From a virus, in IMG/VR virus record IMGVR_UViG_3300043434_000833, positions 7,708 to 71,707 of that record: DNA of 64,000 nucleotides; one strand, given 5' to 3'. The notes beneath the pieces are model-generated. The model had not been told where the DNA came from, did no database searches, and was given only the letters and a program-made list of their open reading frames with translations. This document shows positions 1 through 64,000 of this stretch, piece by piece. Both the position numbers and the translations under genes were made by a program. The first letter of the stretch is position 1. The number at the start of each line of letters is the position of its first letter.

Positions 1-438
1 ACGGGGTTCAGATAAACTACTTATCTTGACCCCTTCTTTTCTATTTGCTGCGTGTGAAAAAGTCCCATTACCCAAATACAAACCACAATGCCACCCACTC
101 GGACTTTGTCTACTTCTAAAAAAAACAATATCACCAATTATTAAACTATCTTTTTTAATTCTTTTTGTTTGATTCCATTGTTTTTGACAATTGTCTGCTA
201 ATTTTCTTCCGTAAACTTCTCTATATAGTCTCTTAGTGTATTGTGAACAATCTATACCTCTTTTAGTTGATCCCCCCAATCGATATCTAACACCATACCA
301 CTCCATAACAAATGTAGACAAGGGGGTTAACTTTAATGGATTGAGTTTATTATATTCAACATAATCTCTGAACTGATTTTGTGCAGTTGATGACATTATG
401 ATTAATGTCATAATAATGGTAAGTGACAATTTTTTCAT
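1..438 (-). CDS. NlpC/P60 (C40) cell-wall peptidase with signal peptide, runs off window start
   Basis: Not in ORF track; manual translation MKKLSLTIIMTLIIMSSTAQ...WYGVRYRLGGSTKRGIDCSQY...GDIVFF...HCGLYLGNGTFSHA shows the DCS catalytic Cys and both His motifs. Confidence 0.9.
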   Translation of the reverse strand, partial: MKKLSLTIIMTLIIMSSTAQNQFRDYVEYNKLNPLKLTPLSTFVMEWYGVRYRLGGSTKRGIDCSQYTKRLYREVYGRKLADNCQKQWNQTKRIKKDSLIIGDIVFFRSRQSPSGWHCGLYLGNGTFSHAANRKEGVKISSLSEPR

Positions 439-439
439 A

Positions 440-1468
440 CTAATTAGAAAGTGGGGCTTTAATACTTGAATGTGATTCGTAATTTAACAATTCAAAATCG
501 TTTATTTCGTAGTGTGCCACATCATCTACTTGTGAATTCAATATTTTTAATGTCGGTAATTTTTTAAGTGGTTCTCTACTAATTTGTTCTTTTGCCTGTG
601 TAATGTGATTAGAATACAAATGAGTATCACCTAAGTTACCAATTAATTCATCAGGTACCATATCCACCTTTTTTGCAATAATCTCCAACAACAACCCATA
701 AGATGCAATGTTAAATGGTAATCCTAAAAATGTGTCCACGCTTCTTTGATTCCATTGAAGAGAGATTGCTCGTTTAGGTACAGGATATAACTTATCAATT
801 TCATTATGATCACCTACGTGAAAATCAAAAGGGTCAAATATTTTATATGTTTTAGATGCCAAATCTAATCGTTCTTCAATACTTAATTCTCTTGTGTAAA
901 CTTGGAATCCGTAATGACAAGGTGGTAACGCGGCGTGTTCATTATAACCTGGATGCCAAGCGGTAACCATCAATCTTCTACTATCTGGATTTGTTTTTAA
1001 ATCATCAATTAGGTTTTGTATTTGGTCAATTCCCCCATATGAATCTTCATCAAAAGATCTCCACATTCTACCATAAATCGGACCTAATTCACCCCATTTA
1101 TTCGCAAACTCATCATCGGTTTTAATTTTATCTATGAATAATTCTTTAGTTAGTTGACTCTCATTACCAAACCATTCGGTCATTGTATTTTGGTAATTCT
1201 TATACGCGTCACCGTCCCAAATATGACAGTTATTGTCAACAAGATATTTGATATTTGTATCTCCTCGTAAGAACCATAATAACTCTGTCACCATTGTCTT
1301 CCAAGCCATTTTCTTTGTGGTCAGTAACGGAAATCCCTGTGACATTTTATGTTTAATCTGACGACCAAATACCGATATCGTACCGGTCCCCGTTCTATCA
1401 GTTTTAACTACTCCATTATCAATAATATCTTGTAGTAATTCTTGATACTTGATGTCTAATGTATTCAT
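440..1468 (-). CDS. thyA: Thymidylate synthase
   Basis: DRTGTGT, GFPLLTTKK, ELLWF, LGPIYG, SRR, LPPCH, QRSVD..LGLPFNIASY, GDTHLY motifs. Confidence 0.97.
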   Translation of the reverse strand: MNTLDIKYQELLQDIIDNGVVKTDRTGTGTISVFGRQIKHKMSQGFPLLTTKKMAWKTMVTELLWFLRGDTNIKYLVDNNCHIWDGDAYKNYQNTMTEWFGNESQLTKELFIDKIKTDDEFANKWGELGPIYGRMWRSFDEDSYGGIDQIQNLIDDLKTNPDSRRLMVTAWHPGYNEHAALPPCHYGFQVYTRELSIEERLDLASKTYKIFDPFDFHVGDHNEIDKLYPVPKRAISLQWNQRSVDTFLGLPFNIASYGLLLEIIAKKVDMVPDELIGNLGDTHLYSNHITQAKEQISREPLKKLPTLKILNSQVDDVAHYEINDFELLNYESHSSIKAPLSN

Positions 1469-1535
1469 AGATAATATTAATGTTATATATTTTTAAATGT
1501 CCTTATCGGATCACAAATTAATGTCTATTGTTTTT

Positions 1536-1907
1536 CTACAACTTTTTGATGTTTATTCTTTTTTTATTGTCTCTTTCCAATTCTCTAGAATATTTTTCTT
1601 TAAATCCGATAATACGATGAAATTCACGATACGCATCAGGGTGAGAATCTTTTAAATGGTCCAAACCATATTCATATTCAAAAAGTATTTCATCATATCT
1701 TATTTCTTTCTTGTCCCAACCATCTTCTTCAATCTGTAATTCACTTTGTAAATTACTAATAACCGATTTAAGTGAATCATCTTTACAGATGTGTGTTTGA
1801 GGTGTGATAATTTGATTTTGTTCGTTAAGGTTTACGATTAACTCCCACATTAAAAAGATTATCACAGTAACCAAAACCGGCACCAATGTATTATTTCTAT
1901 TTTCCAT
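1536..1907 (-). CDS. Hypothetical protein with N-terminal membrane anchor
   Basis: Hydrophobic LVPVLVTVIIFLMW followed by a charged helical region; packed in operon. Confidence 0.6.
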   Translation of the reverse strand: MENRNNTLVPVLVTVIIFLMWELIVNLNEQNQIITPQTHICKDDSLKSVISNLQSELQIEEDGWDKKEIRYDEILFEYEYGLDHLKDSHPDAYREFHRIIGFKEKYSRELERDNKKRINIKKL

Positions 1908-2109
1908 ACTGTGGATTTTTTTGTGATTGTACTCCGGCAGTAAATTTTAACCATTGAAAATATAACCCCCAAGCTGGTGATGTTTGAACCGAAGTAAAGA
2001 GTTGATTTGGATTACTAAAAAACACAAATGTTGGTATTATATACCACTCCTTCTTATTACTCCACATAATAAAATAATCAGTGTATCTTTTAGGTTCTTT
2101 ATTTGTCAT
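1897..2109 (-). CDS. Hypothetical protein
   Basis: Overlaps neighbours at both ends in a tight minus-strand operon. Confidence 0.55.
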   Translation of the reverse strand: MTNKEPKRYTDYFIMWSNKKEWYIIPTFVFFSNPNQLFTSVQTSPAWGLYFQWLKFTAGVQSQKNPQYGK

Positions 2110-2389
2110 AATTACCAGTTGTTCTTCTTAATAATTTATCAACATCATCTTCTCTTTCCTTCATTTCAATTATACGAATGTAATATCCATTCGGATTTGC
2201 ATCGGAGTCCTCTGACTTCACATTCTTGTCAAACCATTTACTAAACCATTTACCTTTGTAAGTTAAAACCTGACATCTTTCAGAAAATTCTTCAGAATCA
2301 GATTGGTCTAATAGACCTTCACTTACTAATTTGTTCAGTACAATGTCTTTAACCTTGTTGTAATTCTCCATTTCGGCAGTTAAGTCCAT
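2099..2389 (-). CDS. Hypothetical protein
   Basis: Operon packing, phage-like composition. Confidence 0.6.
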   Translation of the reverse strand: MDLTAEMENYNKVKDIVLNKLVSEGLLDQSDSEEFSERCQVLTYKGKWFSKWFDKNVKSEDSDANPNGYYIRIIEMKEREDDVDKLLRRTTGNYDK

Positions 2390-2394
2390 CTTAT

Positions 2395-2604
2395 TTATTT
2401 TTTAAATTTAAAATTCTTGTTATAGATATTATTTTCTTTAATCCATTGAATGACTTCCAACACCGACTTCGCCTCAATATAACTCTCACTCACCCCCCTA
2501 TCTTCATTGGCTCTTAGTTTTTGAGTTGCATCATATTCAATCAAATCAATAGATTTTCTTTCTAACACAATAAATTCTTTAAATCCCCCAATAATTTGTT
2601 CCAT
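2395..2604 (-). CDS. Hypothetical protein
   Basis: Operon packing. Confidence 0.55.
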   Translation of the reverse strand: MEQIIGGFKEFIVLERKSIDLIEYDATQKLRANEDRGVSESYIEAKSVLEVIQWIKENNIYNKNFKFKK

Positions 2605-2605
2605 A

Positions 2606-2785
2606 CTATTTCTTTTTAGGTTTTCTAATGTAATCTAATACAATGTTGAATGACCCAAGACTGATGACCCCCCATCCAAAGTATTTTACTAATTCAGGGT
2701 CAGTACCTTTAAGGCCGTACTTCTGAACCAATATCCCCGTTAGTATCATCATTAAATAAATCATCTCTTTCAGTTTGATATTCAT
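2606..2785 (-). CDS. Small two-TM membrane protein (59 aa)
   Basis: Not in ORF track; MNIKLKEMIYLMMILTGILVQKYGLKGTDPELVKYFGWGVISLGSFNIVLDYIRKPKKK; stop lies 1 nt before the next ATG. Confidence 0.6.
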   Translation of the reverse strand: MNIKLKEMIYLMMILTGILVQKYGLKGTDPELVKYFGWGVISLGSFNIVLDYIRKPKKK

Positions 2786-2975
2786 CTTCTTTTAATTTAC
2801 TTAGACATTTATAAAGCATATTTGCTTCCATTAGATTATACAATCGATTGTGTAACCCAAATTCTATCGTTTTTTCCAACACAAGTATCGATTGTTTTTT
2901 GTCCATTTCACGAACGAAATCATCGAACTCTCTTACATCTTCAAACTCTATTAAACCACCAAAAATACTTTCCAT
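2709..2975 (-). CDS. Hypothetical protein
   Basis: First gene behind promoter motif at 2979-3010. Confidence 0.6.
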   Translation of the reverse strand: MESIFGGLIEFEDVREFDDFVREMDKKQSILVLEKTIEFGLHNRLYNLMEANMLYKCLSKLKEDEYQTERDDLFNDDTNGDIGSEVRP

Positions 2976-2978
2976 AAT

Positions 2979-3010
2979 AAAATATAAAAAATTATTTCTA
3001 AAAAACCAAA
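2979..3010 (-). promoter_or_regulatory. Bacteroidota-like -33/-7 promoter
   Basis: TTTG-N20-TATATTTT, 3 nt before ATG. Confidence 0.6.
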
Positions 3011-3022
3011 TAATTATAAGAT

Positions 3023-3388
3023 ATGTCAGTACACATCAATAACAAAACTTTTAAAGCCGAATATCTCTCAACCCCCGAAGAAATCGAGAGAGGGATGATG
3101 GGTAGAGAAATATTAGATGGTTGTATGGTTTTTAAAATGGGAAAAGGTCATCATTCATTTTGGATGAAGAATTGCCTAGTCCCATTAGATATAGTTTTTG
3201 TCCTTAATAACCGAATTAATCGAATTCACCCTAATTGTCCGGTTGAAGATTCTCACAGAATGACTCTACCACATTACACGGGTATTGGTGACCACGTAAT
3301 AGAATTTCCTGCGGGTACTACAGAGGGTTGGAAAGTAGGTGATCGTGTTGCAATGTATCTTGGGTCACCTCAGAATCCTGTTCGATAG
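3023..3388 (+). CDS. DUF192 family protein
   Basis: TPEEIERGMMGR...MVF...FWMKNCLVPLDIVF...VIEFPAG pattern. Confidence 0.85.
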   Translation: MSVHINNKTFKAEYLSTPEEIERGMMGREILDGCMVFKMGKGHHSFWMKNCLVPLDIVFVLNNRINRIHPNCPVEDSHRMTLPHYTGIGDHVIEFPAGTTEGWKVGDRVAMYLGSPQNPVR

Positions 3389-4031
3389 GGCTATCATATT
3401 TTACTCTTGGTTTAACTTTTTCAAAAACCCAAAAATAACTGTGATATTTACGTGCGTGTTCTTGTTTAGTCCATTTTGTACCAAAACTATTTATTCGAAC
3501 ATTCGATGTTAAAATGAATAAATCTCTCGGATAGAATCCTAACTCTTGTGCCATATTCATCACCATAACGTGAGAGAAGTGATTCTTACCTCCTGATACT
3601 GTATCTTGACATTTAAAGACCACGTAACCACCTTTTTCTGTAATTCGATACAATTCCTTCAATGTGTTATAATAATGGTTTTTAAGGTGGTTATATGACT
3701 CATAACCCTCAAATCTCTTAGCGATAATTGAGCTCCCCTCCTTGTTTCCTTTATATGACTTACCGGCAATTACAAATGGTGGATCAAACATAATACTTTT
3801 CATTGACCCATCACCAAACGGTAAATTTTCAGAACTGGCTTCAACCACAGTATCGTTAACGGGATAAATGTCCGATTTATTAACGGGAGACGGTAAGTCT
3901 TTCCAAAAGTTACCTTTAGAATATGTACAATCTAAATCGAATCTCTCGATATTGTATAAATTCATAATACTTTTTATTGCCTCGAAGTTTGATGTGTAAA
4001 CACTTTTAATTGGTTTAAAGTCCTTTTCCAT
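3318..4031 (-). CDS. Putative amino (N6-adenine/N4-cytosine) DNA methyltransferase
   Basis: LDCTYSKGNFW SAM-binding-like segment, DPPF catalytic motif, GGYVVFKCQD. Confidence 0.7.
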   Translation of the reverse strand: MEKDFKPIKSVYTSNFEAIKSIMNLYNIERFDLDCTYSKGNFWKDLPSPVNKSDIYPVNDTVVEASSENLPFGDGSMKSIMFDPPFVIAGKSYKGNKEGSSIIAKRFEGYESYNHLKNHYYNTLKELYRITEKGGYVVFKCQDTVSGGKNHFSHVMVMNMAQELGFYPRDLFILTSNVRINSFGTKWTKQEHARKYHSYFWVFEKVKPRVKYDSPIEQDSEVTQDTLQHDHLLSNPL

Positions 4032-4061
4032 TTAATTTTTAATTTCTTTTATGTATATTTT

Positions 4062-4093
4062 AAAATATAGTAAATAAAAACTAATAAACCAAA
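4062..4093 (-). promoter_or_regulatory. Bacteroidota-like -33/-7 promoter
   Basis: TTTG-N20-TATATTTT upstream of methylase gene. Confidence 0.55.
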
Positions 4094-4094
4094 A

Positions 4095-4102
4095 TATTTA
4101 TA
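4095..4102 (+). promoter_or_regulatory. TATTTATA putative late promoter
   Basis: Same octamer precedes structural genes; 16 nt before ATG 4119. Confidence 0.45.
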
Positions 4103-4118
4103 AAAAAAACAAACAACT

Positions 4119-4292
4119 ATGGGATGTGGATGTAAAAAAGCAGCAAAACTATCTGAACCAATTAAACAACCGACAAACATACAAGTAACGGTTGACCAAG
4201 CGGTGGTTTCAGGTCAAACACCAACATTAAACGAACAACAACAACAAGTTGTGGATAGTATCATTGATAAATTAAATCAAATAAATCAATAG
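4119..4292 (+). CDS. Small MGCGCKK protein (57 aa)
   Basis: Not in ORF track; MGCGCKKAAKLSEPIKQPTNIQVTVDQAVVSGQTPTLNEQQQQVVDSIIDKLNQINQ, bracketed by promoter motif and terminator. Confidence 0.75.
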   Translation: MGCGCKKAAKLSEPIKQPTNIQVTVDQAVVSGQTPTLNEQQQQVVDSIIDKLNQINQ

Positions 4293-4300
4293 TTAAAATC

Positions 4301-4334
4301 TCGTGTATATTAAATCTATACACGATTTTTTTTT
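4301..4334 (+). terminator. Intrinsic terminator
   Basis: TCGTGTATA-7 nt loop-TATACACGA followed by T9. Confidence 0.75.
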
Positions 4335-4510
4335 CTATAATGTATATATTTATTATATATAAATATAAAAATTATATATGTAAATATAAACTAAGAATAT
4401 ATCATTAAATAAAGGGTTAATGACTATTAAATGTTAGAAAAAATGGTTATATTCTAAAAGATTACTTTTATCCCCTACTTAAAGATAAAAAAATTATTTA
4501 ACTTATAAAA

Positions 4511-4708
4511 ATGAAAAATGGTGTAAAATTAACTAGTGTGAATATTCTGAAGGATGTTTACAATGGTTTTAAAAAGAATAACATCGACACTGATATGACT
4601 TTACAAAAACTCGTTAATAGATGTGTTGACCTATATTCTAAAGATAGTAACTTCAAAGATTTGGTTGATAACCATAACACATTAGGTATAAAAGGAACAA
4701 AATATTAA
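4511..4708 (+). CDS. Small hypothetical protein, possibly ribbon-helix-helix DNA-binding
   Basis: KLTSVNI strand then two helices (YNGFKK, TLQKLVNRCVDLY); heads glycosyltransferase operon. Confidence 0.5.
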   Translation: MKNGVKLTSVNILKDVYNGFKKNNIDTDMTLQKLVNRCVDLYSKDSNFKDLVDNHNTLGIKGTKY

Positions 4709-4709
4709 A

Positions 4710-6071
4710 ATGTCAAAGAAAAGAATTTTACTACTATCTGATGATTTAAGAATGACTTCAGGTATCTCAACTATGTCTAAAGAATTTGTTTTAGGTACTG
4801 TTGATAAATTTGATTGGATTCAATTAGGTGCAGGTATTAATCACCCTGAAGTGGGTAAATACGTTGATTGTAGTGTGGACACAAGAGAAAGAACGGGTGT
4901 TCAAGATGCCAATTTAACTATCATCCCATATAATTCGTATGGTGATATGGTAATTTTAAGAAAGATATTATCTGAATTTAAAATTGACGCTATCTTACAT
5001 TTCACCGACCCTCACTATTGGCAGTGGTTATATGATAATGAACACGAGATTAGACAACAGGTCCCAATTTTATATTATCACATTTGGGATAATTTACCTG
5101 ATCCTCTATACAATAAGAATTATTATGAATGTTGTGATTGGTTAGGTTGTATATCTAAATTGACATATGGTATTGTAAATCGTGTTGGTAAAATGGAAAA
5201 TGGTATTGGTAAACCGTTGGAAGAATGGCAAGTTAGTTATGTTCCGCACGGTATTAATCCGGATATATTTAAACCAATCGATACAATTGATAAACAAATA
5301 ACCAATACATTATTTGCCGGTAAAGAATATAATTTTATTATGTTCTATAACAATAGAAATATTCGTAGAAAGCAACCATCTGATGTTATCTACTCATTTA
5401 AATTGTTCTGTGATTCATTACCTAAAGAAGAATCGGATAAATGTGTATTAATTATGCACACAACACCAATTGATAATAATGGTACTGATTTATATGCCGT
5501 TAAAGATACGTTATGTCCTGATTACGATGTGATTTTCTCAACATTAAAAATTGAATCGGATAAGTTAAATCAATTATATAATTTGGTCGATTGTACAATC
5601 AATATAGCTAACAATGAAGGTTTTGGTTTAGCTACCGCCGAGAGTATTATGGCAGGTACGCCAATTATTGTTAATGTTAGTGGTGGTTTACAAGACCAAT
5701 GTGGATTTGATTTTACTGCTGACGATTATATTGAAATAGGTTCATTACACAATAAAGATAAATCGAGACATTTAGTCCAAGAAGGTGAATGGGTTGTCCC
5801 CGTTTGGCCGTCGGCGATTAACTTAAATGGTTCACCAATTACTCCATATATATTCGATGATAGAGTTAACGACAATGAAGTGGCGGAGGCGATAATGAAA
5901 GTTTATAAGATGACTAAGAAAGAAAGAAAAGAAAGAGGTTTGAAAGGTAGAGAATGGGCAATTAAAAACTTGTCATCTAAAGTAATGTGTGAGGCTATGG
6001 TAGAGGGAATTGAAACAACAATTAAAAATTATAAACCTAAGCAGAGATTTAATTTATACAAGATAGTTTAA
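4710..6071 (+). CDS. Glycosyltransferase family 4 (GT-B)
   Basis: VPHGI, NRNIRRK, NEGFGLATAESIMAGTPII motifs. Confidence 0.9.
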   Translation: MSKKRILLLSDDLRMTSGISTMSKEFVLGTVDKFDWIQLGAGINHPEVGKYVDCSVDTRERTGVQDANLTIIPYNSYGDMVILRKILSEFKIDAILHFTDPHYWQWLYDNEHEIRQQVPILYYHIWDNLPDPLYNKNYYECCDWLGCISKLTYGIVNRVGKMENGIGKPLEEWQVSYVPHGINPDIFKPIDTIDKQITNTLFAGKEYNFIMFYNNRNIRRKQPSDVIYSFKLFCDSLPKEESDKCVLIMHTTPIDNNGTDLYAVKDTLCPDYDVIFSTLKIESDKLNQLYNLVDCTINIANNEGFGLATAESIMAGTPIIVNVSGGLQDQCGFDFTADDYIEIGSLHNKDKSRHLVQEGEWVVPVWPSAINLNGSPITPYIFDDRVNDNEVAEAIMKVYKMTKKERKERGLKGREWAIKNLSSKVMCEAMVEGIETTIKNYKPKQRFNLYKIV

Positions 6072-7333
6072 TGAAACCAACGTTATTATTTAGAGGACCG
6101 GTTAAAACAAGAAGTGGATATGGTTCACACTCAAGAGATTTATTAGAGGCATTATACAAAATGGATTTGTTCAACATCAGTATAGATAGTTGTATGTGGG
6201 GTGGTACACCTATGACCGCTTTGGAATCCGATAATTTATTTCATAAATGGATCGAAAGTAACATTGTTACGAGATTTGACGGTTTACCCGATTTATATGT
6301 CCAAGTGACTGTTCCAAATGAATTTCAAAGATATGGTAAGTTCAATATCGGTATAACCGCAGGTATCGAAACAACGGTGGCACCTAAAGATTGGGTTGAT
6401 GGGTGTAATAAAATGGATTTGATTATCACAACATCTGCCTTTTCTAAAGACGTACTTCAAAATACTGTTTATAATGAAGTGGAGAAAAACACAAATAAAC
6501 TTATTAAACAACATAAAATTGAAAAGCCAATTCAAGTTTTATTTGAGGGTGCTGATACTTCAATTTATAATGACAAGATTAATGAGGATTTCAAATTAGA
6601 TATTAAGGAAAATTTTGCTTATCTTTTTGTTGGTCATTGGTTAAAAGGTGATATGGGGCAAGATAGAAAAGATGTTGGTATGTTAATTAAGTGCTTTGTT
6701 GAATCATTTAAAGACACTAAAGACCGACCTGCGTTAGTTTTAAAAACGTCATCCTCCTCATTTTCACCGATGGAAAGAGATAAATTCATTAAACGAATAA
6801 AAGAAGTCGTTGGTGATATTAAAAACCCCCCATCCATATATCTTTTATTTGGTGATTTGACTAATGACGAAATGAATAGTTTATATAACCATCCAAAAAT
6901 AAAATCAATGGTGTCTATCACTAAAGGTGAGGGATTTGGTAGACCATTACTTGAATTTACTATGACCGGTAAACCGGTGATAGCGTCTAATTGGTCAGGA
7001 CACAAAGATTTTTTAACATTTGATAATTCTATTTTAATTGGTGGTCAATTAAATGAGGTTCACGAAAGTGCAATTGATTCATTTATCATCAAAGGTTCTA
7101 AATGGTTCACAGCTAATTACACTGAAGTGACTGAAGTGTTTAACGTAGTTTACAACGACTACGATTCATTTTTAGTTAAATCACAAAAATTAAAAGAAGA
7201 AAATAAAAATAAATTTTCATTAGAAAAAATGAAAGACACTTTTCAAGATATATTAAAACCATTTGTGGTCGATTTACAAACAAAACCACAAATGACACAA
7301 TTAATCTTACCTAAGTTAAATAAAATAAAATAA
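6071..7333 (+). CDS. Glycosyltransferase family 4 (GT-B)
   Basis: SGYG, RKDVG, GEGFGRPLLEFTMTGKPVIASNWSGH. Confidence 0.9.
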   Translation: MKPTLLFRGPVKTRSGYGSHSRDLLEALYKMDLFNISIDSCMWGGTPMTALESDNLFHKWIESNIVTRFDGLPDLYVQVTVPNEFQRYGKFNIGITAGIETTVAPKDWVDGCNKMDLIITTSAFSKDVLQNTVYNEVEKNTNKLIKQHKIEKPIQVLFEGADTSIYNDKINEDFKLDIKENFAYLFVGHWLKGDMGQDRKDVGMLIKCFVESFKDTKDRPALVLKTSSSSFSPMERDKFIKRIKEVVGDIKNPPSIYLLFGDLTNDEMNSLYNHPKIKSMVSITKGEGFGRPLLEFTMTGKPVIASNWSGHKDFLTFDNSILIGGQLNEVHESAIDSFIIKGSKWFTANYTEVTEVFNVVYNDYDSFLVKSQKLKEENKNKFSLEKMKDTFQDILKPFVVDLQTKPQMTQLILPKLNKIK

Positions 7334-7578
7334 TGAACTTCAAATTTTTCAGAAATGAAAATGATTATGTTCTACGATTAGAACCGATGCAACTGCTGAC
7401 GTTGAATAGGTCTCGAATTAATAATGAATATTGTTTTCAATTTGACGACGAGGAACCTTACGTTTTTGGTTCAGGGAATGACCCAATAACGTTTACAATT
7501 AATCCAACAGCGGATGGTAGTATTACTTTTCAACATAACGGTAGAACTTTTAGAATTTTTACAAGAGAAAGACAATGA
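7333..7578 (+). CDS. Hypothetical protein (N-terminal NFKFF motif)
   Basis: Translationally coupled; shares NFKFF start with next gene. Confidence 0.55.
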   Translation: MNFKFFRNENDYVLRLEPMQLLTLNRSRINNEYCFQFDDEEPYVFGSGNDPITFTINPTADGSITFQHNGRTFRIFTRERQ

Positions 7579-7859
7579 GAAATTTTAAATTTTTTCACGG
7601 TTTTGTTAGTGGATTAACAACAGTTCATTGGGTACCTCCTCATAATGAAATTGGCAACTATAATTTAGATGTTGAAGAGGAGTTGACAAATTTATTAAGT
7701 CAAGAAATTGCCACAGAAATTGATAATAACATTATAGAGGAATTAACACGAAGAATTAATGGTTTACGTCCATCAATATTTGATGGTGAAATTCAACGTT
7801 TTAATGATAATATTGATTATTTAAATCATTATATGGGTATTGGAGGACAAAGAGCGTGA
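7575..7859 (+). CDS. Small protein containing a gp23 major-capsid-like helix
   Basis: LDVEEELTNLLSQEIATEIDNNII resembles the spine-helix segment of T4-gp23-type capsid proteins. Confidence 0.5.
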   Translation: MRNFKFFHGFVSGLTTVHWVPPHNEIGNYNLDVEEELTNLLSQEIATEIDNNIIEELTRRINGLRPSIFDGEIQRFNDNIDYLNHYMGIGGQRA

Positions 7860-8059
7860 AATGTGAGAGACATAGCTGGAACACTACGGATCGAGAATGG
7901 TGTTGGAAGTGTGAAGAATTAACATTAAGAGAAAATAAAAAAAAATATGAAGATAAGTTTTGCAATAACAGTGTGCAACGAGTTGGAGGAAATCAAGAAG
8001 TTGGTTCCATTTATATTGAAGAACAAAAGGCCTCAGGACGAGATAGTAGTTCTATTTGA
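7856..8059 (+). CDS. Small putative metal-binding protein
   Basis: CERH...CWKC motif; GTG start overlapping previous stop; tail overlaps next gene. Confidence 0.4.
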   Translation: MKCERHSWNTTDREWCWKCEELTLRENKKKYEDKFCNNSVQRVGGNQEVGSIYIEEQKASGRDSSSI

Positions 8060-8567
8060 TTCTAAGAATGGTGATTCACAAGTTTTAGATTTTCTATTAC
8101 CATATAATAAATTACCTAACGTACAAACTTGGAGATGTTTTGATTGGAATAATAACTTTGCCGATTGGAAGAATATCTTAAACAGTTATTGTGATGGTGA
8201 CTACATCTATCAATTAGACGCGGATGAAATGGTTAGTGAATACATAATTAAGAATTTACACACCATTTTGGAAATGAATCCAAGTGTTGATTTGATATTT
8301 GTACCGAGAATGAATACTGTTACAGGTATAACTCAGGATCACATCAATAAGTGGGGATGGAATGTAAATGAAAAGGGATTTATTAACTTTCCCGATATGC
8401 AAGGTCGTATATATCGAAAAAATATGAGTTGGTACGGTAAAGTTCACGAAAGAATTATCGGAGGGGAAAGATTTTCTTCATTACCCTACGATGAAGAATA
8501 CTGTATCCAACATCATAAAACAATACAGCGTCAAGAAAAACAAAACAATTATTACGGAACTATATGA
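7947..8567 (+). CDS. Glycosyltransferase family 2
   Basis: ISFAITVCNE, DYIYQLDADE (DXD), VHE motif. Confidence 0.9.
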   Translation: MKISFAITVCNELEEIKKLVPFILKNKRPQDEIVVLFDSKNGDSQVLDFLLPYNKLPNVQTWRCFDWNNNFADWKNILNSYCDGDYIYQLDADEMVSEYIIKNLHTILEMNPSVDLIFVPRMNTVTGITQDHINKWGWNVNEKGFINFPDMQGRIYRKNMSWYGKVHERIIGGERFSSLPYDEEYCIQHHKTIQRQEKQNNYYGTI

Positions 8568-9160
8568 GTTATCAATATCCAAAACATTTTAAATACCCCA
8601 ATGAAAGAGTATTCTTTACTGACCACATATCATTATGGGAATCGTTATTAGGTGATTTAAAAAACAAACCAAATAAAACATTAGAAATAGGGGCACTTTA
8701 TGGTGGGTGTAGTGTTTATATTTTAGAGGAGTTCTGTAAAGAAAAAGGGTCAGAACACGTTATTATGGATATTAATAAAAATGACTTCATCACCAATAAT
8801 TTATTGCCATATAAAGATAAGGTTAGGTATCTTTTAGGCGAATCATCTGACTCTTTTAAATTATTCACCGAAAAAGAAATATTTGATTTAATATATATCG
8901 ACGGTAATCATATGTCAAAATATGTATTGGAGGACACCGTTAATTCATTTTATGTTTTAAAAGATGGTGGGTATATGATATTCGATGATTTTGGTGGTGG
9001 ATGGGAACAAGAGAAACATATGCAAGTTAAAACCTCAGTCGAATCTTTTGTTCACTCGTATGAAAAATACATTGACGTTATTCACCAAGGATATCAATTC
9101 ATCATTAGAAAAAAAGAATATATTAATAAAGAAGAATTAAAAGAAAATTATTACAAATGA
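8564..9160 (+). CDS. Class I SAM methyltransferase (Methyltransf_24-like)
   Basis: LEIGALYGG, FDLIYIDGNH, LKDGGYMIFDD. Confidence 0.88.
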   Translation: MSYQYPKHFKYPNERVFFTDHISLWESLLGDLKNKPNKTLEIGALYGGCSVYILEEFCKEKGSEHVIMDINKNDFITNNLLPYKDKVRYLLGESSDSFKLFTEKEIFDLIYIDGNHMSKYVLEDTVNSFYVLKDGGYMIFDDFGGGWEQEKHMQVKTSVESFVHSYEKYIDVIHQGYQFIIRKKEYINKEELKENYYK

Positions 9161-10152
9161 AAATATTAATTACAGGGGTTGCAGGATTATTAGGTTCAAG
9201 ATTATCTGATTATATTATTGAGAATCATCCGAATGTCCACATAGTAGGGATTGACGATATGAGTGGTGGGTATCGAGAAAACGTAAACCCTAAAGTTGAA
9301 TTGTGGGAAATGAATTTAGTGAATGGTGACATCGCCGAATGCTTTGAAAGACATCAATTTGATTATGTTTATCACTTCGCAGCTTATGCTGCCGAAGGAT
9401 TATCCCCATTCATTAGGACATATAACTACCAAAATAATTTAGTTGCAACATCACGCATCATTACTGAATGTATTAAACATAACATCAAGCGATTGGTCTT
9501 TACTTCAACGTTGGCGGTTTATGGTCACCAAGATGGTAATATGTTTGATGAGATTCAAGTACCAAAACCAATAGATCCGTACGGTGTTGCAAAATATGGT
9601 TGTGAAATGGATATTCAGATTGCCAGTGAACAACACGGACTTGATTGGTGTATCATTAGACCACATAACGTTTACGGTGTTAAACAGAATGTGTGGGACA
9701 AATATAGAAATGTTTTAGGTATTTGGATGTATCAACATACCATCAACGAACCTATGACTATTTTTGGTGATGGTACACAAACCAGAGCGTTTAGTTATAT
9801 TGATGATAGTCTTGAACCATTATGGAAAGCATCACAAGATAAAAGAGCATCGAAAGAAATTATTAATTTAGGTGGTATTAAAGAATATTCAATTAATGAA
9901 GCGAATGAGATTCTACGTGAAGTAGTTGGTGGGGGTACCGTGAAATATTTTGAGGGCAGACACGAAGTAAAACATTCAATACCAACTTGGCAGAAATCAA
10001 TAGATTTATTAGATTTTGAACATAAAACAGATTTAAAAGAAGGATTAACTAAAATGTGGGATTGGGTACAGACTCAACCAATTAGAGAGAGATTCGTATG
10101 GCCATTTTACGAATTAGATAAGGGAATTTATTCATTTTGGAAAACTAAATAA
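9157..10152 (+). CDS. NAD-dependent nucleotide-sugar epimerase/dehydratase (extended SDR)
   Basis: ILITGVAGLLG, YGVAK (YxxxK), RPHNVYG, GDGTQTRAF. Confidence 0.93.
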   Translation: MKILITGVAGLLGSRLSDYIIENHPNVHIVGIDDMSGGYRENVNPKVELWEMNLVNGDIAECFERHQFDYVYHFAAYAAEGLSPFIRTYNYQNNLVATSRIITECIKHNIKRLVFTSTLAVYGHQDGNMFDEIQVPKPIDPYGVAKYGCEMDIQIASEQHGLDWCIIRPHNVYGVKQNVWDKYRNVLGIWMYQHTINEPMTIFGDGTQTRAFSYIDDSLEPLWKASQDKRASKEIINLGGIKEYSINEANEILREVVGGGTVKYFEGRHEVKHSIPTWQKSIDLLDFEHKTDLKEGLTKMWDWVQTQPIRERFVWPFYELDKGIYSFWKTK

Positions 10153-10749
10153 ATGACAAAAGAATTAGTAGTATCATATTATAAAGAAAACCTATTATGG
10201 TTAAATAAAATAAAGGATTATAAAATTACAGTTTATAATAAATCTGAAATTGAAATCCCTAACACTATTAAGTTGAATAATGTTGGAAGGGAGATGCACA
10301 CGTATTTCCACCACATTACCACTAACTATGACAATTTATCTGATTGGGTATTCTTCACACAAGGAGAACCGTTTGATCACGTTAAAAATTACGATTGGTT
10401 ATTAGACGTGTTCCCAAATTCGTTAGTATATAACAAATTAAACGTAGATGATTGTTATTTTTTTACCAATGGAATTTTTAAAGATAAATTAATTAGTAAA
10501 TCTAACGGAACTCCTCATCATCACCCAATATTAAATATTGATTCATTGTGGTCTTCACTATTCACGTCACCGCCACCAATTGAATATCCATTTGTTGCAG
10601 GTTGTTTATTCTGTGTAACTAAAGAACAAATAAGGATGAGGGATATTTCCTTTTATGAGAAGTGTAAAAAAATAACTGAAGAAAGGGAACAATCTCCTTG
10701 GGAGTTTGAGAGGATGATGTTTTACGTTTTCAATAAAAATGTGATATGA
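10153..10749 (+). CDS. DUF3431-like protein
   Basis: LVVSYYKENLLW, NVGREMHTYFHHI..NYDNL, FTQGEPFDH, FER. Confidence 0.75.
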   Translation: MTKELVVSYYKENLLWLNKIKDYKITVYNKSEIEIPNTIKLNNVGREMHTYFHHITTNYDNLSDWVFFTQGEPFDHVKNYDWLLDVFPNSLVYNKLNVDDCYFFTNGIFKDKLISKSNGTPHHHPILNIDSLWSSLFTSPPPIEYPFVAGCLFCVTKEQIRMRDISFYEKCKKITEEREQSPWEFERMMFYVFNKNVI

Positions 10750-10848
10750 ATAAAATAGATAATCACTATGAATTCTTAGAAAATAATGATATATTATTTG
10801 GAGATGGTTATAAAAAAATAATTTTTGGATTTTAAAAAAAACAATAAT

Positions 10849-11958
10849 ATGAATATAAGTTTAGTACTTGCGGTTTACAATAAATTAGAATTAACAAAAG
10901 AATGTTACAAAAATGTTCGTGAATTATATCCCGAAGCTCCATTCGTTATTAGTAGTGGTGGTTCATCTGATGGTACAAAAGAATGGTTACAATCATTAGA
11001 AGACGATAACTTATCATTCTTTCACGATGATGATAGATTAACATTCTCAGAAACATATAACGCAGGTGTCGATTTAGTAGACACAGACAAATTGGTTTTG
11101 ATACATAATGATATGGTAATCGGCCAAGGGTTTTTAGAAAACTTAGACCGTTTACTTGATGAAAATCCTAATACATTATTATCATACACAACAATTGAAC
11201 CTCCAATATTTGCGGGTCATCAAAGACCGGGTAAAGTTATATTAGATTTAGGTGGTGGATTTGAGGATTTTAATCACAAATTATTTAAAAAATATGTCGA
11301 AGAAAACAATAAAAACTGTAACATCTACGACGGTGCCGTGTTCTTTATGAGTGGATTTAAATCTATGTTCGTTGACTTAGGCGGATTTGATGGTTTTAGT
11401 TTTGTTCCTTGTTTCTGTGAGGATGACGACTTTTTAATTCGTGCAAAACTTAAAGGTTATAACTTAAAGACAACGGATTGTGCTATCACATATCACTTTG
11501 TTTCACAAACATCACGATTTAGTGAAGAAATGAAAGATAATAGAAGCGGTATTGAGTTATTTTCAAATAGAAATTTTGTCAGGAAATGGGGTATTATGAT
11601 ACCTACGTTTAACCAGTTAGGGTATCAAACACAAGAAAACTTTACGTTTAATAAATTTACCATTGCACTACATTTAAGTGATATGAGTAAATTATCATTA
11701 TTAGAACCATTCTTCGATAAGATTGTAGTTAATGAGGACCCAAAAGAATATATTGAATCGGAACAACCAACTACACGTTACAATCTTTCAACTAAATTTG
11801 AAGATGTTGATAATGTGGACGTAAGAATTACACACATTAATGAATTAACGGATGAGGATTTAAATTTATTAACGAGTATTAGATTAAGTATCCCATCATT
11901 AGAAGTGGGAGAATATACATTAAATAATTTAGTGATTGATGTTAAAAATAAAATCTAA
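10849..11958 (+). CDS. Glycosyltransferase family 2
   Basis: ISLVLAVYN, YNAG, IHND, GGFD..F...CEDDDF; start moved to ATG 10849. Confidence 0.88.
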   Translation: MNISLVLAVYNKLELTKECYKNVRELYPEAPFVISSGGSSDGTKEWLQSLEDDNLSFFHDDDRLTFSETYNAGVDLVDTDKLVLIHNDMVIGQGFLENLDRLLDENPNTLLSYTTIEPPIFAGHQRPGKVILDLGGGFEDFNHKLFKKYVEENNKNCNIYDGAVFFMSGFKSMFVDLGGFDGFSFVPCFCEDDDFLIRAKLKGYNLKTTDCAITYHFVSQTSRFSEEMKDNRSGIELFSNRNFVRKWGIMIPTFNQLGYQTQENFTFNKFTIALHLSDMSKLSLLEPFFDKIVVNEDPKEYIESEQPTTRYNLSTKFEDVDNVDVRITHINELTDEDLNLLTSIRLSIPSLEVGEYTLNNLVIDVKNKI

Positions 11959-12590
11959 TATGCGTAGTTACCTACGTGTTTAACTTTCATACTCAATTGG
12001 GTGTCAATGAATACCTCGTAACCCAATTTTCTTAATTTATCCAACAATATAAAGTCTTCACCGAAGTAATCTTCGGTGTTTTCTTTGTATTGAAATTCAA
12101 AGTAAGGTTTCTCTAATTTATCGAACATATCTAATTTCATTAACATACATCCCATACCGACACCTTGAACTTTTATTAGTTCATTTTGTGGCACCATTGG
12201 AACCCAACTGTCCCAATCATTTAAATCCGTATATGCAACCGTTTTAAGAGGTTTTGAACGTCTCATATAGTTACAGGCCACAATGTCCTTATTGTGTTCT
12301 AAGAGACGTAAGGCGGTGGTTGATGAGAACATCATATCACTATCAATCCATAAGACATAATCAGATTTAACTTCTTTAGCCTTTTTAATTAGATTGTTTC
12401 TTTGATTTAGTAAAATCGTACTTGAATCAAAAAATAGGTAAGCGTCGATACCTGCCTCTCTTGTTGTGTTGAATAACTGTGTTATTGAATATGCAAATTG
12501 TGAATGTACAGTATCTCTAGTCGGAACTAAAATGGATAATTTAAGTGGTTTCACCTCCCACATTGAACTGTTATTGATTGATTTACTCAT
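11955..12590 (-). CDS. Glycosyltransferase family 2-like (GT-A)
   Basis: ILVPTRD, RNNL, LWIDSD, GVGMGCML, GED. Confidence 0.8.
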   Translation of the reverse strand: MSKSINNSSMWEVKPLKLSILVPTRDTVHSQFAYSITQLFNTTREAGIDAYLFFDSSTILLNQRNNLIKKAKEVKSDYVLWIDSDMMFSSTTALRLLEHNKDIVACNYMRRSKPLKTVAYTDLNDWDSWVPMVPQNELIKVQGVGMGCMLMKLDMFDKLEKPYFEFQYKENTEDYFGEDFILLDKLRKLGYEVFIDTQLSMKVKHVGNYAY

Positions 12591-13030
12591 AGTCCTGGTG
12601 TGTTGTCTGTTATTATATCACTTTGGTATGTAAATTCTCTACCATTATTTACCATCTCTTCCACTCGTCTCATTAGAAGTTGATAATCTTTAATTGGAAA
12701 ATTACTAATTGTTGTATATGTTAATCTTGAATATGTATTAGTTAATAAAATATCCACAGCCGCAATTCTAGCCCACTTCTCAATTAAACACATTCTTAAT
12801 ACGTTTTCATCACCGTCCAATAGCCCTTTAATACGTACTTGATCATATTCTTTAAGTATTTCACTTAACATCTTATGTTCTCTTTTATAATAAGGTATAA
12901 AAGAAAAAAAATACGTCAATTTGAGACGATTCATAAACTTGATGAGTTTTTCTCTATCGAAGTTTATTCCATTCCATTTGACGTATTGTAATTCGTATTT
13001 TGAGGGGTATTTCTTATACGTAAGATTCAT
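12587..13030 (-). CDS. Hypothetical protein
   Basis: Coupled to downstream GT; promoter motif upstream. Confidence 0.6.
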   Translation of the reverse strand: MNLTYKKYPSKYELQYVKWNGINFDREKLIKFMNRLKLTYFFSFIPYYKREHKMLSEILKEYDQVRIKGLLDGDENVLRMCLIEKWARIAAVDILLTNTYSRLTYTTISNFPIKDYQLLMRRVEEMVNNGREFTYQSDIITDNTPGL

Positions 13031-13034
13031 ACGT

Positions 13035-13065
13035 ATAATATAAGTAAAAAATGTGTAAAAGTAAA
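13035..13065 (-). promoter_or_regulatory. -33/-7 type promoter (variant)
   Basis: TTTA-N19-TATATTAT, 4 nt before ATG. Confidence 0.45.
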
Positions 13066-13066
13066 A

Positions 13067-13285
13067 TTAATATGTACCTGATCCTGATAAACCTCCGAAG
13101 CTTGAACCTTCGATAGTTTGTGACCCTGAAGGAATACTAGCAACACCTGAATATGATCTATTTCTACCCACACCTAAGGTTGAGTTTAAACCTACTTGTA
13201 CTTGACCTGGTGTAGATGCTAATCCCAAGACTACACTTATTCTTCCCATACTTACTTCGGTTCCCGTTGCTGGTACTGTACCCAT
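13067..13285 (-). CDS. Small Gly/Ser-rich virion protein, probable tail-fibre tip/cap
   Basis: VPATGTEVSMGRI..VLG start; directly follows S74 tail fibre; TATTTATA at 13314-13321. Confidence 0.55.
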   Translation of the reverse strand: MGTVPATGTEVSMGRISVVLGLASTPGQVQVGLNSTLGVGRNRSYSGVASIPSGSQTIEGSSFGGLSGSGTY

Positions 13286-13318
13286 AATATATCTCTTTTA
13301 TCTAAATTCTTTTTATAA

Positions 13319-13353
13319 ATACCCACTACATCATTTTATAACGTAGTGGGTAT
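13319..13353 (-). terminator. Stem-loop after tail-fibre gene
   Basis: ATACCCACTAC...GTAGTGGGTAT 11-bp inverted repeat; short T tract, overlaps TATTTATA motif. Confidence 0.5.
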
Positions 13354-13364
13354 GGTTAATATAA

Positions 13365-15035
13365 TTATTTTATTTTAGCTTCTAAAGCCTCAATACGATT
13401 TAATAATTCTTTGTTGGTTTCAATTAATAATGCTACCAATCTATCATATTTAACCGCTTTATAACCGTTCTCTCTTGTTGTTACAATTTCAGGTAAAACA
13501 GCCTCGATTTCTTGTGCCTTAACACCGATATCGTGACCTTCGTTTTCGTGAATACCTTCCATTGGAATCCAATCAAATGAGTAACCGTTAATTTGTTTTA
13601 ACTTATCTAAAGAGTTAGGAATATTTTCAAAATTTTCTTTTAATCTTTCGTCTGATGCGTAGTATGCTATGACGTCATTGGTTGCTCTGATTAAACCCGT
13701 AGTTGCCGGTGCTGCAGTTCCTACACCTAATCCCGTTGTAATGTATGCATTTGCAAATTGTACACTTGAAGATGTTGCAACTGCCTGACCGATTGAAACT
13801 TGAGTCCCTGACACACCAACACCAGTACCTGCGGTTACAACAGTAATATCTGCACTACCATTAAATGATACACCTTGTATTGCTCTCGCCGTTTGTAATG
13901 TTGTAGCGGTTGATGCGTTACCTGATAATGTTCCGGTAATCGTACCTGTAACCCCTAATGTGCCATTTACCTGACTATTTGACCCTAATGTAATTGTTGT
14001 TCCATCATCAGTAATGTTTGAATCATTTAAATGATCTCCACCCGCAGATTTAGCAACTTTATTATTTGTTAATGTTGGTTCACTACCTAACGCTCCTGTA
14101 TTTCTCGGTCCCGACATTAAAATACCACCCGTATAAGACGCACCTGAGGCTTGTTGGTATACCCAACGATCGTTTAAACTATCCCAAAATAATGATCCTG
14201 TATGTAATGAACCACTATCCATAACAGATAAACCACCAAATCTCACACCAGGAGATGAAGTGTTAACTGTGATTACATTGTCATTTACTCTTAATTGAGA
14301 TGCGGTTGTGTATGTAATTGATGAAGAACCTAAAACGTTTAAGTTTTCAGTAATTGTCAAAGAACCTGTTATCGTGGTATTTGAATTAATGTTTACAAAT
14401 GAACCGTTATCACTAACATTGGAATTAACCATAGTGTTAGATGAGAACTTACCTAAAACATTGTCTGTTCCTGATACTGTTACCGACGTACCTGACGTAC
14501 CCGCAGTTCCTGATGAACCTGAAGTACCTGATGATCCACTAGACCCTGAAGTACCTGATGATCCACTAGAACCTGAAGTTCCCGATGAACCGTCAGAACC
14601 GCTAGATCCCGAAGTACCTGATGATCCACTAGAACCTGAAGTTCCCGATGAACCGTCAGAACCGCTAGATCCCGAAGTACCTGATGATCCACTAGAACCT
14701 GAAGTTCCCGATGAACCGTCAGAACCACTAGAACCTGAAGTTCCCGAAGTAGCGGCATTATATGACGTACCATTAATAACCACGTCATTCGTCACATAAA
14801 GTGATCCTGATATTGTTTGGTTATCTTTAAATACGTTACTACCGGTAATAGCAAATTCAGTTGAGTCTTTGCCATCTAATTTATTGGAATCAGCAGCATA
14901 AGACGCTGAAATTGCGTTTGAGGTTGTACCGCTAATGGTTGCGTTTATTACACCGTCTACAGTAATGTCACTTTGGAAATGGGCCGAACCCGATACCGTG
15001 AGAGATCCTGAGATGTTTGCATCAAATATTTTCAT
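13365..15035 (-). CDS. Tail fibre protein with Gly-Ser/Thr repeat and C-terminal intramolecular chaperone (peptidase S74)
   Basis: YASDERLKEN...IGVKAQEIEAVLPEIV...YKAVKYDRLVALLIE chaperone domain; ISGSL beta repeats. Confidence 0.9.
   Translation of the reverse strand: MKIFDANISGSLTVSGSAHFQSDITVDGVINATISGTTSNAISASYAADSNKLDGKDSTEFAITGSNVFKDNQTISGSLYVTNDVVINGTSYNAATSGTSGSSGSDGSSGTSGSSGSSGTSGSSGSDGSSGTSGSSGSSGTSGSSGSDGSSGTSGSSGSSGTSGSSGSSGTSGSSGTAGTSGTSVTVSGTDNVLGKFSSNTMVNSNVSDNGSFVNINSNTTITGSLTITENLNVLGSSSITYTTASQLRVNDNVITVNTSSPGVRFGGLSVMDSGSLHTGSLFWDSLNDRWVYQQASGASYTGGILMSGPRNTGALGSEPTLTNNKVAKSAGGDHLNDSNITDDGTTITLGSNSQVNGTLGVTGTITGTLSGNASTATTLQTARAIQGVSFNGSADITVVTAGTGVGVSGTQVSIGQAVATSSSVQFANAYITTGLGVGTAAPATTGLIRATNDVIAYYASDERLKENFENIPNSLDKLKQINGYSFDWIPMEGIHENEGHDIGVKAQEIEAVLPEIVTTRENGYKAVKYDRLVALLIETNKELLNRIEALEAKIK
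14548..14736. repeat. 63-bp tandem repeat, about 3 copies, encoding a 21-aa G-[TS]-S unit
   Basis: gaagtacctgatgatccactagaacc recurs at 14548, 14611 and 14674; partial copy at 14521. Confidence 0.95.
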
Positions 15036-15056
15036 ATGGTTATATTGTTATACTCA

Positions 15057-15064
15057 TATAAATA
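15057..15064 (-). promoter_or_regulatory. TATTTATA putative late promoter
   Basis: 21 nt upstream of tail-fibre ATG. Confidence 0.5.
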
Positions 15065-15092
15065 CTTGATTATTTGTGTTTATGAAAAAAAT

Positions 15093-17225
15093 CTATAAAT
15101 TTCTTATTAAATTATTTAATTCTTTAATAACATCGTCTCCAGTTATGGTTTTAGAACACTCAAATTGTTTATCCGTACGTTCAAGTATGGGGCACCAATT
15201 CCAATTTCCAGGGTCAAATTCGTGATTTGACCAACAGCTATTACACACATTTTTATTGATTATGCGGGTAACACCATTTAAAGGTTCTAAATCTACGTCA
15301 GTGAACCCCGATATAATGACTGTTGGAGTTTCCGAAGCCCAAGATAACCAACTTAAACCGCTACTAATACCAATAAAGAATTCGGACTCCTGTAAAACTT
15401 TAATTAAATCTTTTAAACTACCTTTTGGTTGAGTTGTAATACCTTTAGGATGTTTATTACCCATATACCCGTCCTCTTCTCTTGATAATAATCTTACCTC
15501 GTAACCTTTATCATTTAAAAAATCAACAACTTCTTGCCAACCCGTTGGGTTATTCCAATATTTACATTGTGAAGTTGAGTGGATTGCGATTGAAACTAAT
15601 TTTTTCTTCTTCTTACCTAATTTTGGTAACAATGGTTTAAGTTCAACATATTTTAAACCTAAGATGTCGGAACCTACCTTCATCAACGGTTCCTTTTTAG
15701 GGTCGGTTAAATGTCTTGAATAGTCTATTTCACGTTTATTATCGTAGAATAACCCTAATCTATATAATGCATATACATTGTTAACAACCGCACCAGGCTC
15801 GACAAATGTTAAATTTGGGTACTGTTCTTTAAATAAATCATTATTAAACGATGAACAAATTACCTCACAATTTTTATCAATTCTAAATTTTTCAACATAT
15901 GGTATCCAAGCCAAACTGTCACCTAATGATTTGGATTCAAAACAAATCATCACTCGTTTATTTGATGGGTCAAATTCATATTCTTGATAAAAGTCATTAT
16001 CAACACCTTTTATTTTAATCAACCAATCGACGTAATATTTTTTTGAGGTTCTCGCCCAATGATTACTCTTTAAATTTAATCGATACTCAACTTTGTTATT
16101 TTTCTTATTGATAAATTCCACACTATAAAGATAGTCACCATCTTCGACGATTTCGACGAATGGTCCATCTACGAAATTGTAATTGACTTTTCTATTCGAT
16201 GGTTTATCTTTTCTAATAATTTTATTTTTTCTTCTAAATTCATTCACATTAGTGTCTAATTTTTGTTCAAAGATTGTTACTCCTTGATGAAAGACTTCGA
16301 CTGTTTGACCTTCGACATATGTACCAATTTTATTTAGTACATAATCACCTCTTTTAATTGTTTGAAAAGTTTTTAAATCACCATAGGTAATCTCTATTAG
16401 ATAATCTTTATCTGCCGGTTTTTCGGAAAACCCCGAGATAAAGTGAATATATAACATATTAAAATCGTCAACACCTAAATAAGTTTGTAGACGGGTACCA
16501 TTTTTAGTGATACCGTTTCTATTCCAAGCCGCAAAAATATTTAACTCATTGTCATTAGGGACGTACTTACTAACAAACACACTATCGGTAACAGTTCTTA
16601 AGGTTTGGTAGAATACCTTCTCTAACTGCCATCTATTGGGTTTATTTTTAAAATATTCTTCTTTGGTATTAATTTTATTGATTAATTCTAATGCGATATC
16701 GGTTTTAATTGAGAATATGTAAGTGGCACTATATGGATTTTCTTCTTTTGTTGAATCTTCCGAATATTCGTAGACAACCGCATCATTACTCCTCATATAC
16801 TCCATAAAGGATTGACGATATTGTATTTCATCAGGTAAATTATCATATTCTAAAAAGTGGATGTATTTTTTTCCTAATTGTTTGGCTAAGTTGAATGCGT
16901 TTTTCATAGTTAACCAAATCGCATAGTCGTGATGAAAATCTACTTTATTGATTATTTTATAATCACCTAAATCGGTCCATCTATCACTAAAGACATCGTA
17001 TTTAACATAATCTTTTTCTAATAAAATATCGTTATTCGAGTCATAAATAAAATAATCTGCTAACTTTTGAATTTCAGGATTAACAGGATAATGTCCACAT
17101 AATATAATTGGGCAATTATATACCCTCAATCTTGTAAGTAATTCCTTTAATACGTTTTCTTTATCTTTATTATCGGGCCAGCAGTCGACCACAAACACAT
17201 CTTCCGTAAATTGTGTGTATCCCAT
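15093..17225 (-). CDS. Aah/TibC-like protein O-glycosyltransferase (autotransporter heptosyltransferase family) with long N-terminal extension
   Basis: SLGDSLAW, STSQCKYWNNPTGW, FFIGISSGLSWLSW, IISGFT, and four-Cys iron-finger-like CNSCW...WCP...FECSKTI. Confidence 0.85.
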   Translation of the reverse strand: MGYTQFTEDVFVVDCWPDNKDKENVLKELLTRLRVYNCPIILCGHYPVNPEIQKLADYFIYDSNNDILLEKDYVKYDVFSDRWTDLGDYKIINKVDFHHDYAIWLTMKNAFNLAKQLGKKYIHFLEYDNLPDEIQYRQSFMEYMRSNDAVVYEYSEDSTKEENPYSATYIFSIKTDIALELINKINTKEEYFKNKPNRWQLEKVFYQTLRTVTDSVFVSKYVPNDNELNIFAAWNRNGITKNGTRLQTYLGVDDFNMLYIHFISGFSEKPADKDYLIEITYGDLKTFQTIKRGDYVLNKIGTYVEGQTVEVFHQGVTIFEQKLDTNVNEFRRKNKIIRKDKPSNRKVNYNFVDGPFVEIVEDGDYLYSVEFINKKNNKVEYRLNLKSNHWARTSKKYYVDWLIKIKGVDNDFYQEYEFDPSNKRVMICFESKSLGDSLAWIPYVEKFRIDKNCEVICSSFNNDLFKEQYPNLTFVEPGAVVNNVYALYRLGLFYDNKREIDYSRHLTDPKKEPLMKVGSDILGLKYVELKPLLPKLGKKKKKLVSIAIHSTSQCKYWNNPTGWQEVVDFLNDKGYEVRLLSREEDGYMGNKHPKGITTQPKGSLKDLIKVLQESEFFIGISSGLSWLSWASETPTVIISGFTDVDLEPLNGVTRIINKNVCNSCWSNHEFDPGNWNWCPILERTDKQFECSKTITGDDVIKELNNLIRNL

Positions 17226-17893
17226 TATCTTTTTGTTATTATTATGATTCCGTTAAGGAAATTTATTGATTCAATATCAGTTCTACAATCCGGTTGTACT
17301 CTATTTGAAAAAGGTATTAATTTATCTTCTCGTCTGTCCCATACTGCAGGTTGATCTTCCACATTCTCAAGACCTCTAAAGTTCACATCGTCAGTCAATT
17401 TCTTAAAGTATTCCATCATAGTATTAGGTTTATTCAAACCACCACCATATGAATGAAAGTATGATGTGTGAACATCCTCAATTACATATACTCCACCCGA
17501 TTTAACTGAACCGAATAAATGTTCGAATGAATAAATTACGTGTTCATTCATATGTGAACCATCGTCCAAAATCATATCGAACGGCCCATACTGTTGCCAT
17601 ATTCTTGATAAAAAATTACCATCATACTGTGAACCAATTTCAACCATTATTCTCGGTTCTTCGAAACTTTTACAATCAGGATTAATATCAATACCTAATA
17701 TGTTTGAACGATAAAAGTAATCTTTCCAAGTTAATAGAGATTTACCATCTAAAATTCCAATCTCCATTATGTTTATTTCTTCGTGTCTTTTAAATGGTAA
17801 GTATTTCTCATACTTAACACAATAATTGTGTTTTTCTGACGACTTATCCGTACCATAATCAATTGCTAATCTGTCTAATGTGCTCATTTCCAA
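17225..17893 (-). CDS. Sugar O-methyltransferase (MycE/TylE-like class I SAM)
   Basis: YGTDK, EIGI..G.SL..W..YF, GIDI, GSQ, DDGSH, GGVYVIED. Confidence 0.85.
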   Translation of the reverse strand: MEMSTLDRLAIDYGTDKSSEKHNYCVKYEKYLPFKRHEEINIMEIGILDGKSLLTWKDYFYRSNILGIDINPDCKSFEEPRIMVEIGSQYDGNFLSRIWQQYGPFDMILDDGSHMNEHVIYSFEHLFGSVKSGGVYVIEDVHTSYFHSYGGGLNKPNTMMEYFKKLTDDVNFRGLENVEDQPAVWDRREDKLIPFSNRVQPDCRTDIESINFLNGIIIITKR

Positions 17894-20619
17894 AAATATA
17901 TCATTTGTAAAGAATTATTCGAACCCATAAACAATAGGTAAGAATTAAATCCAAGTTTATTAAGTCTTTGTATTAAATTATTTCTCAAGTCCTCGTCACG
18001 ATTGAAGTGACTATGATGGTACTCCATTGCAATGGTTTTTACCTTACCTAAATTCTCATCACTAATACCAGCAAAGGCGGCGTGTTCTGCACCCTCAATA
18101 TCCACCTTTAAAAAATCTATTTTATCAACTAAACCACTGTCAAAAAGGTAGTTCAACGTGTACGTTCTGACACTGTAACCTTCTTTATCTTGATAACCAA
18201 ATACATTCGACCCACCTAAGTGGTCACTTTCATATAAATTCAATTCCCCGATTTCGTGACTAACAGCCGCATTGAAAATTACTGATTTGGGATTTGCGTT
18301 TAACGATAATAATTTAAAGTATCTTCTATCAGGCTCAAATGAAATAACTTTACTCGCCCCTTGGCTATATGCCCATCTATTGAAGATACCCATATTACCA
18401 CCTAAATCCACCACCACGTCACCTTCGTGAATTTGTTTGACATTCCTGTCTTTGTAGTAATCATATAGGTTAAAAATTTCGTGGTAGATTGCTCGGGCCC
18501 ATCCATATTTCTCCGCAATTTCAATAGTCCCACCTTCAATATTTTTAATATCCCCTAAATTTTCTAATTTATATGTATTAACATCCAACGATGTATAAAA
18601 CTTCTCGGATTTATAAAAACTATCATCTCGTTTCATCTTAATAAAATCCACCATAAAGTCGGACATCTGTGCATTCTTGTTACCGTGAAAATAAAGAATT
18701 TGGTTCTTATCTTTTGGTATCACTTGGTACCCAAAAATTCTATTAAAATTCTGTGGACCTTCTTCGTTCCAAAACTTTAAAAAATGATGTTGTGTTTCAT
18801 TGGTCATTCCATCATCACCATCATACGATGATGTGTCAAAGTTTGATAATGGTAAATGTTTTTTAAAATTATATTTCCATCTCATTACGTTATCAATTCC
18901 CTCGTCGTTCCATAGATATAGACGTTTATAGTCGTTAGGATTAGTTTCCATTATGGTAACATAATGACTAACAATTTCCTCAAACCACCATTTACATTCT
19001 TTATTGAACACGTACATACAAACGTGCATATATGGTTGTGATTTTCTTACTCCCCATTCATTTGCAACTTGTTCATTGAATAGTTGTGATTTGTTACCAT
19101 TATTGTACCAACCAAAGAATTCTTCTTGTACGTGAATGTCGGATATCGGATAATTTTCAATTTCAGAAAAATACTTTTTAATTTCGTCAACGTTGTAATT
19201 AACGACAACATCACCATCTAACCAAACATAATTATCAAAACCTTCATTCAATGATTCAATACAAGCCCATTGTTTCCAATACCATTTATCGTGTTCCGAA
19301 ATTTTAGGCGTGGTTATTGTTCGTTTAATGACGTTTGGATAATCAAAAGGTACTTCACAATCAACACCATAAACAATAATTTTTCTCTTAGAGAATTCCA
19401 TTAACGATTGTACTAACTTCTCAATAACCGGCATATAACCAATATTACCAGTTGTTATAAATGCGAAATCATTAAATCTATTTTCCAATAAATCTGACGC
19501 ACCTTTAGCGATAGTGTCCCAATTAAAATCTTTGTGTATTCTCTTTGAATCCTCACGTGATGTAATCCACATTGCCGTATCATAATCATAAGCTTGACGC
19601 ATTTTCCATCTCAAGTCGTCCCAATCAGGTTCACAATAATCACCCGGAAAATCTTTATGTTCGTGATTGGCGGGTGTTAAACCTTTAACTGAGACAGGTA
19701 CACCTTTATCTAAAGTGAATTGTAGTTGACCCCCCCAATCCGAATATAGTGATGGTGTTCCACAAGCCATCGCCTCAATCAACGGTAAATTCCAACCCTC
19801 ACTTCTTGCACAAGAAATGAATGCGTGTGCAGTCTGTAAATAATTTACATATTCCTCTTGTGATGGGAACTTAACAAACTTAATATTCTTAGTGTCAATA
19901 CCGTAGTGTTCAATTCTTTCCTCCGTAGTTTTTAACCCATCAGAAGGATAAGGATTCTCAACTGATGCGATTAATTCAATATCATCTTGGTCTTTAAATT
20001 CTTCCGCAAATGCTTGTAATATTTCGGTTGTCCCCTTTCTCCATTCCCATCTACCAAACATTACAAACCGTGTTTTATCTCTCTTAGGGTATTTTTTAAT
20101 TGGTTTGTATAAATCAACATCAACCCCCTCTGGCACAATTGAAATTTTTTCCTTTGGGTATCCTTGTTCAACTAAACAATCAAATTGCCATTGTGATGGA
20201 ACCCATACCTCATCAAAGTAAAATAGACGTCTAAAGAATTGTTCTGGGTATCTTGTAGATTCCCATACATTATAAGCGATTTTATACCCGTCGTAATTTT
20301 GATAGAAGTAATGATTATTGGTTTCAGCTAATATAATATGAACATCAGGTTTAAAATCCCCTTTGTAATCGTACATTGGATAATCCGACCTACTATTATC
20401 ATTATTAAAAAGAGTTTGAAGGATTAACATATCTTTCATCTCATCGGTGATATAAGACTCATCATCGTGAGGTGTGTTATTCATACCTTTCCAACCCTTA
20501 CCGATTGTTGAATTTCTTACCTTAACTGTGTGGTATTTGTTAAGTGCACAAAAAAAAGACTTTGCGTGATTGGCATATCCCGTTGTGCCAATAAATGAAG
20601 TGTGAGCTAATATATTCAT
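17884..20619 (-). CDS. Three-domain fusion: GT4 + GT-A (DXD) + FkbM methyltransferase
   Basis: SEGWNLPLIEAMACG; WKQ...WLDGD; DLGGNMGIF...FEP...LKVDIEGAE. Confidence 0.88.
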   Translation of the reverse strand: MNILAHTSFIGTTGYANHAKSFFCALNKYHTVKVRNSTIGKGWKGMNNTPHDDESYITDEMKDMLILQTLFNNDNSRSDYPMYDYKGDFKPDVHIILAETNNHYFYQNYDGYKIAYNVWESTRYPEQFFRRLFYFDEVWVPSQWQFDCLVEQGYPKEKISIVPEGVDVDLYKPIKKYPKRDKTRFVMFGRWEWRKGTTEILQAFAEEFKDQDDIELIASVENPYPSDGLKTTEERIEHYGIDTKNIKFVKFPSQEEYVNYLQTAHAFISCARSEGWNLPLIEAMACGTPSLYSDWGGQLQFTLDKGVPVSVKGLTPANHEHKDFPGDYCEPDWDDLRWKMRQAYDYDTAMWITSREDSKRIHKDFNWDTIAKGASDLLENRFNDFAFITTGNIGYMPVIEKLVQSLMEFSKRKIIVYGVDCEVPFDYPNVIKRTITTPKISEHDKWYWKQWACIESLNEGFDNYVWLDGDVVVNYNVDEIKKYFSEIENYPISDIHVQEEFFGWYNNGNKSQLFNEQVANEWGVRKSQPYMHVCMYVFNKECKWWFEEIVSHYVTIMETNPNDYKRLYLWNDEGIDNVMRWKYNFKKHLPLSNFDTSSYDGDDGMTNETQHHFLKFWNEEGPQNFNRIFGYQVIPKDKNQILYFHGNKNAQMSDFMVDFIKMKRDDSFYKSEKFYTSLDVNTYKLENLGDIKNIEGGTIEIAEKYGWARAIYHEIFNLYDYYKDRNVKQIHEGDVVVDLGGNMGIFNRWAYSQGASKVISFEPDRRYFKLLSLNANPKSVIFNAAVSHEIGELNLYESDHLGGSNVFGYQDKEGYSVRTYTLNYLFDSGLVDKIDFLKVDIEGAEHAAFAGISDENLGKVKTIAMEYHHSHFNRDEDLRNNLIQRLNKLGFNSYLLFMGSNNSLQMIYFWK

Positions 20620-20624
20620 ATACC

Positions 20625-20655
20625 ATAATATATCAAAAAATATTTAAAAAATCAA
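20625..20655 (-). promoter_or_regulatory. -33/-7 type promoter
   Basis: TTG-N20-TATATTAT, 5 nt before ATG. Confidence 0.55.
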
Positions 20656-21368
20656 CATATTCGTGACATATACCTCTTTAAATTTGGGTGAATTTTGGTT
20701 AAGTTTATTTGCTTCTCATATGGTAACATTGAAATTTTAAAATCGTTTTCAGGTTTGAATGTTGGTTTATAATCCATTATTTCGAAAGGGAACTCAATAA
20801 TAAAATCGTAAATCAAATTCCAATACTTTTTATCGGGTAACTTGTTTGAGTGTCCTTTAATTTGGACTATCGTATGTTTAACTAAATCAAAAACAATAAT
20901 AATATGGCTGATGTTATTTAAATCCGTAGATTCCCTCAATTCAAATGTTGTGTTACCGTACCTTACTCGTCCACAATCTTTCATTCTAATCATAGACTCA
21001 ATACAGAATAACTTCCCAATATCGACCCAATAATAACCGATACCGTTATTTCGATAATCACATACAATTTTATTTTTATCGGTAAAATTATATGTATTAT
21101 ATTTTTCTTTATAGTCATTGTACCATCTTTCCCAAATTGGTATGATATTATTTAAAGGAATGTTATTTATATCACCATATGTAATATCATCATTAGAGTC
21201 GATGTAATTACATAATGCAAAAATGACATTATTTAATTCTACTTTAGAAAAGTTATTTAAATCATTGATATCCGTTTTTAATTTATTCAATACTATTAAT
21301 CCGATTTCTTCCCCCAACATTTTAATAATATCGCCTTTTCGTTTTAATAAATTTTTTAACGTTATCAT
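20652..21368 (-). CDS. Hypothetical protein (PcfJ-like C-terminal segment)
   Basis: MKDCG...IVQIKGHSNKLP reminiscent of PcfJ-like domains; weak. Confidence 0.45.
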   Translation of the reverse strand: MITLKNLLKRKGDIIKMLGEEIGLIVLNKLKTDINDLNNFSKVELNNVIFALCNYIDSNDDITYGDINNIPLNNIIPIWERWYNDYKEKYNTYNFTDKNKIVCDYRNNGIGYYWVDIGKLFCIESMIRMKDCGRVRYGNTTFELRESTDLNNISHIIIVFDLVKHTIVQIKGHSNKLPDKKYWNLIYDFIIEFPFEIMDYKPTFKPENDFKISMLPYEKQINLTKIHPNLKRYMSRIC

Positions 21369-22024
21369 ATTATTTTTTTAGATTGTGATAATGAGTACAA
21401 ATAATGTGCAAAATTGAAGTGTCCATTAAATGAGAAATGTGTATCATTTATTGTCCCTTGTGTATGGTCTTTTATTGTTTGAAAAGACCTATATATATTA
21501 TCATCATCTTCTAAAGACCACATAAAGAAAAATTTAATTTTTTTATCTTTTTTAAATCTGTCTCTTATGTAATTAAAACGTTTTTTATGTCTATCTTTAT
21601 AAAATTGGTGATTAGAGAAATGGTATTGGAAATTAACAATTGATTCAATAATCTCATTATTTTCTTTTTCGGCATCACTACTTAATATCTTATCCGCACG
21701 TTCATACATCGATAATACGTTATGAACATTGTCACCTATTGGTACGTCGATTCTCCCAAAAAGTGTCATATTAATGATTACAATATCATTTTTATCAATA
21801 TCATCATAGTTGTCTAAGATACTATCAAAAATGTAATCATTTGATGCACCGTTTTTACCTAAATTTTTTACACTATAATTTAACAACTTACTTAAATGAT
21901 TTGGCCATATATCGTCACCTTCCTTTTTGAATTTTTGATAATCTTCACGTGTATTCGAAGGGCAATTATTATTACAACCGTGACCAAAAGTCATTGAATC
22001 CCCAAATGTCCAAAGTGTGTTCAT
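21365..22024 (-). CDS. SGNH/GDSL-like acyltransferase or esterase
   Basis: FGDSMTFG, NLGKNGASN, DTHFS. Confidence 0.75.
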   Translation of the reverse strand: MNTLWTFGDSMTFGHGCNNNCPSNTREDYQKFKKEGDDIWPNHLSKLLNYSVKNLGKNGASNDYIFDSILDNYDDIDKNDIVIINMTLFGRIDVPIGDNVHNVLSMYERADKILSSDAEKENNEIIESIVNFQYHFSNHQFYKDRHKKRFNYIRDRFKKDKKIKFFFMWSLEDDDNIYRSFQTIKDHTQGTINDTHFSFNGHFNFAHYLYSLSQSKKII

Positions 22025-22572
22025 TAAATAATGGTTTTTATTTTCTTTTCATTAAACTCCTTATTGTTAGTATGAATGTACATATCAAAAAGTGTTTGTT
22101 TTAAATCAATATTCAAATAATGACAAATTTCGATTAATTCTTCGCTAGGTGTGTCAGTGTATATATCCTCATAAAAAAAGATTTTTTTATCTTTAGTTAT
22201 TTCATCAAAAACACTATTCCAAGATTCTATATTTTTTTTTGCCACGACATCACTAACTTCTTTAGTTAAATCTGGTTGTTGAAAATCAGACATAGATTTT
22301 ATCGTTTCGTTAATGTTTCTTCGTTTAATATATATTACCTTATCAAAATAACCGATAATTCTTTTTGAATGCTCAAACATAGTTTCACCATTTTTAAATA
22401 ATAAATTATCAGTCAATACCGTTTTCACAACACATTTATCACCCCAAATGAAATCGATAGTTTTTTTAAATGGTTCATACGATGAATGGTAATTAGATGA
22501 GACCGATAAACGTATAAAATTAAATAAACTACTGGTTCCCGATCTCGGCATACCAAATATCAATATCTTCAT
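22024..22572 (-). CDS. Sulfotransferase-like protein
   Basis: GMPRSGTS 5'-PSB loop, EPF, IKRRN...S, YED. Confidence 0.7.
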   Translation of the reverse strand: MKILIFGMPRSGTSSLFNFIRLSVSSNYHSSYEPFKKTIDFIWGDKCVVKTVLTDNLLFKNGETMFEHSKRIIGYFDKVIYIKRRNINETIKSMSDFQQPDLTKEVSDVVAKKNIESWNSVFDEITKDKKIFFYEDIYTDTPSEELIEICHYLNIDLKQTLFDMYIHTNNKEFNEKKIKTII

Positions 22573-23270
22573 TAAATTAATGTTTTTTTAATTAAAAATC
22601 GACCAGTTATTGTTTTTTCTGCCATATGACAAAGTCCATTTTCATTTAAATCATCGTATGATGGATTTTCATTAAATAAATAATTCACCTCATTAAAGTA
22701 TGTGTTAACATACTGTTGGTTTAATGTGATTGGGGGTACGTCATTATATCTTTTTGTGAAAAAATCATAATTATCATCAATAACGTTTATAACATCAAGA
22801 TAAGCACAATTTATTTTAGTAAATTGTTCGGTGGCTATTATTGATGTGTTGTTTAATTCATTTATTTGAGTGTCGTCATTAAGATACTTTTTAAAAATTT
22901 CCGTAAAAGTCTCAACTTGGTTTTCATCAATTTTACGTTTATAACATACATTTAATTGTTCCGATTTTATAAGTTTAATTAATTTATCAAAATCTTCTAT
23001 AATTAAATCATTATCTAAATGTATGAAAGGTTTATTTATTAATGATAACACTTTTAATTTTGGATAAGACCATAATGTATTAATTTTAAATCGATTATCG
23101 ATGTCAAACGGTTCCCATTTATAATCTAATTTGGTATTTAAAAAATAATTTTTGTCAGAATAAATTGTCGGTATTACTCCGGTTTTATTTAAATTAAAAA
23201 TTGTATATTTTAAATAAATTTCGGTTATTTCTTTTAATCTAACAGGTAAATAGGTGAATATTACATCCAT
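22572..23270 (-). CDS. DUF6734-like GT-A fold protein
   Basis: LWSYPKL...KPFIHLDND. Confidence 0.6.
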   Translation of the reverse strand: MDVIFTYLPVRLKEITEIYLKYTIFNLNKTGVIPTIYSDKNYFLNTKLDYKWEPFDIDNRFKINTLWSYPKLKVLSLINKPFIHLDNDLIIEDFDKLIKLIKSEQLNVCYKRKIDENQVETFTEIFKKYLNDDTQINELNNTSIIATEQFTKINCAYLDVINVIDDNYDFFTKRYNDVPPITLNQQYVNTYFNEVNYLFNENPSYDDLNENGLCHMAEKTITGRFLIKKTLI

Positions 23271-24517
23271 TATATGAGTGGTTGTTTTTCTGTTATTTCT
23301 TTTTTAAATCCCTTAATAACTATATCTAATAATGAATTATCATTCTCAATCATTTTAATTAATTTTAAATGTGCCAAATCTGACCAATTCTTACATAATT
23401 TGAAATTATTTTCAAAATCTTTCATAAATGTTTGTACAAAATTAGCAAACAATTTACCATTTGTTTTACATTTTAATGATTCACCGTAAAATGGATGTGG
23501 AGGTAAATCTAACATTTTTTGTAAGATTTGTAGTGGATACTCGTGTGTTGAGATAAATGGTATACCTGATAATATTAAAATAAATGTTTTTTCCGAAAGG
23601 TACTGTGAAGTAAACTGATATCTACTCCAAGACCAACTTTCACAAAGAATTTGCATCTTTGCCTTTGGTAATACTCTGAAAAACATATCCATATAACCTT
23701 TATGGTTATCTATATATGTTAAATCAGAAAAATCATTATTACCAACAACTGAATTTGTATTTATATGGTTTAACAAATTCGTATTTTCTAAATAATCTGG
23801 GTTCTTTAATGAATCACTTCTTTGTATTAAAATTTTATTATTCTTAATTTTATCTAATTCGATAGCAATTTCTACCCTATTTTTTTTATGATTCTTAAAA
23901 CTATACATTAAATCATAATCAAAATTTAGTTTATCGTAAATTTGTTTAAATTCATAAAACCATCTGATTCCAATAATTTCATTCCATTGAAACACCGTAT
24001 TAGTTAATGAATAGTATAAATTAGAGTGCTTTGTTTCGATGTAATCATTTAAAAATATGTTGTCGGTCACAACATAATGATTACCTAAATCATTTAATAA
24101 GTTTTCAATTTCCAACCACTTATCATTTTGATTGAAGGTATCGTTAGTTTGTAAAATCTTTTCCGTTCTAAAATACGTTATTATCCATTTTTGATTTACA
24201 GGAACGTATTTTAATAAATTATTATAAATGGTTAAGATTTGTTGAGTTTCTCTTTCCATATAATGATTATCTCTTTCTATGTGTCCAATTTTAGGGTCTT
24301 CTTGACCATAAAAAAGTGCCGTAAAATAATCTAATAAATGAAAACCGTCATTCTCAAAACTGATTTCTTGTTTAAAAATAAATTCTATATTTGTGTTTTT
24401 GTATTTACAAAATACACTACCTACTTTATCGGTGATAAAAAATCGTCTCTCAGTTGTGTTATGAGCAATTTTATAAAAAATAGATTTATTATAGTAATGA
24501 TGGATATAAAATTTCAC
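23270..24517 (-). CDS. Putative GT10-like glycosyltransferase (divergent paralogue)
   Basis: QILCES...YLSEKTF...GIPFI motif shared with five other ORFs here. Confidence 0.5.
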   Translation of the reverse strand: MKFYIHHYYNKSIFYKIAHNTTERRFFITDKVGSVFCKYKNTNIEFIFKQEISFENDGFHLLDYFTALFYGQEDPKIGHIERDNHYMERETQQILTIYNNLLKYVPVNQKWIITYFRTEKILQTNDTFNQNDKWLEIENLLNDLGNHYVVTDNIFLNDYIETKHSNLYYSLTNTVFQWNEIIGIRWFYEFKQIYDKLNFDYDLMYSFKNHKKNRVEIAIELDKIKNNKILIQRSDSLKNPDYLENTNLLNHINTNSVVGNNDFSDLTYIDNHKGYMDMFFRVLPKAKMQILCESWSWSRYQFTSQYLSEKTFILILSGIPFISTHEYPLQILQKMLDLPPHPFYGESLKCKTNGKLFANFVQTFMKDFENNFKLCKNWSDLAHLKLIKMIENDNSLLDIVIKGFKKEITEKQPLI

Positions 24518-25036
24518 CTATATTATTTTTTTAACATATTTGTTTCTGTCACCCTTTCTCAAACGACTTTCATCATTTGGATTGTATAAATCTTCATAAT
24601 ATGTTATAGGAATATCTAATTCATTTGATAAAGTGTTCAATATCTCATTCCATTTAATTATGTTATTATTACATAACTCATCAATCGGTGTTGGTTCCCA
24701 TAAATAAGGGTCATTCGATGTAAATCCGTTTTTTCGATTGTACACCGAGTATGCGTGACTTTCAGCACAAGCTTTTAAATCTTTTCTACTTAATAATATA
24801 ATTTCATCAAATAATTTTGAAAATTTAATTACCCAATCAATGTAGTTATCGCAATTTTCAGGTTTTTGTACATCAACAATTGTTTTTAAAACAATGTTAT
24901 CCATATTATCCTTATATGTAACTCGATTGGTTCCATCGAAAGGTTCAAATAAGGGTCTTAAATTTTTGGAATTTGCAATTGAATGTAATAAAGATGTTGA
25001 TCCAGTTCTTGGTAACGAAATGATTAATATTCTCAT
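24518..25036 (-). CDS. Sulfotransferase-like protein
   Basis: SLPRTGSTS, FEPF, LLSRKD...S, YEDL. Confidence 0.72.
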   Translation of the reverse strand: MRILIISLPRTGSTSLLHSIANSKNLRPLFEPFDGTNRVTYKDNMDNIVLKTIVDVQKPENCDNYIDWVIKFSKLFDEIILLSRKDLKACAESHAYSVYNRKNGFTSNDPYLWEPTPIDELCNNNIIKWNEILNTLSNELDIPITYYEDLYNPNDESRLRKGDRNKYVKKII

Positions 25037-25602
25037 AGTAAAGTATTGTTAACTTTTAGTTTCGGATAATTAAAATCAGTCTCCGTCATCCAAATATTTA
25101 AAGCAAATCTATTTCCCTTGGTCACCGGTAACACTCCGTGATAAGTTTGTGAACCATTAAATGATATTAAATCACCCAATTTAAGGTTAAATGTTTCTAT
25201 ACTATCTAACGTTTCAAAATGAAATGATGGGTTTTTATCTTTACATAAAGCAAATTGACCTCCTTCATAACCATCCGATAAAACAATAACAGTTGTTAGT
25301 TCACTTGTTTTATCTTTATGTAAACTAAGATAGCGACCATTGTAGTAAGACGTTAAACTAATATTAAAATTTTTTAATTTAAAATCTCCGTAATTGAACC
25401 ATAATTTAAATTCATTACTTGTATATTTCTCAGTTAATCTGTTAATTATTTCTTGTTTAAAGGAGTCATCATAAATGCGTCTACAATCCCAAGATTCTGA
25501 TGGGTTATATGAAAAGGGTTCTCCGTATTCTAAACAAAAATCAATAATTGATTTAGACTCATTTTTGTCACAAAACCCACTATTAATCGAATACTCAATC
25601 AT
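25033..25602 (-). CDS. 2OG-Fe(II) oxygenase (prolyl-hydroxylase-like)
   Basis: HKD, YEGG, HGVLPV.KG.R facial triad and Arg. Confidence 0.85.
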   Translation of the reverse strand: MIEYSINSGFCDKNESKSIIDFCLEYGEPFSYNPSESWDCRRIYDDSFKQEIINRLTEKYTSNEFKLWFNYGDFKLKNFNISLTSYYNGRYLSLHKDKTSELTTVIVLSDGYEGGQFALCKDKNPSFHFETLDSIETFNLKLGDLISFNGSQTYHGVLPVTKGNRFALNIWMTETDFNYPKLKVNNTLL

Positions 25603-25633
25603 AAAAATTTAATTTTAATACTGTTGTAACTAA

Positions 25634-26368
25634 CTATATGATTGACTTAGTTCTTTTGACCGAACCATCAATATACTTATCAACGAATTCAACTAATTCA
25701 GGTGTTCGTGTTACGGCACAATAATCTAATTTAGTTTTATTTTTGTACATTAACTTAAATTCAATATTTAATTTTTTTGACATATATTCTTCAAGTTCTG
25801 TTAATTTATCAAAACTAAATTGTTTGACATTCACTTTGTCATTTGTTATCCATTGATATTGTGAAACAAAACTAAAAATATGTAATTCATACTGCTCGAT
25901 GAATTCTTCGTCTATTGGGTGTTCTTTTGATATCTCTAATTTATCAAGTAATTTAATAAGTAATGACCTTCTTGTTTTTCGTGAATTGTAAGCCATACTA
26001 AATTCCTGATAATTATCTTTTATAAAACTTATCACAAAATCATTTCCGATATTTTTTATTTTTTTACTTAACTCATCACTAATTGAATGAGTTAATAACT
26101 CAATAAAATATTTCCAAGCCGATATGAACCTATCAGTAGAATCCCTAATGATACTTATATATTCAAAATTTGTACCAAATCTATCTACAATTTGATTTAT
26201 AGTTGAATGGAGGTGCTTTTGTGGATTTTTACTACCTAACTTTATAGAATTTTCCCAAATTTTACTTGGGTATTTTAAATCTAAACCATAATTAATACAA
26301 GTATCCTCAACTGACCAAGAGGCGTTTTTTGGTATTGGTATGAATACCACTTTATCATTAATAATCAT
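25634..26368 (-). CDS. Sulfotransferase family 2
   Basis: FIPIPKNAS, IIRD..DRFISAW. Confidence 0.8.
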   Translation of the reverse strand: MIINDKVVFIPIPKNASWSVEDTCINYGLDLKYPSKIWENSIKLGSKNPQKHLHSTINQIVDRFGTNFEYISIIRDSTDRFISAWKYFIELLTHSISDELSKKIKNIGNDFVISFIKDNYQEFSMAYNSRKTRRSLLIKLLDKLEISKEHPIDEEFIEQYELHIFSFVSQYQWITNDKVNVKQFSFDKLTELEEYMSKKLNIEFKLMYKNKTKLDYCAVTRTPELVEFVDKYIDGSVKRTKSII

Positions 26369-26378
26369 TTATTTTTTT

Positions 26379-26495
26379 TTATTGTGTCACATCCGCATAA
26401 ATAAGTGTTGCCACTTCTTGCATTATGCTGGCAACATTAGTATTAGTTGTTGAATCGGTTAATACGATTTCACTTAAAATTATTTTCGGTTTCAT
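26379..26495 (-). CDS. Small 38-aa ORF downstream of Hint-fusion gene
   Basis: Not in ORF track; MKPKIILSEIVLTDSTTNTNVASIMQEVATLIYADVTQ fills the gap. Confidence 0.55.
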   Translation of the reverse strand: MKPKIILSEIVLTDSTTNTNVASIMQEVATLIYADVTQ

Positions 26496-26519
26496 ATTAT
26501 ATTATGTTATATTTAAAAT

Positions 26520-28049
26520 TTATACTTTACCTCCTTGATCACAGAAACTACAAGCACTACAATACCAAGTGGCACACATATAAGATGCACACCACGACGC
26601 ACAAATACCGTTGTGTTGGACAAACGCCAAACCTAATGTCTCATCTGCCATAAGTAAGAAGATGTCATTTGTTTCCACGTTTAAATCGTATATAGTACGA
26701 GTAATATAAATAACGTCTAAGTCAACAATTTTTGATTTGGTTAATGTATTGTTCACATAATCAAAAAATACTATAGAATCGTTTATTCTAAATCTATTGG
26801 TGTATGCAAATGTTGTTTCTAAAGTATCATATTCTTCAATCATCATTGCACTTCCTGGTAAATCTTCATAAACTATACCATTTTCCAAAGTAACTCTAAT
26901 CATCAACGATTCTTTTACTTGACTACCTAAGTCAATAACCGTTGACGACCCTACTGAAAATGATGTTAAATCAGCAGATAAGGTTCCTGAATTCACATCA
27001 TTAACATAAAGAATTTCTCCCGTTTCAGATGTTTCATTTTCCGGAACCCACGTTAAACCAATCGTTTTAACGGTGTCATTTACCAAAATTTGATTTGGGT
27101 ACTTGAATGTTCCGTCAGAAAAAAGAATAGGTGTGTCGTCGTCTAAGATATATCCAGGACCCATTCTTGTGGTTGGGGATTTACTCATCCATAATGGTCT
27201 GGCGTTTTGGTTCATTTTACCATTAGAATCATATGTTGTTTCCCAACTATTTGATTTAACAGGTGATGTCATTATATATGACCCTAAATGTAAACAATTA
27301 AGGTTACCACCATATAAAATGTCTAAACTTCTTATTACCCCCATTTTTTCATTAGCAATATTATCTGGATGAGTATGGTATTCTTCCATATATTCAGACT
27401 CACTTAATGAACTTTTTAAAGTCTGTAATGATTCTAAAGATGTAATTTTATAAAATTTCGGATAAGCAACATAATTGGTATTTGGAAATCTAGTTTTAAC
27501 TATATAGTTTGGTGCATTACCATCTGTGGTGTGAAGTGCGTTTAATTGGTCTATATTCAAATCCGGTGTAGTATTAGAATTATAATACACGTTAGGTGAA
27601 TATTCTTCATTTTGGATTAATTTGTGAAAATTAACCTTATCTTTTGTATATTCTTCATCAACGACAGCGGTTGTGTCATAAGAAGTTCTAATTATCAAAA
27701 TTCCGTCCCCATCTTCAACATATGGTACCGTAACTGAGTTTTTAGCAACTTCATAATGTGTGAACGTACCGTTAATTTCGGACATTATAGTCGACATCTT
27801 ATCTTTTAAGCTAATATTTACGGTAACAGTATCAAATACGTTATCTAATTCACTACTAAGAAAATTACCGTCTGTCGATATAAAATGTAGGTTCGTTATT
27901 GAATTATCCAATAAAAATTGTTTAAACGATACCCAATCTAAATCTGGCACTATTGAGTTATGGACATCAACGTTCGTGTTAGTCTCAATTATTCGTAAAT
28001 TACCGTCAGAATCCTTTAAGAAGTCCGTTCCAAGTATGAGTGCTTTCAT
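26520..28049 (-). CDS. Circularly permuted ATP-grasp-like domain + Hint domain + C-terminal six-Cys peptide
   Basis: GTDF..D.DG...IETNTN, YIVK..P, YMEEY; Hint block A ILDDDTPILFSDG...ILVNDTV, block F IYDLNV, terminal HN, then GICASWCASYMCATWYCSACSFCDQGGKV. Confidence 0.7.
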   Translation of the reverse strand: MKALILGTDFLKDSDGNLRIIETNTNVDVHNSIVPDLDWVSFKQFLLDNSITNLHFISTDGNFLSSELDNVFDTVTVNISLKDKMSTIMSEINGTFTHYEVAKNSVTVPYVEDGDGILIIRTSYDTTAVVDEEYTKDKVNFHKLIQNEEYSPNVYYNSNTTPDLNIDQLNALHTTDGNAPNYIVKTRFPNTNYVAYPKFYKITSLESLQTLKSSLSESEYMEEYHTHPDNIANEKMGVIRSLDILYGGNLNCLHLGSYIMTSPVKSNSWETTYDSNGKMNQNARPLWMSKSPTTRMGPGYILDDDTPILFSDGTFKYPNQILVNDTVKTIGLTWVPENETSETGEILYVNDVNSGTLSADLTSFSVGSSTVIDLGSQVKESLMIRVTLENGIVYEDLPGSAMMIEEYDTLETTFAYTNRFRINDSIVFFDYVNNTLTKSKIVDLDVIYITRTIYDLNVETNDIFLLMADETLGLAFVQHNGICASWCASYMCATWYCSACSFCDQGGKV

Positions 28050-28070
28050 ATTATTATTTTTTCTTTTTAT

Positions 28071-28078
28071 TATAAATA
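28071..28078 (-). promoter_or_regulatory. TATTTATA putative late promoter
   Basis: 21 nt upstream of ATG 28049, same spacing as at tail-fibre gene. Confidence 0.5.
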
Positions 28079-28088
28079 TAGATATTCT

Positions 28089-28730
28089 CTAAATTAGACT
28101 ATTTATTTTTTTCGCATTTTCAAACCCAACATTTGCGGCAATTACTACCCTATTTTTAGTTGAGTTTGGTGATTTATTGGGTGAATGTGGTAAATACCCT
28201 TTCATAACCAATAAATCCCCTTCTTGTGGTAAATAGTAATATCGTTGATTATCACTACCTTCAACTATTAAAGTACCTTCATTATCTTTTAAATTATCCG
28301 GCATTTGAACGTAATAAACAAACGTATATGTTGGGTAAAACGATTCTATTGATTTTTGTAAATCGATATGATTATGTAATGTGACAATATCATCCTTTCT
28401 AAAATTTTCTTGTTTTGGTTTTCCCTTTTTAACCACGTTAACCCACGAATTTACATTAATTCTATTAAATGGTGATTCATCCTCACATCTTAATTTAAAA
28501 CAAACCTCCATACCAAATTTAATTATTTCTTCTATGAAGTTATTTGGTTTCATTTCAGTTTGGAAATCAAAACTAGACCAATCATCCATATATGTGTAAT
28601 TATCTTTAGGTGAATATGGTGCAGATTTTAGAAAAATGTCAACATCATTCAAAACATTTTTTAATAATACATCGGATTCTGTTTTTGTTTTATATATGAT
28701 AACATCCTCCTCAAAAATAATTTTTTCCAT
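28089..28730 (-). CDS. Putative 2OG-Fe(II) oxygenase (TIGR02466-like)
   Basis: WVN, HNH, FVYYVQMP, EGDLL...LPH, RVVIAAN. Confidence 0.75.
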   Translation of the reverse strand: MEKIIFEEDVIIYKTKTESDVLLKNVLNDVDIFLKSAPYSPKDNYTYMDDWSSFDFQTEMKPNNFIEEIIKFGMEVCFKLRCEDESPFNRINVNSWVNVVKKGKPKQENFRKDDIVTLHNHIDLQKSIESFYPTYTFVYYVQMPDNLKDNEGTLIVEGSDNQRYYYLPQEGDLLVMKGYLPHSPNKSPNSTKNRVVIAANVGFENAKKINSLI

Positions 28731-28734
28731 ATTA

Positions 28735-29019
28735 TTATATTATACTCTTTTTTTTAATTTTTAAATGTTTCATATAATCCTGTTCTATAAAATTCCACTT
28801 ACCTAATGGGCAAGTACCATATTGATCTGTGAATATTTTTTTATTAATTGGACATCCACAGGGTCCACAATAATGTGACCACTCTTTATTATGAATAACT
28901 TCCTTTCTAAATTCACAATTAGAACAAATATCAATTCTCTTTTTAGCCAAATTTAATTCAACATCATTTGGGTTAAATGATGTTATCCAAGAATTGATTA
29001 TTTCTATTGGGTTGAACAT
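28735..29019 (-). CDS. Small Cys-rich metal-binding protein (DUF6171-like)
   Basis: R..ICSNC...CGPCGC....K...CPLGKW. Confidence 0.65.
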   Translation of the reverse strand: MFNPIEIINSWITSFNPNDVELNLAKKRIDICSNCEFRKEVIHNKEWSHYCGPCGCPINKKIFTDQYGTCPLGKWNFIEQDYMKHLKIKKKSII

Positions 29020-29026
29020 TGTGATA

Positions 29027-29236
29027 TCATTTTTTAAGTCCGAATTTAATCCATTTATACCATATTCTTTCGTGTAGGTAATATTGTATTGGTTTATAAA
29101 TTAATTCCGCAACCCCAAAAGCCGCACCAACCTTTACTGAACCACTTATTAACCACATCAATAAAAAACCAATTACCGTACTAACAATACGGTATGAAAT
29201 GGTTTTTGCTATGTGTCTTTTTCTTTCAACTATCAT
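29027..29236 (-). CDS. DUF2061 membrane protein
   Basis: RHIAKTISYRI...YYLHERIW. Confidence 0.85.
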   Translation of the reverse strand: MIVERKRHIAKTISYRIVSTVIGFLLMWLISGSVKVGAAFGVAELIYKPIQYYLHERIWYKWIKFGLKK

Positions 29237-29844
29237 AATATTTTTTTAGGTTCATTCGCATAAAAATCAACACCGTTAAATTTACTATGATACATAACAT
29301 ATTGATTATTTTGGAACATTCTATGATTTTTCCACGAATCGGGCCAAGTTTCCACTTCCTCATCGGTAAACGATATAATTTCAGAATTTAATCTTATTTC
29401 CGGTCGATAATATGCATAAAATGAAAGTACGGTACCTTCTTTACAATTTGATTTAACTTTATCCATAAAGTAAGGTAAATTACCGTCCGTATCAGTGTCA
29501 AATAAAATACCATCAAATTTTCTATTTTCTAAAGGTAATACATTATACCAATCACCAAGTATCACTTCAACATTACGTTTATCTTTAGCCCATTCTAATG
29601 CCCTTTCATATTGTATTGGATGAATCTCAATTATAGTGTGAGATGTGACATTTGGATTACTTTGAATGAAATCGGCGGAAATGTGCATTCCAAATCCTAA
29701 TTCTAAAATATCTCCACCGTTTTGTGTACTGATTTCCGCCTGTCTTTTCATAATCTTAGTTTCACAAACGTGCATTATGTGATGATTATTTTCGGGATTA
29801 AAAATATAATCATCGGTAATAATAATTTTTTCGTTACCTTTCAT
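29233..29844 (-). CDS. SAM methyltransferase, GAMT/RMT2-like
   Basis: M...E..IM, ILELGFGMHIS, HTIIEIHP, GDW, FDGILFDT; start moved to ATG 29844. Confidence 0.8.
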   Translation of the reverse strand: MKGNEKIIITDDYIFNPENNHHIMHVCETKIMKRQAEISTQNGGDILELGFGMHISADFIQSNPNVTSHTIIEIHPIQYERALEWAKDKRNVEVILGDWYNVLPLENRKFDGILFDTDTDGNLPYFMDKVKSNCKEGTVLSFYAYYRPEIRLNSEIISFTDEEVETWPDSWKNHRMFQNNQYVMYHSKFNGVDFYANEPKKIL

Positions 29845-29854
29845 TTTTTTGTTT

Positions 29855-30241
29855 TTATTTATTTTCTTCAGTAAAATATTCGATGGTATCTCCGTTTGAA
29901 TCGATATAACCATTGCGAATGTCCGTACCACTTATTTTTGCAATTTCACTTGGTGGTTCGTGATAGATAACATCATAACCAACACCTCTACCATAGTTAA
30001 TACTTTCAATATCGGGAATAATTGATATCTGTACTCTATGTGAATTATCTTTAAAGAATTGTTCCTCAGATAAATCCATCATTACTTGTTGTGCGGTTTT
30101 TGGATTATTTTCGTCAGTTGGTACATTTCTAATTGCTACCCATACGTCTTTCCCCTTCTCTAATTGTTGATTGATAAGCCACTCGTGACCTTTATGCCAA
30201 TTTTGCCAACGTCCTACGTATAACGCGTACTTTTTACTCAT
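29855..30241 (-). CDS. Small HxGH nucleotidyltransferase (cytidyltransferase-like), candidate sulfate adenylyltransferase
   Basis: GRWQNWHKGH, ISGTDIR; directly downstream of cysC. Confidence 0.75.
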   Translation of the reverse strand: MSKKYALYVGRWQNWHKGHEWLINQQLEKGKDVWVAIRNVPTDENNPKTAQQVMMDLSEEQFFKDNSHRVQISIIPDIESINYGRGVGYDVIYHEPPSEIAKISGTDIRNGYIDSNGDTIEYFTEENK

Positions 30242-30244
30242 TTT

Positions 30245-30679
30245 TTAAATTTTTAATTTTCTTCTTAGATTTAAGAATGTATTATATTCACTACAATCTG
30301 TAGTATCACAATCAACAAAAAAGGTTAATGGTTCCTCATAATTTACGTGAAATTGTTCTCTACCTCTTATATTTATGGTATGAACATAAATTTCCACTAA
30401 ATCATCACCCATCTCAGTTTTAAATTGTTCTCTTTGATCCCTATATGGTGAAACTAATGAAACAATAACCGTGTACCCTTTGTGATGTAAAAATTTTGCC
30501 AGTATCTGAGCCTTTTCAATATTTTTACGTCTACCCTCTTCAGAGTAGTCCTTATTCACAAAAATTTCACGGATGTCGTCACCATCTACCACCATAGATT
30601 TATTTGGGAAACTTGCTTGTATCCAAGACGCTAACGTTGTTTTACCTGCTCCGGGTTGTCCGGTTAACCAATATATCAT
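30245..30679 (-). CDS. cysC: Adenylyl-sulfate kinase
   Basis: WLTGQPGAGKTT, DGDDIR, DYSEEGR..N, VSPY...R, YEEP; start moved to ATG 30679. Confidence 0.92.
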   Translation of the reverse strand: MIYWLTGQPGAGKTTLASWIQASFPNKSMVVDGDDIREIFVNKDYSEEGRRKNIEKAQILAKFLHHKGYTVIVSLVSPYRDQREQFKTEMGDDLVEIYVHTINIRGREQFHVNYEEPLTFFVDCDTTDCSEYNTFLNLRRKLKI

Positions 30680-30685
30680 ATACCA

Positions 30686-30716
30686 ATAATATAGTCTTTT
30701 TTTTTTAAAAACCAAA
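30686..30716 (-). promoter_or_regulatory. -33/-7 type promoter
   Basis: TTTG-N19-TATATTAT, 6 nt before ATG. Confidence 0.55.
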
Positions 30717-30833
30717 TTAATGGTTATAAATAAATGGATCTCTTTTACGTAATTCTTCTAATTTCTTTTTAAACTCTTTTTTTCTTTTACGGTCCGCAAA
30801 ATACTTTTTAATCCAATTAATTAACTTCATCAT
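30717..30833 (-). CDS. Small basic 38-aa protein ending DPFIY
   Basis: Not in ORF track; MMKLINWIKKYFADRKRKKEFKKKLEELRKRDPFIYNH, starts 1 nt after carbamoyltransferase stop. Confidence 0.7.
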   Translation of the reverse strand: MMKLINWIKKYFADRKRKKEFKKKLEELRKRDPFIYNH

Positions 30834-30834
30834 A

Positions 30835-32505
30835 TTATTTTTGTTTATATATTACATAATTACCCATAACTAATAAATCCATATCAGTGTCAAAAAACGT
30901 ATCCACCGCATCTTTAGGTGTCAATACCATAGTTTTATCTTTAACGTTGAACGAAGTATTCAATAGTATTGGGTATCCACTTATTTGTTCAAATTCTCTT
31001 AATAATTCATATATTGCGGTGTGTTTATACACAGTCTGTACTCGAGCGGAACCATCTACGTGAGTCACCGCTTTCAATATGTCACGATATTCCTTCTTAA
31101 CTTTCACAACTTGATTCATATATGGTACATCGTCTGTCATTTCAAAGAAATCGTGTTGTCTTTCTTTAATCACCATCGGTGCGAAGGGTCTAAAACCTTC
31201 TCTTTTCTTAATTACTTTGTTAATTCTATCTTTCATACCATCTAACGTTGGGTTAGCTAAAATTGACCTATTACCTAACGCTCTCGAACCAAATTCAATA
31301 TGCCCGTGAAACCATCCCACAACATTACCCTCGTTAAGTTTCTTAGCCACATAATTTCTTAGTCCTTTTTCTGTATTAAATTTTTTGTAATGTGTACCTT
31401 TTATCGCTCTTTGGATGTCGTCATAAAGATACTGCGGTCCCAAAAATGGATTTTTTGTGATTTTACTTTTAATTTTTCTCTCTTGTATCAAATAGTGAAC
31501 TACCGCACCAATTGCCGACCCCGCATCTGACGGTGCCGGTGGTATCCATAGACTATTAAAATCCGAATCGGTGGTTATTTTACCATTTGCAGTTCCATTA
31601 TAGGCACAACCTCCACTTAAACAAAGGTTATCACTCTTTTTAATCAATGATAATGTTTTTAAAATATCAAACAAAACTTCCTCATAAACTTTCTGAACCG
31701 CAGCTGCCAAATCTTCGTGAACAGTAGTTAATGGTTCTTCAGGTAATCTTTGATCCACCCCCAACAATTCGGGTAATTTTTCGTTAAACATAATTTTATC
31801 CGACCTATCCCAACAAAAGACATCCATATTACATTTCAAACCACCATTTTTAAATGTTATTAACTCTCTAACTTTATCGATATAATTTTCCGGTTTACCA
31901 TATGACGCCAAACCCATTACTTTATATTCACCCTCATTTGGTCTAAAACCTAAAAACGAGGTCATAGCGGAATAATATAGTCCAAGTGAATGTGGATACT
32001 TTGCTATTGTATGATATTTTATACCATTATAATCCGCAAAACCATACGACATAGTGTCTTTTTCACCAACACCGTCTACGGATAAACACGTAGACTCCTC
32101 AAAATTAGATGTGTAAAATGAATAATATAAATGTGATTCGTGATGTGTCGAATAAAATACGTTAGGTGACAATTTTTTAAGTTTGTCGTCAACTTCTTTT
32201 GCTACGTTTCTAATTTTTAAATATGACCTTAATGAATATAATGGATTCTTAAACATTTGTGGTTTAATATTCTCCATTACCCTTTCATATTTTAACTTAG
32301 GATTCTCATAATAACAAACCGCCTGTAGATTCTTATCTGTTATTTTATAGTGTTTATAGATATACTCTAATACCTTCTCTGGAAAAGAACTATCGTGTTT
32401 GATACCTGTAAATTTTTCTTCTTCACAAGCGAAGATTAATTGGTTATCTCTAAAAAGACAAACTGATGAATCGTGATAAAATGCTGATATTCCTATTATA
32501 TACAT
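30835..32505 (-). CDS. Carbamoyltransferase (CmcH/NodU family)
   Basis: GISAFYHDSS, HHESH, DGVGE, GEYKVMGLA, GGCAYN, DAG, EFGSRALGNRS, RPFAP, LNTSFN. Confidence 0.96.
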   Translation of the reverse strand: MYIIGISAFYHDSSVCLFRDNQLIFACEEEKFTGIKHDSSFPEKVLEYIYKHYKITDKNLQAVCYYENPKLKYERVMENIKPQMFKNPLYSLRSYLKIRNVAKEVDDKLKKLSPNVFYSTHHESHLYYSFYTSNFEESTCLSVDGVGEKDTMSYGFADYNGIKYHTIAKYPHSLGLYYSAMTSFLGFRPNEGEYKVMGLASYGKPENYIDKVRELITFKNGGLKCNMDVFCWDRSDKIMFNEKLPELLGVDQRLPEEPLTTVHEDLAAAVQKVYEEVLFDILKTLSLIKKSDNLCLSGGCAYNGTANGKITTDSDFNSLWIPPAPSDAGSAIGAVVHYLIQERKIKSKITKNPFLGPQYLYDDIQRAIKGTHYKKFNTEKGLRNYVAKKLNEGNVVGWFHGHIEFGSRALGNRSILANPTLDGMKDRINKVIKKREGFRPFAPMVIKERQHDFFEMTDDVPYMNQVVKVKKEYRDILKAVTHVDGSARVQTVYKHTAIYELLREFEQISGYPILLNTSFNVKDKTMVLTPKDAVDTFFDTDMDLLVMGNYVIYKQK

Positions 32506-32508
32506 TCT

Positions 32509-33255
32509 TTATTTTTTAAATAGAACCTTTTTTAATAACTCAGGTTCAATATATTTTATTGGGTAATGAACACCTAATGGGTTCGGGTGATAAATGTCTT
32601 CCATACTGAATCTCTTCGCGTCGTCCACGTCCGCCACCCCCATTCCTTTAAGATACTTTACAAAATAAATATCCTCCCAAATTACTTCCTCAACCTCATT
32701 TGTTTTAGAAATTTCTAACATTACCTTCGGTGTCCTTATTGATAACCCGCCATTTCCCACATATGAACCCTCTTTAGGTTTTCTCCAAGGTGCTCCGATG
32801 TAATCATAATCCAAAAACTCATCAATTCCACTTCTTAATAATATGGAATCTAATTGAAAAGTAAAGACCTTATCTCCCCTAACTCTCTCCCAAAATTTCT
32901 TATCTCTAAATAATCTGTTATATTCTATTTTAGTTAAGTCTTTGACGCCTAAATTAACGATATCAACATCTCCCCAATCTTTTACCATTTCTTTAAAAAA
33001 ATCGTAATTTTCACTCCCACAAAAGATTTGTAATCCCCATTTTGTGTTCGAATTTGTTTCATTAAGATAGTACATACAGGTTTTCATCGTTATGTAGATA
33101 TCTTCGTGTATCCTTGGTTCAAGTGTTATTGCATAATGTGTTGTATCAGTCGTGATTCTCGGGGTATACCATTCCAACTCCTTCTCCATACTTCTAAGGT
33201 GTTCTTTCCATATGGGTATATTCATTTCGTTATATTTTCTTTCTAAGTTTTCCAT
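32509..33255 (-). CDS. DUF5672 family GT-like protein
   Basis: FQLDS...YDYIGAPW...VGNGGLSIR, ED.YF; start moved to ATG 33255. Confidence 0.8.
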   Translation of the reverse strand: MENLERKYNEMNIPIWKEHLRSMEKELEWYTPRITTDTTHYAITLEPRIHEDIYITMKTCMYYLNETNSNTKWGLQIFCGSENYDFFKEMVKDWGDVDIVNLGVKDLTKIEYNRLFRDKKFWERVRGDKVFTFQLDSILLRSGIDEFLDYDYIGAPWRKPKEGSYVGNGGLSIRTPKVMLEISKTNEVEEVIWEDIYFVKYLKGMGVADVDDAKRFSMEDIYHPNPLGVHYPIKYIEPELLKKVLFKK

Positions 33256-33850
33256 ATATATAATTAGCAATAACTTTATAACCTTCGAGATTTGGGTGAT
33301 AGTCCCCTTCATAGAAATTCTTCTCGTCATTCCAAACACTTCGGCTTCCGTATTCCCACACACCAATGTCGTTATTTATTTCATAATCTCTTAATATGTC
33401 TGAAACACATCCATCTGGATTAATAAAATAATCAGGTAATTTGGTTGTGTCAAAATGTTCCTCTTTAAAAGTTGGGAAGAATGAGTTAAAATAAAAATGT
33501 TTTAATCCTTTTAATTCTTGTTCCATTTGTTCGTATATTTCCACTACGTTGTAGGTGTCAGCAGTGTAACGATATGGATAGGATAACATAACAATAATAA
33601 TGTCATCTTTATTTAAGTGTCCGTCTTTTTTCACATTTTTAATTTCGTTCAACATAAATTCATTACCGAAACCACAAACACCTAAATTAACATATGGACA
33701 ATTTAATTTTTCGGCAACCCATCTCGGCCAAGAATTCATATCTCTTAATTTTTGAATGAACATATTAGGGAACGGGATTTCCTTATAACGTACATCATCT
33801 TCAATTCCGTGACCAGCGGTCCAACTATCACCAAATGTTATCAATCTCAT
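33230..33850 (-). CDS. SGNH/GDSL-like protein
   Basis: FGDSWTAG, NLGVCG.GN, DYHPN..G. Confidence 0.78.
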   Translation of the reverse strand: MRLITFGDSWTAGHGIEDDVRYKEIPFPNMFIQKLRDMNSWPRWVAEKLNCPYVNLGVCGFGNEFMLNEIKNVKKDGHLNKDDIIIVMLSYPYRYTADTYNVVEIYEQMEQELKGLKHFYFNSFFPTFKEEHFDTTKLPDYFINPDGCVSDILRDYEINNDIGVWEYGSRSVWNDEKNFYEGDYHPNLEGYKVIANYIYGKLRKKI

Positions 33851-34599
33851 TTGTTTAAAATTTTTGAGTTTTTCTTTATGTGATTATAAAAATAATTAGC
33901 TTGATTAATATGTCCAAATTCACCCATATGATCATCAATGATTTCACCATTTGTCTCTTCAACAATTCTTGCCCTTAAAACCCCACCAAAATGTTTAGGT
34001 AAGTTAAGATACCCTAACAAATTGGTTTTATTATTTTCATTGTGTTCAGGTACTATGTACTTTTCATCGATAAATTTACTATGTTGGTCAAACAAGGTAT
34101 CATCACTTGTCCAATGATAAACCTCAACACTCTTTTCATTACAATATAAATTAATTAATTTAACCCAATTTAAAACTTCGTTAACCCATAATTTATGTGA
34201 TTTATTAACTAACACTTCTTCCATTGTATTTTTTGAAAACCCAACATCATTATAATTTGTGGCGTTTGGTAATAGGTTAATTATAATGTTTTCATTTATA
34301 TTGACCATTGGAAATCTAATTAAGCTAGTCCAACCAAAGATTAATATATCATTTTCTTTAATTAAATCAGATACGTTTATAAATTGATTAAAGATGGTGT
34401 GGTTTGATGATCCTCCAATTGCACAATTATAGGGTTCGTAACCTATCTTTTTAGCCAATAAATCAACCCAAACATTTGGTAACGTACCTCCTCTAAGTTT
34501 TTTATATCTATCGTAGTTATTTTCAAATGGAAAAAATAGACCGTCTATTGGGTCATACTCGGCAGTAAAACTACAACCAAAAGTCCAAAGTCTACTCAT
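33847..34599 (-). CDS. SGNH/GDSL-like protein
   Basis: FGCSFT, N.AIGGSSN, DDHMG..GH. Confidence 0.72.
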   Translation of the reverse strand: MSRLWTFGCSFTAEYDPIDGLFFPFENNYDRYKKLRGGTLPNVWVDLLAKKIGYEPYNCAIGGSSNHTIFNQFINVSDLIKENDILIFGWTSLIRFPMVNINENIIINLLPNATNYNDVGFSKNTMEEVLVNKSHKLWVNEVLNWVKLINLYCNEKSVEVYHWTSDDTLFDQHSKFIDEKYIVPEHNENNKTNLLGYLNLPKHFGGVLRARIVEETNGEIIDDHMGEFGHINQANYFYNHIKKNSKILNK

Positions 34600-35215
34600 T
34601 AGTTATTATTTTAAAAAAAATCTCAGCAATTTGTTTATGTCCCTCAATACCAAAATGTGAATCCATAATTACATTATCCGTCTCGTCACTTATATTGGTA
34701 CATCCCATATCCCTTAATTGTTGAATTGTTGTTATTTGTTTATTTTGAGTTAAATTACTTTCTTCACCACACCAAAAATATAACTTAAATTTTTTACATT
34801 TTGAGTAGTTAATCATTAATTTTTCCCAACTGTAAACTTCATCGGCCCATTTAATTGATTCCCTATCTTCTATTACGTTATTCCAAAACCAACCTTTATT
34901 TGGGTATTGATTTATAAATTGATTATTCGTAACAGTTCTAAATTTAGTTAATAGAGCCCAACATACAATCACAACGTCACCACCATCTATAAAATTAGAG
35001 TTGTCACAAAAATCTTGAAATATTTGATAATTAGAATTACCTCCTTTGGCCAAATTCTTCACTTCGTACCCCATTTTTTTAGATAAAATGTTTGGCCAAG
35101 ATTCAAATATAAATTCATTCTTTAACCTTAAAAACCTATTTACATTACTATCGAATGGTGAGTTGGTGTCATAATCCGAAGTGAAACTATCACCAAATGT
35201 CCAAAGTGTATTCAT
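34592..35215 (-). CDS. SGNH/GDSL-like protein
   Basis: FGDSFT, NLAKGGNSN, DSHFG..GH. Confidence 0.75.
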   Translation of the reverse strand: MNTLWTFGDSFTSDYDTNSPFDSNVNRFLRLKNEFIFESWPNILSKKMGYEVKNLAKGGNSNYQIFQDFCDNSNFIDGGDVVIVCWALLTKFRTVTNNQFINQYPNKGWFWNNVIEDRESIKWADEVYSWEKLMINYSKCKKFKLYFWCGEESNLTQNKQITTIQQLRDMGCTNISDETDNVIMDSHFGIEGHKQIAEIFFKIITNE

Positions 35216-36489
35216 TATATTAAGGATTCAAAAAATAGATAATCTTCGTCAACAATCTTTAATATATTGATGACTCTTTGTTTATTGTCAATAAACCTTT
35301 CTTTATTCTTTTTATAAAAATCGATTATGATTTGCTTATTTTCTGATAATCTTTTTATTTCGTTCACAAACATTTCAATACGTTTTCTTTGGTTTGGTTC
35401 GTCGTCGTAACTATGGTCTATAACATCGTCATAAAAATCCAAACCATATTTTAATTTAACCATTTTAATGTGATTATGAGTGGATAATATTAATGGGATT
35501 TGATAATAATAAAACGGTTTAAATGTTTTTTCCGAAATATGAATGTTATTGTTCACATCTAAAAACATCGACTCGGTTATGATGTTAATGTATGTGTTTT
35601 CATAATTTTTTGGGTATTCTGGTGTGTGCATCCATATTGGAAAATCTTTATTGTTGACTTCACTAAATTCATTAAACCAATCTTTCTCAATTTCGTAATC
35701 ACTTTTCTTAAAATGTAAATTATAAAAATATAACATTTCGTCATTTAACATATCAATATCCTCTTTAGAAAATAACGGATAGTAATAACTTTCAAGTGGT
35801 TTACAGTCATAACCAGGTACTAATGACCAATTAATATCACTCAATAAATTATATTTTTTTAGGAAACACAATAATCCGTATCTATGTATCTTTGGTGACT
35901 TATTGAATAACTGAAAAAATTTACCTTGTTTATTTGGTTCAAAATCACAACCTCCTACATTCTCTAACACTTTGGTTGAGGAGTGTGGTACAAATCGTAT
36001 CGTATGTACATTTATCTGTGATTTGTATTTTTCTTTGTATTCGGGTAATTTATAATTGTTATTAACTATATAAATTTGCTTTTCATCAATACCCTTCAAC
36101 CTAACAAAGTCAAATATCTTTTTGAAACTATCTTCACAATCCGGTTCGTGTTCGGTTAAAAACATAACAAAGAAATTTGAACATTTTAATAAACATTCAA
36201 CTACGTTATTATTAAAAGGTGTAATTCCGTTTTCAAAAAAATCACCAATCATCTCACCTCCGTGATTTATAATGTAATAATACTTTTGAGTTGGGTTATC
36301 GTACACTTCAGACATAGAGCAAGTTCTCTGTCTAAATTTGTCAGTGTATGAAGTGTCATCAATAAAATGTTTGATTAAATTCATTGAGTCACAAACACGT
36401 CTGTTTGGATAACGAAATGTAATATTTGGTATTGGTTCATCAGTGTACTCATCAAAATTATCATACACTAAATTTAAAACTTTCTGCAT
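35215..36489 (-). CDS. Putative GT10-like glycosyltransferase
   Basis: NKSPKIHR, YINIITES, ISEKTFKPF, IDHSYD. Confidence 0.55.
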   Translation of the reverse strand: MQKVLNLVYDNFDEYTDEPIPNITFRYPNRRVCDSMNLIKHFIDDTSYTDKFRQRTCSMSEVYDNPTQKYYYIINHGGEMIGDFFENGITPFNNNVVECLLKCSNFFVMFLTEHEPDCEDSFKKIFDFVRLKGIDEKQIYIVNNNYKLPEYKEKYKSQINVHTIRFVPHSSTKVLENVGGCDFEPNKQGKFFQLFNKSPKIHRYGLLCFLKKYNLLSDINWSLVPGYDCKPLESYYYPLFSKEDIDMLNDEMLYFYNLHFKKSDYEIEKDWFNEFSEVNNKDFPIWMHTPEYPKNYENTYINIITESMFLDVNNNIHISEKTFKPFYYYQIPLILSTHNHIKMVKLKYGLDFYDDVIDHSYDDEPNQRKRIEMFVNEIKRLSENKQIIIDFYKKNKERFIDNKQRVINILKIVDEDYLFFESLI

Positions 36490-38915
36490 TATATCAGGTT
36501 TTTGAAAAAGTCATAATCTTTATTGATAAAATCTAAAAGATTAATTATTTTTTGTTTATTTTTTTCAAATCTGTCTTGGTTATCTCTATAGAACTTAATA
36601 AAATTTTCTTTATTATTATTTATTCTTTCAATTTCGTCCGCAATCATCGATAGACGTTTTTTATGGTCAGGTTCGTCGTCATATCCGTGGTTTATAATAT
36701 CGTCGAAGAAATCTAACCCATATAATTCTTTCATTTTTTTAATATGATGTTGGGATGCCACCATAATCGGAAATTGATAGTAAAAAAATGGTTTAAATGA
36801 CTTTTCTGATATGTGGATAGTGTTCTTTTGTCTATCAAAAGCCGATTCCGTTGTAATGTTTACATATGAATTGACATAAGATTCAAAACTTTCAATATGT
36901 GTTAATTTTTGTGACAATTCATCTTTGTTACTTTCATTGTACGTGTATATATCTCTTTCATAATCACTCAACTTATAGGTTAGGTTTTGTATAAAATTAG
37001 AATCGATTTTGTCATCATCTAATACATTTTTTAAAAAAATTTCGTCAGTTTTTTCATTTCCCGTTGGGACAAATGACCAATTAATATCATTCAATAAATT
37101 TTTATTGTTCAACAAGTTTAATATCCCAATCCTATGTGGTTTTAATGATTTATTAAATGTTAAAAAGAATTTACCATATTTGTTAGGTTCGAAATAACAA
37201 CCGCCAGCATCTTTTAAATCTCTAATTTTACAATATAATAAAAAGTTTATTTTATAAACGTTTACGTCACTTTTAAATTTTAATTTGTACTCATCTAATT
37301 TAGAATTATTATTAATGCAATATACTTTAGATAATGAGATGTTATTTAATTCAAAATATTTTAAAATTTTAACAAACTCATCTTCATTGGTTGGTTCGTG
37401 CTCAGTGATTAATAAAATATAAAAGTTAGGACAAGTTCTTAACATTTCTTTTATATCAGTATTAATCAATTCATTCTCTGACGATTTTAAATTAAAATCA
37501 TCATCAACATAGTCAACAATAAACGTTGTTGGTTCGTGATAGTTTATTATATAATAATAATTCTCATTCGGTTTTCTTTTAACCTCATCTAATCTACATT
37601 TTTTTGTGATAAATTCATCTCTCTCTGTTTGTACAATACAATGATTTAATAGACTGATTCCGTCCGATATTAAAAATTCATTGTTAGCGAAGTATGTTTT
37701 ACCGTTAGATATTGGTGTGTTTGTCGAATCGTCCCATTCGTTATAAACTAAGTTAAAAGTTTTTTTCTTTTTACCGTAATGTATGGTATTTTCTTTATGT
37801 CTTTCTCTCCAAGGGTCTAATGTTATACTGCCTTCCGGAAAATCTAAAATATTAAAATTATATCTATGTCCTAAAAGAAAAACCGACGGTTCGTCCATTA
37901 CATCGTATCTAATTTTTTTACCAAATTCATTCTCTATATAATAACCAACTAAACGTGAGAATGAACCATCATATAACTCAACTCCCAATTTATAACTCTC
38001 ACCCATAATAACAATTGGTAGGTGGTAATCAATCGACATATCAACCAATTTACTTGCAATATTTTTTGCTTGGATTTCTCTTGATTTCATTATCGAATCG
38101 AACAAATCATATCCTAAATCCAATTCATTTACCATATATCTTAGTGCGATGTTATCTCTTGGGTGACAAGGTCCTCCGTCACCCATACCCGCCTTCATAT
38201 ACGCTTTACCAGTAATTCTATAGTCACTTCTTTCTAAAGCACCGGTTACTACGTCAGTATTAATGTTACCATTTTTTTCCGCCACATCTTGAATCATATT
38301 CACTAATGACAATTTAGCGGAAATGAATGTATTATAAAATATTTTTATCGATTCAGCCTCATCCCACGTCCCGACTTCAATTCTAACACCCTTATTCACA
38401 AATGTCTTATAGAACTCAATAAGTTTTTCTGCATCACCATTTGTTTTACCATCTTCAGTGCCAATTATAATCATTTCGGGATTAATCAAATCATTTTTAA
38501 CGGTACCCATAGCAATAAGGTATGGGTTATATATGAAACGATAATTTTTAACCAACGGTATAAACTCTCTTCTTGTTGTACCAGGTAACACTGTAGATAT
38601 TAAAACAACTAATTGGTTTTTTGTTGTGTATTGATTGATTTCGGTTAAGACTTCTTTAACTATCGAGTAATCAAAGTCTTTTGGTTCTAAATGTGATGTT
38701 GGTTTACTACCGTCATATTCAGGGTGATGAGGTGTCGGTACTGCTACGAATATCATATCTCTATCTCTACATACTTCCTGAATTGAGTTTGTCATCCTAA
38801 ATCTACATTGTGTAATTGTTCTAACGTCATAACCAACAATGTCGTGACCGTTATCAAACATAACTTCAGCAACGTCTCTACCCAATTTACCTATACCAAT
38901 AAATCCTATTTTCAT
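36489..38915 (-). CDS. UDP-glucose/GDP-mannose dehydrogenase fused to GT10-like domain
   Basis: IGIGKLG, AVPTP, ST..PGT, YNP, E.IK..YN, GGPCHPRD; C-terminal half NLVY...NITTES..ISEKSFKPF. Confidence 0.88.
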   Translation of the reverse strand: MKIGFIGIGKLGRDVAEVMFDNGHDIVGYDVRTITQCRFRMTNSIQEVCRDRDMIFVAVPTPHHPEYDGSKPTSHLEPKDFDYSIVKEVLTEINQYTTKNQLVVLISTVLPGTTRREFIPLVKNYRFIYNPYLIAMGTVKNDLINPEMIIIGTEDGKTNGDAEKLIEFYKTFVNKGVRIEVGTWDEAESIKIFYNTFISAKLSLVNMIQDVAEKNGNINTDVVTGALERSDYRITGKAYMKAGMGDGGPCHPRDNIALRYMVNELDLGYDLFDSIMKSREIQAKNIASKLVDMSIDYHLPIVIMGESYKLGVELYDGSFSRLVGYYIENEFGKKIRYDVMDEPSVFLLGHRYNFNILDFPEGSITLDPWRERHKENTIHYGKKKKTFNLVYNEWDDSTNTPISNGKTYFANNEFLISDGISLLNHCIVQTERDEFITKKCRLDEVKRKPNENYYYIINYHEPTTFIVDYVDDDFNLKSSENELINTDIKEMLRTCPNFYILLITEHEPTNEDEFVKILKYFELNNISLSKVYCINNNSKLDEYKLKFKSDVNVYKINFLLYCKIRDLKDAGGCYFEPNKYGKFFLTFNKSLKPHRIGILNLLNNKNLLNDINWSFVPTGNEKTDEIFLKNVLDDDKIDSNFIQNLTYKLSDYERDIYTYNESNKDELSQKLTHIESFESYVNSYVNITTESAFDRQKNTIHISEKSFKPFFYYQFPIMVASQHHIKKMKELYGLDFFDDIINHGYDDEPDHKKRLSMIADEIERINNNKENFIKFYRDNQDRFEKNKQKIINLLDFINKDYDFFKNLI

Positions 38916-40180
38916 TTTACTAATTCCTCCCATATATCGTCAAATATTTTGCTCAAATCTAAATTAATTCCCTCATCATATTTTTCTTTAAATAATTTAT
39001 TATAATGAGTTTGATTAAATTCACACACCTCTTTCATTTGATTCCTAATTTGTGTCAATTCATCTATTGTTTTACCTTCAAATTTTTTTAACTCATTTAC
39101 CACCATAAGTGATCTTTTATTCCTATCTGGTTCGTTATCATAACTTTCATCAATCCACTTATCAAAAGTTTTATAACCCATTGATTTTAAATATTTTAAT
39201 GAATTTTGATTACCGTATAAAATGAATGGGTGTCCGACCATTATCGGTTTCCAAATTTTTTCAGAAAAGAACAAAGTATCGTCATCAACCAATGATTCAG
39301 ATAATAATGAAATAAATGTTCTTTCGTAGTCTTCCTTAGTTATGTTACACGCTAAATTGAAGTCTAAATCATATCGTTGGTCAATGATGAATGGAGCGTT
39401 ATCCTTTAAATAATTATAGTGTTCAATTTTACATTCAGGGGTCGGTGGATAAATTAAACTATTTAAACTGATTGTACCCTTATGGAATAAATTTAATTCC
39501 AATAAATCCATCAGTAGTGTGATTCTTTGTGGTCTCGGATTCCTATTATATGAGAGAAAAAGAAATTTATTGTCAATTGGTTTGAAATCGACCACCTCCA
39601 CTTCGTCATATGTATTCCAAGGTTCAAAACAATGGATTGGTTTACCCTTAAAACCTAACCCTTTTTGTTTAATAATGTCATCTATTAAAAAATTACCACA
39701 TATATAATATATTGAGTCCGTGGGTAAATTACTATCTTTTCTCCATTTTTCAATAATCTCTAAATCGTAATTTCCTTTTGAACCTGAATATCCTTCATAT
39801 AAAAACAACAATAGAATTTTACTTTTACCATTTCTAACATCATCAAGATACTTTGGTGAAATGCACGTAAAACCAATTTCAATGTTATCGGCGAAAAAAC
39901 TATATGAATAAACATTAATCACATATAGATGATTATCATTTCCAATATCTGACATTTGTTTATATTCTATTTTTTTAGAATAATGTGGTGTCACAATTCC
40001 CCTAAACATCTGATTATCAAACATTTCCCCCTGTTCACTAAACACATTCCAATCACCCCACATTAGTGGTCTACTCAGTCTTTTTAATTCATTAATGTAC
40101 CAAGTTTTAGACGAGCCATTTGGTCTATAGTAATCAATGATACTGTCCCAATCTTCTAAACTACATATGATTTTATCCAT
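38912..40180 (-). CDS. Putative GT10-like glycosyltransferase
   Basis: YNRNPRPQR, ISLLSES, FSEKIWKP, GYKTFD..IDESYD. Confidence 0.55.
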   Translation of the reverse strand: MDKIICSLEDWDSIIDYYRPNGSSKTWYINELKRLSRPLMWGDWNVFSEQGEMFDNQMFRGIVTPHYSKKIEYKQMSDIGNDNHLYVINVYSYSFFADNIEIGFTCISPKYLDDVRNGKSKILLLFLYEGYSGSKGNYDLEIIEKWRKDSNLPTDSIYYICGNFLIDDIIKQKGLGFKGKPIHCFEPWNTYDEVEVVDFKPIDNKFLFLSYNRNPRPQRITLLMDLLELNLFHKGTISLNSLIYPPTPECKIEHYNYLKDNAPFIIDQRYDLDFNLACNITKEDYERTFISLLSESLVDDDTLFFSEKIWKPIMVGHPFILYGNQNSLKYLKSMGYKTFDKWIDESYDNEPDRNKRSLMVVNELKKFEGKTIDELTQIRNQMKEVCEFNQTHYNKLFKEKYDEGINLDLSKIFDDIWEELVK

Positions 40181-40191
40181 AATATTATGTT

Positions 40192-40253
40192 AAAATATAA
40201 CTAAAAAAAACCATAATAACAATTTGTAATTAATAAAATTTTTCGTATATTTT
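40192..40253. promoter_or_regulatory. Back-to-back divergent -33/-7 promoters
   Basis: Minus: TTG-N20-TATATTTT (40222 to 40192); plus: TTTG-N19-TATATTTT (40223-40253), 4 nt before ATG. Confidence 0.65.
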
Positions 40254-40257
40254 AAAT

Positions 40258-41229
40258 ATGAAAATACTAATCACAGGTGGAGCCGGATATCTTGGTTCCG
40301 TTATTACCGGTAAAATGTTAAATGCCGGACACGAAGTAGTTGTTTTGGATAAATTGATATTCAATCAAACATCTTTATTAGTTTACACATCAAACCCTAA
40401 CTTTAAGTTCTTTCACGGAGACGTAAGAAACGAATCTCTTTTAGAAAAACTATGTAATGAGGTTGATGTTGTAATTCCGTTAGCGGCAATTGTTGGGTTC
40501 CCCGCGTGTGATACCGAACCAGAATTGGCTAAAGAAATCAATTTTAAACAGATTTTTAATATAGTTAAATTCACTAAAGGTAAGGACGTAAAAATCCTTT
40601 ATCCAAATACTAATAGTGGATATGGTATTGGTGTTGGTCAAACAGAATGTACTGAAGAATCACCTTTAAATCCTATTTCAATTTATGGAACAACCAAATG
40701 TTCTGCTGAGAATTTTTTAAAGTCGAGTACCGATGCCATCATATTCAGATTAGCCACGGTGTTCGGTGTTTCACCAAGAATGAGAACCGATTTATTAGTT
40801 AATGATTTTACATATAAAGCAATCACGGACAAATATATAGTGGTATTTGAAAAGAATTTCAAAAGAAACTTTATTCATATACAAGATGTGGCTAATGTCT
40901 TTTTATTTATGTTAGAAAACTATGACAAGTATAAAGGTGAAATCTTTAATGTAGGTTTGAGTGAGGCGAATTTAAGTAAACAAGAATTGTTAGAAAAAAT
41001 ACAACAGCACGTTAAGAACTTTGCAGTATCATATAATGACTATTACGAGGATCCTGATAAGAGAGACTACATTGTGTCAAATGCCAAAATTGAGTCCACT
41101 GGTTGGTCTCCTAAGTGGGATATTGATATGGGGATTAGTGAATTGATAATGGCTTACCAAATGATTGTACCAAAAATGGGTGCAGAATTTAGAAACGGAT
41201 TTCCGTTAGGATACGCAAACAATATGTAA
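40258..41229 (+). CDS. NAD-dependent nucleotide-sugar epimerase/dehydratase
   Basis: ITGGAGYLGS, LAAIVG, YGTTK, RLATVFG. Confidence 0.92.
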   Translation: MKILITGGAGYLGSVITGKMLNAGHEVVVLDKLIFNQTSLLVYTSNPNFKFFHGDVRNESLLEKLCNEVDVVIPLAAIVGFPACDTEPELAKEINFKQIFNIVKFTKGKDVKILYPNTNSGYGIGVGQTECTEESPLNPISIYGTTKCSAENFLKSSTDAIIFRLATVFGVSPRMRTDLLVNDFTYKAITDKYIVVFEKNFKRNFIHIQDVANVFLFMLENYDKYKGEIFNVGLSEANLSKQELLEKIQQHVKNFAVSYNDYYEDPDKRDYIVSNAKIESTGWSPKWDIDMGISELIMAYQMIVPKMGAEFRNGFPLGYANNM

Positions 41230-41230
41230 T

Positions 41231-41776
41231 ATGAGTAATAAATGGGATGAGTTTATCGAAACTCCATCAAAAAAATTCGGTTATCAAGTACCTACATTTA
41301 CTCCTTCAATTTTTAGAGAGTATCGAGGGGAAATATTTACCACTTTCCATAGTGAGAATCATCCTGTGATGAGACACATTCATTATGAGAAATCTGAAAT
41401 TAGTATTCACGGTCGATTTTCACGTTCTTACCAAGGAGTATTAAGGGGATTACACTACGATAATAAAACTTGGAAGTTAGTACAAGCCACTGTAGGAGAT
41501 ATATACTTAGTAGTTTTAGATATGAGACCTCAATCACCCACATATGGGGATTGGGAGTCATTCATCATATCTGAACGTAACAGAGAACAAGTATTAGTAC
41601 CTCCAGGATTTGCCAATGGTCATTATGCATTGACCGATTGTATGTTCCATTATAATCTATTCTATAAAGACGGATATGTCGATGCGGACGAACAAGGTGT
41701 TGTTAAATGGAATGACCCAGAGTATCAAATGGAATGGCCAACAGATAAACCAACATTACAAAAACGAGACAGATGA
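41231..41776 (+). CDS. dTDP-4-dehydrorhamnose 3,5-epimerase family (RmlC-like cupin)
   Basis: RG.I, GVLRGLH, KLV...G....V.LDMR..SPTYG, VPPGFANG, WNDP. Confidence 0.9.
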   Translation: MSNKWDEFIETPSKKFGYQVPTFTPSIFREYRGEIFTTFHSENHPVMRHIHYEKSEISIHGRFSRSYQGVLRGLHYDNKTWKLVQATVGDIYLVVLDMRPQSPTYGDWESFIISERNREQVLVPPGFANGHYALTDCMFHYNLFYKDGYVDADEQGVVKWNDPEYQMEWPTDKPTLQKRDR

Positions 41777-42408
41777 TAAAAAATTTAGTAGACGAATTAC
41801 CAATTGTAAACGAACCATTATGGGACAAGGCCGGTTTAGTACAATTTGAAAGAAAAATGGCGGACCATTGGGAGTCCGGTAAAGTAAGAGGACCAATACA
41901 TTTAAGTGGAGGTAACGAAGATGAATTAATTGAGATATTCAGATACGTTAAAAAAAGTGATTGGGTATTCTCAACTTGGAGGTCTCATTATCACGCATTA
42001 TTGAAAGGTGTACCTTCTGAATGGTTAGAGGAGGAAATTCTTGCCGGTCGTTCAATAACAATTGTAAATCAAGAAGAACGTTTCTATTCTTCAGCAATTG
42101 TGGGGGCAATCATACCGATTGCAACAGGAGTTGCATTATCAAATAAAAGAAATGGAACAGACGATAAGGTTTGGTGTTTCATTGGGGATATGGCATTTGA
42201 GACGGGTGGATTTTATGAAATGCACAAATATTCCCAACGTTATAATTTACCAATAAGATTTGTTGTAGAAGATAATGGAGTGTCAACAAATACTCCAACC
42301 GAAGAAACTTGGAATGGTGTAAAAAGAGATGTACCGTATGACGTTATTTGGTATAATTATAAAAAAGAGTGGCCGCACTACGGAACAGGAAAATGGGTGA
42401 TTTTTTAA
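41773..42408 (+). CDS. TPP-dependent enzyme, E1-alpha-like (short)
   Basis: HLSGGNE, TWRSH, IVG, GDMA...EDN TPP-binding motif. Confidence 0.88.
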   Translation: MIKNLVDELPIVNEPLWDKAGLVQFERKMADHWESGKVRGPIHLSGGNEDELIEIFRYVKKSDWVFSTWRSHYHALLKGVPSEWLEEEILAGRSITIVNQEERFYSSAIVGAIIPIATGVALSNKRNGTDDKVWCFIGDMAFETGGFYEMHKYSQRYNLPIRFVVEDNGVSTNTPTEETWNGVKRDVPYDVIWYNYKKEWPHYGTGKWVIF

Positions 42409-43652
42409 ATTTAGTTTACGATAATTGGACAGGTGATGGAGACACACATCGTCCTAATATGGAAAATACATTAGGTCGAGACAGATTTAAAACTGTTGAG
42501 GGTCTTTTTAATTTTTATATGATGTTATTTAAAATTCGAATCAAGAATATTGATGACGTATATAATAACCCTAATGAAAATTTTTATTATTTTATTAACG
42601 CAAATGGTAATAGTGCACATTACTATACTGAAAGAGATAATATACCATTACCTCAAATAGTGAAGGAATGTTTTTTAAATTGTAAAAATTTTAATTTAGT
42701 TTTTATTAACGAACACGAATATGAAGACGTATCGTACATTAAATTTATCGATTCAAAATCAAAATCATTAGGTTACGATACTAAACGTATTTACGTTATT
42801 AATAATGATTCTAAATTAGATGAGTATAAAAAAGAAATTGGCACTGATATAAATGTGTATTCATTAGGATTTCTTTTAAAATTTATTGCCGGACACTTAG
42901 TTAAACAGAAAATTGAATTTAAACCGGAAAAAGATGGTAAATTCTTTCTTTGTCACAACAGATCACCCAAACCTCATAGATACACTCTATTAGTCCTTTT
43001 GAAAAACTCGGGATTATTAAATGAGGTTGATTGGTCATTGATTATGGGATGGTATAGACAAGAAAATATGAGAAATGGTGATACACATAAAGATTTTTAT
43101 CGTCATTTCTTTAGTCAAGACGATGTTATCCATTATCTACCTGAAATTGAATATTTTAGTAATATTGACATAAAGAAAAGTCATTTTGAGGAGGATACTT
43201 CTTGGTTTACTGCTGGTGATTTACACGATGATTTCGATTGGAAAGATATCTATGAGATAAAATCATTCCAAGAGTCATATGTGAATATTGTTACCGAATC
43301 TAATTTCTTTAACAGGGCCATTCACATAACTGAAAAGTCAATAAAACCATTTTATTTTTACCAATTTCCATTATTTTTAGCTAGTCCTAATCACGTAAAA
43401 TATTTTAAAGAAAAATATGGATTAGATATGTTTGACGACATAATTGATCATAGTTATGATAGTGAATTAGACGATAAAAAAAGATTAAATCTTTTTTTTA
43501 ATGAGATAAAACGTATCTCAGAAAATAAGGATGAATTTATTGAGTTTTATAAAAATAATCAGGATAGGTTTGAAAAAAATAAACAAATAATAATTGAGAT
43601 TGAAAAATCTAAAAAAGATGTGGAATATTTTACATCACTAATAAAAAAATAA
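42393..43652 (+). CDS. Putative GT10-like glycosyltransferase
   Basis: LNLVYD, HNRSPKPHR, YVNIVTES, ITEKSIKPF, IIDHSYD; start moved to ATG 42393. Confidence 0.55.
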   Translation: MGDFLNLVYDNWTGDGDTHRPNMENTLGRDRFKTVEGLFNFYMMLFKIRIKNIDDVYNNPNENFYYFINANGNSAHYYTERDNIPLPQIVKECFLNCKNFNLVFINEHEYEDVSYIKFIDSKSKSLGYDTKRIYVINNDSKLDEYKKEIGTDINVYSLGFLLKFIAGHLVKQKIEFKPEKDGKFFLCHNRSPKPHRYTLLVLLKNSGLLNEVDWSLIMGWYRQENMRNGDTHKDFYRHFFSQDDVIHYLPEIEYFSNIDIKKSHFEEDTSWFTAGDLHDDFDWKDIYEIKSFQESYVNIVTESNFFNRAIHITEKSIKPFYFYQFPLFLASPNHVKYFKEKYGLDMFDDIIDHSYDSELDDKKRLNLFFNEIKRISENKDEFIEFYKNNQDRFEKNKQIIIEIEKSKKDVEYFTSLIKK

Positions 43653-43654
43653 TA

Positions 43655-45307
43655 ATGAAAAAAATATTAATCACGGGTTGTTCAGGTCTTTTGGGGACTT
43701 ATTTAATAAAAAGATTTTTTAGACATTCGTACGATACTACAATTATTGGTGTCGATATTAATCCACCTAAAATTGATTTAAGCTCAAAAGAAGATTTTAT
43801 ATTTGAACAATTAGATTTAACTAAAGATGGTAATGTTGAACATTTATTTGAGAAGTACAAACCAACATTGGTAATCAACGCTTTTGGTATTAAAGGTTCG
43901 CCGGTTAGAGCAAAAGAAAAACCGGTTGATTTTCTTTATCCGTCGTTGAAAATTAATACAGAAATTATTAATCAATCGTATAAACACGATGCTTGGTTGA
44001 TTTTTGTTAGTTCTGTGGGTGTTTATTCACCTTCTGAAGTGTTTGTTGAGTCTGATGTTTGGAAAACATTGCCTTCAGAACACGATTGGTACCCGTCTTG
44101 GTCAAAACGTGTGGGTGAATTACTTTTAGAATCCTATAAAGTACAATATGGTTATGATAAATGGTCAATCATTAGGCCAGCTAATATCTTTGGTGATTAT
44201 GATGACTTTAGTGGTAATGGAACTGTTATTTCATCAACAATAAAAAAGATTTGGGAAGCAACAGATGAAATAGAATGTTGGGGCGATGGTAGTCCGATTC
44301 GAGATTTTGTTTATGGTGAAGATGTGGCTGAGGCAATTTACAAGATGTACACAAATAAAATTAAGGATGTTGTAAATTTTGGCGCCGGCGAAGAGATTAC
44401 AATTAAATCTATGATTGAGTCATTAGTAAAAATAAGTGGGAAAAACTTAACTATTAAATGGGATTCTTCTAAACCTAATGGTGATTTACGTAGACAAATG
44501 GACGTTACTAAACAAACTCATTACGATTTATTACCAACAATACCTTTTGAACGAGCATTAGAAAGAACATACTATTATTACACCTCACAATTTAAACCAG
44601 AAAATTTAAAATTTAAACCTAAAGAATTGTTTGATAAGGGTTATTATATTGGAACACTTGATGAGATATTTGACGATTATGTTGAATTAGATAAGTGTAT
44701 TGAGGAATTAGAAAGAATTTCGGTGACTAAAGAACATTATCGTGCTAGATTAGATTATAATTTAGAACCTGAAGACGAAAGATATGAAGTTGGGATTACT
44801 GAGGATAAAGTAAAAGAAAGGGAAGATTTCATTAAAAAGAATAACAAAATTACCATTCAAAAATGGTGGGAAAGTCAAAGTCCTACAGGTGCATTTAACG
44901 ATATTAAGAAGTATTTCGATGATAAAGTACAATTGTATTTAGAGAAGATTTATCCTGAATCTAAAGGTGTTGGTTCAAATAATAGTAACTTTACCCTTTA
45001 TGAAAATGGTGATTTTATAACTCCACATAGAGATGGGTTTAATGTTTGGAGATATTGTGTTATATTGATTTATCTGACAGATGAAAAAAATTATAACGAT
45101 GGTGGGGGTGAATTAGTTATTGAAGAAAACGGTGTACGTGAGGTAATTAAACCTATTAAAGGTAACTTTTGTATATTAGATTTTACAAGAAACAATGCAA
45201 ATCACGCGGTTAATCACGTTAAAAATGATTTTAGAAGATTTACCTATATAAACTTCTTCCAAAATAAAATTATCTATAATGAAGAAATGGAAAAAAATAA
45301 TAAATAA
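43655..45307 (+). CDS. Nucleotide-sugar epimerase/reductase fused to 2OG-Fe(II) oxygenase
   Basis: ITGCSGLLG, WGDGSPIRDF, KPNG; C-terminal HRD...GGGEL...HAV..V...RR. Confidence 0.85.
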   Translation: MKKILITGCSGLLGTYLIKRFFRHSYDTTIIGVDINPPKIDLSSKEDFIFEQLDLTKDGNVEHLFEKYKPTLVINAFGIKGSPVRAKEKPVDFLYPSLKINTEIINQSYKHDAWLIFVSSVGVYSPSEVFVESDVWKTLPSEHDWYPSWSKRVGELLLESYKVQYGYDKWSIIRPANIFGDYDDFSGNGTVISSTIKKIWEATDEIECWGDGSPIRDFVYGEDVAEAIYKMYTNKIKDVVNFGAGEEITIKSMIESLVKISGKNLTIKWDSSKPNGDLRRQMDVTKQTHYDLLPTIPFERALERTYYYYTSQFKPENLKFKPKELFDKGYYIGTLDEIFDDYVELDKCIEELERISVTKEHYRARLDYNLEPEDERYEVGITEDKVKEREDFIKKNNKITIQKWWESQSPTGAFNDIKKYFDDKVQLYLEKIYPESKGVGSNNSNFTLYENGDFITPHRDGFNVWRYCVILIYLTDEKNYNDGGGELVIEENGVREVIKPIKGNFCILDFTRNNANHAVNHVKNDFRRFTYINFFQNKIIYNEEMEKNNK

Positions 45308-45309
45308 AA

Positions 45310-46284
45310 ATGATAAATAAAGAATCCAAAATATTAATCACCGGCGGTTCGGGATTAGTAGGACAAAATTTAACCGCAAGATTAATAAATGAAGGTTATA
45401 CCAATTTAAGAGTTAACCTACACATTAGAGGTGTGAGAACTGTTTATGATGGTGTTGAATACACTAAACACGATTTAAAAACATATGAAGGTTGTAAATC
45501 AGCTACTGAAGGTGTTGATGTAGTGTTTCACGCAGCCGCTTCTACCTCAAATGCGGTTGATACTGTGGTTGACCCATTGGCTCACGTTACACCTAACGTG
45601 GCAATGAATAATTTTTTAATTGACGCTTCGTGGAGAAATGAGGTTAAACATTATGTATTTATTTCATCAAACACGGTGTACTCACCAAAAGGTGATGAAC
45701 CTGTTGTTGAAACTGATTTCTTATTTGATGAACCGTATCCTGTTTATTTTCCAGTTGGTTGGATGAAACGTTATGCTGAGGTTCAGTGTGAACTCTATGC
45801 AAAATACTTACCACGAAAGATGAAATGTACAGTTATTAGACCGGCAAATTTGTTTGGTCCTCACGATAAGTATGATTTTAATAAATGTCACGTAACACCC
45901 GCAACAATTCGTAAAGTTGCCGATAGAATGGACCCAATACCAGTGTGGGGTGATGGTACCGAATTAAGAGATTTATTATACATCGAGGATTTTGTTGAAG
46001 CATTACAAGTCGTTATGGAAAATGAAACTGAAATGTTCCAAACGTACAACGTTGGTTCTAATAAAGTTTATTCGGTATTGGAAGTATTGGATATGATGAA
46101 ATCAATTGCAGACCACGAAGCTCCTATTGAGTTTATTAGTGGTAAGCCATCAATGATTCCAACACGTAAAATTGATTCAAATAAAATTAACGAAAAGTTA
46201 GGTTGGAAAGCTAAAACACCGATTACGGTTGGGTTATTACAAGCATATAATTGGTATAACAAAAATAAAAACGAATTTAATTAA
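45310..46284 (+). CDS. GDP-L-fucose-synthase-like epimerase/reductase
   Basis: ITGGSGLVG, RPANLFGPHD, HV.PA, VWGDG..LRD. Confidence 0.88.
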   Translation: MINKESKILITGGSGLVGQNLTARLINEGYTNLRVNLHIRGVRTVYDGVEYTKHDLKTYEGCKSATEGVDVVFHAAASTSNAVDTVVDPLAHVTPNVAMNNFLIDASWRNEVKHYVFISSNTVYSPKGDEPVVETDFLFDEPYPVYFPVGWMKRYAEVQCELYAKYLPRKMKCTVIRPANLFGPHDKYDFNKCHVTPATIRKVADRMDPIPVWGDGTELRDLLYIEDFVEALQVVMENETEMFQTYNVGSNKVYSVLEVLDMMKSIADHEAPIEFISGKPSMIPTRKIDSNKINEKLGWKAKTPITVGLLQAYNWYNKNKNEFN

Positions 46285-46285
46285 T

Positions 46286-47113
46286 ATGAAAGGATTATTA
46301 TTTGGTGGTTGTTCATTTACTTGGGGGCAGGGTTTGTATTTCTATTCGGATTTGAATAGATTGATTTATCCTGAGAATGAATTTACATATAAAAGAGAAG
46401 ATTTGAATGATGCACATTTAAGATTTAAAGATACATTAAGATATCCTCGTTTAGTTGCTAACCATTTTAAAACATTTGAAGTGGTTAAAAATGTTAATGG
46501 TGGAAGTGAAGATGAGACGTTTGATTTCTTTAAAACGATGTTTGAGGTACCTAGACATACCCAATTATCTCACTATCATTTAGATAGATTTGATTATGAC
46601 GATTTTGATTATATAGTTATTCAATTATCTCAAATATGGAGAAATAAATTTTATTTTACGTTAGATGGTGAGGAGGATTTTGCATATGTTTCAGCAAATA
46701 ATAATCATCACGGTTATAATTGGGATAGACTTTTAGAATGGTTAACCGTAAACGATGAAACTGTTGAGAATGTAATTGAAACTTTATTCAAAGAACAACA
46801 TAAAAGATTATTAAATGAAGTAAAATTTTATGAAGAGAAAGGTATTAAGGTTATAATCTTATCTTGGGAGGATGAATATTATAATATTTTAAAAAATGAT
46901 TCTTATTTAATGGAACGTTATATTCGATTAACTTATAAAGATGAAACATACAATACGATTCGTGAAATGCATAATAAAAATCCACATTTAAAGATTAAGG
47001 GTGATGTTGCATTTTTTGGTGATAATGTGCCAGATGATCATCATCCATCGAAAGAATGTCACGAAGTAATCGCACAAAACATTATAAGAAGAATTGAAAG
47101 TGAATTAAAATAA
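46286..47113 (+). CDS. SGNH-like protein
   Basis: FGGCSFTWGQG, NGGS, DHHPS...H; start moved to ATG 46286. Confidence 0.7.
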   Translation: MKGLLFGGCSFTWGQGLYFYSDLNRLIYPENEFTYKREDLNDAHLRFKDTLRYPRLVANHFKTFEVVKNVNGGSEDETFDFFKTMFEVPRHTQLSHYHLDRFDYDDFDYIVIQLSQIWRNKFYFTLDGEEDFAYVSANNNHHGYNWDRLLEWLTVNDETVENVIETLFKEQHKRLLNEVKFYEEKGIKVIILSWEDEYYNILKNDSYLMERYIRLTYKDETYNTIREMHNKNPHLKIKGDVAFFGDNVPDDHHPSKECHEVIAQNIIRRIESELK

Positions 47114-47886
47114 TGAAAGGGATTATATTTGCAGGTTGTTCATTTACTTGGGGACAGGGTTTGTATTTCTATTCAGATTTTCCAAACGTAGTTACACAAA
47201 CTGACGATAACTTTCATCCCGATAAATTAACGGAAGCACATATAAAATTTAAAGATTCTATTAGGTTCCCAAGATTAGTTGCAAATCATTTTAATACCAT
47301 TGAAATTGTAAGAAAACCAAATGGAGGTAATGATAGAATGTCGATGGATTTTATTAATACCATTCTTAATGAAGGTGGAAGTGATGGGAAATATCATATT
47401 GAAGAAATTGAATATATTATACTTCAAACTTCTCAAATTGTGAGAAATGGTTTTGAATTTATATATAACAACACAAAATATAATATCACGGATTCTCATT
47501 CCGATAAACCTTTTTCAAATTGGTTAATACAAGAGAATTTAACGTATGATGAATGGTTTTCAAGTTTTTGTCAACAAGTGTTTGATGATATCAAAAAATT
47601 CTTTATATTCTATGAAGAGAAGGGTATCAAAACAAGAATACTGAGTTGGCAGAATGATTTAGTACCATATATTCTAAAGGATGATTTTATGAATGAAAGA
47701 CACATTAAATTAAATTACTCTACGGAAAGATATAATTCAATAGACGACTTAGTAAATAATGTACAGAATATGTTGATTTCAAATGATTATTTTACATTCT
47801 CTAACCCAATAAACGATAGACACCCTTCTAAATTGTGTCATAAAACTATAGCAAATAGTATCATAACTAACATTAAAAAATTTTAA
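47113..47886 (+). CDS. SGNH-like protein, tandem paralogue
   Basis: FAGCSFTWGQG, NGGN, DRHPS...H. Confidence 0.7.
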   Translation: MKGIIFAGCSFTWGQGLYFYSDFPNVVTQTDDNFHPDKLTEAHIKFKDSIRFPRLVANHFNTIEIVRKPNGGNDRMSMDFINTILNEGGSDGKYHIEEIEYIILQTSQIVRNGFEFIYNNTKYNITDSHSDKPFSNWLIQENLTYDEWFSSFCQQVFDDIKKFFIFYEEKGIKTRILSWQNDLVPYILKDDFMNERHIKLNYSTERYNSIDDLVNNVQNMLISNDYFTFSNPINDRHPSKLCHKTIANSIITNIKKF

Positions 47887-47887
47887 G

Positions 47888-48436
47888 ATGAGTTCACCTC
47901 AATACACCCCATACAAGGACGCACTAACCAATTCGATGACTTACTTAGGTCAACAACCAAACACCGTTTTTATAGGTCAACAAGTCCTTTGGCACGGTAA
48001 CCCAATGAGTACTACTATTGGTGACGTACCTAAAGAAAAATTAATCGAACTTCCTGTTATGGAAGAGTCACAAATGGGTTTATCATTAGGTATGGCTATG
48101 GCTGGTGATTTTGTTGTGACATTCTATCCTCGATGGGATTTTATTGTTTGTGCAACCAATCAATTAGTTAACCACGTAGATAAAATCGGATTAATGAGTC
48201 AAGGTAAATGGAACCCTAATATGATTATTCGTTTAGGTAAGGGGTCGGATAAACCATTGGACCCTGGTCACCAGCATAGAGGTGATTATTTTAGTGAATT
48301 TGAATCGATGTGTAGAAATATTACATTTCACGATTTAGGTAAATGGAATAATATTGAAAAAATATATAAAGATGCATATACTAAAGGTGGTATTCACGTC
48401 ATAGTTGAATATCCTGAGTTATATTACGAAGCATAA
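47888..48436 (+). CDS. TPP-dependent enzyme, E1-beta/transketolase pyrimidine-binding domain only
   Basis: IELPVMEE..MG...GMAMAG, QLVNH, GHQH. Confidence 0.85.
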   Translation: MSSPQYTPYKDALTNSMTYLGQQPNTVFIGQQVLWHGNPMSTTIGDVPKEKLIELPVMEESQMGLSLGMAMAGDFVVTFYPRWDFIVCATNQLVNHVDKIGLMSQGKWNPNMIIRLGKGSDKPLDPGHQHRGDYFSEFESMCRNITFHDLGKWNNIEKIYKDAYTKGGIHVIVEYPELYYEA

Positions 48437-48461
48437 AAAAAGGGACTTAATGTCCCTTTTT
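48435..48461. terminator. Bidirectional intrinsic terminator
   Basis: AAAAAGGGAC-ttaat-GTCCCTTTTT between convergent genes. Confidence 0.85.
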
Positions 48462-48463
48462 AT

Positions 48464-48889
48464 TTACCCTTCTTGTTCTTTACTTGGCCAACTAACTTCC
48501 CAATCTTTGAAGTCGGCAGCGATACAGTCAATTTTATAATCTTTTCTTCCACCAACAACCTCTTGTATTTTATTTTTCGCAGTATTTCTAATACCATTTA
48601 ATCCGTGTGTTAAGGCCAACATATTTGGACCTTCTTTTCCACTTCTTACATTGGATTCATTGTGCCAAATATGTAAGTTCATCTGAGCACATACAATAAC
48701 GGCTCTCAACATTTCTCCAGTAATGACAACATCTTTTTCACTTAAGATAAGTTGGATGTCGTGAGTGATATCTGCAATTTCTTTAGCATACTCTTCTTTA
48801 TGTTCTGTTATGAACACTTCTTTTAATTGTACAATTGATAATCTATCAATTAACTCTGATAACGTTGGTAAAAATCTTCTTTGTTCCAT
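48464..48889 (-). CDS. Hypothetical helical protein (DUF6165-like start)
   Basis: TLSELIDRLSI.QLK...N..IW..E...N..R...K..I. Confidence 0.55.
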   Translation of the reverse strand: MEQRRFLPTLSELIDRLSIVQLKEVFITEHKEEYAKEIADITHDIQLILSEKDVVITGEMLRAVIVCAQMNLHIWHNESNVRSGKEGPNMLALTHGLNGIRNTAKNKIQEVVGGRKDYKIDCIAADFKDWEVSWPSKEQEG

Positions 48890-49857
48890 TATATTAATTT
48901 ATTTTCTTTTTTTATTTCTGATAAATAATCATTTTTTATTATAAAATCATACATAGTTTTTGCTATCTCACTATGTCCTTTTATTGATGGGTGTGCACAA
49001 GGTGTAATAAAACCACCTTTTGACATTTTCTTGGACGAATACGCATAATCGTAGTACTTTGCTGATGATTCAACCCCTATTAAATCGTCTCTATTTTCCA
49101 AATGACATAACATATCCGCAACACAAGGATAACCACCAGGTTTAAGATAATTATCCCAATTAACCATAGTCATCAATGCCGATAAATAATGAATATTACC
49201 ATAAAGATAATTTTTTGGGTCGTCTTTACTACCTTGTATTTTTTTGTAGAAGCTTTCGTTATTATAATCGGTCGAAAACGCACTTGTTAAGATTAACTTA
49301 GCACCATTTGCTTTACACCAAGTTTGAGCGTCTGTGATGTTTAACAATAGTTCAATTACTGCGGATCTATCTGAATAAACGTGATTTAAATATTCTTTCC
49401 ATAAACCTTTTTCTTTACCTTCATATGAATCACTCGGCCACATTGTTTTAAAATGTACGTGTTGGTTTAGTTCCTTATGTACAAAATCAAATCTCTCCAT
49501 ACCGGTTAACATAAAAATCACTATTTTTTCTTTAGTGGTTTCCATTTTTAATTCTGGATGTAAATAAAGTTCTTTAACCGCAGCACGATTACCTCTACCT
49601 GTCATACCTAAATTAATTGGTGTGTAATCGGTTAAATGATTTTTACATAATTGGTTCACCCAAGAATTCTCATAAAAAATGTCAAACATTTCTTTTTCAT
49701 CTTTCTCGGGAACGTTATTCAAGTCCCAATTATATTTTTCCCATACCTCTTCTGAACAAGACCCCTGTCCTTGTGTAAAACTATCACCAATCCCAATTAT
49801 AAATTTTGATTCGGATGTTATTTTTCTAACAATATCGTATTTGTGATAATCAATCAT
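48889..49857 (-). CDS. SGNH/GDSL-like protein
   Basis: IGDSFTQGQG, NLGMTGRGN, HPSIKGH. Confidence 0.75.
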   Translation of the reverse strand: MIDYHKYDIVRKITSESKFIIGIGDSFTQGQGSCSEEVWEKYNWDLNNVPEKDEKEMFDIFYENSWVNQLCKNHLTDYTPINLGMTGRGNRAAVKELYLHPELKMETTKEKIVIFMLTGMERFDFVHKELNQHVHFKTMWPSDSYEGKEKGLWKEYLNHVYSDRSAVIELLLNITDAQTWCKANGAKLILTSAFSTDYNNESFYKKIQGSKDDPKNYLYGNIHYLSALMTMVNWDNYLKPGGYPCVADMLCHLENRDDLIGVESSAKYYDYAYSSKKMSKGGFITPCAHPSIKGHSEIAKTMYDFIIKNDYLSEIKKENKLI

Positions 49858-51140
49858 TAAATTAATTTTTTAATTTCATTACCATTAACATAAGTTTTTA
49901 AATTCAAATACGCATCAGGGAATTTAAATAATTTACTAATTAATGTTTCTTGATTAAATTTAATATCTTCTTCCATTGATTTAAACCAATCAAGTTTATT
50001 TTTGATATCGTCAACTTTTTTAATTGACTCAGTAATGTATTGTAATCGTTGGTGTGTTGGTAATGAATCGTAAGTTTGGTCGATGAAATTATCAAATGTT
50101 TTATAACCAATTTTACGCATCATTCTCATACTATCTTTATTACCCATAATAATAAACGGATGATTACAAGCAATTACTTTAAATGTTTTTTCACTTAAAA
50201 ACATTGTTTCATCACTATCACCACAATGCGCCTCACTAATAACCGTCATAAATGTATCCAAACATATCTGGTCATTAAAACGTCTTATGTAGAAATTATC
50301 GTCAAATTCATCATTACGTTTTTCGTGTACTAATAATGGTAACCCGACAGATATTTCATCTATACGTTCATTATTAATCGACTCCCCTTCAAAATAATAA
50401 CCGTGTTTATCAAAGGCGTTCATACTAACCAATCCTTTATCTAACACACCTGATTGATGTAAGTAATTATAAAACCAAACTCTTTGTAATCTTATTCTTT
50501 TATTAAGACAAGCATACGTTTTAATACTACCTAAATTAGATTCTTTATATTTTATGTGGTCGTCAAAAGTTGGTGGAGGGTCGCCTTTTTTAATTTTATC
50601 ATAACAAACCATACCCATATCCAATTCAAAATGTGCATATGGTATTACCTTCATTCTTTCACTTATATTGTTTTGGTTAGACCATATGTCGTACGTTTCA
50701 TCACATATCATATTACCTGTCACATAAATTAATCTTGTTGGTGATATATTGAATTCAACACATTTTTCGTGTAGATATCCCCATAACCAAGGTGTTTGAT
50801 ACCCTTCTAAACTTTGGTCTAACATTAAATAAGCTCTTTCATTTCTTAAGTCATTTAAATATTTTTCATTCAAATAATTAAAGAAACACTTATCCACTTT
50901 TCCATAACCGGTCCAATCATCAGGACTGTGATTTACTGAGGATGGTATAATATACTCGCCGTCAAAATTTTCATCTACCGAATAGTAATTCATTTCACCG
51001 TTCACACCATTTAATGAACAATATATACTAACTGCAGTTAATAGTGGTGATATACCATATATCAATTGTCCTGACGTATTTATGTCAGGACAAGATGTAA
51101 AATTTCTTAATGCCTCTTTATCTTCAAAAACAAAATTCAT
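49857..51140 (-). CDS. Putative GT10-like glycosyltransferase
   Basis: LNKRIRLQR, TVISEA, LSEKTFK, HPFII.G, GYKTFD..IDQTYD. Confidence 0.55.
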   Translation of the reverse strand: MNFVFEDKEALRNFTSCPDINTSGQLIYGISPLLTAVSIYCSLNGVNGEMNYYSVDENFDGEYIIPSSVNHSPDDWTGYGKVDKCFFNYLNEKYLNDLRNERAYLMLDQSLEGYQTPWLWGYLHEKCVEFNISPTRLIYVTGNMICDETYDIWSNQNNISERMKVIPYAHFELDMGMVCYDKIKKGDPPPTFDDHIKYKESNLGSIKTYACLNKRIRLQRVWFYNYLHQSGVLDKGLVSMNAFDKHGYYFEGESINNERIDEISVGLPLLVHEKRNDEFDDNFYIRRFNDQICLDTFMTVISEAHCGDSDETMFLSEKTFKVIACNHPFIIMGNKDSMRMMRKIGYKTFDNFIDQTYDSLPTHQRLQYITESIKKVDDIKNKLDWFKSMEEDIKFNQETLISKLFKFPDAYLNLKTYVNGNEIKKLI

Positions 51141-52597
51141 TATTCTGTTGGTTTATTATAGTTATCAACATCCGATTCGTATATACCAGCTTCGTAATGT
51201 GTTATTCTACCATCGGTAACTTTTCTGTCAGGTATTGATTGGTCAACAACAAGTGAGTCGTACCAATCGGCAATTTCAGGGAAAGTCTCTTGGAAATTCT
51301 TATTTCTACGAATATCGTATTGGGTGTAAAAACTTTTGAAATCGTGGAATTGCATTTCCATATCCAACTCAGTAGTATTATGACCTCTATTAACAACTTC
51401 AATGTAATCGATTAATCTTTCAATTTGAGCACCTTCGTGCATATTAATTAATGGATTCTTTTTATGTTTTCTCCACCACATTGATAACTTACCGTGTAAT
51501 TCATATTTAATATCGTCAGGTAAAGTTAGTGGGGACATAAATGAAGGCCATCTTAAAATATTGAAATCAACAATTGGTTTATGAGTACCGTATTGTTTCT
51601 TTAATTTCAACATATCATCTAAGAATTCAGTGATACTAAACAAACATAAACTATTGATTGTCATCATAATAACAACTTGTCTGATATTTGCGTTTTCAAT
51701 TACTTTAACCAAATTTTCTCTCCATAAATCGTAATTTAAACCATCGCGAATATATTCGGCTTGTTCACCATAAGCCTCACAACTTGTATATATATCAAAT
51801 TCTTTAACATCAATTTCGTGCGTGATGTTAACAAGTTTATCTAACGTTGCTTGATTTAAACCTAAATTAGAATTAATCGCAAGTCTTAAATTTGGTGATG
51901 GATGTTTTTTCATTGTTTCCATAAAAGCCCAAAAATTATGACTTTGTGAAGGTTCTCCTCCTGTGATTCTAATCTCTTCTAATGTTTGAGATAATTCAGG
52001 CCACCACTCAAGAAACGCATTTACATAAGGGTTATCTCCGGCGTATTTTCCATACATTTCAGACCAAGAACCATCAGCATAATATGCACCTGCACTCGAT
52101 GTTTTAAATTTTTGATATGCTCCGTTGTTCTTTATATCTTTACCCCAAGCTGTACTATAACCTGAATTACAATAACTACAAGCAAATTGACATATACGGT
52201 CAAAACTTACTTCTACAGTTTTCAAAGGAATATCTTGATCCCAAGGAATGTGTTTAAGTGCTTCAATATCCTCTTCCTTATAAATTTGACTTTTATATAC
52301 ACGGTCAGAAATGTTATTTCTACCGATGTCTTCAATTTTCCAACAGTAAGAACATTCAGCAGGTTTAACACCTGTTAACATCATACGACGCATTTCTTTT
52401 TTATGTTTCGTATTATGTAATGCCGATGGATTTGTTTTAATCTCCTCTAAATCAATAGGATGTGGTAATGGTAAATGACAAGAATTAGTAAATCCGTGTC
52501 CAAGGTGGAGACTTGCGTTGTACCATTTCGCAGCACAAAAACTACAACTTATTGAGTTTAGGTTTTTATCTCTCCAATTACTTAATTGTTCTGACAT
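51140..52597 (-). CDS. Radical SAM protein with N-terminal Cys-rich (twitch-like) domain
   Basis: CAAKW...SCH...ECSYCW; CQFACSYC; ITGGEP. Confidence 0.9.
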   Translation of the reverse strand: MSEQLSNWRDKNLNSISCSFCAAKWYNASLHLGHGFTNSCHLPLPHPIDLEEIKTNPSALHNTKHKKEMRRMMLTGVKPAECSYCWKIEDIGRNNISDRVYKSQIYKEEDIEALKHIPWDQDIPLKTVEVSFDRICQFACSYCNSGYSTAWGKDIKNNGAYQKFKTSSAGAYYADGSWSEMYGKYAGDNPYVNAFLEWWPELSQTLEEIRITGGEPSQSHNFWAFMETMKKHPSPNLRLAINSNLGLNQATLDKLVNITHEIDVKEFDIYTSCEAYGEQAEYIRDGLNYDLWRENLVKVIENANIRQVVIMMTINSLCLFSITEFLDDMLKLKKQYGTHKPIVDFNILRWPSFMSPLTLPDDIKYELHGKLSMWWRKHKKNPLINMHEGAQIERLIDYIEVVNRGHNTTELDMEMQFHDFKSFYTQYDIRRNKNFQETFPEIADWYDSLVVDQSIPDRKVTDGRITHYEAGIYESDVDNYNKPTE

Positions 52598-52643
52598 ATT
52601 TGTCTTTTTTGTTAATATAAACTTTTTTATTGGTATTTTAAAA

Positions 52644-53387
52644 CTATTTTACAAATTCACTCGGTACTTTTTCCAAGAAATTTGTATTTTTTGATTCATC
52701 GTAGATGATACCTAAATTATTGATAGTTTTGAAATCGTAATAACATAAAATGTCGTCATAAAAATTTCTTATTAATAAATTGTGTATCTCTGAGTGATAT
52801 AGTTCACTACCTTTTTCAATATTAGATTCTCTTGTTAATATTGAAAAGTGGTTAATGTCAATTTCACCATAATATCTGTGTCTTTCAGAATCACAATCGG
52901 GGCTTGAACATCCTAAAAATAGACTAGTATCCTTATAATCATCTACTAAATTGTTATCGAACATTATCTCATTGTCATATTCGAAATTTTTGTAACTAAA
53001 AAATTCATTACCCTTTCTCACGATTGAAATTGTTACTCCTGATTCGATTTCTTTTAATGAAACAGTTTTTAGTAATAAATTATTGTAAACATCTTCTTTA
53101 TTCTTATCACCCTTAGTCCAAAATTCAAAACATAACTGATTGGTTTCATTATTAAATGATAAACCTAAATTCTTACCAGGTTTACCGAACACCATCGATA
53201 TATCATCTTTCTTGTAATGTTTCTTTATTTTAAAATTACAAGTGATTATGTAATTCTCTTTATGTAAGAAATAATTAAATGCACGATTCTCTGATTTATC
53301 AAAATCTGTTACGTATTGATTATCGTGATGTTCATCAATATCCCATTGGAACTTTACCCAATATGGTTCTTTATACTTTATTCTCAT
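52644..53387 (-). CDS. LamG/concanavalin-like beta-sandwich protein
   Basis: Clear paralogue of N-terminal domain of 53371-55470 (GKPGKNLGLSF vs GIPGKNFGISY, FEFWTK vs FEYWTK, LFLGC vs IYIGC). Confidence 0.55.
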   Translation of the reverse strand: MRIKYKEPYWVKFQWDIDEHHDNQYVTDFDKSENRAFNYFLHKENYIITCNFKIKKHYKKDDISMVFGKPGKNLGLSFNNETNQLCFEFWTKGDKNKEDVYNNLLLKTVSLKEIESGVTISIVRKGNEFFSYKNFEYDNEIMFDNNLVDDYKDTSLFLGCSSPDCDSERHRYYGEIDINHFSILTRESNIEKGSELYHSEIHNLLIRNFYDDILCYYDFKTINNLGIIYDESKNTNFLEKVPSEFVK

Positions 53388-55470
53388 TTGTTATGCTTTT
53401 TATAAATTCAATTAATTCAGGATAATATTGTTCACAAACCATTCCACGTCTCAATTCATATTGTCTAATAAATTTGACAAAATCTTGTCTATCAGTCTCA
53501 AACAATTTAGGGTCCGTCTCATAATCGGCAACAAACATATCTCTTAGTCTTGTTATTTTTTCAATCTCTTGTGTTGAAAACCCAACGTCACCAATTTCTT
53601 GTGTCTTATGGAAATTTAAACTTCTAAACGTTGAGTTGAATTTCATAAACTTAATCCATCTATCAAAATACTCCACATCAATGTAATCTTTTAAAATTCT
53701 GAAACTCATAAACGGTGGATGTCTTAGATATGATGTATCTAATATAATGGCCGAATTCCAATATCTCTTAGTGTTAAAGTGTTTTAATTTTAGTTTATGA
53801 ATCTTCCTAATTAATTGTTCATATGAGAATACACTAAACACGTTGAATGTAGACATCACCACAATTGTTACCTTAGGTAAAAGTGTTAGAATTTTATCTA
53901 TGTTTTGGAATGTTTTATCGAAGTTCATACCGTAACGAGTATATTCAGCCTGAGCACCAAATCCCTCACAAGAGGTAAAGATAATCAACTCACGTACTCT
54001 TTCTTCTTTAATTATCTTATCTAATTTTGTAATTAACTTATCAACTAAATCATCACTAATACCTAAATTACTGTTAATAGATAATTTTAAATTCTTATTA
54101 GGTGTTTCACTTTCAAGAATATAATCCAATACTTTCCAAGTGTCTTTGGATAACAATGGTTCACCTCCGGTAATTCTAAATGTATCTAAACTATCATATA
54201 ATTCGGGAAACCATTCCCAAAATGCATTTACATATGGGTTGTCCTCTGAATGTTTATATGGTTTAGTATTTCTTTCGACCATTCTATCCACACTATTGTA
54301 TTGGAATGATAAATCGTAAGCTCCGAACTCATTTATTTCTTCCATCCATTTAGATGAATATTCAGGTCCACAATACGCACACTTAAAGTTACAAGTGTTT
54401 GAGAAACTTACCTCAGCATACTTTGGATTATAATCTGATCTCCAATCTGATTTAACTATTTCATCATAGAATGGTTCCGACCAAGGTTCTGATGATTTAT
54501 AAACTCTATCGGAGAATGAATTTGAATTATCCTCTACGTTCCAACAGTATTGACATTCAGAGGGTCTTTCATCATTCAACATCTCTTTTCTCGCTTGTTT
54601 CTTAATCTTACTATTGTGGAGTGCAGTTGGATTTCTACTAATTTCCTCTAACCCAATTTTGTGTGGTTCAGGGTGGTGACAACTGTGGGTTGTACCGTTA
54701 TGTAAGTGCATTGTTACTTGTGTCCACTTAGCCAAACAAAAACCTTTACCGACAACATCTAATTTATCTTTAATTAATTCAAAACCAACTGTCGACATTT
54801 TGTTTTTCTTTTTCAAAAATGTCAAAGGTTTTACCTCATCAAAAATTAAAAAGTCTTCTCCAGTTGAATTTAAATTATAAAAACAATATAAATTATCATA
54901 ATCAATTGTACCCGAAATAGGTGTTTCATTTGTCACTAAACTCTCCAATTGTCTAATCGGTAATGCCTTATTGAACACACTAAAATGATAAACATCCATT
55001 TCAGTGATGCATCTGTGTTTAACATTCATACTGTCCATATTATGACACCCGATATAAATGGGTTCATTGATATAATCATCAATCAACGGATTTGAGTCTT
55101 CAATTGTGTCAAACAATTTAAAATCCTTAAATAAGGAATAGGTTGTACCATCATAAGTCAATGTAAATGTTAAACCTTTACTTAATGTTTTTTCATTAAT
55201 ACAATCATATAAATGATATTTAAATTTACCTTCAGTATCTTCATCTTTTGTCCAATATTCGAAAACAAATGAATCAACTTCATAGTCATAACTAATACCA
55301 AAATTTTTACCTGGTATTCCAAAGATTCCAATCTTATTATCTTTGTTATATGACTTTTCTACTTTAAATGTAATATTAATAGAATAACCATCACCTCTTG
55401 TGATGATGTTAGTTTGTTCTTCAGTTAATTTTGGTTTTAAAAACCACGGTTTTTGGTATTCTATTTTCAT
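53371..55470 (-). CDS. LamG-like domain fused to twitch-type radical SAM
   Basis: CLAKW...SCHH...ECQYCW; CNFKCAYC; ITGGEP. Confidence 0.88.
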   Translation of the reverse strand: MKIEYQKPWFLKPKLTEEQTNIITRGDGYSINITFKVEKSYNKDNKIGIFGIPGKNFGISYDYEVDSFVFEYWTKDEDTEGKFKYHLYDCINEKTLSKGLTFTLTYDGTTYSLFKDFKLFDTIEDSNPLIDDYINEPIYIGCHNMDSMNVKHRCITEMDVYHFSVFNKALPIRQLESLVTNETPISGTIDYDNLYCFYNLNSTGEDFLIFDEVKPLTFLKKKNKMSTVGFELIKDKLDVVGKGFCLAKWTQVTMHLHNGTTHSCHHPEPHKIGLEEISRNPTALHNSKIKKQARKEMLNDERPSECQYCWNVEDNSNSFSDRVYKSSEPWSEPFYDEIVKSDWRSDYNPKYAEVSFSNTCNFKCAYCGPEYSSKWMEEINEFGAYDLSFQYNSVDRMVERNTKPYKHSEDNPYVNAFWEWFPELYDSLDTFRITGGEPLLSKDTWKVLDYILESETPNKNLKLSINSNLGISDDLVDKLITKLDKIIKEERVRELIIFTSCEGFGAQAEYTRYGMNFDKTFQNIDKILTLLPKVTIVVMSTFNVFSVFSYEQLIRKIHKLKLKHFNTKRYWNSAIILDTSYLRHPPFMSFRILKDYIDVEYFDRWIKFMKFNSTFRSLNFHKTQEIGDVGFSTQEIEKITRLRDMFVADYETDPKLFETDRQDFVKFIRQYELRRGMVCEQYYPELIEFIKSITNENKV

Positions 55471-56900
55471 TTCATTCTTACATTTACAAATTTAGTATTA
55501 GGGTATAACGTGTCATCCACATTATCCACTTCCAACACTTCTAATATTTTATTAAGTCCGTCTTCTTTATAGTTAATTTTTCCCTGTTGCATTTCAGTTA
55601 CGAATCGTTTTTCGTTTCTCGCTGTTGTCTCACCCTTCTTCCACGTACCGTCAACAAACCCCTCATCTTCGTGATGCATACATAAGAAATTACCTTCCTT
55701 TCTAATCGGGATAACATTTTCAATTACTTCAATGTTTTCTTGTGCTATCTCGGTGTTTAAATTTTCACAAATGATGTTGTTAATCTTATCTAAATAACCA
55801 TTCTCAAAATCCATATGTAAAATTAAATCTTCAGTATTTTCAAACACAGACTCAACATCGGTAAAGTGTTTATTAAAAATTTTAATTTCGGATATTTGTC
55901 CTTTATAGTATGTTTGTTGATTACTACAAAATCCAAGTATAAATGGATTAGTATTATCGTGTTTCTTTAAACTTTCACCAATTGTGAATGGTATGTTTTC
56001 TTTAATGTTATTCATATTGGTGACTAACTCATCATTAACAAAGAAATACATTTCTTTTGTTTTTTTATTAAACGATACTGTTACCCAAGTCCATTCACCC
56101 TCAAATTTTTTAGCCCAATTGTTGTGATAGTTATCTTTCTTATCAAATACAGTCATATTAACCGTTCTTGAATTATTAAATGACAAACCCCACGTCCAAG
56201 ATTCGTGTTTTCTTAGAATTGGATACTCTATGAATTTTTTTTCTTTATCGCCAACTAACCATATTGGTACCTTTTCTTGTTGTTGTTCCGCCTTAAATAA
56301 AACTGATATAGTATGATTATCTGATAATGATTTACTGATAACTTCATTGGTTGGGATAACTACTAATGCGTTTTCTCCGTTAAAATTTACCACCGATTTA
56401 TTCTCATATGATTTATAAATTCTACCGGTTGTGTGGTTTTCAAAATAACATCTCCAAAATAAATCATCGTCTTCCTGACCCCAATCCCAATAATCATTCG
56501 AATACCCATTTGTTTGATAAGCTTGTTCTTTTGTAAATAAAACCACACCTCCAAAGTATTGGTCATACCCTAATCCATAATTGTATTTCGATAATTTGGT
56601 TGCAATGTGTATTGGATGATTTTCAGGATATGAATAGTCACAAATTAAACCATCCTTATCTTCCGCCAACATATCGACGTCGTGCCAAGCAATATAATCG
56701 CAACCATCTTCAAATGCATAATGTGCTGCAATGTTTTTCATCGCTCCACGATTAAATAATTTTTCATCTACTTGATGACCTACGTAAAATTTATGGTCTA
56801 TTCCTTTCTCAGTCAAATATTTTGTGAGGTGTGGAATTAGACGTTCAACGTGTTCTTTTCTATTTCTATACGGTATACATATACCTAATTTATGACTCAT
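55467..56900 (-). CDS. GT7 (beta-1,4-galactosyltransferase-like) with inserted LamG-like domain
   Basis: PYRNR, FNRG, HDVD, YFGGV, NGYSN.YW.WGQEDDD; insert; DGLN C-terminus. Confidence 0.88.
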   Translation of the reverse strand: MSHKLGICIPYRNRKEHVERLIPHLTKYLTEKGIDHKFYVGHQVDEKLFNRGAMKNIAAHYAFEDGCDYIAWHDVDMLAEDKDGLICDYSYPENHPIHIATKLSKYNYGLGYDQYFGGVVLFTKEQAYQTNGYSNDYWDWGQEDDDLFWRCYFENHTTGRIYKSYENKSVVNFNGENALVVIPTNEVISKSLSDNHTISVLFKAEQQQEKVPIWLVGDKEKKFIEYPILRKHESWTWGLSFNNSRTVNMTVFDKKDNYHNNWAKKFEGEWTWVTVSFNKKTKEMYFFVNDELVTNMNNIKENIPFTIGESLKKHDNTNPFILGFCSNQQTYYKGQISEIKIFNKHFTDVESVFENTEDLILHMDFENGYLDKINNIICENLNTEIAQENIEVIENVIPIRKEGNFLCMHHEDEGFVDGTWKKGETTARNEKRFVTEMQQGKINYKEDGLNKILEVLEVDNVDDTLYPNTKFVNVRMK

Positions 56901-58306
56901 ATTCCTACATTAATATGTTTTATATTATTTGAAGTTACTACTCCATATTCTACAAATTCTAAATTTGAAAGTCCGTCATCATTTAAAAGTTCATCATTCA
57001 ATGAAACTTCGTTATAGAATCTTAATTGATTCCATCTTGTGGCTTGGTCTTTCCATTTATTATTTAAAAACCCATTTTCTTCGTGTTTTAATGATTTAAA
57101 AAGTGACGGTCTTCTATGTGGTATTTTTACATCTTTGTATTCATCATATACCTCATCAACAATTTCACATTTTACAATTTTACCATTATTACCATTACCC
57201 GATAAATCAACTAACTCATAATTTTCAATTTTATTCGCATCATAATATGTTTTTAAAAACTTACCAGAGTCATATTGATTTAAATCTGTGTTATTATTTG
57301 AAATTTCTTTTATTTGATTTTCAGATAGTAATTCATTGTAATATGCAAATGAGTCAATTGTTCCTTTAAAATAATTGGGTGCGATTTCTCGTTCTATATT
57401 ACCCACCCCTAAATAAAAGTAAGGTTGTAATTTATATTTATAAAGTTTTCGATATGTTTCTGTTGATCCGATAAAAATACCGTCTTGGTAAACACTCATT
57501 ATATTATTAATACTATCGATAGTAACAGTAATATTTGTTTTGTAATTAGTTTTAATATTTGAATTAATGTACAACGCATTTAACTTCGTATCGAAAGCAC
57601 AAAAATTATATCTTGAGAATGAGTTATAACATATGGCGAAATCGTAACCTGGTACACTAAATACAGTAAATTCATCACTTTCTTTTGTGTGATTTAATTC
57701 TAATTTTTCAGGAAAAAATGATACGAATATGGTTGCACTGTCATAAAAATCAATAATGTTTTTACATTCAACGTAAGAATCTTTTCCATTAAAATTTAAC
57801 GATTGTCCTTTACGCCCCATATTCTTTATTTTTAACGTGTTTAATTCCACATTCTTTTTTACACATCTTAATAATAAATCAGTGTCCTCATAACCCCATC
57901 CCCAATATTTGTTTGAATATCCATTTATTTTTTCAAATGATTCGTTTGGAAACATTGTTACTCCACCAAAATATTCGTCAAATAATTCCCTTTGTTTTTC
58001 TTCCTCTTCAACAACAAAATCGGTGGATAAATGTAATGGTGTTTCCGAATAGGAATAATCCACATTAATGGGTAACATATCTACGTCGTGAAACACGACA
58101 TAATCACATTTATCATTTTTCGCATACTTGTATCCAATATTTAAAAGAAATCCCCTATTAAATTGTTTGGCATCATCTTGTTCAACTATGTATACCGTAT
58201 GTTTTATTTTTTTATCGGCAAAATAGTTCCCCATATGTTTCTTAAACACTTCCAATTGGTCGTATCTGTTTCTATATGGAACTATGATACCTAATTTTTT
58301 AATCAT
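56897..58306 (-). CDS. GT7 (beta-1,4-galactosyltransferase-like) with inserted LamG-like domain
   Basis: VPYRNR, FNRG.LLN.G, HDVD, WGWGYED; LNFNG...FKGTID...DLSGNGNNG insert; DGLS. Confidence 0.9.
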   Translation of the reverse strand: MIKKLGIIVPYRNRYDQLEVFKKHMGNYFADKKIKHTVYIVEQDDAKQFNRGFLLNIGYKYAKNDKCDYVVFHDVDMLPINVDYSYSETPLHLSTDFVVEEEEKQRELFDEYFGGVTMFPNESFEKINGYSNKYWGWGYEDTDLLLRCVKKNVELNTLKIKNMGRKGQSLNFNGKDSYVECKNIIDFYDSATIFVSFFPEKLELNHTKESDEFTVFSVPGYDFAICYNSFSRYNFCAFDTKLNALYINSNIKTNYKTNITVTIDSINNIMSVYQDGIFIGSTETYRKLYKYKLQPYFYLGVGNIEREIAPNYFKGTIDSFAYYNELLSENQIKEISNNNTDLNQYDSGKFLKTYYDANKIENYELVDLSGNGNNGKIVKCEIVDEVYDEYKDVKIPHRRPSLFKSLKHEENGFLNNKWKDQATRWNQLRFYNEVSLNDELLNDDGLSNLEFVEYGVVTSNNIKHINVGI

Positions 58307-58502
58307 TATTTTTTTCTTCTTCCGGTTTTACCGCTGTATGAAATTCCGCCAAGTAATATTGGATTCTTTGACTCCATTCATCTTTATCGATTTCCTCAAA
58401 CCATACGGTTAATGAATCTAATGAATTGGCAATTTTCTCTAATGCCTTTACTTTTCTTAATTCGAGAGCAACTTGCTCATCTTTGTCTTTTTGTACACTC
58501 AT
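58299..58502 (-). CDS. Hypothetical protein
   Basis: Overlap-coupled on both sides. Confidence 0.6.
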   Translation of the reverse strand: MSVQKDKDEQVALELRKVKALEKIANSLDSLTVWFEEIDKDEWSQRIQYYLAEFHTAVKPEEEKNND

Positions 58503-59356
58503 ATTGATACTATTTTTTTTATTAATTTATTCCAATTTCTATAACGATTGTATTCGGGGTATGTTAAACCAAGTTCAAACATATATTCGGGATTCGTTAA
58601 ATCCACAACAAAGTTATTCTTTTTTAATTCTTTATACATTTGAAAGTATTCACTTGAAAATGCATAATCTTCATTAAGATTTGCTACTTCTAAAATTCTA
58701 TCAATCGATGTTGAATCCCATTTAAAATGATGTACTTGTACTGAATGTGTATCGATAGGTGCAATCAATGGATGATTCCATCCTTGCCATCTCCAAGTTG
58801 TGTGGTCATTAATCTTTGCATAATGTTGTCCTGGTGTTACGTCGACATATCCCTTAACCACACAAATTTTATTAGGACAAGCTGAACTCATTGGGTAACG
58901 AAAAAACCCAGCGTTCGGGAATTGTCTCCATATGGATTCGTCATTTTTTAATTCAACAAATTCACCACCACCACCAATTCTATCAATAAAACCACCTCTT
59001 ACAATGTCCCAATTATTTTTTTCACAATCACTTATTAATGTTCGTAAATCATTATTTGGGTATAAATGAAACTCGTCAATGTCTGCAATAACAAACCAAT
59101 CCCCACTACTTTTCATTTTTATAAAATTGTATAATTGAGTCACTTTTTCCCAATCATATAACCTTTCTTTAATCTCTATTGAAACATTAACATTATCGTA
59201 AGATTCAATAATTTGTTTTACTTCGTCACCTATTTTTTGGTGTAATTCCGTTTCATAAACCGCAATCACAATCTCATCAACCTGTTTTTGGTAATGTTCA
59301 ATAAAATGTGGGAGTAATTTTGTCCCGTGCCCAATAACTGTCAATAACTTAATCAT
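58499..59356 (-). CDS. Glycosyltransferase family 2-like (Glyco_tranf_2_4 type)
   Basis: LPHFIEHY, WFVIADIDEF, HHFKW. Confidence 0.75.
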   Translation of the reverse strand: MIKLLTVIGHGTKLLPHFIEHYQKQVDEIVIAVYETELHQKIGDEVKQIIESYDNVNVSIEIKERLYDWEKVTQLYNFIKMKSSGDWFVIADIDEFHLYPNNDLRTLISDCEKNNWDIVRGGFIDRIGGGGEFVELKNDESIWRQFPNAGFFRYPMSSACPNKICVVKGYVDVTPGQHYAKINDHTTWRWQGWNHPLIAPIDTHSVQVHHFKWDSTSIDRILEVANLNEDYAFSSEYFQMYKELKKNNFVVDLTNPEYMFELGLTYPEYNRYRNWNKLIKKIVSI

Positions 59357-60080
59357 TTCTTTTGTTAATCACCGTAATTCCGCTTGACGCTGGTTTATTA
59401 GGTAATATACGAAAATTAAATAGATTTATCAAATTATATGTTGGGTTTTTTTGTAATTCTTTTATGAATTTGGATGGTCCGTCAAATCGGTGATAATCTT
59501 TCTTAGAATCCTCAGATACAATCAGTGACTTTTCATATTTCTCGTCTGTGTCGTGTATAATTATTATACCATTATCACTTAGTAATTGTGAATACAATTC
59601 AAAATCTTTTTTAACCCCCTCATATGAATGGTCCCCATCAATAAAAATAAAATCTAATTTGATGTCTTGTAAAACAAAGAAATTATAATAAGCCTCTTCT
59701 GAAGTTGATTTAATAAATCTGGGGTGAAATGTATAACGGTAGTATGAATTCTCATCTTCAAGGTCGTTAGGTCCTCCTACACCGTTGCAAGCGTCAACAA
59801 CATAGGTTGTACCAATATCCCCCCAACTTAAGTTGTCATCTCCCTCAAAAATTCCTTGTTTGTGTAAATCTAATCTTGCTTGTGTAATAATACGTGGTAT
59901 GTAACCACCCCCTGAACCAATACAAAGACAATTCTTAGCTCTCATATGTTGTATCATTGAATATACAACAATACCGTCTCCTAAATGTTCTTCTGTTGCA
60001 CCGTGAGTCCATCTATATGGTACTGAATCTCCATTATTAGTGGTGATACGTTCTTTTATAAAATCTTGATTGGTTATCAT
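59349..60080 (-). CDS. Class I SAM methyltransferase (Methyltransf_24-like)
   Basis: IGSGGG, FIDGDHSYEGV..DF, G..IIHDT; start at ATG 60080. Confidence 0.85.
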   Translation of the reverse strand: MITNQDFIKERITTNNGDSVPYRWTHGATEEHLGDGIVVYSMIQHMRAKNCLCIGSGGGYIPRIITQARLDLHKQGIFEGDDNLSWGDIGTTYVVDACNGVGGPNDLEDENSYYRYTFHPRFIKSTSEEAYYNFFVLQDIKLDFIFIDGDHSYEGVKKDFELYSQLLSDNGIIIIHDTDEKYEKSLIVSEDSKKDYHRFDGPSKFIKELQKNPTYNLINLFNFRILPNKPASSGITVINKRND

Positions 60081-60084
60081 CAAG

Positions 60085-60115
60085 ATAATATAACTAAAAA
60101 AAGTTAAATTACAAA
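60085..60115 (-). promoter_or_regulatory. -33/-7 type promoter
   Basis: TTTG-N19-TATATTAT, 4 nt before ATG. Confidence 0.55.
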
Positions 60116-62022
60116 ATCTTAATTACACTTATAGTGCCAGCTATTGGTTGTGAAAAATAAACCTCTATATTGTTACTATCAACTGAATAAACTTCGGTTG
60201 GTAGTATAACTTTTCTATTTGTGTCCCAAGCGGTTACAACCGGAAAATCCATACCTAAGTTATGGGCAACTGACCAAGTTGTTAATGCGGTGTATGTTTG
60301 TGAATAACCACCTAAACCATCTCTACCACTTGTTCCCGATGTACCACTAGTACCTGCGGTACCTGCACCACCTAATGTAACACTAAGAATACCTGTTTGT
60401 GGTTGTGAGAAATATACGCTAACATTATTCTCATCCACGGCCTTTATTTCACTCGGTATAACCACATATCCATCATTATCAAATATTTGTATCGACGGGT
60501 ATCTCTGACCCATTTGGTGGTTAAATGACCACGTCGCTGTTGGTGACAACACTGTTGATGTTCTAGTTACACCCGATACAACTATCGGATTTAAAACGTA
60601 AGATGCTGTCTCTGCATAAGATGAACTTGCGATTGTGGATGTTGCTGAAGATGTGTAACTATAGAATTCTGTCGAATCTAATTTACCCGTTCCAACAACA
60701 TCTCCATTAATATATAATGAACCGGATATGTTTAAACTTCCACTTAGGTCGTATTCACCATTTAAATTTTTACTATTTGTCCAAAGACTTCCACTTCTTA
60801 CAAATAAATCACCTGTTGTTACTCCTGTTGTTATATTAACATCGTGTTGACCATTAATTGACCCTCTTAAATTGGGTCTAACCAATATAGTTATATGATT
60901 TTCACCTCCATTAACGTAAGTAACCACAGCAATTGTCGATTTCAATGCAGGTGCCGTAGGTGTTATATTAGTCATTTTACCCGCAATAGTGGGGTGTGGG
61001 TAAAGTACGTTACCTTCTACCCAAGTCTCCCCATTTGGAACTAAATGAGACATTGTTATTTGTCTAACATAACCAAACCAAGTCGCAAACCCCTCACCAT
61101 TTATTGCAATATCTTCGGTAAGAACTCCAACAATTAAATCCGCTGAATAAGTCCCATCGGTAATTGCCTTTTGAATATTTAATCTACCACCAAATGTTGG
61201 TGTTGTGGGGTTGACCATCACCAATGTACCATCGGTTAATATTTCATTAGTTTTATTTACTACGGGTGGGTAGAATAATTCTTGACCAATTTGATTAGTG
61301 GCATTATTCCCCATTTTTAAATCTAATGTTCTGTCTTGTAGATTTACCGCAAAAGTGTAATCAGGTAAAACTGTGGGAATCGATGAAGAATTAAAAGTCA
61401 AATAGTCCATTTGACCTCTACCGTTTATTGAACCACTGAGCGACCCTGTTAAAGTGCCATAAATTGATCCGGTGACATATAATGAACCCGATAAAGACGC
61501 ATCTCCATCTTCATCTATCATATATTTTCTAACTCCATTCTTACTGAATAGTAAACCATCGATGTCGGTTGTTAAACCTCTTGATGCCCCAATCGTCCAA
61601 TCTTCATTATTCCAATTGAATCTAATACCGGATGCCACCCTATCAGGAGTATTAAAACTCGCCGAATTATAAACTGAACTTGGTGGAACAAAAACCTGTA
61701 CATTTGCCACGGGGTCAGTACCCGATACAACTAAAGACGTAAATGATGTATTACCCGTTACCGATAATGAACCGGTGATTTTTGTCGTTCCCGTTATACT
61801 TTCAGTACCAATTAAATTGATACTACCACTAAGATTTAATGAACCCGTATTTTGAGTGTTTGTTGAAACTACTTCTTCAATCGAGGCATTTAATGACCCC
61901 GATTTTGCAAAATAAATTTTACCGTCTGTTGTGTTTATTGATAATTCACCTAATTCTAATTGAGAATTAGTGGGTCTTTTACCTTCGACCGCACTTCTAC
62001 GTAGTTTTAATATTTGACTCAT
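60109..62022 (-). CDS. Tail fibre/virion structural protein
   Basis: N-terminal LKLRRS...P...L.LGEL.INT.DGK attachment motif, SGSL repeats, GTAGTSGTSG linker, duplicated C-terminal TW...H..G..P.V domain. Confidence 0.8.
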   Translation of the reverse strand: MSQILKLRRSAVEGKRPTNSQLELGELSINTTDGKIYFAKSGSLNASIEEVVSTNTQNTGSLNLSGSINLIGTESITGTTKITGSLSVTGNTSFTSLVVSGTDPVANVQVFVPPSSVYNSASFNTPDRVASGIRFNWNNEDWTIGASRGLTTDIDGLLFSKNGVRKYMIDEDGDASLSGSLYVTGSIYGTLTGSLSGSINGRGQMDYLTFNSSSIPTVLPDYTFAVNLQDRTLDLKMGNNATNQIGQELFYPPVVNKTNEILTDGTLVMVNPTTPTFGGRLNIQKAITDGTYSADLIVGVLTEDIAINGEGFATWFGYVRQITMSHLVPNGETWVEGNVLYPHPTIAGKMTNITPTAPALKSTIAVVTYVNGGENHITILVRPNLRGSINGQHDVNITTGVTTGDLFVRSGSLWTNSKNLNGEYDLSGSLNISGSLYINGDVVGTGKLDSTEFYSYTSSATSTIASSSYAETASYVLNPIVVSGVTRTSTVLSPTATWSFNHQMGQRYPSIQIFDNDGYVVIPSEIKAVDENNVSVYFSQPQTGILSVTLGGAGTAGTSGTSGTSGRDGLGGYSQTYTALTTWSVAHNLGMDFPVVTAWDTNRKVILPTEVYSVDSNNIEVYFSQPIAGTISVIKIL

Positions 62023-62043
62023 ACATATGTATTCTAAATCCTT

Positions 62044-62078
62044 GTGATATATATCACGGTTAATGACCTATATAGGTC
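62044..62078. promoter_or_regulatory. Two perfect 14-bp palindromes
   Basis: GTGATATATATCAC (62044-62057) and GACCTATATAGGTC (62065-62078). Confidence 0.6.
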
Positions 62079-62082
62079 TTGT

Positions 62083-62103
62083 TATAAATAGTTCCTATAA
62101 ATA
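62083..62103 (-). promoter_or_regulatory. Tandem TATTTATA putative late promoters
   Basis: Octamer at 62083-62090 and 62096-62103. Confidence 0.45.
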
Positions 62104-62104
62104 A

Positions 62105-62132
62105 AAAAGGAGACGTCTTATGTTCTCCTTTT
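62105..62132 (-). terminator. Intrinsic terminator
   Basis: AAAAGGAGA-loop-TCTCCTTTT just past stop of 62150-63028. Confidence 0.7.
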
Positions 62133-62149
62133 ATCATTTTTATTTTATT

Positions 62150-63028
62150 TTAACATTGTTCAGATGATAGTCCGACTACCACTCCCGTTAATGAACTAAT
62201 ATCCCACAGTTGTTCATTGATAAATACATTATCGTATCCTATTAATGCATTAGGGAACGTATCGACATAAACAGTACATCCCGTCCCAAATGTTAATGAA
62301 TCACAGTCAGAATATAAGACCTTAGGATTCGTGGAAGCGTCAAAACAAGCTGAACTCGGTGTTGCCCCGTATCCACACAAAGAATACATATTTAAAGATG
62401 CCGATGTTGGAGTTGGAGTTGGCGTTGCGGTTGCCACAGGTGCATCAGGTGTTGGAGTTGGCGTTGGAGTACTATCAAAAATCGTACAGTCAATTATGTT
62501 ACTCAAAATACCTCCACTAATTTCTCTAACTACATATGTACCGTTCTCATTTAAAATAAAGAATCCGTCGGATATTTTTGAACAATCTCCTAAAATTTCA
62601 GTTTGATATACCGTATTATCGGGACCAATTTGTGAAAAGAGACTACTACTCAAAAAACCTAAATTATTATTTAAATCGTTAAGGACGTTACACACGTCTA
62701 TAGCCGTATAAGAGGAAAAAGTATTAGTTTGACCACTAAACGGCCCATCAGTATATGAAAATTGAATAAATAATTCGGTTGTTGTCAATCCGGTAGGTCT
62801 ATTACAATCACTACAAGGGATTTGTACATAACAAAATTGATTGTTTCCCGATGTTAATCCCGTAAACTGTACTTGATATGTACCTTCATATTGTTCAGGA
62901 TTTACAATTTCCATTGGAAATGTGTGGGTACCTAAATTAGTTGTACTACCGTTTGAATTACAAGGGTAAAAATAAACGTTTCCCGATGCACCGTTATAGT
63001 TATTTGTTGTTAATTGTATTGTTGCCAT
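62150..63028 (-). CDS. Cys-rich protein with Pro-Thr linker, probable virion surface protein
   Basis: STPTPTPTPDAPVATATPTPTPTS between Cys-containing modules; TATTTATT at 63048-63055. Confidence 0.65.
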   Translation of the reverse strand: MATIQLTTNNYNGASGNVYFYPCNSNGSTTNLGTHTFPMEIVNPEQYEGTYQVQFTGLTSGNNQFCYVQIPCSDCNRPTGLTTTELFIQFSYTDGPFSGQTNTFSSYTAIDVCNVLNDLNNNLGFLSSSLFSQIGPDNTVYQTEILGDCSKISDGFFILNENGTYVVREISGGILSNIIDCTIFDSTPTPTPTPDAPVATATPTPTPTSASLNMYSLCGYGATPSSACFDASTNPKVLYSDCDSLTFGTGCTVYVDTFPNALIGYDNVFINEQLWDISSLTGVVVGLSSEQC

Positions 63029-63058
63029 TTTTTCTTTTTTTCTTTTTAATAAATATTT

Positions 63059-63289
63059 TTATATTAATGATAATATTTGATTTTTAATATTGTCGAAATC
63101 AATCTCTGTTGATTCTGACCATATAGTATTATCCAAACTCTCATTAATAAACCCATCAACTGTCTCATCATTATAATATAACGTAATCGATTTGAGTGGG
63201 ACTCCTGGATATAACTTTACAACATATCTATTTTCAACATCCACCATCATACGTTGTTCTTTATCTATTCTTTTATAATATTTTTTCAT
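63059..63289 (-). CDS. Hypothetical protein
   Basis: Fills gap between structural-type genes. Confidence 0.55.
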   Translation of the reverse strand: MKKYYKRIDKEQRMMVDVENRYVVKLYPGVPLKSITLYYNDETVDGFINESLDNTIWSESTEIDFDNIKNQILSLI

Positions 63290-63322
63290 TTTATATGTTT
63301 TTTATTTTATATGTTTTTTATT

Positions 63323-64000
63323 TTATACACATTCAGGACAACTACCCGTTTGTTCATACGCCACAAATGCTTCAACAAATTCACCGATACTGGCGTCTTG
63401 TGGATTTGAGAAATTACCGTCAGCGTAAACACAGTCATTACCGTATTCAGGTAATGTTAAATAACCAAAGGTCGGTAACAATGTTCCATAACTGTAGTAG
63501 TATTTCTTACCTGTCGCACAACTTGTAAATACCGTATATAATGTTGGTTCAGCTTCGGGTGTTGGGCTTGGTGTTGGGGTAGGTGTAGCGGTTGGTGGTG
63601 CTGGTGTACTAGTTGGTGTTGGGGTCGGTGTATCTGTTGGTATTGGGGTTGGGGTTGGTGTGGCAGTTGGTGGTGTGTTATCACATAATTGGCAAGCTTG
63701 TGACCGAGTTGCAGTATTTTGACCTGAGAAGTGAAATATTTGAAGATAACTACCTTCGTAAGACAACCAAAAAGTACTTTGACCTAACGTTGTGAAGTAG
63801 CTAGATGTAAATGTTGTTACAGAACAGAAATTAGAACTGTTACCAAATACCGTTATGTCAGTTCCACTATTACAAGCAAAGTTACCTGAAGGTTGAATAG
63901 TGTTAAACTTAACGTTAAATGATGGTTCAGGTGTACTAGTTGGTGTTGGAGTTGGCGTAGCAGTTGGTGGTACTGGTGTACTAGTTGGTGTTGGAGTTGG
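63323..64000 (-). CDS. 3' part of a Pro-Thr-repeat, Cys-rich modular protein (starts beyond window)
   Basis: Frame is open from 64000 (PTPTPTSTPVPPTATPTP...) through the 147-aa track ORF to stop at 63323. Confidence 0.8.
   Translation of the reverse strand, partial: PTPTPTSTPVPPTATPTPTPTSTPEPSFNVKFNTIQPSGNFACNSGTDITVFGNSSNFCSVTTFTSSYFTTLGQSTFWLSYEGSYLQIFHFSGQNTATRSQACQLCDNTPPTATPTPTPIPTDTPTPTPTSTPAPPTATPTPTPSPTPEAEPTLYTVFTSCATGKKYYYSYGTLLPTFGYLTLPEYGNDCVYADGNFSNPQDASIGEFVEAFVAYEQTGSCPECV

Follow-up and report, generated by a model that had tools for sequence, protein, structure and literature searches.

Why should a sulfotransferase-like protein, an oxygenase and a small cysteine-rich protein, encoded next to one another in a virus, end in the same few residues? 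We addressed this question in a 64,000-nt stretch of viral DNA (hereafter the window), in which a run of 13 consecutive genes on the minus strand (21365-29931) includes 10 with the ending [IL][IL]. In minus-strand order the ten endings are PKKIL, KKSII, INSLI, TKSII, NNTLL, VKKII, KQPLI, KKTLI, IKTII and SKKII. All ten had been listed in a first-pass annotation of the same DNA and are borne out here, and the observation is stronger than was first stated. We call an [IL][IL] end the strict tag and any two hydrophobic end residues the loose tag.

Read along the minus strand, the run begins with a methyltransferase-like gene (29233-29844; EPKKIL; a weak match to Methyltransf_25, E = 0.004; 12/13 of its family tagged in relatives). 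It has an ATGA overlap with the next gene, which encodes a small DUF2061 membrane protein (29027-29236; PF09834, E = 5e-17) that ends GLKK and is untagged, its family being tagged in 1/46 cases. There follow a tagged 94-aa protein rich in cysteine, with a CxxC...CGPCGC pattern (28735-29019; KKKSII; family 68/82 strict, 76/82 loose), whose relatives lie mostly immediately upstream of the anchor gene introduced below, and a tagged 213-aa protein (28089-28730; KINSLI; family 58/73 strict, 72/73 loose). The latter has no Pfam match; it has an HxD...H pattern and is probably a DSBH oxygenase. The next gene (26520-28049; ending GGKV), an ATP-grasp-like domain joined to a Hint domain and a Cys/Trp/Tyr-rich peptide, is untagged, as are all 89 members of its family; we refer to it as the anchor, and to the anchor with its tagged neighbors as the module. 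A 38-aa ORF (26379-26495; ending DVTQ) is the third untagged member of the run, and the first-pass annotation had named the same three. All the remaining genes of the run are tagged: a Sulfotransfer_2-like gene (25634-26368; RTKSII; E = 1.4e-4; family 82/87), a P4H-type 2OG-Fe(II) oxygenase (25033-25602; VNNTLL; PF13640, E = 1e-9; family 165/184), a P-loop sulfotransferase-like gene (24518-25036; YVKKII; family 94/94), a 415-aa protein of no known family (23270-24517; EKQPLI; family 44/47), a DUF6734-like gene (22572-23270; IKKTLI; E = 1.2e-4; family 37/37), another P-loop sulfotransferase-like gene (22024-22572; KIKTII; Sulfotransfer_1/_3, E about 2e-3; family 94/94) and an SGNH/GDSL-like gene (21365-22024; QSKKII; weak, E = 0.005; family 85/101). 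The next gene downstream (20652-21368, minus strand) ends MSRIC; the tag is usual in its relatives (11/18 strict, 17/18 loose) and absent from the window copy.

The carriers had been described as non-homologous. This is largely so, the ten falling into nine BLAST families, with the exception that 22024-22572 and 24518-25036 are paralogues. Several of the enzyme names have weak backing in Pfam: the SGNH protein (E = 0.005), the sulfotransferases (E 1e-3 to 1e-4) and the methyltransferase (E = 0.004), the 2OG oxygenase matching at E = 1e-9. Are such endings simply common in this DNA? Among window ORFs of at least 60 aa, 16/67 end in [IL][IL], that is, 10/12 in the run (13 genes with the 38-aa ORF) and 6/55 elsewhere; a Fisher test of 10/13 against 6/54 gives p = 6.8e-6. 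Stops that do not belong to genes are preceded by [IL][IL] in 73 of 1098 cases (6.6%; six frames, 21301-29950). Four distant minus-strand genes, also listed earlier, do carry the ending: a 424-aa protein (35215-36489; ESLI; family 11/15), an 814-aa UDP-glucose-dehydrogenase-like fusion (36489-38933; KNLI) and two genes with no Pfam family (48889-49857, NKLI; 49857-51140, KKLI). Two more had been missed (60109-62022, IKIL; 63059-63289, LSLI). Proximity to the anchor is therefore not absolute, because the tagged genes at 35215-38933 and 48889-51140 lie 7-22 kb from it in the window. Relatives of 49857-51140 lie within tagged runs at two related loci (L036 and L038).

We assign the source, from the gene content of relatives carrying the same module, to an uncultured clade of T4-like jumbo phages. 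Two such relatives, G001 and G002, encode a Gp23 major capsid protein (PF07068; E = 3e-78 and 3e-64, respectively) and lack an NCLDV capsid. A eukaryotic virus was rejected, although one related contig bears a GVMAG name. The hosts of the module phages are probably SD-poor and perhaps Bacteroidota.

The consensus tail, K-x-x-K-[S/T/K]-[L/I]-[I/L]-COOH, recurs in 100 contigs of related viruses, all of metagenomic origin, where it is found on no fewer than 21 protein families unrelated in sequence, including 2OG oxygenases, sulfotransferases, SGNH proteins, a Trp halogenase, SET, FkbM and CmcI methyltransferases, and the small Cys protein. In 623 non-redundant tagged tails, all of which end in [IL][IL] by definition, Lys is found at -7 in 40% (5x background) and at -4 in 54% (6.8x), Ser or Thr at -3 in 52%, Lys at -3 in 21%, Leu at -2 in 75% and Ile at -1 in 72%. 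Lys or Arg occurs somewhere at -3 to -7 in 594 of them, and acidic residues are depleted at -3 and -4. Positions -3 to -5 are hydrophobic in 6-16% of cases against a background of 37%, and the tails have no amphipathic periodicity. The confinement of hydrophobic residues to the final two positions speaks against membrane insertion.

Families divide cleanly into tagged and untagged: among 85 with at least four members, 21 are tagged in at least 70% and 52 in at most 10% of their members. Close 2OG homologues carry the strict tag in 103 of 120 cases, and 16 of the other 17 have conservative swaps (VI, ML, LV, FL). Beyond the last conserved strand of remote 2OG representatives, tagged proteins continue for a median of 12 residues and untagged ones for a median of 7 (35 of 95 matches scorable). 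The tail is an add-on to otherwise unrelated single-domain enzymes: an extension of about 9-18 residues, polar and basic, with the motif at its tip. Its consensus is unchanged between anchor clades whose mutual identity is only about 33-37%.

Is the tag a property of the genome or of the locus? The first-pass annotation had suggested comparing its frequency in the module with that in the rest of the genome. In the complete 287-kb relative G001 the two differ sharply, with 13/14 module genes tagged against 14/335 elsewhere (p = 1.8e-15), so the ending is not a genome-wide one. Tagged genes cluster within about six genes of the untagged anchor. Taken over 62 further contigs, the share of tagged genes is 0.87, 0.83, 0.68, 0.73 and 0.70 at gene positions -1 to -5 from it and 0.63, 0.83, 0.79, 0.63 and 0.49 at +1 to +5, falling to about 0.1 past position 7; the anchor is never tagged (0/62). 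In the tagged runs of 89 loci, DUF2061 (8 loci) is the sole recurrent untagged ORF of at least 60 aa besides the anchor. The anchor has no homologue in GenBank phages, and the Trp halogenase and 2OG oxygenase homologues that these phages encode lack the tag (HTVC008M 0/9, Syn9 0/17, P-SSM2 0/5); the background rate in four cultured-phage stretches is 4/193 ORFs. The tag is restricted to the module and linked to the anchor.

The tail is a short linear motif under selection as protein, as had been proposed earlier; codon use, persistence with spacers, untagged overlaps elsewhere and the untagged homologues of cultured phages all support this. The window run writes the tag with ATC, CTC, CTA, ATT, ATA and TTA and uses all three stop codons, a variety already recognized in part. 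Leu at -2 is encoded by TTA at a frequency of 0.65 both in tails and inside genes, and Ser at -3 by AGT at 0.27 in tails and 0.23 inside genes, the remainder being TCN. Spacers of 31 and 39 nt separate the tagged genes that stop at 25634 and 28089 from the genes after them, in agreement with the first reading that the tag persists where genes do not overlap. With a gap of more than 30 nt to the next gene, tagged genes (n = 119) have K-4, K-7 and S/T-3 at 0.43, 0.54 and 0.55, compared with 0.11, 0.11 and 0.12 in untagged genes so placed (n = 387). Outside the module of G001, the tag is present at 3/20 ATGA overlaps and 3/28 TAATG overlaps.

What kind of protein is the anchor? It comprises an ATP-grasp-like domain (residues 1-295), a Hint domain (about 300-480) and a 29-aa Cys/Trp/Tyr-rich peptide. 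Foldseek matches the Hint fold to inteins, BIL and hedgehog (E 6e-8 to 1e-4), and the domain ends in His-Asn, with H479 and N480 invariant in 23 sequences. Cleavage is likelier than splicing, because HN is followed by any of several residues (S, G, P, T, F, Y, N); a +1 Cys/Ser/Thr nucleophile for splicing is not conserved in the aligned anchor sequences, and most have Cys at +2. The top Foldseek matches of the N-domain are all ATP-grasp ligases (glutathione synthetase, GspS, YgiC/YjfC, RimK; E = 6e-6, with a low TM of about 0.4), a language-model search with this domain leads to ATP-grasp clusters, and E22-x-N24, a candidate for the Mg-binding E-x-N of ATP-grasp enzymes, is invariant. The anchor gives no Pfam match for an ATP-grasp domain and no PDB sequence match. 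A Lys one or two residues from its C-terminus is at least 90% conserved, and five relatives have an S74-type chaperone sequence directly behind the Cys-rich segment. This segment would be flanked by autoproteolytic elements, and the anchor is predicted to be a self-processing protein. An ORF of 29-50 aa lies downstream of it in 70/70 non-identical spacers, and we count a conserved small ORF of 37-50 aa as part of the module core. There are 264 anchor relatives in IMG/VR; the anchor has no Pfam family, and the module is widespread and unannotated.

We tentatively propose, at a little short of an even chance, that the tag is a module-specific docking label that brings plug-in tailoring enzymes to a self-processing precursor. 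The module would then be a hypervariable peptide or protein tailoring set around an invariant untagged core protein, the ATP-grasp-Hint protein, to which any tail-bearing enzyme would be recruited. As receptor, the ATP-grasp-like domain is the best candidate: proteins related to it in structure bind the C-terminal carboxylates of peptides, and it may bind the tail in turn. Interchangeable hydroxylases, sulfotransferases, halogenase and methyltransferases would act on the tethered Cys-rich segment as their putative substrate, a common tail would make a separate recognition domain for each enzyme unnecessary, and the Hint domain would release the precursor, with or without S74 self-cleavage. The comparative evidence favours a partner encoded within the module, the candidate being the ATP-grasp-Hint protein. 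Because the tail consensus is the same across diverged anchor clades, there is no co-variation signal for the anchor over a conserved host factor. The product of the module is probably a heavily modified Cys-rich peptide. We found no published description of this C-terminal tag.

The basic-then-nonpolar C-terminus also resembles a MuA-type ClpX degron, which counts against the docking reading. Could the tail be a C-terminal degron, a ClpX C-motif-2 or a signal for another AAA+ or tail-specific protease? The promiscuous tailoring enzymes would be kept short-lived or be remodelled by ClpX, with the precursor or product stable, and phages would be using a C-terminal degron pathway-wide for the first time. 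The tag of MuA (..QNRRKKAI; PMC12723719, PMC8138137) can be transferred to other proteins and consists of a basic cluster with two non-polar residues at the very end. The tails share this form (compare ..RRKKAI-COOH), MuA is likewise a phage protein, a motif constant over deeply diverged anchor clades is expected for a conserved host reader, and G002 encodes ClpP (E = 1e-55). However, G001 is tagged yet has no ClpP, the tag is spread over upwards of 20 enzyme families, all belonging to a single module, and it strongly prefers S/T at -3, which is not a known feature of the MuA tag. A degron also leaves the confinement of the tag to the surroundings of the anchor unexplained, the other 335 G001 ORFs being at background, and we judge it unlikely, although it is the chief rival to docking.

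Somewhat less likely again is a localisation signal read outside the module, by the membrane, by the procapsid or virion in the manner of encapsulin cargo, or by a host hub protein. Encapsulins and microcompartments load cargo via short terminal peptides common to unrelated co-operonic enzymes, and T4-type capsids and encapsulins share the HK97 fold; the constancy of the motif across anchor clades would also fit. Here too a short terminal peptide sits on non-homologous enzymes beside a putative receiver that lacks it. Unlike in those systems, the candidate receiver is the ATP-grasp-Hint precursor, and the module contains no shell-like gene, its conserved untagged proteins being the ATP-grasp-Hint protein, the small ORF and sometimes DUF2061. 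The sole HK97-type gene found in G001, the Gp23 capsid gene, is about 90 kb from the module. A microcompartment encapsulation peptide is an amphipathic helix of about 18 residues with a linker. The tag is instead 4-7 residues long, a basic linker with an aliphatic dipeptide tip, neither an amphipathic helix (the hydrophobics stand at -1 and -2 only) nor of the Gly-Ser-Leu type, and it differs from the encapsulin cargo consensus. Moreover, sulfotransferases and 2OG oxygenases require cytoplasmic cofactors.

It is also conceivable, if quite improbable, that the tagged C-terminal carboxylates are themselves what the ATP-grasp domain ligates. The tag would then be more than a handle for non-covalent docking and would mark proteins for covalent modification or coupling at the C-terminus. 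The carboxylate would be activated and the tagged protein joined to an amine, e.g., the conserved Lys of the Cys-rich peptide, making this a phage-encoded protein-ligation system with a recognition tag on a dozen enzymes. Glutathione synthetase, GspS, YgiC/YjfC and RimK activate a peptide or protein C-terminal carboxylate, and the anchor N-domain, for which they are the nearest structural relatives, may do likewise; the free C-terminus is the sole feature common to all carriers. Nevertheless, there is no obvious gain from stoichiometric consumption of enzymes, and the domain might just as well act on the peptide tethered to it.

Least probable is that the tail is a nucleotide-level by-product of A-rich SD-less initiation regions, ATGA/TAATG coupling, a promoter-like TATAAT or a cassette recombination linker: A does make up 50-62% of upstream regions in G001, in which SD motifs are scarce (22%, against 14% in random 20-mers), overlapping untagged genes are mildly Lys-enriched (K-4 0.28 vs 0.11) and ATA is in excess at -1 (0.69 vs 0.49), as ATGA overlaps demand, but this reading is largely refuted by synonymous codons that match internal use even in the AGT and TCN Ser boxes, by a motif that stays whole with spacers over 30 nt, by the tagging of just 6/48 overlapping junctions elsewhere in G001 and of just 6.6% of off-frame stops, and by a tail position fixed to the stop codon rather than to the next start, whose place differs by 3 nt between the ATGA and the TAATG type of junction. 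A-rich initiation regions, raised as a possible full explanation in the first-pass annotation, do not account for the tail, and neither do gene overlaps.

The docking label that we prefer has several counterparts among known systems. In dockerin-cohesin pairs and NRPS/PKS docking domains, a terminal element likewise recruits unrelated enzymes to a scaffold, through folded modules of 20-70 residues, whereas here it would be a linear motif needing a free C-terminus. RiPP leader/RRE systems and borosin-type fusions also direct many tailoring enzymes to one precursor fused to an enzyme domain, with proteolytic release. The logic here would be inverted, with the label on the enzymes and the reader on the precursor, and 22 tagged proteins gave no Pfam match to a PqqD/RRE domain. 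The class I PDZ ligand, [S/T]-x-hydrophobic-COOH, may be compared with tails that have S/T or Lys at -3 in the proportions given above; a search with one PDZ model (PF13180) found none in G001 or G002, and the control was found in 14/14 genomes. Finally, 2OG oxygenases, halogenases and sulfotransferases, non-orthologous and arranged in tandem, occur in T4-like phages, and their predicted targets are peptides or proteins (Iyer et al. 2010, PMC2938197); the portion of that paper drawn on here does not mention a terminal motif. The cyanophage arrays in the same account, such as that of Syn9, are similar in their tandem dioxygenases and Trp halogenases, but their enzymes are untagged and no ATP-grasp-Hint gene accompanies them.

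Should the tag prove to be a docking label, it would be a minimal, transferable means of recruiting arbitrary enzymes to one substrate protein, and may offer a handle for engineering combinatorial peptide modification. For the phages themselves, it would explain the free swapping of enzymes in the module, because a new enzyme would need the tail alone.

Between positions 21365 and 29931 of the window lie 13 consecutive ORFs, all on the minus strand and with no other genes between them, and ten of the 13 end in two Leu/Ile residues after a Lys-rich sequence. These endings are as the first-pass annotation had listed them (PKKIL, KKSII, INSLI, TKSII, NNTLL, VKKII, KQPLI, KKTLI, IKTII, SKKII), and so are the three untagged exceptions: the DUF2061 protein (GLKK), the 509 amino acid Hint fusion at 26520-28049, minus strand, which we call the anchor (GGKV), and a 38 amino acid ORF (DVTQ). 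The junctions comprise ATGA, TAATG, gaps of 0-4 nt, and spacers of 31 and 39 nt, and on inspection both the tag codons and the stop codons vary across the run, as had been claimed. ORF calling followed a simple longest-ORF rule; stop codons alone fix the C-termini, and starts may be wrong. Among the 67 window ORFs of at least 60 amino acids, 16 end in [IL][IL], ten within the run and six outside it (run versus rest of window, Fisher test as run, p = 6.8e-6). Stops that do not belong to genes, counted in six frames of the same DNA as the run, follow [IL][IL] in 73 of 1098 cases, and a plus-strand block of nine sugar/glycosyltransferase genes (4710-11958) has zero such ends. The carriers had also been described as non-homologous: the ten do fall into nine BLAST families, and several of the Pfam names given to them are based on weak matches. 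At the edge of the run, the product of 20652-21368 (minus strand) ends in MSRIC, though 17 of 18 members of its family end in two hydrophobic residues; the tag may have been lost there recently.

The tail is more regular in IMG/VR relatives, for example with 14 of 17 ORFs tagged at locus L017, 14 of 19 at L007, and 10 of 12 at L021. Over 623 non-redundant tagged tails, Lys occupies position -7 in 40% and position -4 in 54%; position -3 is Ser (29%), Thr (23%) or Lys (21%); and the tip is Leu (75%) or Ile (25%) at -2 and Ile (72%) or Leu (28%) at -1. Hydrophobic and acidic residues are scarce at positions -3 to -5. In a set of 2000 ORFs from 100 loci and the window, 85 families have at least four members; 21 of these are tagged in at least 70% of members and 52 in at most 10%. 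The tagged families include P4H-type 2OG-Fe(II) oxygenases (window copy at 25033-25602, minus strand; hereafter 2OG), P-loop and Sulfotransfer_2 sulfotransferases, SGNH-like proteins, DUF6734, and a Cys protein of approximately 95 amino acids, as well as, in relatives, a Trp halogenase (E 1.5e-91), SET domain proteins, and FkbM and CmcI methyltransferases. A homologue search with 2OG returns close relatives only, under generic 2OG/proline-hydroxylase labels, and a PDB sequence search with its profile gave no match. In the complete 287-kb relative (G001), five ORFs outside the main run (112920-113774, 138551-138973, 154529-155089, 155772-156941, 166507-166866) have the endings KKLL, IKLI, HKII, TKLI, and KKLI, that is, a basic residue (K or H) before [IL][IL]; these may be additional tagged proteins.

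Does the tail arise at the level of the protein or of the DNA? Selection on the protein had been proposed, and codon use, spacer independence, and conservative substitutions all support it. Leu at -2 is encoded by TTA at a frequency of 0.65 in tails and 0.65 inside genes, and Ser at -3 by AGT at 0.27 in tails versus 0.23 internally, the remainder being TCN. The sole tail codon above internal use is ATA at -1, because ATGA overlaps demand it. Where the next gene is more than 30 nt off, the motif is retained (n = 119 tagged genes), and untagged genes of the same class are at background. Among 120 close 2OG homologues, 103 end in strict [IL][IL], 16 in conservative pairs (VI, ML, LV, FL, VL, IF), and one is extended. 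An origin of the tag at the DNA level is thus essentially excluded, with promoter, TATAAT, and recombination-linker origins ruled out by codon use and spacer independence. Neither an equal frequency of the ending throughout the genome nor a cause in the initiation regions of downstream genes, the two outcomes named in the first-pass annotation as counting against the tag, is what we find. In G001, 13 of 14 ORFs of the module (the anchor and the tagged genes around it) are tagged versus 14 of the 335 remaining ORFs (p 1.8e-15), and outside the module the tag occurs at 3 of 20 ATGA and 3 of 28 TAATG overlapping junctions, so the tail is confined relative to the rest of the genome. Homologous enzymes in cultured phages are untagged (HTVC008M, 0/9; Syn9, 0/17; P-SSM2, 0/5), and the background in four cultured-phage stretches is 4 of 193 ORFs. 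Most remote 2OG representatives without the tag end 2-8 residues past the last conserved strand, and tagged representatives have 9-18 residues more (35 of 95 matches scorable). What these data show is a C-terminal motif that is conserved at the protein level, specific to the module, and found together with the anchor.

Across 62 further contigs, the fraction of tagged genes is highest beside the anchor (0.87 at -1, 0.83 at +2) and falls to approximately 0.1 past seven genes from it. The anchor itself is tagged in none of these 62 contigs and in 0 of 89 overall. Besides the anchor, the sole recurrent untagged ORF of at least 60 amino acids in tagged runs is DUF2061 (8 of 89 loci). A small ORF of 29-50 amino acids follows the anchor in 70 of 70 non-identical spacers (L003-L138) and is of at least two sequence types, the window type MKPKII..DVTQ (26379-26495, minus strand) and the main type ..ERPAQTIK..KHL.

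The anchor consists of three parts: at the N-terminus an ATP-grasp-like domain, next a Hint domain, and last a segment rich in Cys, Trp, Tyr, and Pro. The top Foldseek matches of the N-terminal domain are all glutathione synthetase, GspS, YgiC/YjfC or RimK-type ligases (E down to 6e-6, TM only approximately 0.4), and E22-x-N24 is invariant. A Pfam search gave no family for the anchor or this domain, and a PDB sequence search with the domain profile gave no match. The Hint domain, which matches inteins, BIL, and hedgehog (E down to 6e-8), begins with a Ser/Thr and closes with an invariant His-Asn. The segment after His-Asn has approximately 25-30 residues (approximately 29 in the window), six Cys, and the usual end x-K-[L/I/V]. 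In overall layout the anchor resembles a Cys-rich peptide precursor capable of self-cleavage. In five relatives (L003, L023, L036, L037, L038), an S74-chaperone-like sequence (..KSDISFKEN..GIIAQELIG..) comes after the Cys-rich segment, which is therefore bracketed by two putative self-cleaving elements; in L036-L038 the Cys-rich part is approximately 100 amino acids long. The N-terminal domain has 264 relatives in IMG/VR. A homologue search with the anchor returns close relatives only, labelled “hypothetical protein”; a protein search of GenBank phages found no anchor homologue, and a search of 185,579 species genomes with two peptide patterns only found no N-terminal domain. The literature, supplementary files apart, yielded neither an account of an ATP-grasp-Hint phage protein nor a description of the tag.

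The source contig is 71.7 kb long with 31% GC, and every relative is a metagenomic contig. A tagged 415 amino acid protein of no known family (23270-24517, minus strand) finds 38 IMG/VR loci at 40-67% identity, two of them on records of 287 kb (G001; CheckV 100%) and 316 kb (G002). In each, a search detected a gene for a T4-type Gp23 capsid protein (E 3e-78, 3e-64) and no NCLDV capsid; synteny of G002 with the window extends past the run. The nearest cultured capsids are those of Flavobacterium phage immuto (54.5%) and Microcystis phage Mel-JY01 (54.1%); the top match of all is an uncultured 484-kb phage (55.4%). In G001, a Shine-Dalgarno-like core precedes only 22% of ATG-start ORFs (random 20-mers: 14%), and A accounts for 50-62% of the upstream bases over most of the stretch from -2 to -20, with lower values of 0.40 at -1 and 0.46-0.48 at -9 and between -16 and -19; such an SD-poor, A-rich context is Bacteroidota-like. 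Gp23 without an NCLDV capsid in these relatives, the cultured-phage capsid matches, and the SD-poor starts therefore identify the source as a jumbo phage that is distantly T4-like, and the host of the group is plausibly of Bacteroidota type. A giant-virus origin, to which a single contig name points, is rejected on the capsid evidence. That contig (L021, GVMAG-M-...) places the module in a giant-virus MAG bin; full-length module relatives have Gp23 and lack the NCLDV capsid, and the contig is probably a mis-binned phage fragment. Two readings that assume a eukaryotic virus, KKXX ER retrieval and a PTS1-like -KL of the anchor, were discarded on the same grounds and because the nearest cultured capsids are those of phages. 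Neither searching GenBank phages with the DNA of the run nor a Terminase_6C profile search gave a match. G002 encodes ClpP (PF00574, E 1e-55; L139, G002:C1:111931-112452), and the 287-kb relative is without it.

Near the run, at 13365-15035 and 15093-20619 (minus strand), a fibre-like collagen-repeat protein with a Peptidase_S74 chaperone domain adjoins large glycosyltransferase (GT9) and 911 amino acid GT/FkbM-like proteins; all are untagged, and the synteny is kept in L011. Directly upstream of the run are two untagged genes (30245-30715 and 30835-32505, minus strand). Their translations alone suggest an adenylylsulfate kinase (P-loop GQPGAGKT) for one and a NodU/CmcH-type carbamoyltransferase for the other, which has 556 amino acids; both have an apparent role in cofactor supply or tailoring. 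The former, if correctly named, would furnish PAPS to the sulfotransferases.

The tag is a putative terminal recruitment peptide. A similar logic underlies the targeting peptides of encapsulins and microcompartments, as well as dockerins, but their shell or scaffold genes and motif types are unmatched in the module. Iyer et al. 2010 (PMC2938197) described arrays of dioxygenases and halogenases in cyanophages; unlike the module enzymes, these are untagged. The leading reading, which we put forward tentatively, is that the tag is a docking label, which would bring small single-domain enzymes to the anchor. A Pfam scan of 22 tagged proteins detected no RRE in these enzymes. The natural candidate receptor of the tail would be the ATP-grasp-like domain, since the enzymes structurally related to it bind peptides at the C-terminal carboxylate. 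The enzymes of the module, in turn, would tailor the Cys-rich segment, whose composition suits the set: Trp for the halogenase, Tyr for the sulfotransferases, and Pro and Lys for the hydroxylases and SET. Co-folding of the anchor with the tagged 2OG, carried out without controls, gave run scores of 0.60, 0.11, and 0.00, which speak neither for nor against binding.

The main rival, which we consider unlikely, is a degron resembling the ClpX C-motif-2; the MuA tag of this type is quoted as ..RRKKAI (PMC12723719, PMC8138137). The form of the tail matches this motif, and its consensus is the same across anchor clades, among which co-variation was sought; a degron accounts less well for the restriction of the tag to the module. 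Support is weak for localization of the enzymes to membrane or capsid, and an amphipathic membrane helix is ruled out by residue composition. Bolder still, and very improbable, is that the ATP-grasp domain would ligate the tagged carboxylates. If the tag is indeed a universal docking label, the enzymes would be freely swappable, in agreement with the gene content around the anchor, which varies from relative to relative.

What the first reader, a model, noticed from the sequence alone, without database searches (positions are those of the whole stretch)
26520..28049. ATP-grasp-like / cleavage-only Hint / six-Cys peptide fusion: candidate self-processing RiPP-like or protein-ligation system in a phage
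Seen: the N-terminal 300 aa have D...ExN at the very start and YIVK..P / YMEEY later, the order found in circularly permuted ATP-grasp ligases (glutathionylspermidine and eukaryotic glutathione synthetase type). Residues 301-480 have a Hint layout, but Ile replaces the Cys1 nucleophile (ILDDDTPIL) and no block-B TxxH is visible, while block F (IYDLNV) and the terminal His-Asn are intact. After HN comes GICASWCASYMCATWYCSACSFCDQGGKV (26523-26609), 29 aa with six Cys and a repeated C-A-[ST]-aromatic unit. Established: Hint domains lacking Cys1 cannot splice by the standard route but can cleave at the C-terminal Asn. Inference: the protein releases the peptide with a new Gly amine, which the cis ATP-grasp domain could cyclise or ligate and the flanking oxygenases, sulfotransferases and methyltransferase could decorate. 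I know of no described system with this architecture.
Basis: partly seen in the sequence, partly recalled or inferred. Interest (0 to 1): 0.93.

Follow-up and report, generated by a model that had tools for sequence, protein, structure and literature searches.

The report
Phage ATP-grasp–Hint fusion with cysteine peptide
A large marine phage encodes an unannotated protein that joins an ATP-using ligase domain to a half-disabled self-cutting (intein-like) domain and a fast-evolving six-cysteine peptide, an arrangement that looks built to cut out and process its own peptide and has not been described.

Summary
The ORF at 26520-28049 (-) encodes 509 aa. A confident AlphaFold model (pLDDT 91.6) shows three parts.

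- **Residues 1-294:** an ATP-grasp fold in the circularly permuted order of glutathionylspermidine synthetase, YgiC and eukaryotic glutathione synthetase (Z 9.4).
- **Residues 298-480:** a Hint fold (Z 15.7).
- **Residues 481-509:** a 29-aa tail holding 6 of the protein's 7 Cys.

In 130 aligned homologues the Cys1 position is never Cys. His479 is kept in 125 of 130 and Asn480 in 129 of 130. The tail keeps its Cys framework but is the most variable segment.

Some homologues add a second self-cleaving module after the Cys-rich segment, either Peptidase_S74 or a canonical Hint. This argues that the segment is excised.

The family has 243 clusters, is almost wholly viral, and is annotated only as 'hypothetical'. 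A small six-Cys protein lies within three genes, usually adjacent, in 36 of 38 loci.

Cleavage at Asn480 is likely but unproven. The substrate of the ATP-grasp domain is unknown. Five literature searches found no description of this architecture.

The parts
26520..28049 (-). Whole ORF, 509 aa plus stop codon (26520-26522). Protein P0001, 57.2 kDa.
27168..28049 (-). Residues 1-294: circularly permuted ATP-grasp domain of the GspS/YgiC/eukaryotic-GS type.
   Evidence: AF2 pLDDT 94.3 for the domain alone. VIA Z 9.4 to YgiC 7uka (201 aligned, rmsd 4.0) and Z 9.0 to GspS 2io7. Foldseek E 2.6e-5 to 5oeu. Invariant or near-invariant D9, E22, N24, R121, D131, K185, R240.
27978..28025 (-). D9...E22-x-N24, the putative Mg2+/phosphate-ligand motif of ATP-grasp enzymes. 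Here it sits at the extreme N-terminus, which is the signature of the permutation.
   Evidence: Invariant in 130 of 130 homologues. Weak, non-significant profile match of residues 10-35 to biotin carboxylase residues 275-300 (E 1.4). The ligand role is inferred.
27156..27167 (-). Residues 295-298: flexible inter-domain linker.
   Evidence: pLDDT below 50; gappy alignment columns.
26610..27155 (-). Residues 299-480: Hint domain without the N-terminal nucleophile or block-B TxxH.
   Evidence: VIA Z 15.7 to NpuDnaB intein 4o1r, 15.6 to Hedgehog 1at0, 15.3 to BIL2 6tmm. Foldseek E 3.9e-8. Profile vs PDB sequences: KlbA intein E 4.1e-8. Position 301 is never Cys.
26610..26615 (-). His479-Asn480: predicted site of Asn cyclisation, with the scissile bond between N480 and G481.
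   Evidence: H in 125 of 130 and N in 129 of 130. Cleavage itself is inferred, not shown.
26523..26609 (-). Residues 481-509: hypervariable six-Cys payload peptide (3.1 kDa if released).
   Evidence: Mean pairwise identity 0.36 against 0.62-0.70 for the core. 5.3-fold excess of substitutions within clusters of >=90% identity, with all Cys kept. pLDDT 55-59.
28735..29019 (-). 94-aa six-Cys (CxxC...CxxCxC...C) small protein, the conserved partner gene. Weakly DUF6171-like.
   Evidence: Present within 3 genes of the family gene in 36 of 38 loci, on either side. Alignment A3. 12 of 21 homologues match PF19668, best E 6e-5. The window's own copy does not match.
28089..28730 (-). 213-aa protein immediately upstream. 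Weakly 2OG-Fe(II)-oxygenase-like.
   Evidence: Found in 20 of 38 loci. PF13759 E 0.01, below the cut-off.
25634..26368 (-). 244-aa Sulfotransfer_2-like protein immediately downstream.
   Evidence: PF03567 E 1.5e-4. Found in 29 of 38 loci.
25033..25602 (-). 189-aa 2OG-Fe(II) oxygenase (prolyl-hydroxylase-type family 2OG-FeII_Oxy_3).
   Evidence: PF13640 E 9.8e-10. Found in 29 of 38 loci.
24518..25036 (-). 172-aa protein of the same conserved neighbourhood. It is related by BLAST to the sulfotransferase-like ORF at 22024-22572.
   Evidence: Found in 20 of 38 loci. BLAST links to the same locus ORFs as 22024-22572. 22024-22572 has a weak Sulfotransfer_1 hit, E 0.0016. This ORF itself has no Pfam hit.

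Best explanation
The gene encodes a self-processing precursor-plus-enzyme found in a family of large T4-like phages.

**Shown here**
- An N-terminal ATP-grasp amide-ligase domain of the permuted GspS/glutathione-synthetase type, with its catalytic-looking residues invariant.
- A fused Hint domain that has lost the N-terminal nucleophile and block B but keeps the C-terminal His-Asn.
- A following segment with a fixed Cys framework and hypervariable loops.

**Inferred**
- Asn480 cyclises to a succinimide and cuts the N480-G481 bond. This is the C-terminal-cleavage half-reaction of inteins, BIL domains and pretoxin-HINT domains.
- Cutting sets free a 29-aa, 3.1-kDa six-Cys peptide with a new alpha-amine.
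- In relatives the same payload is also trimmed at its C-terminus, either by a Peptidase_S74 autoprotease or by a canonical Cys1 Hint that would leave a C-terminal thioester.

**More weakly inferred**
- The cis ATP-grasp domain uses ATP to make an amide bond in the same pathway. It could acylate or ligate the new N-terminus, or activate the peptide's C-terminal carboxylate for cyclisation.
- The almost always adjacent six-Cys small protein acts with it as partner, carrier or folding factor.
- The neighbouring 2OG-oxygenase-like and sulfotransferase-like enzymes may also act on the product.

Because the payload loops evolve fast, the released or displayed product most likely takes part in an arms-race interaction outside the cytoplasm.
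For: **Architecture**
- AF2 model pLDDT 91.6, pTM 0.86.
- Hint fold: Z 15.7, 15.6 and 15.3 to intein, Hedgehog and BIL.
- ATP-grasp fold: Z 9.4 and 9.0 to YgiC and GspS over model residues 1-291. Classical ATP-grasps (ArgX, LysX, RimK, GshB, Ddl) score Z 5-6 and align only from about residue 50. All 31 Foldseek hits with E<=1e-3 that are listed belong to the GS/GspS/YgiC/YjfC group.

**A catalytic residue set is retained**
- D9, E22, N24, R121 and D131 are invariant; K185 and R240 are each kept in 129 of 130.

**Selective retention of the cleavage half of the Hint**
- H479 is kept in 125 of 130 and N480 in 129 of 130.
- The Cys1 position is never Cys, and no other His or Cys column reaches 30%.

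**Payload flanked by a second self-cleaving module in relatives**
- Of 53 long homologues scanned, 8 carry Peptidase_S74 and 23 carry one to three canonical Hint domains after the core.
- In the 13 S74-type sequences inspected, the Cys-rich segment runs from HN to the S-D-x3-K motif. In 6 of 14 Hint-type sequences it runs from HN to the Cys1 of the next Hint.
- S74 has been added at the same '...K|SD' junction in siblings of tail-only forms, for example L026 against L017-L025.

**Co-loss**
- His is lost in 3 of 7 members whose tail is 12 aa or shorter and essentially Cys-free (one of the seven tails has a single Cys), against 2 of 123 others (Fisher p = 9e-4).

**Hypervariable payload on a fixed Cys scaffold**
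- Pairwise identity 0.36 (0.22 at non-Cys positions) against 0.62-0.70 for the core. The lowest 29-aa core window is 0.43.
- Within clusters of >=90% identity there are 0.066 differences per site in the tail against 0.012 in the core.
- 89 of 126 tails of 60 aa or less have exactly 6 Cys.

**Conserved module**
- The six-Cys small protein is found in 36 of 38 loci, at -1 (17), +1 (13), -2 (5) and -3 (2). These loci span family members down to about 27% identity.
- 2OG oxygenase is found in 29 of 38 loci and the sulfotransferase-like gene in 29 of 38.
Against: - No cleavage product has been observed.
- The Hint lacks block-B TxxH. An Asp (D462, 84 of 130) stands where, by my reading of the motif (recalled, no structure-based alignment), canonical inteins have the block-F His. 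Asn cyclisation could therefore be slow or absent.
- Cys sits directly at +1 in only 3 of the 191 sequences in which a regular expression located the HN, out of 267 held. It is usually at +2 (77) or +3 (63), so a canonical S-to-N acyl shift is not set up.
- Pro is at +1 in 32 of those 191 sequences. Its effect on cleavage is uncertain.
- In 8 of 14 Hint-type relatives inspected, the stretch between HN and the next Hint's Cys1 is only 0-8 residues: 0-7 without Cys in seven, and 8 residues with two Cys in P0242. In these there is hardly a payload.
- Seven members have short tails, six without Cys and one with a single Cys, yet keep the ATP-grasp residues. The ligase therefore has a role that does not require a Cys-rich payload.
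- The gene lies in a very large glycan-biosynthesis island that includes a UDP-glucose dehydrogenase. An ATP-grasp there could equally amidate a sugar acid.
- The tail is low-confidence in the model (pLDDT 55-59). I could not read coordinates to see whether it lies near the ATP-grasp site.
- The N-domain matches no ATP-grasp Pfam model by sequence.
- Part of the neighbourhood conservation may be plain synteny among related phages.
Confidence: 0.5

Rival explanations
1. The ATP-grasp domain works for the glycan island, not for the peptide. It would amidate a sugar-acid carboxylate, such as a uronic acid made via the UDP-glucose dehydrogenase in the window, or make a small metabolite. The Hint and payload would be an accessory that is released or retained independently, possibly even supplying the amine that is joined to the glycan.
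For: The gene sits inside a run of glycosyltransferases, epimerases/dehydratases, a UDP-glucose/GDP-mannose dehydrogenase (36489-38933), a carbamoyltransferase and an APS kinase. The ATP-grasp residues are invariant even in members without a Cys-rich payload. The nearest solved folds are small-molecule ligases: GspS, GS, and Cp1B of the E-64 pathway (Cp1B's role comes from the search listing and the start of the abstract of PMC12568646). ATP-grasp amidoligases that act on capsular glucuronate are known from Campylobacter (recalled, not checked here).
Against: This does not explain why the ligase is always fused to a cleavage-type Hint and a hypervariable payload, nor why the tightest linkage is to a small six-Cys protein rather than to any sugar enzyme. 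In the 5-gene flanks clustered for the 37 related loci, the recurring neighbours are the small six-Cys protein, 2OG-oxygenase-like, sulfotransferase-like and GDSL-like genes. The rarer flank clusters were not annotated.
Confidence: 0.2
2. There is no self-cleavage. The Hint is a structural or adaptor domain and the Cys-rich tail stays attached as a metal-binding or disulfide-bonded knob. It could be a virion-associated or surface-displayed variable adhesin, or a regulatory Zn/Fe-S module of the enzyme.
For: Block-B and the N-terminal nucleophile are lost. The CxxCxxC and Cx3C spacings could bind metal. Other payloads include BACON domains (P0252, P0256) and S74 chaperones, which are typical of phage fibres and surface proteins. 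A collagen+S74 fibre gene lies in the window.
Against: A purely structural Hint has no reason to keep His-Asn in 125 and 129 of 130 sequences at exactly the domain's last two residues while every other catalytic position drifts. His is preferentially lost when the payload is lost. The tail does not dock on the core in the model (pLDDT 55-59).
Confidence: 0.15
3. The Hint and payload behave like a polymorphic-toxin or effector cassette. The constant N-terminal part would deliver or anchor, and the Hint would release a variable C-terminal effector that acts on the host or on competitors. The ATP-grasp would be an independent effector enzyme.
For: The Hint lies directly upstream of polymorphic C-terminal modules of very different kinds and sizes, from 0 to over 1200 aa. 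In bacterial polymorphic toxins, HINT domains are proposed to release the C-terminal toxin domain (passage seen in PMC3417536). Core Hints of P0188 and P0252 match PT-HINT weakly, at E 4.6e-4 and 3.4e-4.
Against: No payload matches any toxin family. There is no immunity-gene pattern and no secretion or filament domains. The family is viral, not cellular.
Confidence: 0.1

Closest known systems
Bacterial intein-like (BIL) domains and pretoxin-HINT domains of polymorphic toxins
   Same: A Hint-fold domain with C-terminal His-Asn lies immediately upstream of a hypervariable C-terminal module and is thought to release it by autoproteolysis. Structural Z is 15.2-15.3 to BIL domains 2lwy and 6tmm. 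There are weak PT-HINT hits in two core Hints.
   Different: This Hint lacks the N-terminal Cys/Ser and TxxH altogether. It is fused to an ATP-grasp enzyme, is phage-encoded, and mostly carries 25-110-aa Cys-rich peptides rather than toxin domains.
Engineered two-intein (TWIN-type) and SICLOPPS peptide-cyclisation constructs (recalled from the literature, not read here)
   Same: The order of parts in the Hint-type relatives matches: a C-cleaving Hint with no Cys1, then a peptide with a Cys near its new N-terminus, then a Cys1 Hint able to make a C-terminal thioester (P0123, P0125, P0130, P0133, P0136, P0149).
   Different: These proteins are natural, not engineered. The window's own protein has no second Hint. 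Cys is rarely at +1. Cyclisation is untested.
Glutathionylspermidine synthetase / YgiC / YjfC and eukaryotic glutathione synthetase (permuted ATP-grasp ligases)
   Same: They share the fold and the order of elements, with the E-x-N strand placed before the ATP-binding Lys. Z 9.4 (7uka) and 9.0 (2io7); Foldseek E 2.6e-5 (5oeu).
   Different: There is no sequence-level membership: no hit to PF03738 or PF03917 at E<=10. The domain has only about 294 aa, against 370-600 in the matched chains. TM-scores are 0.36-0.42. The substrate is unknown.
Graspetide (microviridin-type) RiPP pathways
   Same: An ATP-grasp ligase is paired with a ribosomally made, variable peptide.
   Different: In graspetide pathways the ligase and the leader-bearing precursor are separate genes and the ligase is of the classical order (recalled). 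Here the enzyme and the peptide are one chain, separated by a Hint.
Peptidase_S74 intramolecular chaperone autoprotease of phage fibres
   Same: It is present after the Cys-rich segment in a subset of relatives, with the S-D-x3-K motif intact.
   Different: It is absent from the window's protein. In known cases it follows trimeric fibre or spike domains (recalled), not an enzyme-Hint-peptide chain.
LysW/LysX-type pair of a small zinc-ribbon carrier protein with an ATP-grasp ligase (recalled)
   Same: An ATP-grasp ligase is genetically coupled to a small Cys4+ zinc-ribbon-like protein (LysX/ArgX appear among the fold matches, Z 5.7-5.8).
   Different: There is no sequence relation. The partner here is weakly DUF6171-like. 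Its C-terminus is basic and hydrophobic, not acidic. Binding could not be tested.

Membership tests
Hint (Hedgehog/intein) superfamily | Hint beta-fold | tested here: met
   VIA Z 15.7 (4o1r; 139 aligned, rmsd 2.1) and Z 15.6 (1at0) over residues 298-482. Foldseek E 3.9e-8, TMt 0.77. Profile vs PDB sequences: KlbA intein E 4.1e-8.
Hint (Hedgehog/intein) superfamily | C-terminal His-Asn (block G) | tested here: met
   H479 in 125 of 130 and N480 in 129 of 130.
Hint (Hedgehog/intein) superfamily | N-terminal Cys/Ser nucleophile (block A, position 1) | tested here: not met
   Position 301 is Ile here. In 130 homologues the counts shown were H33, K25, I23, G9, F7, S7, L5, N4, and none of them Cys.
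Hint (Hedgehog/intein) superfamily | Block-B TxxH | tested here: not met
   No His column reaches 30% anywhere in residues 295-478.
Intein (protein splicing element) | Cys/Ser/Thr at +1 of the C-extein, together with a position-1 nucleophile | tested here: not met
   Cys is at +1 in only 3 of the 191 sequences in which the HN could be located. The +1 residue is G40, A34, P32, Y23. There is no Cys1. This is not an intein.
ATP-grasp superfamily | ATP-grasp fold | tested here: met
   22 of the top 22 VIA rows for the N-domain are ATP-grasp enzymes, with Z 9.4 down to 5.1. Z is moderate, and the tool notes that a best Z of 7-8 can occur by chance. The consistency of the family and the coverage of residues 1-291 are what carry the call.
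ATP-grasp superfamily | Mg2+/phosphate ligands E-x-N and an ATP-binding Lys | tested here: inconclusive
   E22 and N24 are invariant and K185 is kept in 129 of 130, in motif contexts that look like ATP-grasp. Residue-by-residue equivalence to a solved enzyme could not be read because the fold tools give no alignments or coordinates.
GSP_synth (PF03738) / GSH_synth_ATP (PF03917) | Match to the family HMM | tested here: not met
   No match in the record at E<=10. No Pfam hit for the protein at E<=1. The resemblance is at the level of fold and permutation only.
RiPP-like system | Ribosomal precursor with a hypervariable core next to conserved processing functions | tested here: met
RiPP-like system | A released, post-translationally modified peptide product | not testable with these tools
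   This needs mass spectrometry.
Peptidase_S74 | S74 domain in this protein | tested here: not met
   The window's protein ends 29 aa after HN. S74 is present only in relatives: 8 of 53 by Pfam, and others by motif only.
DUF6171 (PF19668), for the partner gene at 28735-29019 | Match to the family HMM | tested here: inconclusive
   12 of 21 homologues match at E<=1, best 6e-5. The window's own copy does not match.

The most novel reading that the evidence does not exclude
This would be a natural, genetically encoded peptide/protein ligation machine in which an ATP-grasp domain has replaced the thioester-forming half of an intein.

1. The ligase makes an acyl-phosphate on a carboxylate. The candidates are the payload's own C-terminus, the C-terminus of the conserved six-Cys partner protein, or a sugar acid.
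2. The half-Hint unmasks the payload's alpha-amine by Asn480 cyclisation.
3. The two are joined.

The product would be a head-to-tail cyclic, cyclotide-like six-Cys peptide, or a trans-ligated conjugate. The relatives that carry a downstream Cys1 Hint would reach the same product through a thioester, making them a natural counterpart of the engineered two-intein cyclisation systems.
Probability: 0.15. Interest if true: 0.95.

Novelty: new variant of a known kind. Interest (0 to 1): 0.82.

Why it matters
If the reading holds, phages carry a large, wholly unannotated family of single-chain peptide factories. The family has 243 clusters at 50% identity. In each chain an enzyme, a self-cutting domain and a fast-evolving disulfide- or metal-type peptide are made together.

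This would matter in three ways:
- It would add a new route to ribosomal peptide natural products.
- It would be a natural example of a 'cleavage-only' Hint used as a built-in leader protease.
- It might supply a new ATP-driven ligation or cyclisation chemistry of use in protein engineering.

It would also point to an unrecognised arms-race interface in abundant large marine T4-like phages.

Even on the most conservative reading, the result gives folds and testable catalytic residues to a widespread 'hypothetical protein', and it identifies a conserved partner gene.

Tried and rejected
**Sequence searches of the whole protein**
- Pfam, PHROGs and PDB-sequence searches gave nothing meaningful. 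The only matches were chance antibody and exotoxin hits at E>=0.008.
- tblastn and megablast against 50,697 deposited phage genomes found no match. No cultured phage in that set carries the family.

**Searches for related loci**
- The search for related loci with the 130-sequence alignment failed because it had no conserved stretch. Single proteins were used instead.
- The P0081 query found no viral locus.
- A scan of 185,579 species genomes, using two patterns from the EHN subgroup only, found one locus. It is on a 2-kb contig of an archaeal MAG bin and is probably a mis-binned viral piece.

**Structure libraries and payload annotation**
- BFVD returned only Hint-domain matches and no convincing full-length look-alike. 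The best was A0A1C3NFC6, TM 0.26, rmsd 19.7.
- No Pfam family was found for any payload. 44 proteins were scanned and 53. The only payload-side domains were S74, Hint and BACON.

**Diversity-generating retroelement as the source of tail variation**
- No second copy of the tail DNA exists in the 64-kb window.

**C-terminal Lys as a conserved feature of the payload**
- 61 of 95 tails have K in the last four residues. This is subgroup-specific (QHN 36 of 44, EHN 3 of 27), and K-rich gene ends are common in this AT-rich genome. I do not use it as evidence.

- Complex prediction (core + partner) was not available.

**Literature**
- Five full-text searches found no description of this architecture: 'ATP-grasp'+'Hint domain'+'phage', 'DUF6171', 'intein-like'+'ATP-grasp'+'cysteine-rich', 'Hint'+'glutathionylspermidine'+'fusion' and 'bacterial intein-like'+'phage'+'C-terminal cleavage'.
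- The library lacks most subscription journals.
- The 2009 amidoligase survey by Iyer et al. (PMC3268129) is not held. It may bear on phage ATP-grasp families.
Full report
**The observation**

The ORF at 26520-28049 on the minus strand is open and gives a 509-aa protein, P0001. Six of its seven Cys lie in these last 29 residues. Pfam, PHROGs and PDB-sequence searches with the single protein found nothing meaningful. No deposited phage genome in a set of 50,697 has a relative.

**The family**

The family is large.
- The word-index search found 122 proteins with E<=1e-3.
- The exhaustive search of 50%-identity representatives found 243 clusters, 66 of them below 1e-30.
- Every name given by a source is 'hypothetical protein'.
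- The language-model atlas places the nearest clusters at 96-100% viral.
- A pattern scan of one genome for each of 185,579 prokaryote species, using two patterns from one subgroup, found a single 2-kb contig in a MAG bin.

The window's own record is a 71.7-kb viral contig judged 22% complete. Two records holding relatives of about 38% identity carry a T4-type major capsid gene (PF07068, E about 6e-64). These records are 310,691 bases (93% complete) and 245,393 bases. The carriers are therefore large T4-like phages.

**Folds**

An AlphaFold2 model built on a 130-sequence alignment is confident: mean pLDDT 91.6 and pTM 0.86. The only weak parts are the linker at 295-298 and the tail at 481-509, which has pLDDT 55-59.

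*Residues 298-482 are a Hint domain.*
- VIA-align gives Z 15.7 to the NpuDnaB intein (139 aligned, rmsd 2.1), 15.6 to the Hedgehog autoprocessing domain and 15.3 to a Tetrahymena BIL domain.
- Foldseek gives E 3.9e-8 and TM 0.77 on the target.
- A family profile matches the KlbA intein sequence at E 4.1e-8.

*Residues 1-294 are an ATP-grasp domain.* They were also modelled alone at pLDDT 94.3.
- The best matches are YgiC (Z 9.4; 201 aligned, rmsd 4.0; model 1-291), glutathionylspermidine synthetase (Z 9.0) and eukaryotic glutathione synthetases (Z 8.6-7.8).
- Classical ATP-grasp enzymes (ArgX/LysX, RimK, bacterial GshB, Ddl) reach only Z 5-6 and align only from model residue about 50.
- Foldseek lists only the GS/GspS/YgiC/YjfC group among its hits with E<=1e-3.

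The Z values are moderate. The Pfam models of both families find nothing in the record even at E<=10. I therefore call it an ATP-grasp of that permuted order, not a member of either family.

**Conservation**

- In the 130 aligned sequences, M1, D9, E22, N24, R121 and D131 are invariant.
- T25, P109, D113, D125, A128, Y134, P180, N181, K185, P197, R240 and L250 are at least 90% conserved. This is the profile of a working active site.
- In the Hint part only structural Gly/Asp/Phe positions are conserved, together with the last two residues: H479 in 125 of 130 and N480 in 129 of 130.
- The position that would be Cys1 (Ile301 here) is His, Lys, Ile and others, and never Cys.
- No other His or Cys column reaches 30%.

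The domain has therefore lost what makes the N-terminal thioester and has kept what cuts at the C-terminus. It fails the defining tests of an intein: there is no position-1 nucleophile, and Cys is at +1 in only 3 of the 191 sequences in which the HN could be located out of 267.

**The payload**

After His-Asn the family diverges.

1. **Tail-only forms.** Most members, like the window's, have a 25-60-aa Cys-rich tail. Of 126 such tails, 89 have exactly six Cys, 14 have seven and 17 have eight.
2. **S74 forms.** A second group has a Cys-rich segment of about 30-110 aa followed by a Peptidase_S74 autoprotease. Eight of 53 long homologues pass Pfam. Others, such as P0020, show only the S-D-x3-K and GVIAQEL motifs by eye. 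The segment then lies exactly between HN and the S74 cleavage motif.
3. **Hint forms.** A third group (23 of 53) has one to three canonical Hint domains with Cys1, TxxH and HN. In 6 of the 14 I inspected, a Cys-rich segment lies between the first HN and the Cys1 of the next Hint. In the other 8 that stretch is only 0-8 residues.
4. **Other forms.** A few carry very long C-terminal regions, two of them with BACON domains. Seven have only 3-7 residues after the HN position.

S74 has been added or lost at the same '...K|SD' junction among close relatives (L026 against L017-L025).

Two self-cleaving modules bracketing the same kind of segment is the strongest comparative argument that the segment is cut out. 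The His of His-Asn is missing in 3 of the 7 members with almost no tail, against 2 of 123 others (Fisher p = 9e-4). That test is not corrected for relatedness.

**Variability**

- Among 63 close homologues the mean pairwise identity is 0.67 for the ATP-grasp part, 0.62 for the Hint, and 0.70 for the last 40 Hint residues.
- For the tail it is 0.36, and 0.22 at non-Cys positions. The lowest 29-aa window of the core is 0.43.
- Inside six clusters of >=90% identity there are 308 differences in 24,812 compared core sites (0.012) and 107 in 1,613 tail sites (0.066). No Cys changes.
The Cys spacing is what is conserved.
- No second copy of the tail DNA exists in the window, so a diversity-generating retroelement is not the source here.

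**Neighbourhood**

I clustered the ORFs within five genes of the family gene in 38 loci: the window and 37 viral contigs, with family members down to about 27% identity to each other.
- A 72-108-aa protein with six invariant Cys (CxxC...CxxCxC...C; window 28735-29019) is present in 36 of 38 loci. It sits at -1 (17), +1 (13), -2 (5) or -3 (2). Its linkage thus survives rearrangement.
- Twelve of 21 of its homologues match DUF6171 weakly (best E 6e-5). The window's copy does not.
- A 2OG-Fe(II) oxygenase (25033-25602) and a Sulfotransfer_2-like protein (25634-26368) each occur in 29 of 38 loci.
- The 213-aa upstream protein (28089-28730; 2OG-oxygenase-like only at E 0.01) occurs in 20 of 38.
- The 'methyltransferase' at 29233-29931 is a sub-threshold hit (E 0.005).

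The wider window is a very large glycan-biosynthesis island. It contains an APS kinase, a carbamoyltransferase, a UDP-glucose dehydrogenase and a collagen+S74 fibre gene.

**Mechanism**

*Shown:* the three-part architecture, the selective retention of His-Asn, the intact-looking ligase site, the hypervariable payload on a Cys scaffold, the optional second self-cleaving module, and the partner gene.

*Inferred from established intein, BIL and pretoxin-HINT chemistry:* Asn480 cyclisation cuts the N480-G481 bond. HINT domains releasing C-terminal toxin domains is stated in a passage of PMC3417536; the rest of this chemistry is recalled.

*More weakly inferred:* the cis ligase acts on the product. 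Three options fit an ATP-grasp that makes an acyl-phosphate for attack by an amine.
- It could acylate the new N-terminus.
- It could activate the payload's C-terminal carboxylate for cyclisation.
- It could join the payload to another carboxylate, such as the partner protein's C-terminus or a sugar acid.

The Hint-payload-Hint relatives have the same order of parts as the engineered two-intein cyclisation constructs (recalled). I give about 0.65 to cleavage at Asn480 and about 0.35 to the ligase acting on the payload.

**Points against the reading**

These are set out in full in the Against line. The main ones are:
- the missing block-B and block-F His;
- Cys at +2 or +3 rather than +1;
- relatives with almost no payload;
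- members with an intact ligase but no Cys-rich tail;
- the glycan context.

**Comparison and novelty**

Each part belongs to a known kind, and Hint-mediated release of polymorphic C-terminal modules is a known principle. Five full-text searches found no description of any of the following:
- the fusion of a permuted ATP-grasp ligase with a nucleophile-less, cleavage-type Hint and a hypervariable Cys peptide;
- its alternation with S74 or a second Hint;
- the conserved six-Cys partner.

The library lacks most subscription journals, and the 2009 amidoligase survey (PMC3268129) is not held.

I rate this a new variant of a known kind with high interest. The bolder reading, ATP-driven ligation or cyclisation in place of the intein thioester step, is not excluded, at about 0.15.

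Noticed in passing
window 13365-15035 (-): A 556-aa protein with collagen triple-helix repeats (PF01391, E 1.2e-12) and a C-terminal Peptidase_S74 chaperone (E 6.3e-17). It is a collagen-like fibre gene inside the glycan island, and a possible substrate for the many 2OG oxygenases and glycosyltransferases nearby.
   Followed up: no
window 20652-36489 (-) and 48889-51140 (-): Many consecutive, unrelated genes end in K/N-x-[S/T/K]-[I/L]-[I/L] (KKII, KTII, KTLI, KSII, NSLI, ESLI, NKLI, KKLI). Their stop codons overlap the next start as TAATG or ATGA. Orthologues in other phages show the same endings. It could be a nucleotide-level translational-coupling signal in this AT-rich genome, or a shared C-terminal peptide motif.
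   Followed up: partly
window 55467-56900 (-) and 56897-58306 (-): Two adjacent proteins combine eukaryote-type galactosyltransferase family-7 domains (PF13733 and PF02709) with a Laminin_G_3/concanavalin-like domain. This is unusual for a phage.
   Followed up: no
window 17884-20619 (-): A 911-aa three-part protein: a GT1-family glycosyltransferase (residues 177-298), an unassigned middle part, and an FkbM-type methyltransferase (residues 750-890).
   Followed up: no
window 24518-26368, 22024-22572 and 29855-30715 (-): A sulfation toolkit lies on the phage. It includes an APS kinase (PF01583, E 1.7e-19) and at least two sulfotransferase-like genes. An adjacent 128-aa protein is weakly cytidylyltransferase-like.
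   Followed up: no
window 51140-52597 (-) and 53371-55470 (-): Two large proteins with weak radical-SAM matches (E 1.2e-4 and 2.8e-7) lie about 25 kb from the finding. Any link to the Cys-rich peptide is untested.
   Followed up: no
homologues P0249, P0211, P0236, P0238, P0245, P0266, P0267 (not in the window): Family members carry two or three canonical Hint domains in tandem after the core, separated by only 0-5 residues such as 'KK'. P0230 has the order core-Hint-(Cys-rich tail), with the payload after the second Hint.
   Followed up: partly
homologue P0220 (298 aa; not in the window): A form without the ATP-grasp domain. It has a signal-peptide-like N-terminus followed by the Hint and a Cys-rich tail. 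It may be a fragment or a secreted cellular variant.
   Followed up: no
L039 (2,044-base contig): This is the only match among 185,579 species genomes. It lies on a 2-kb contig of an archaeal MAG bin (38% identity, full length) and is most likely a viral contig binned by mistake.
   Followed up: no
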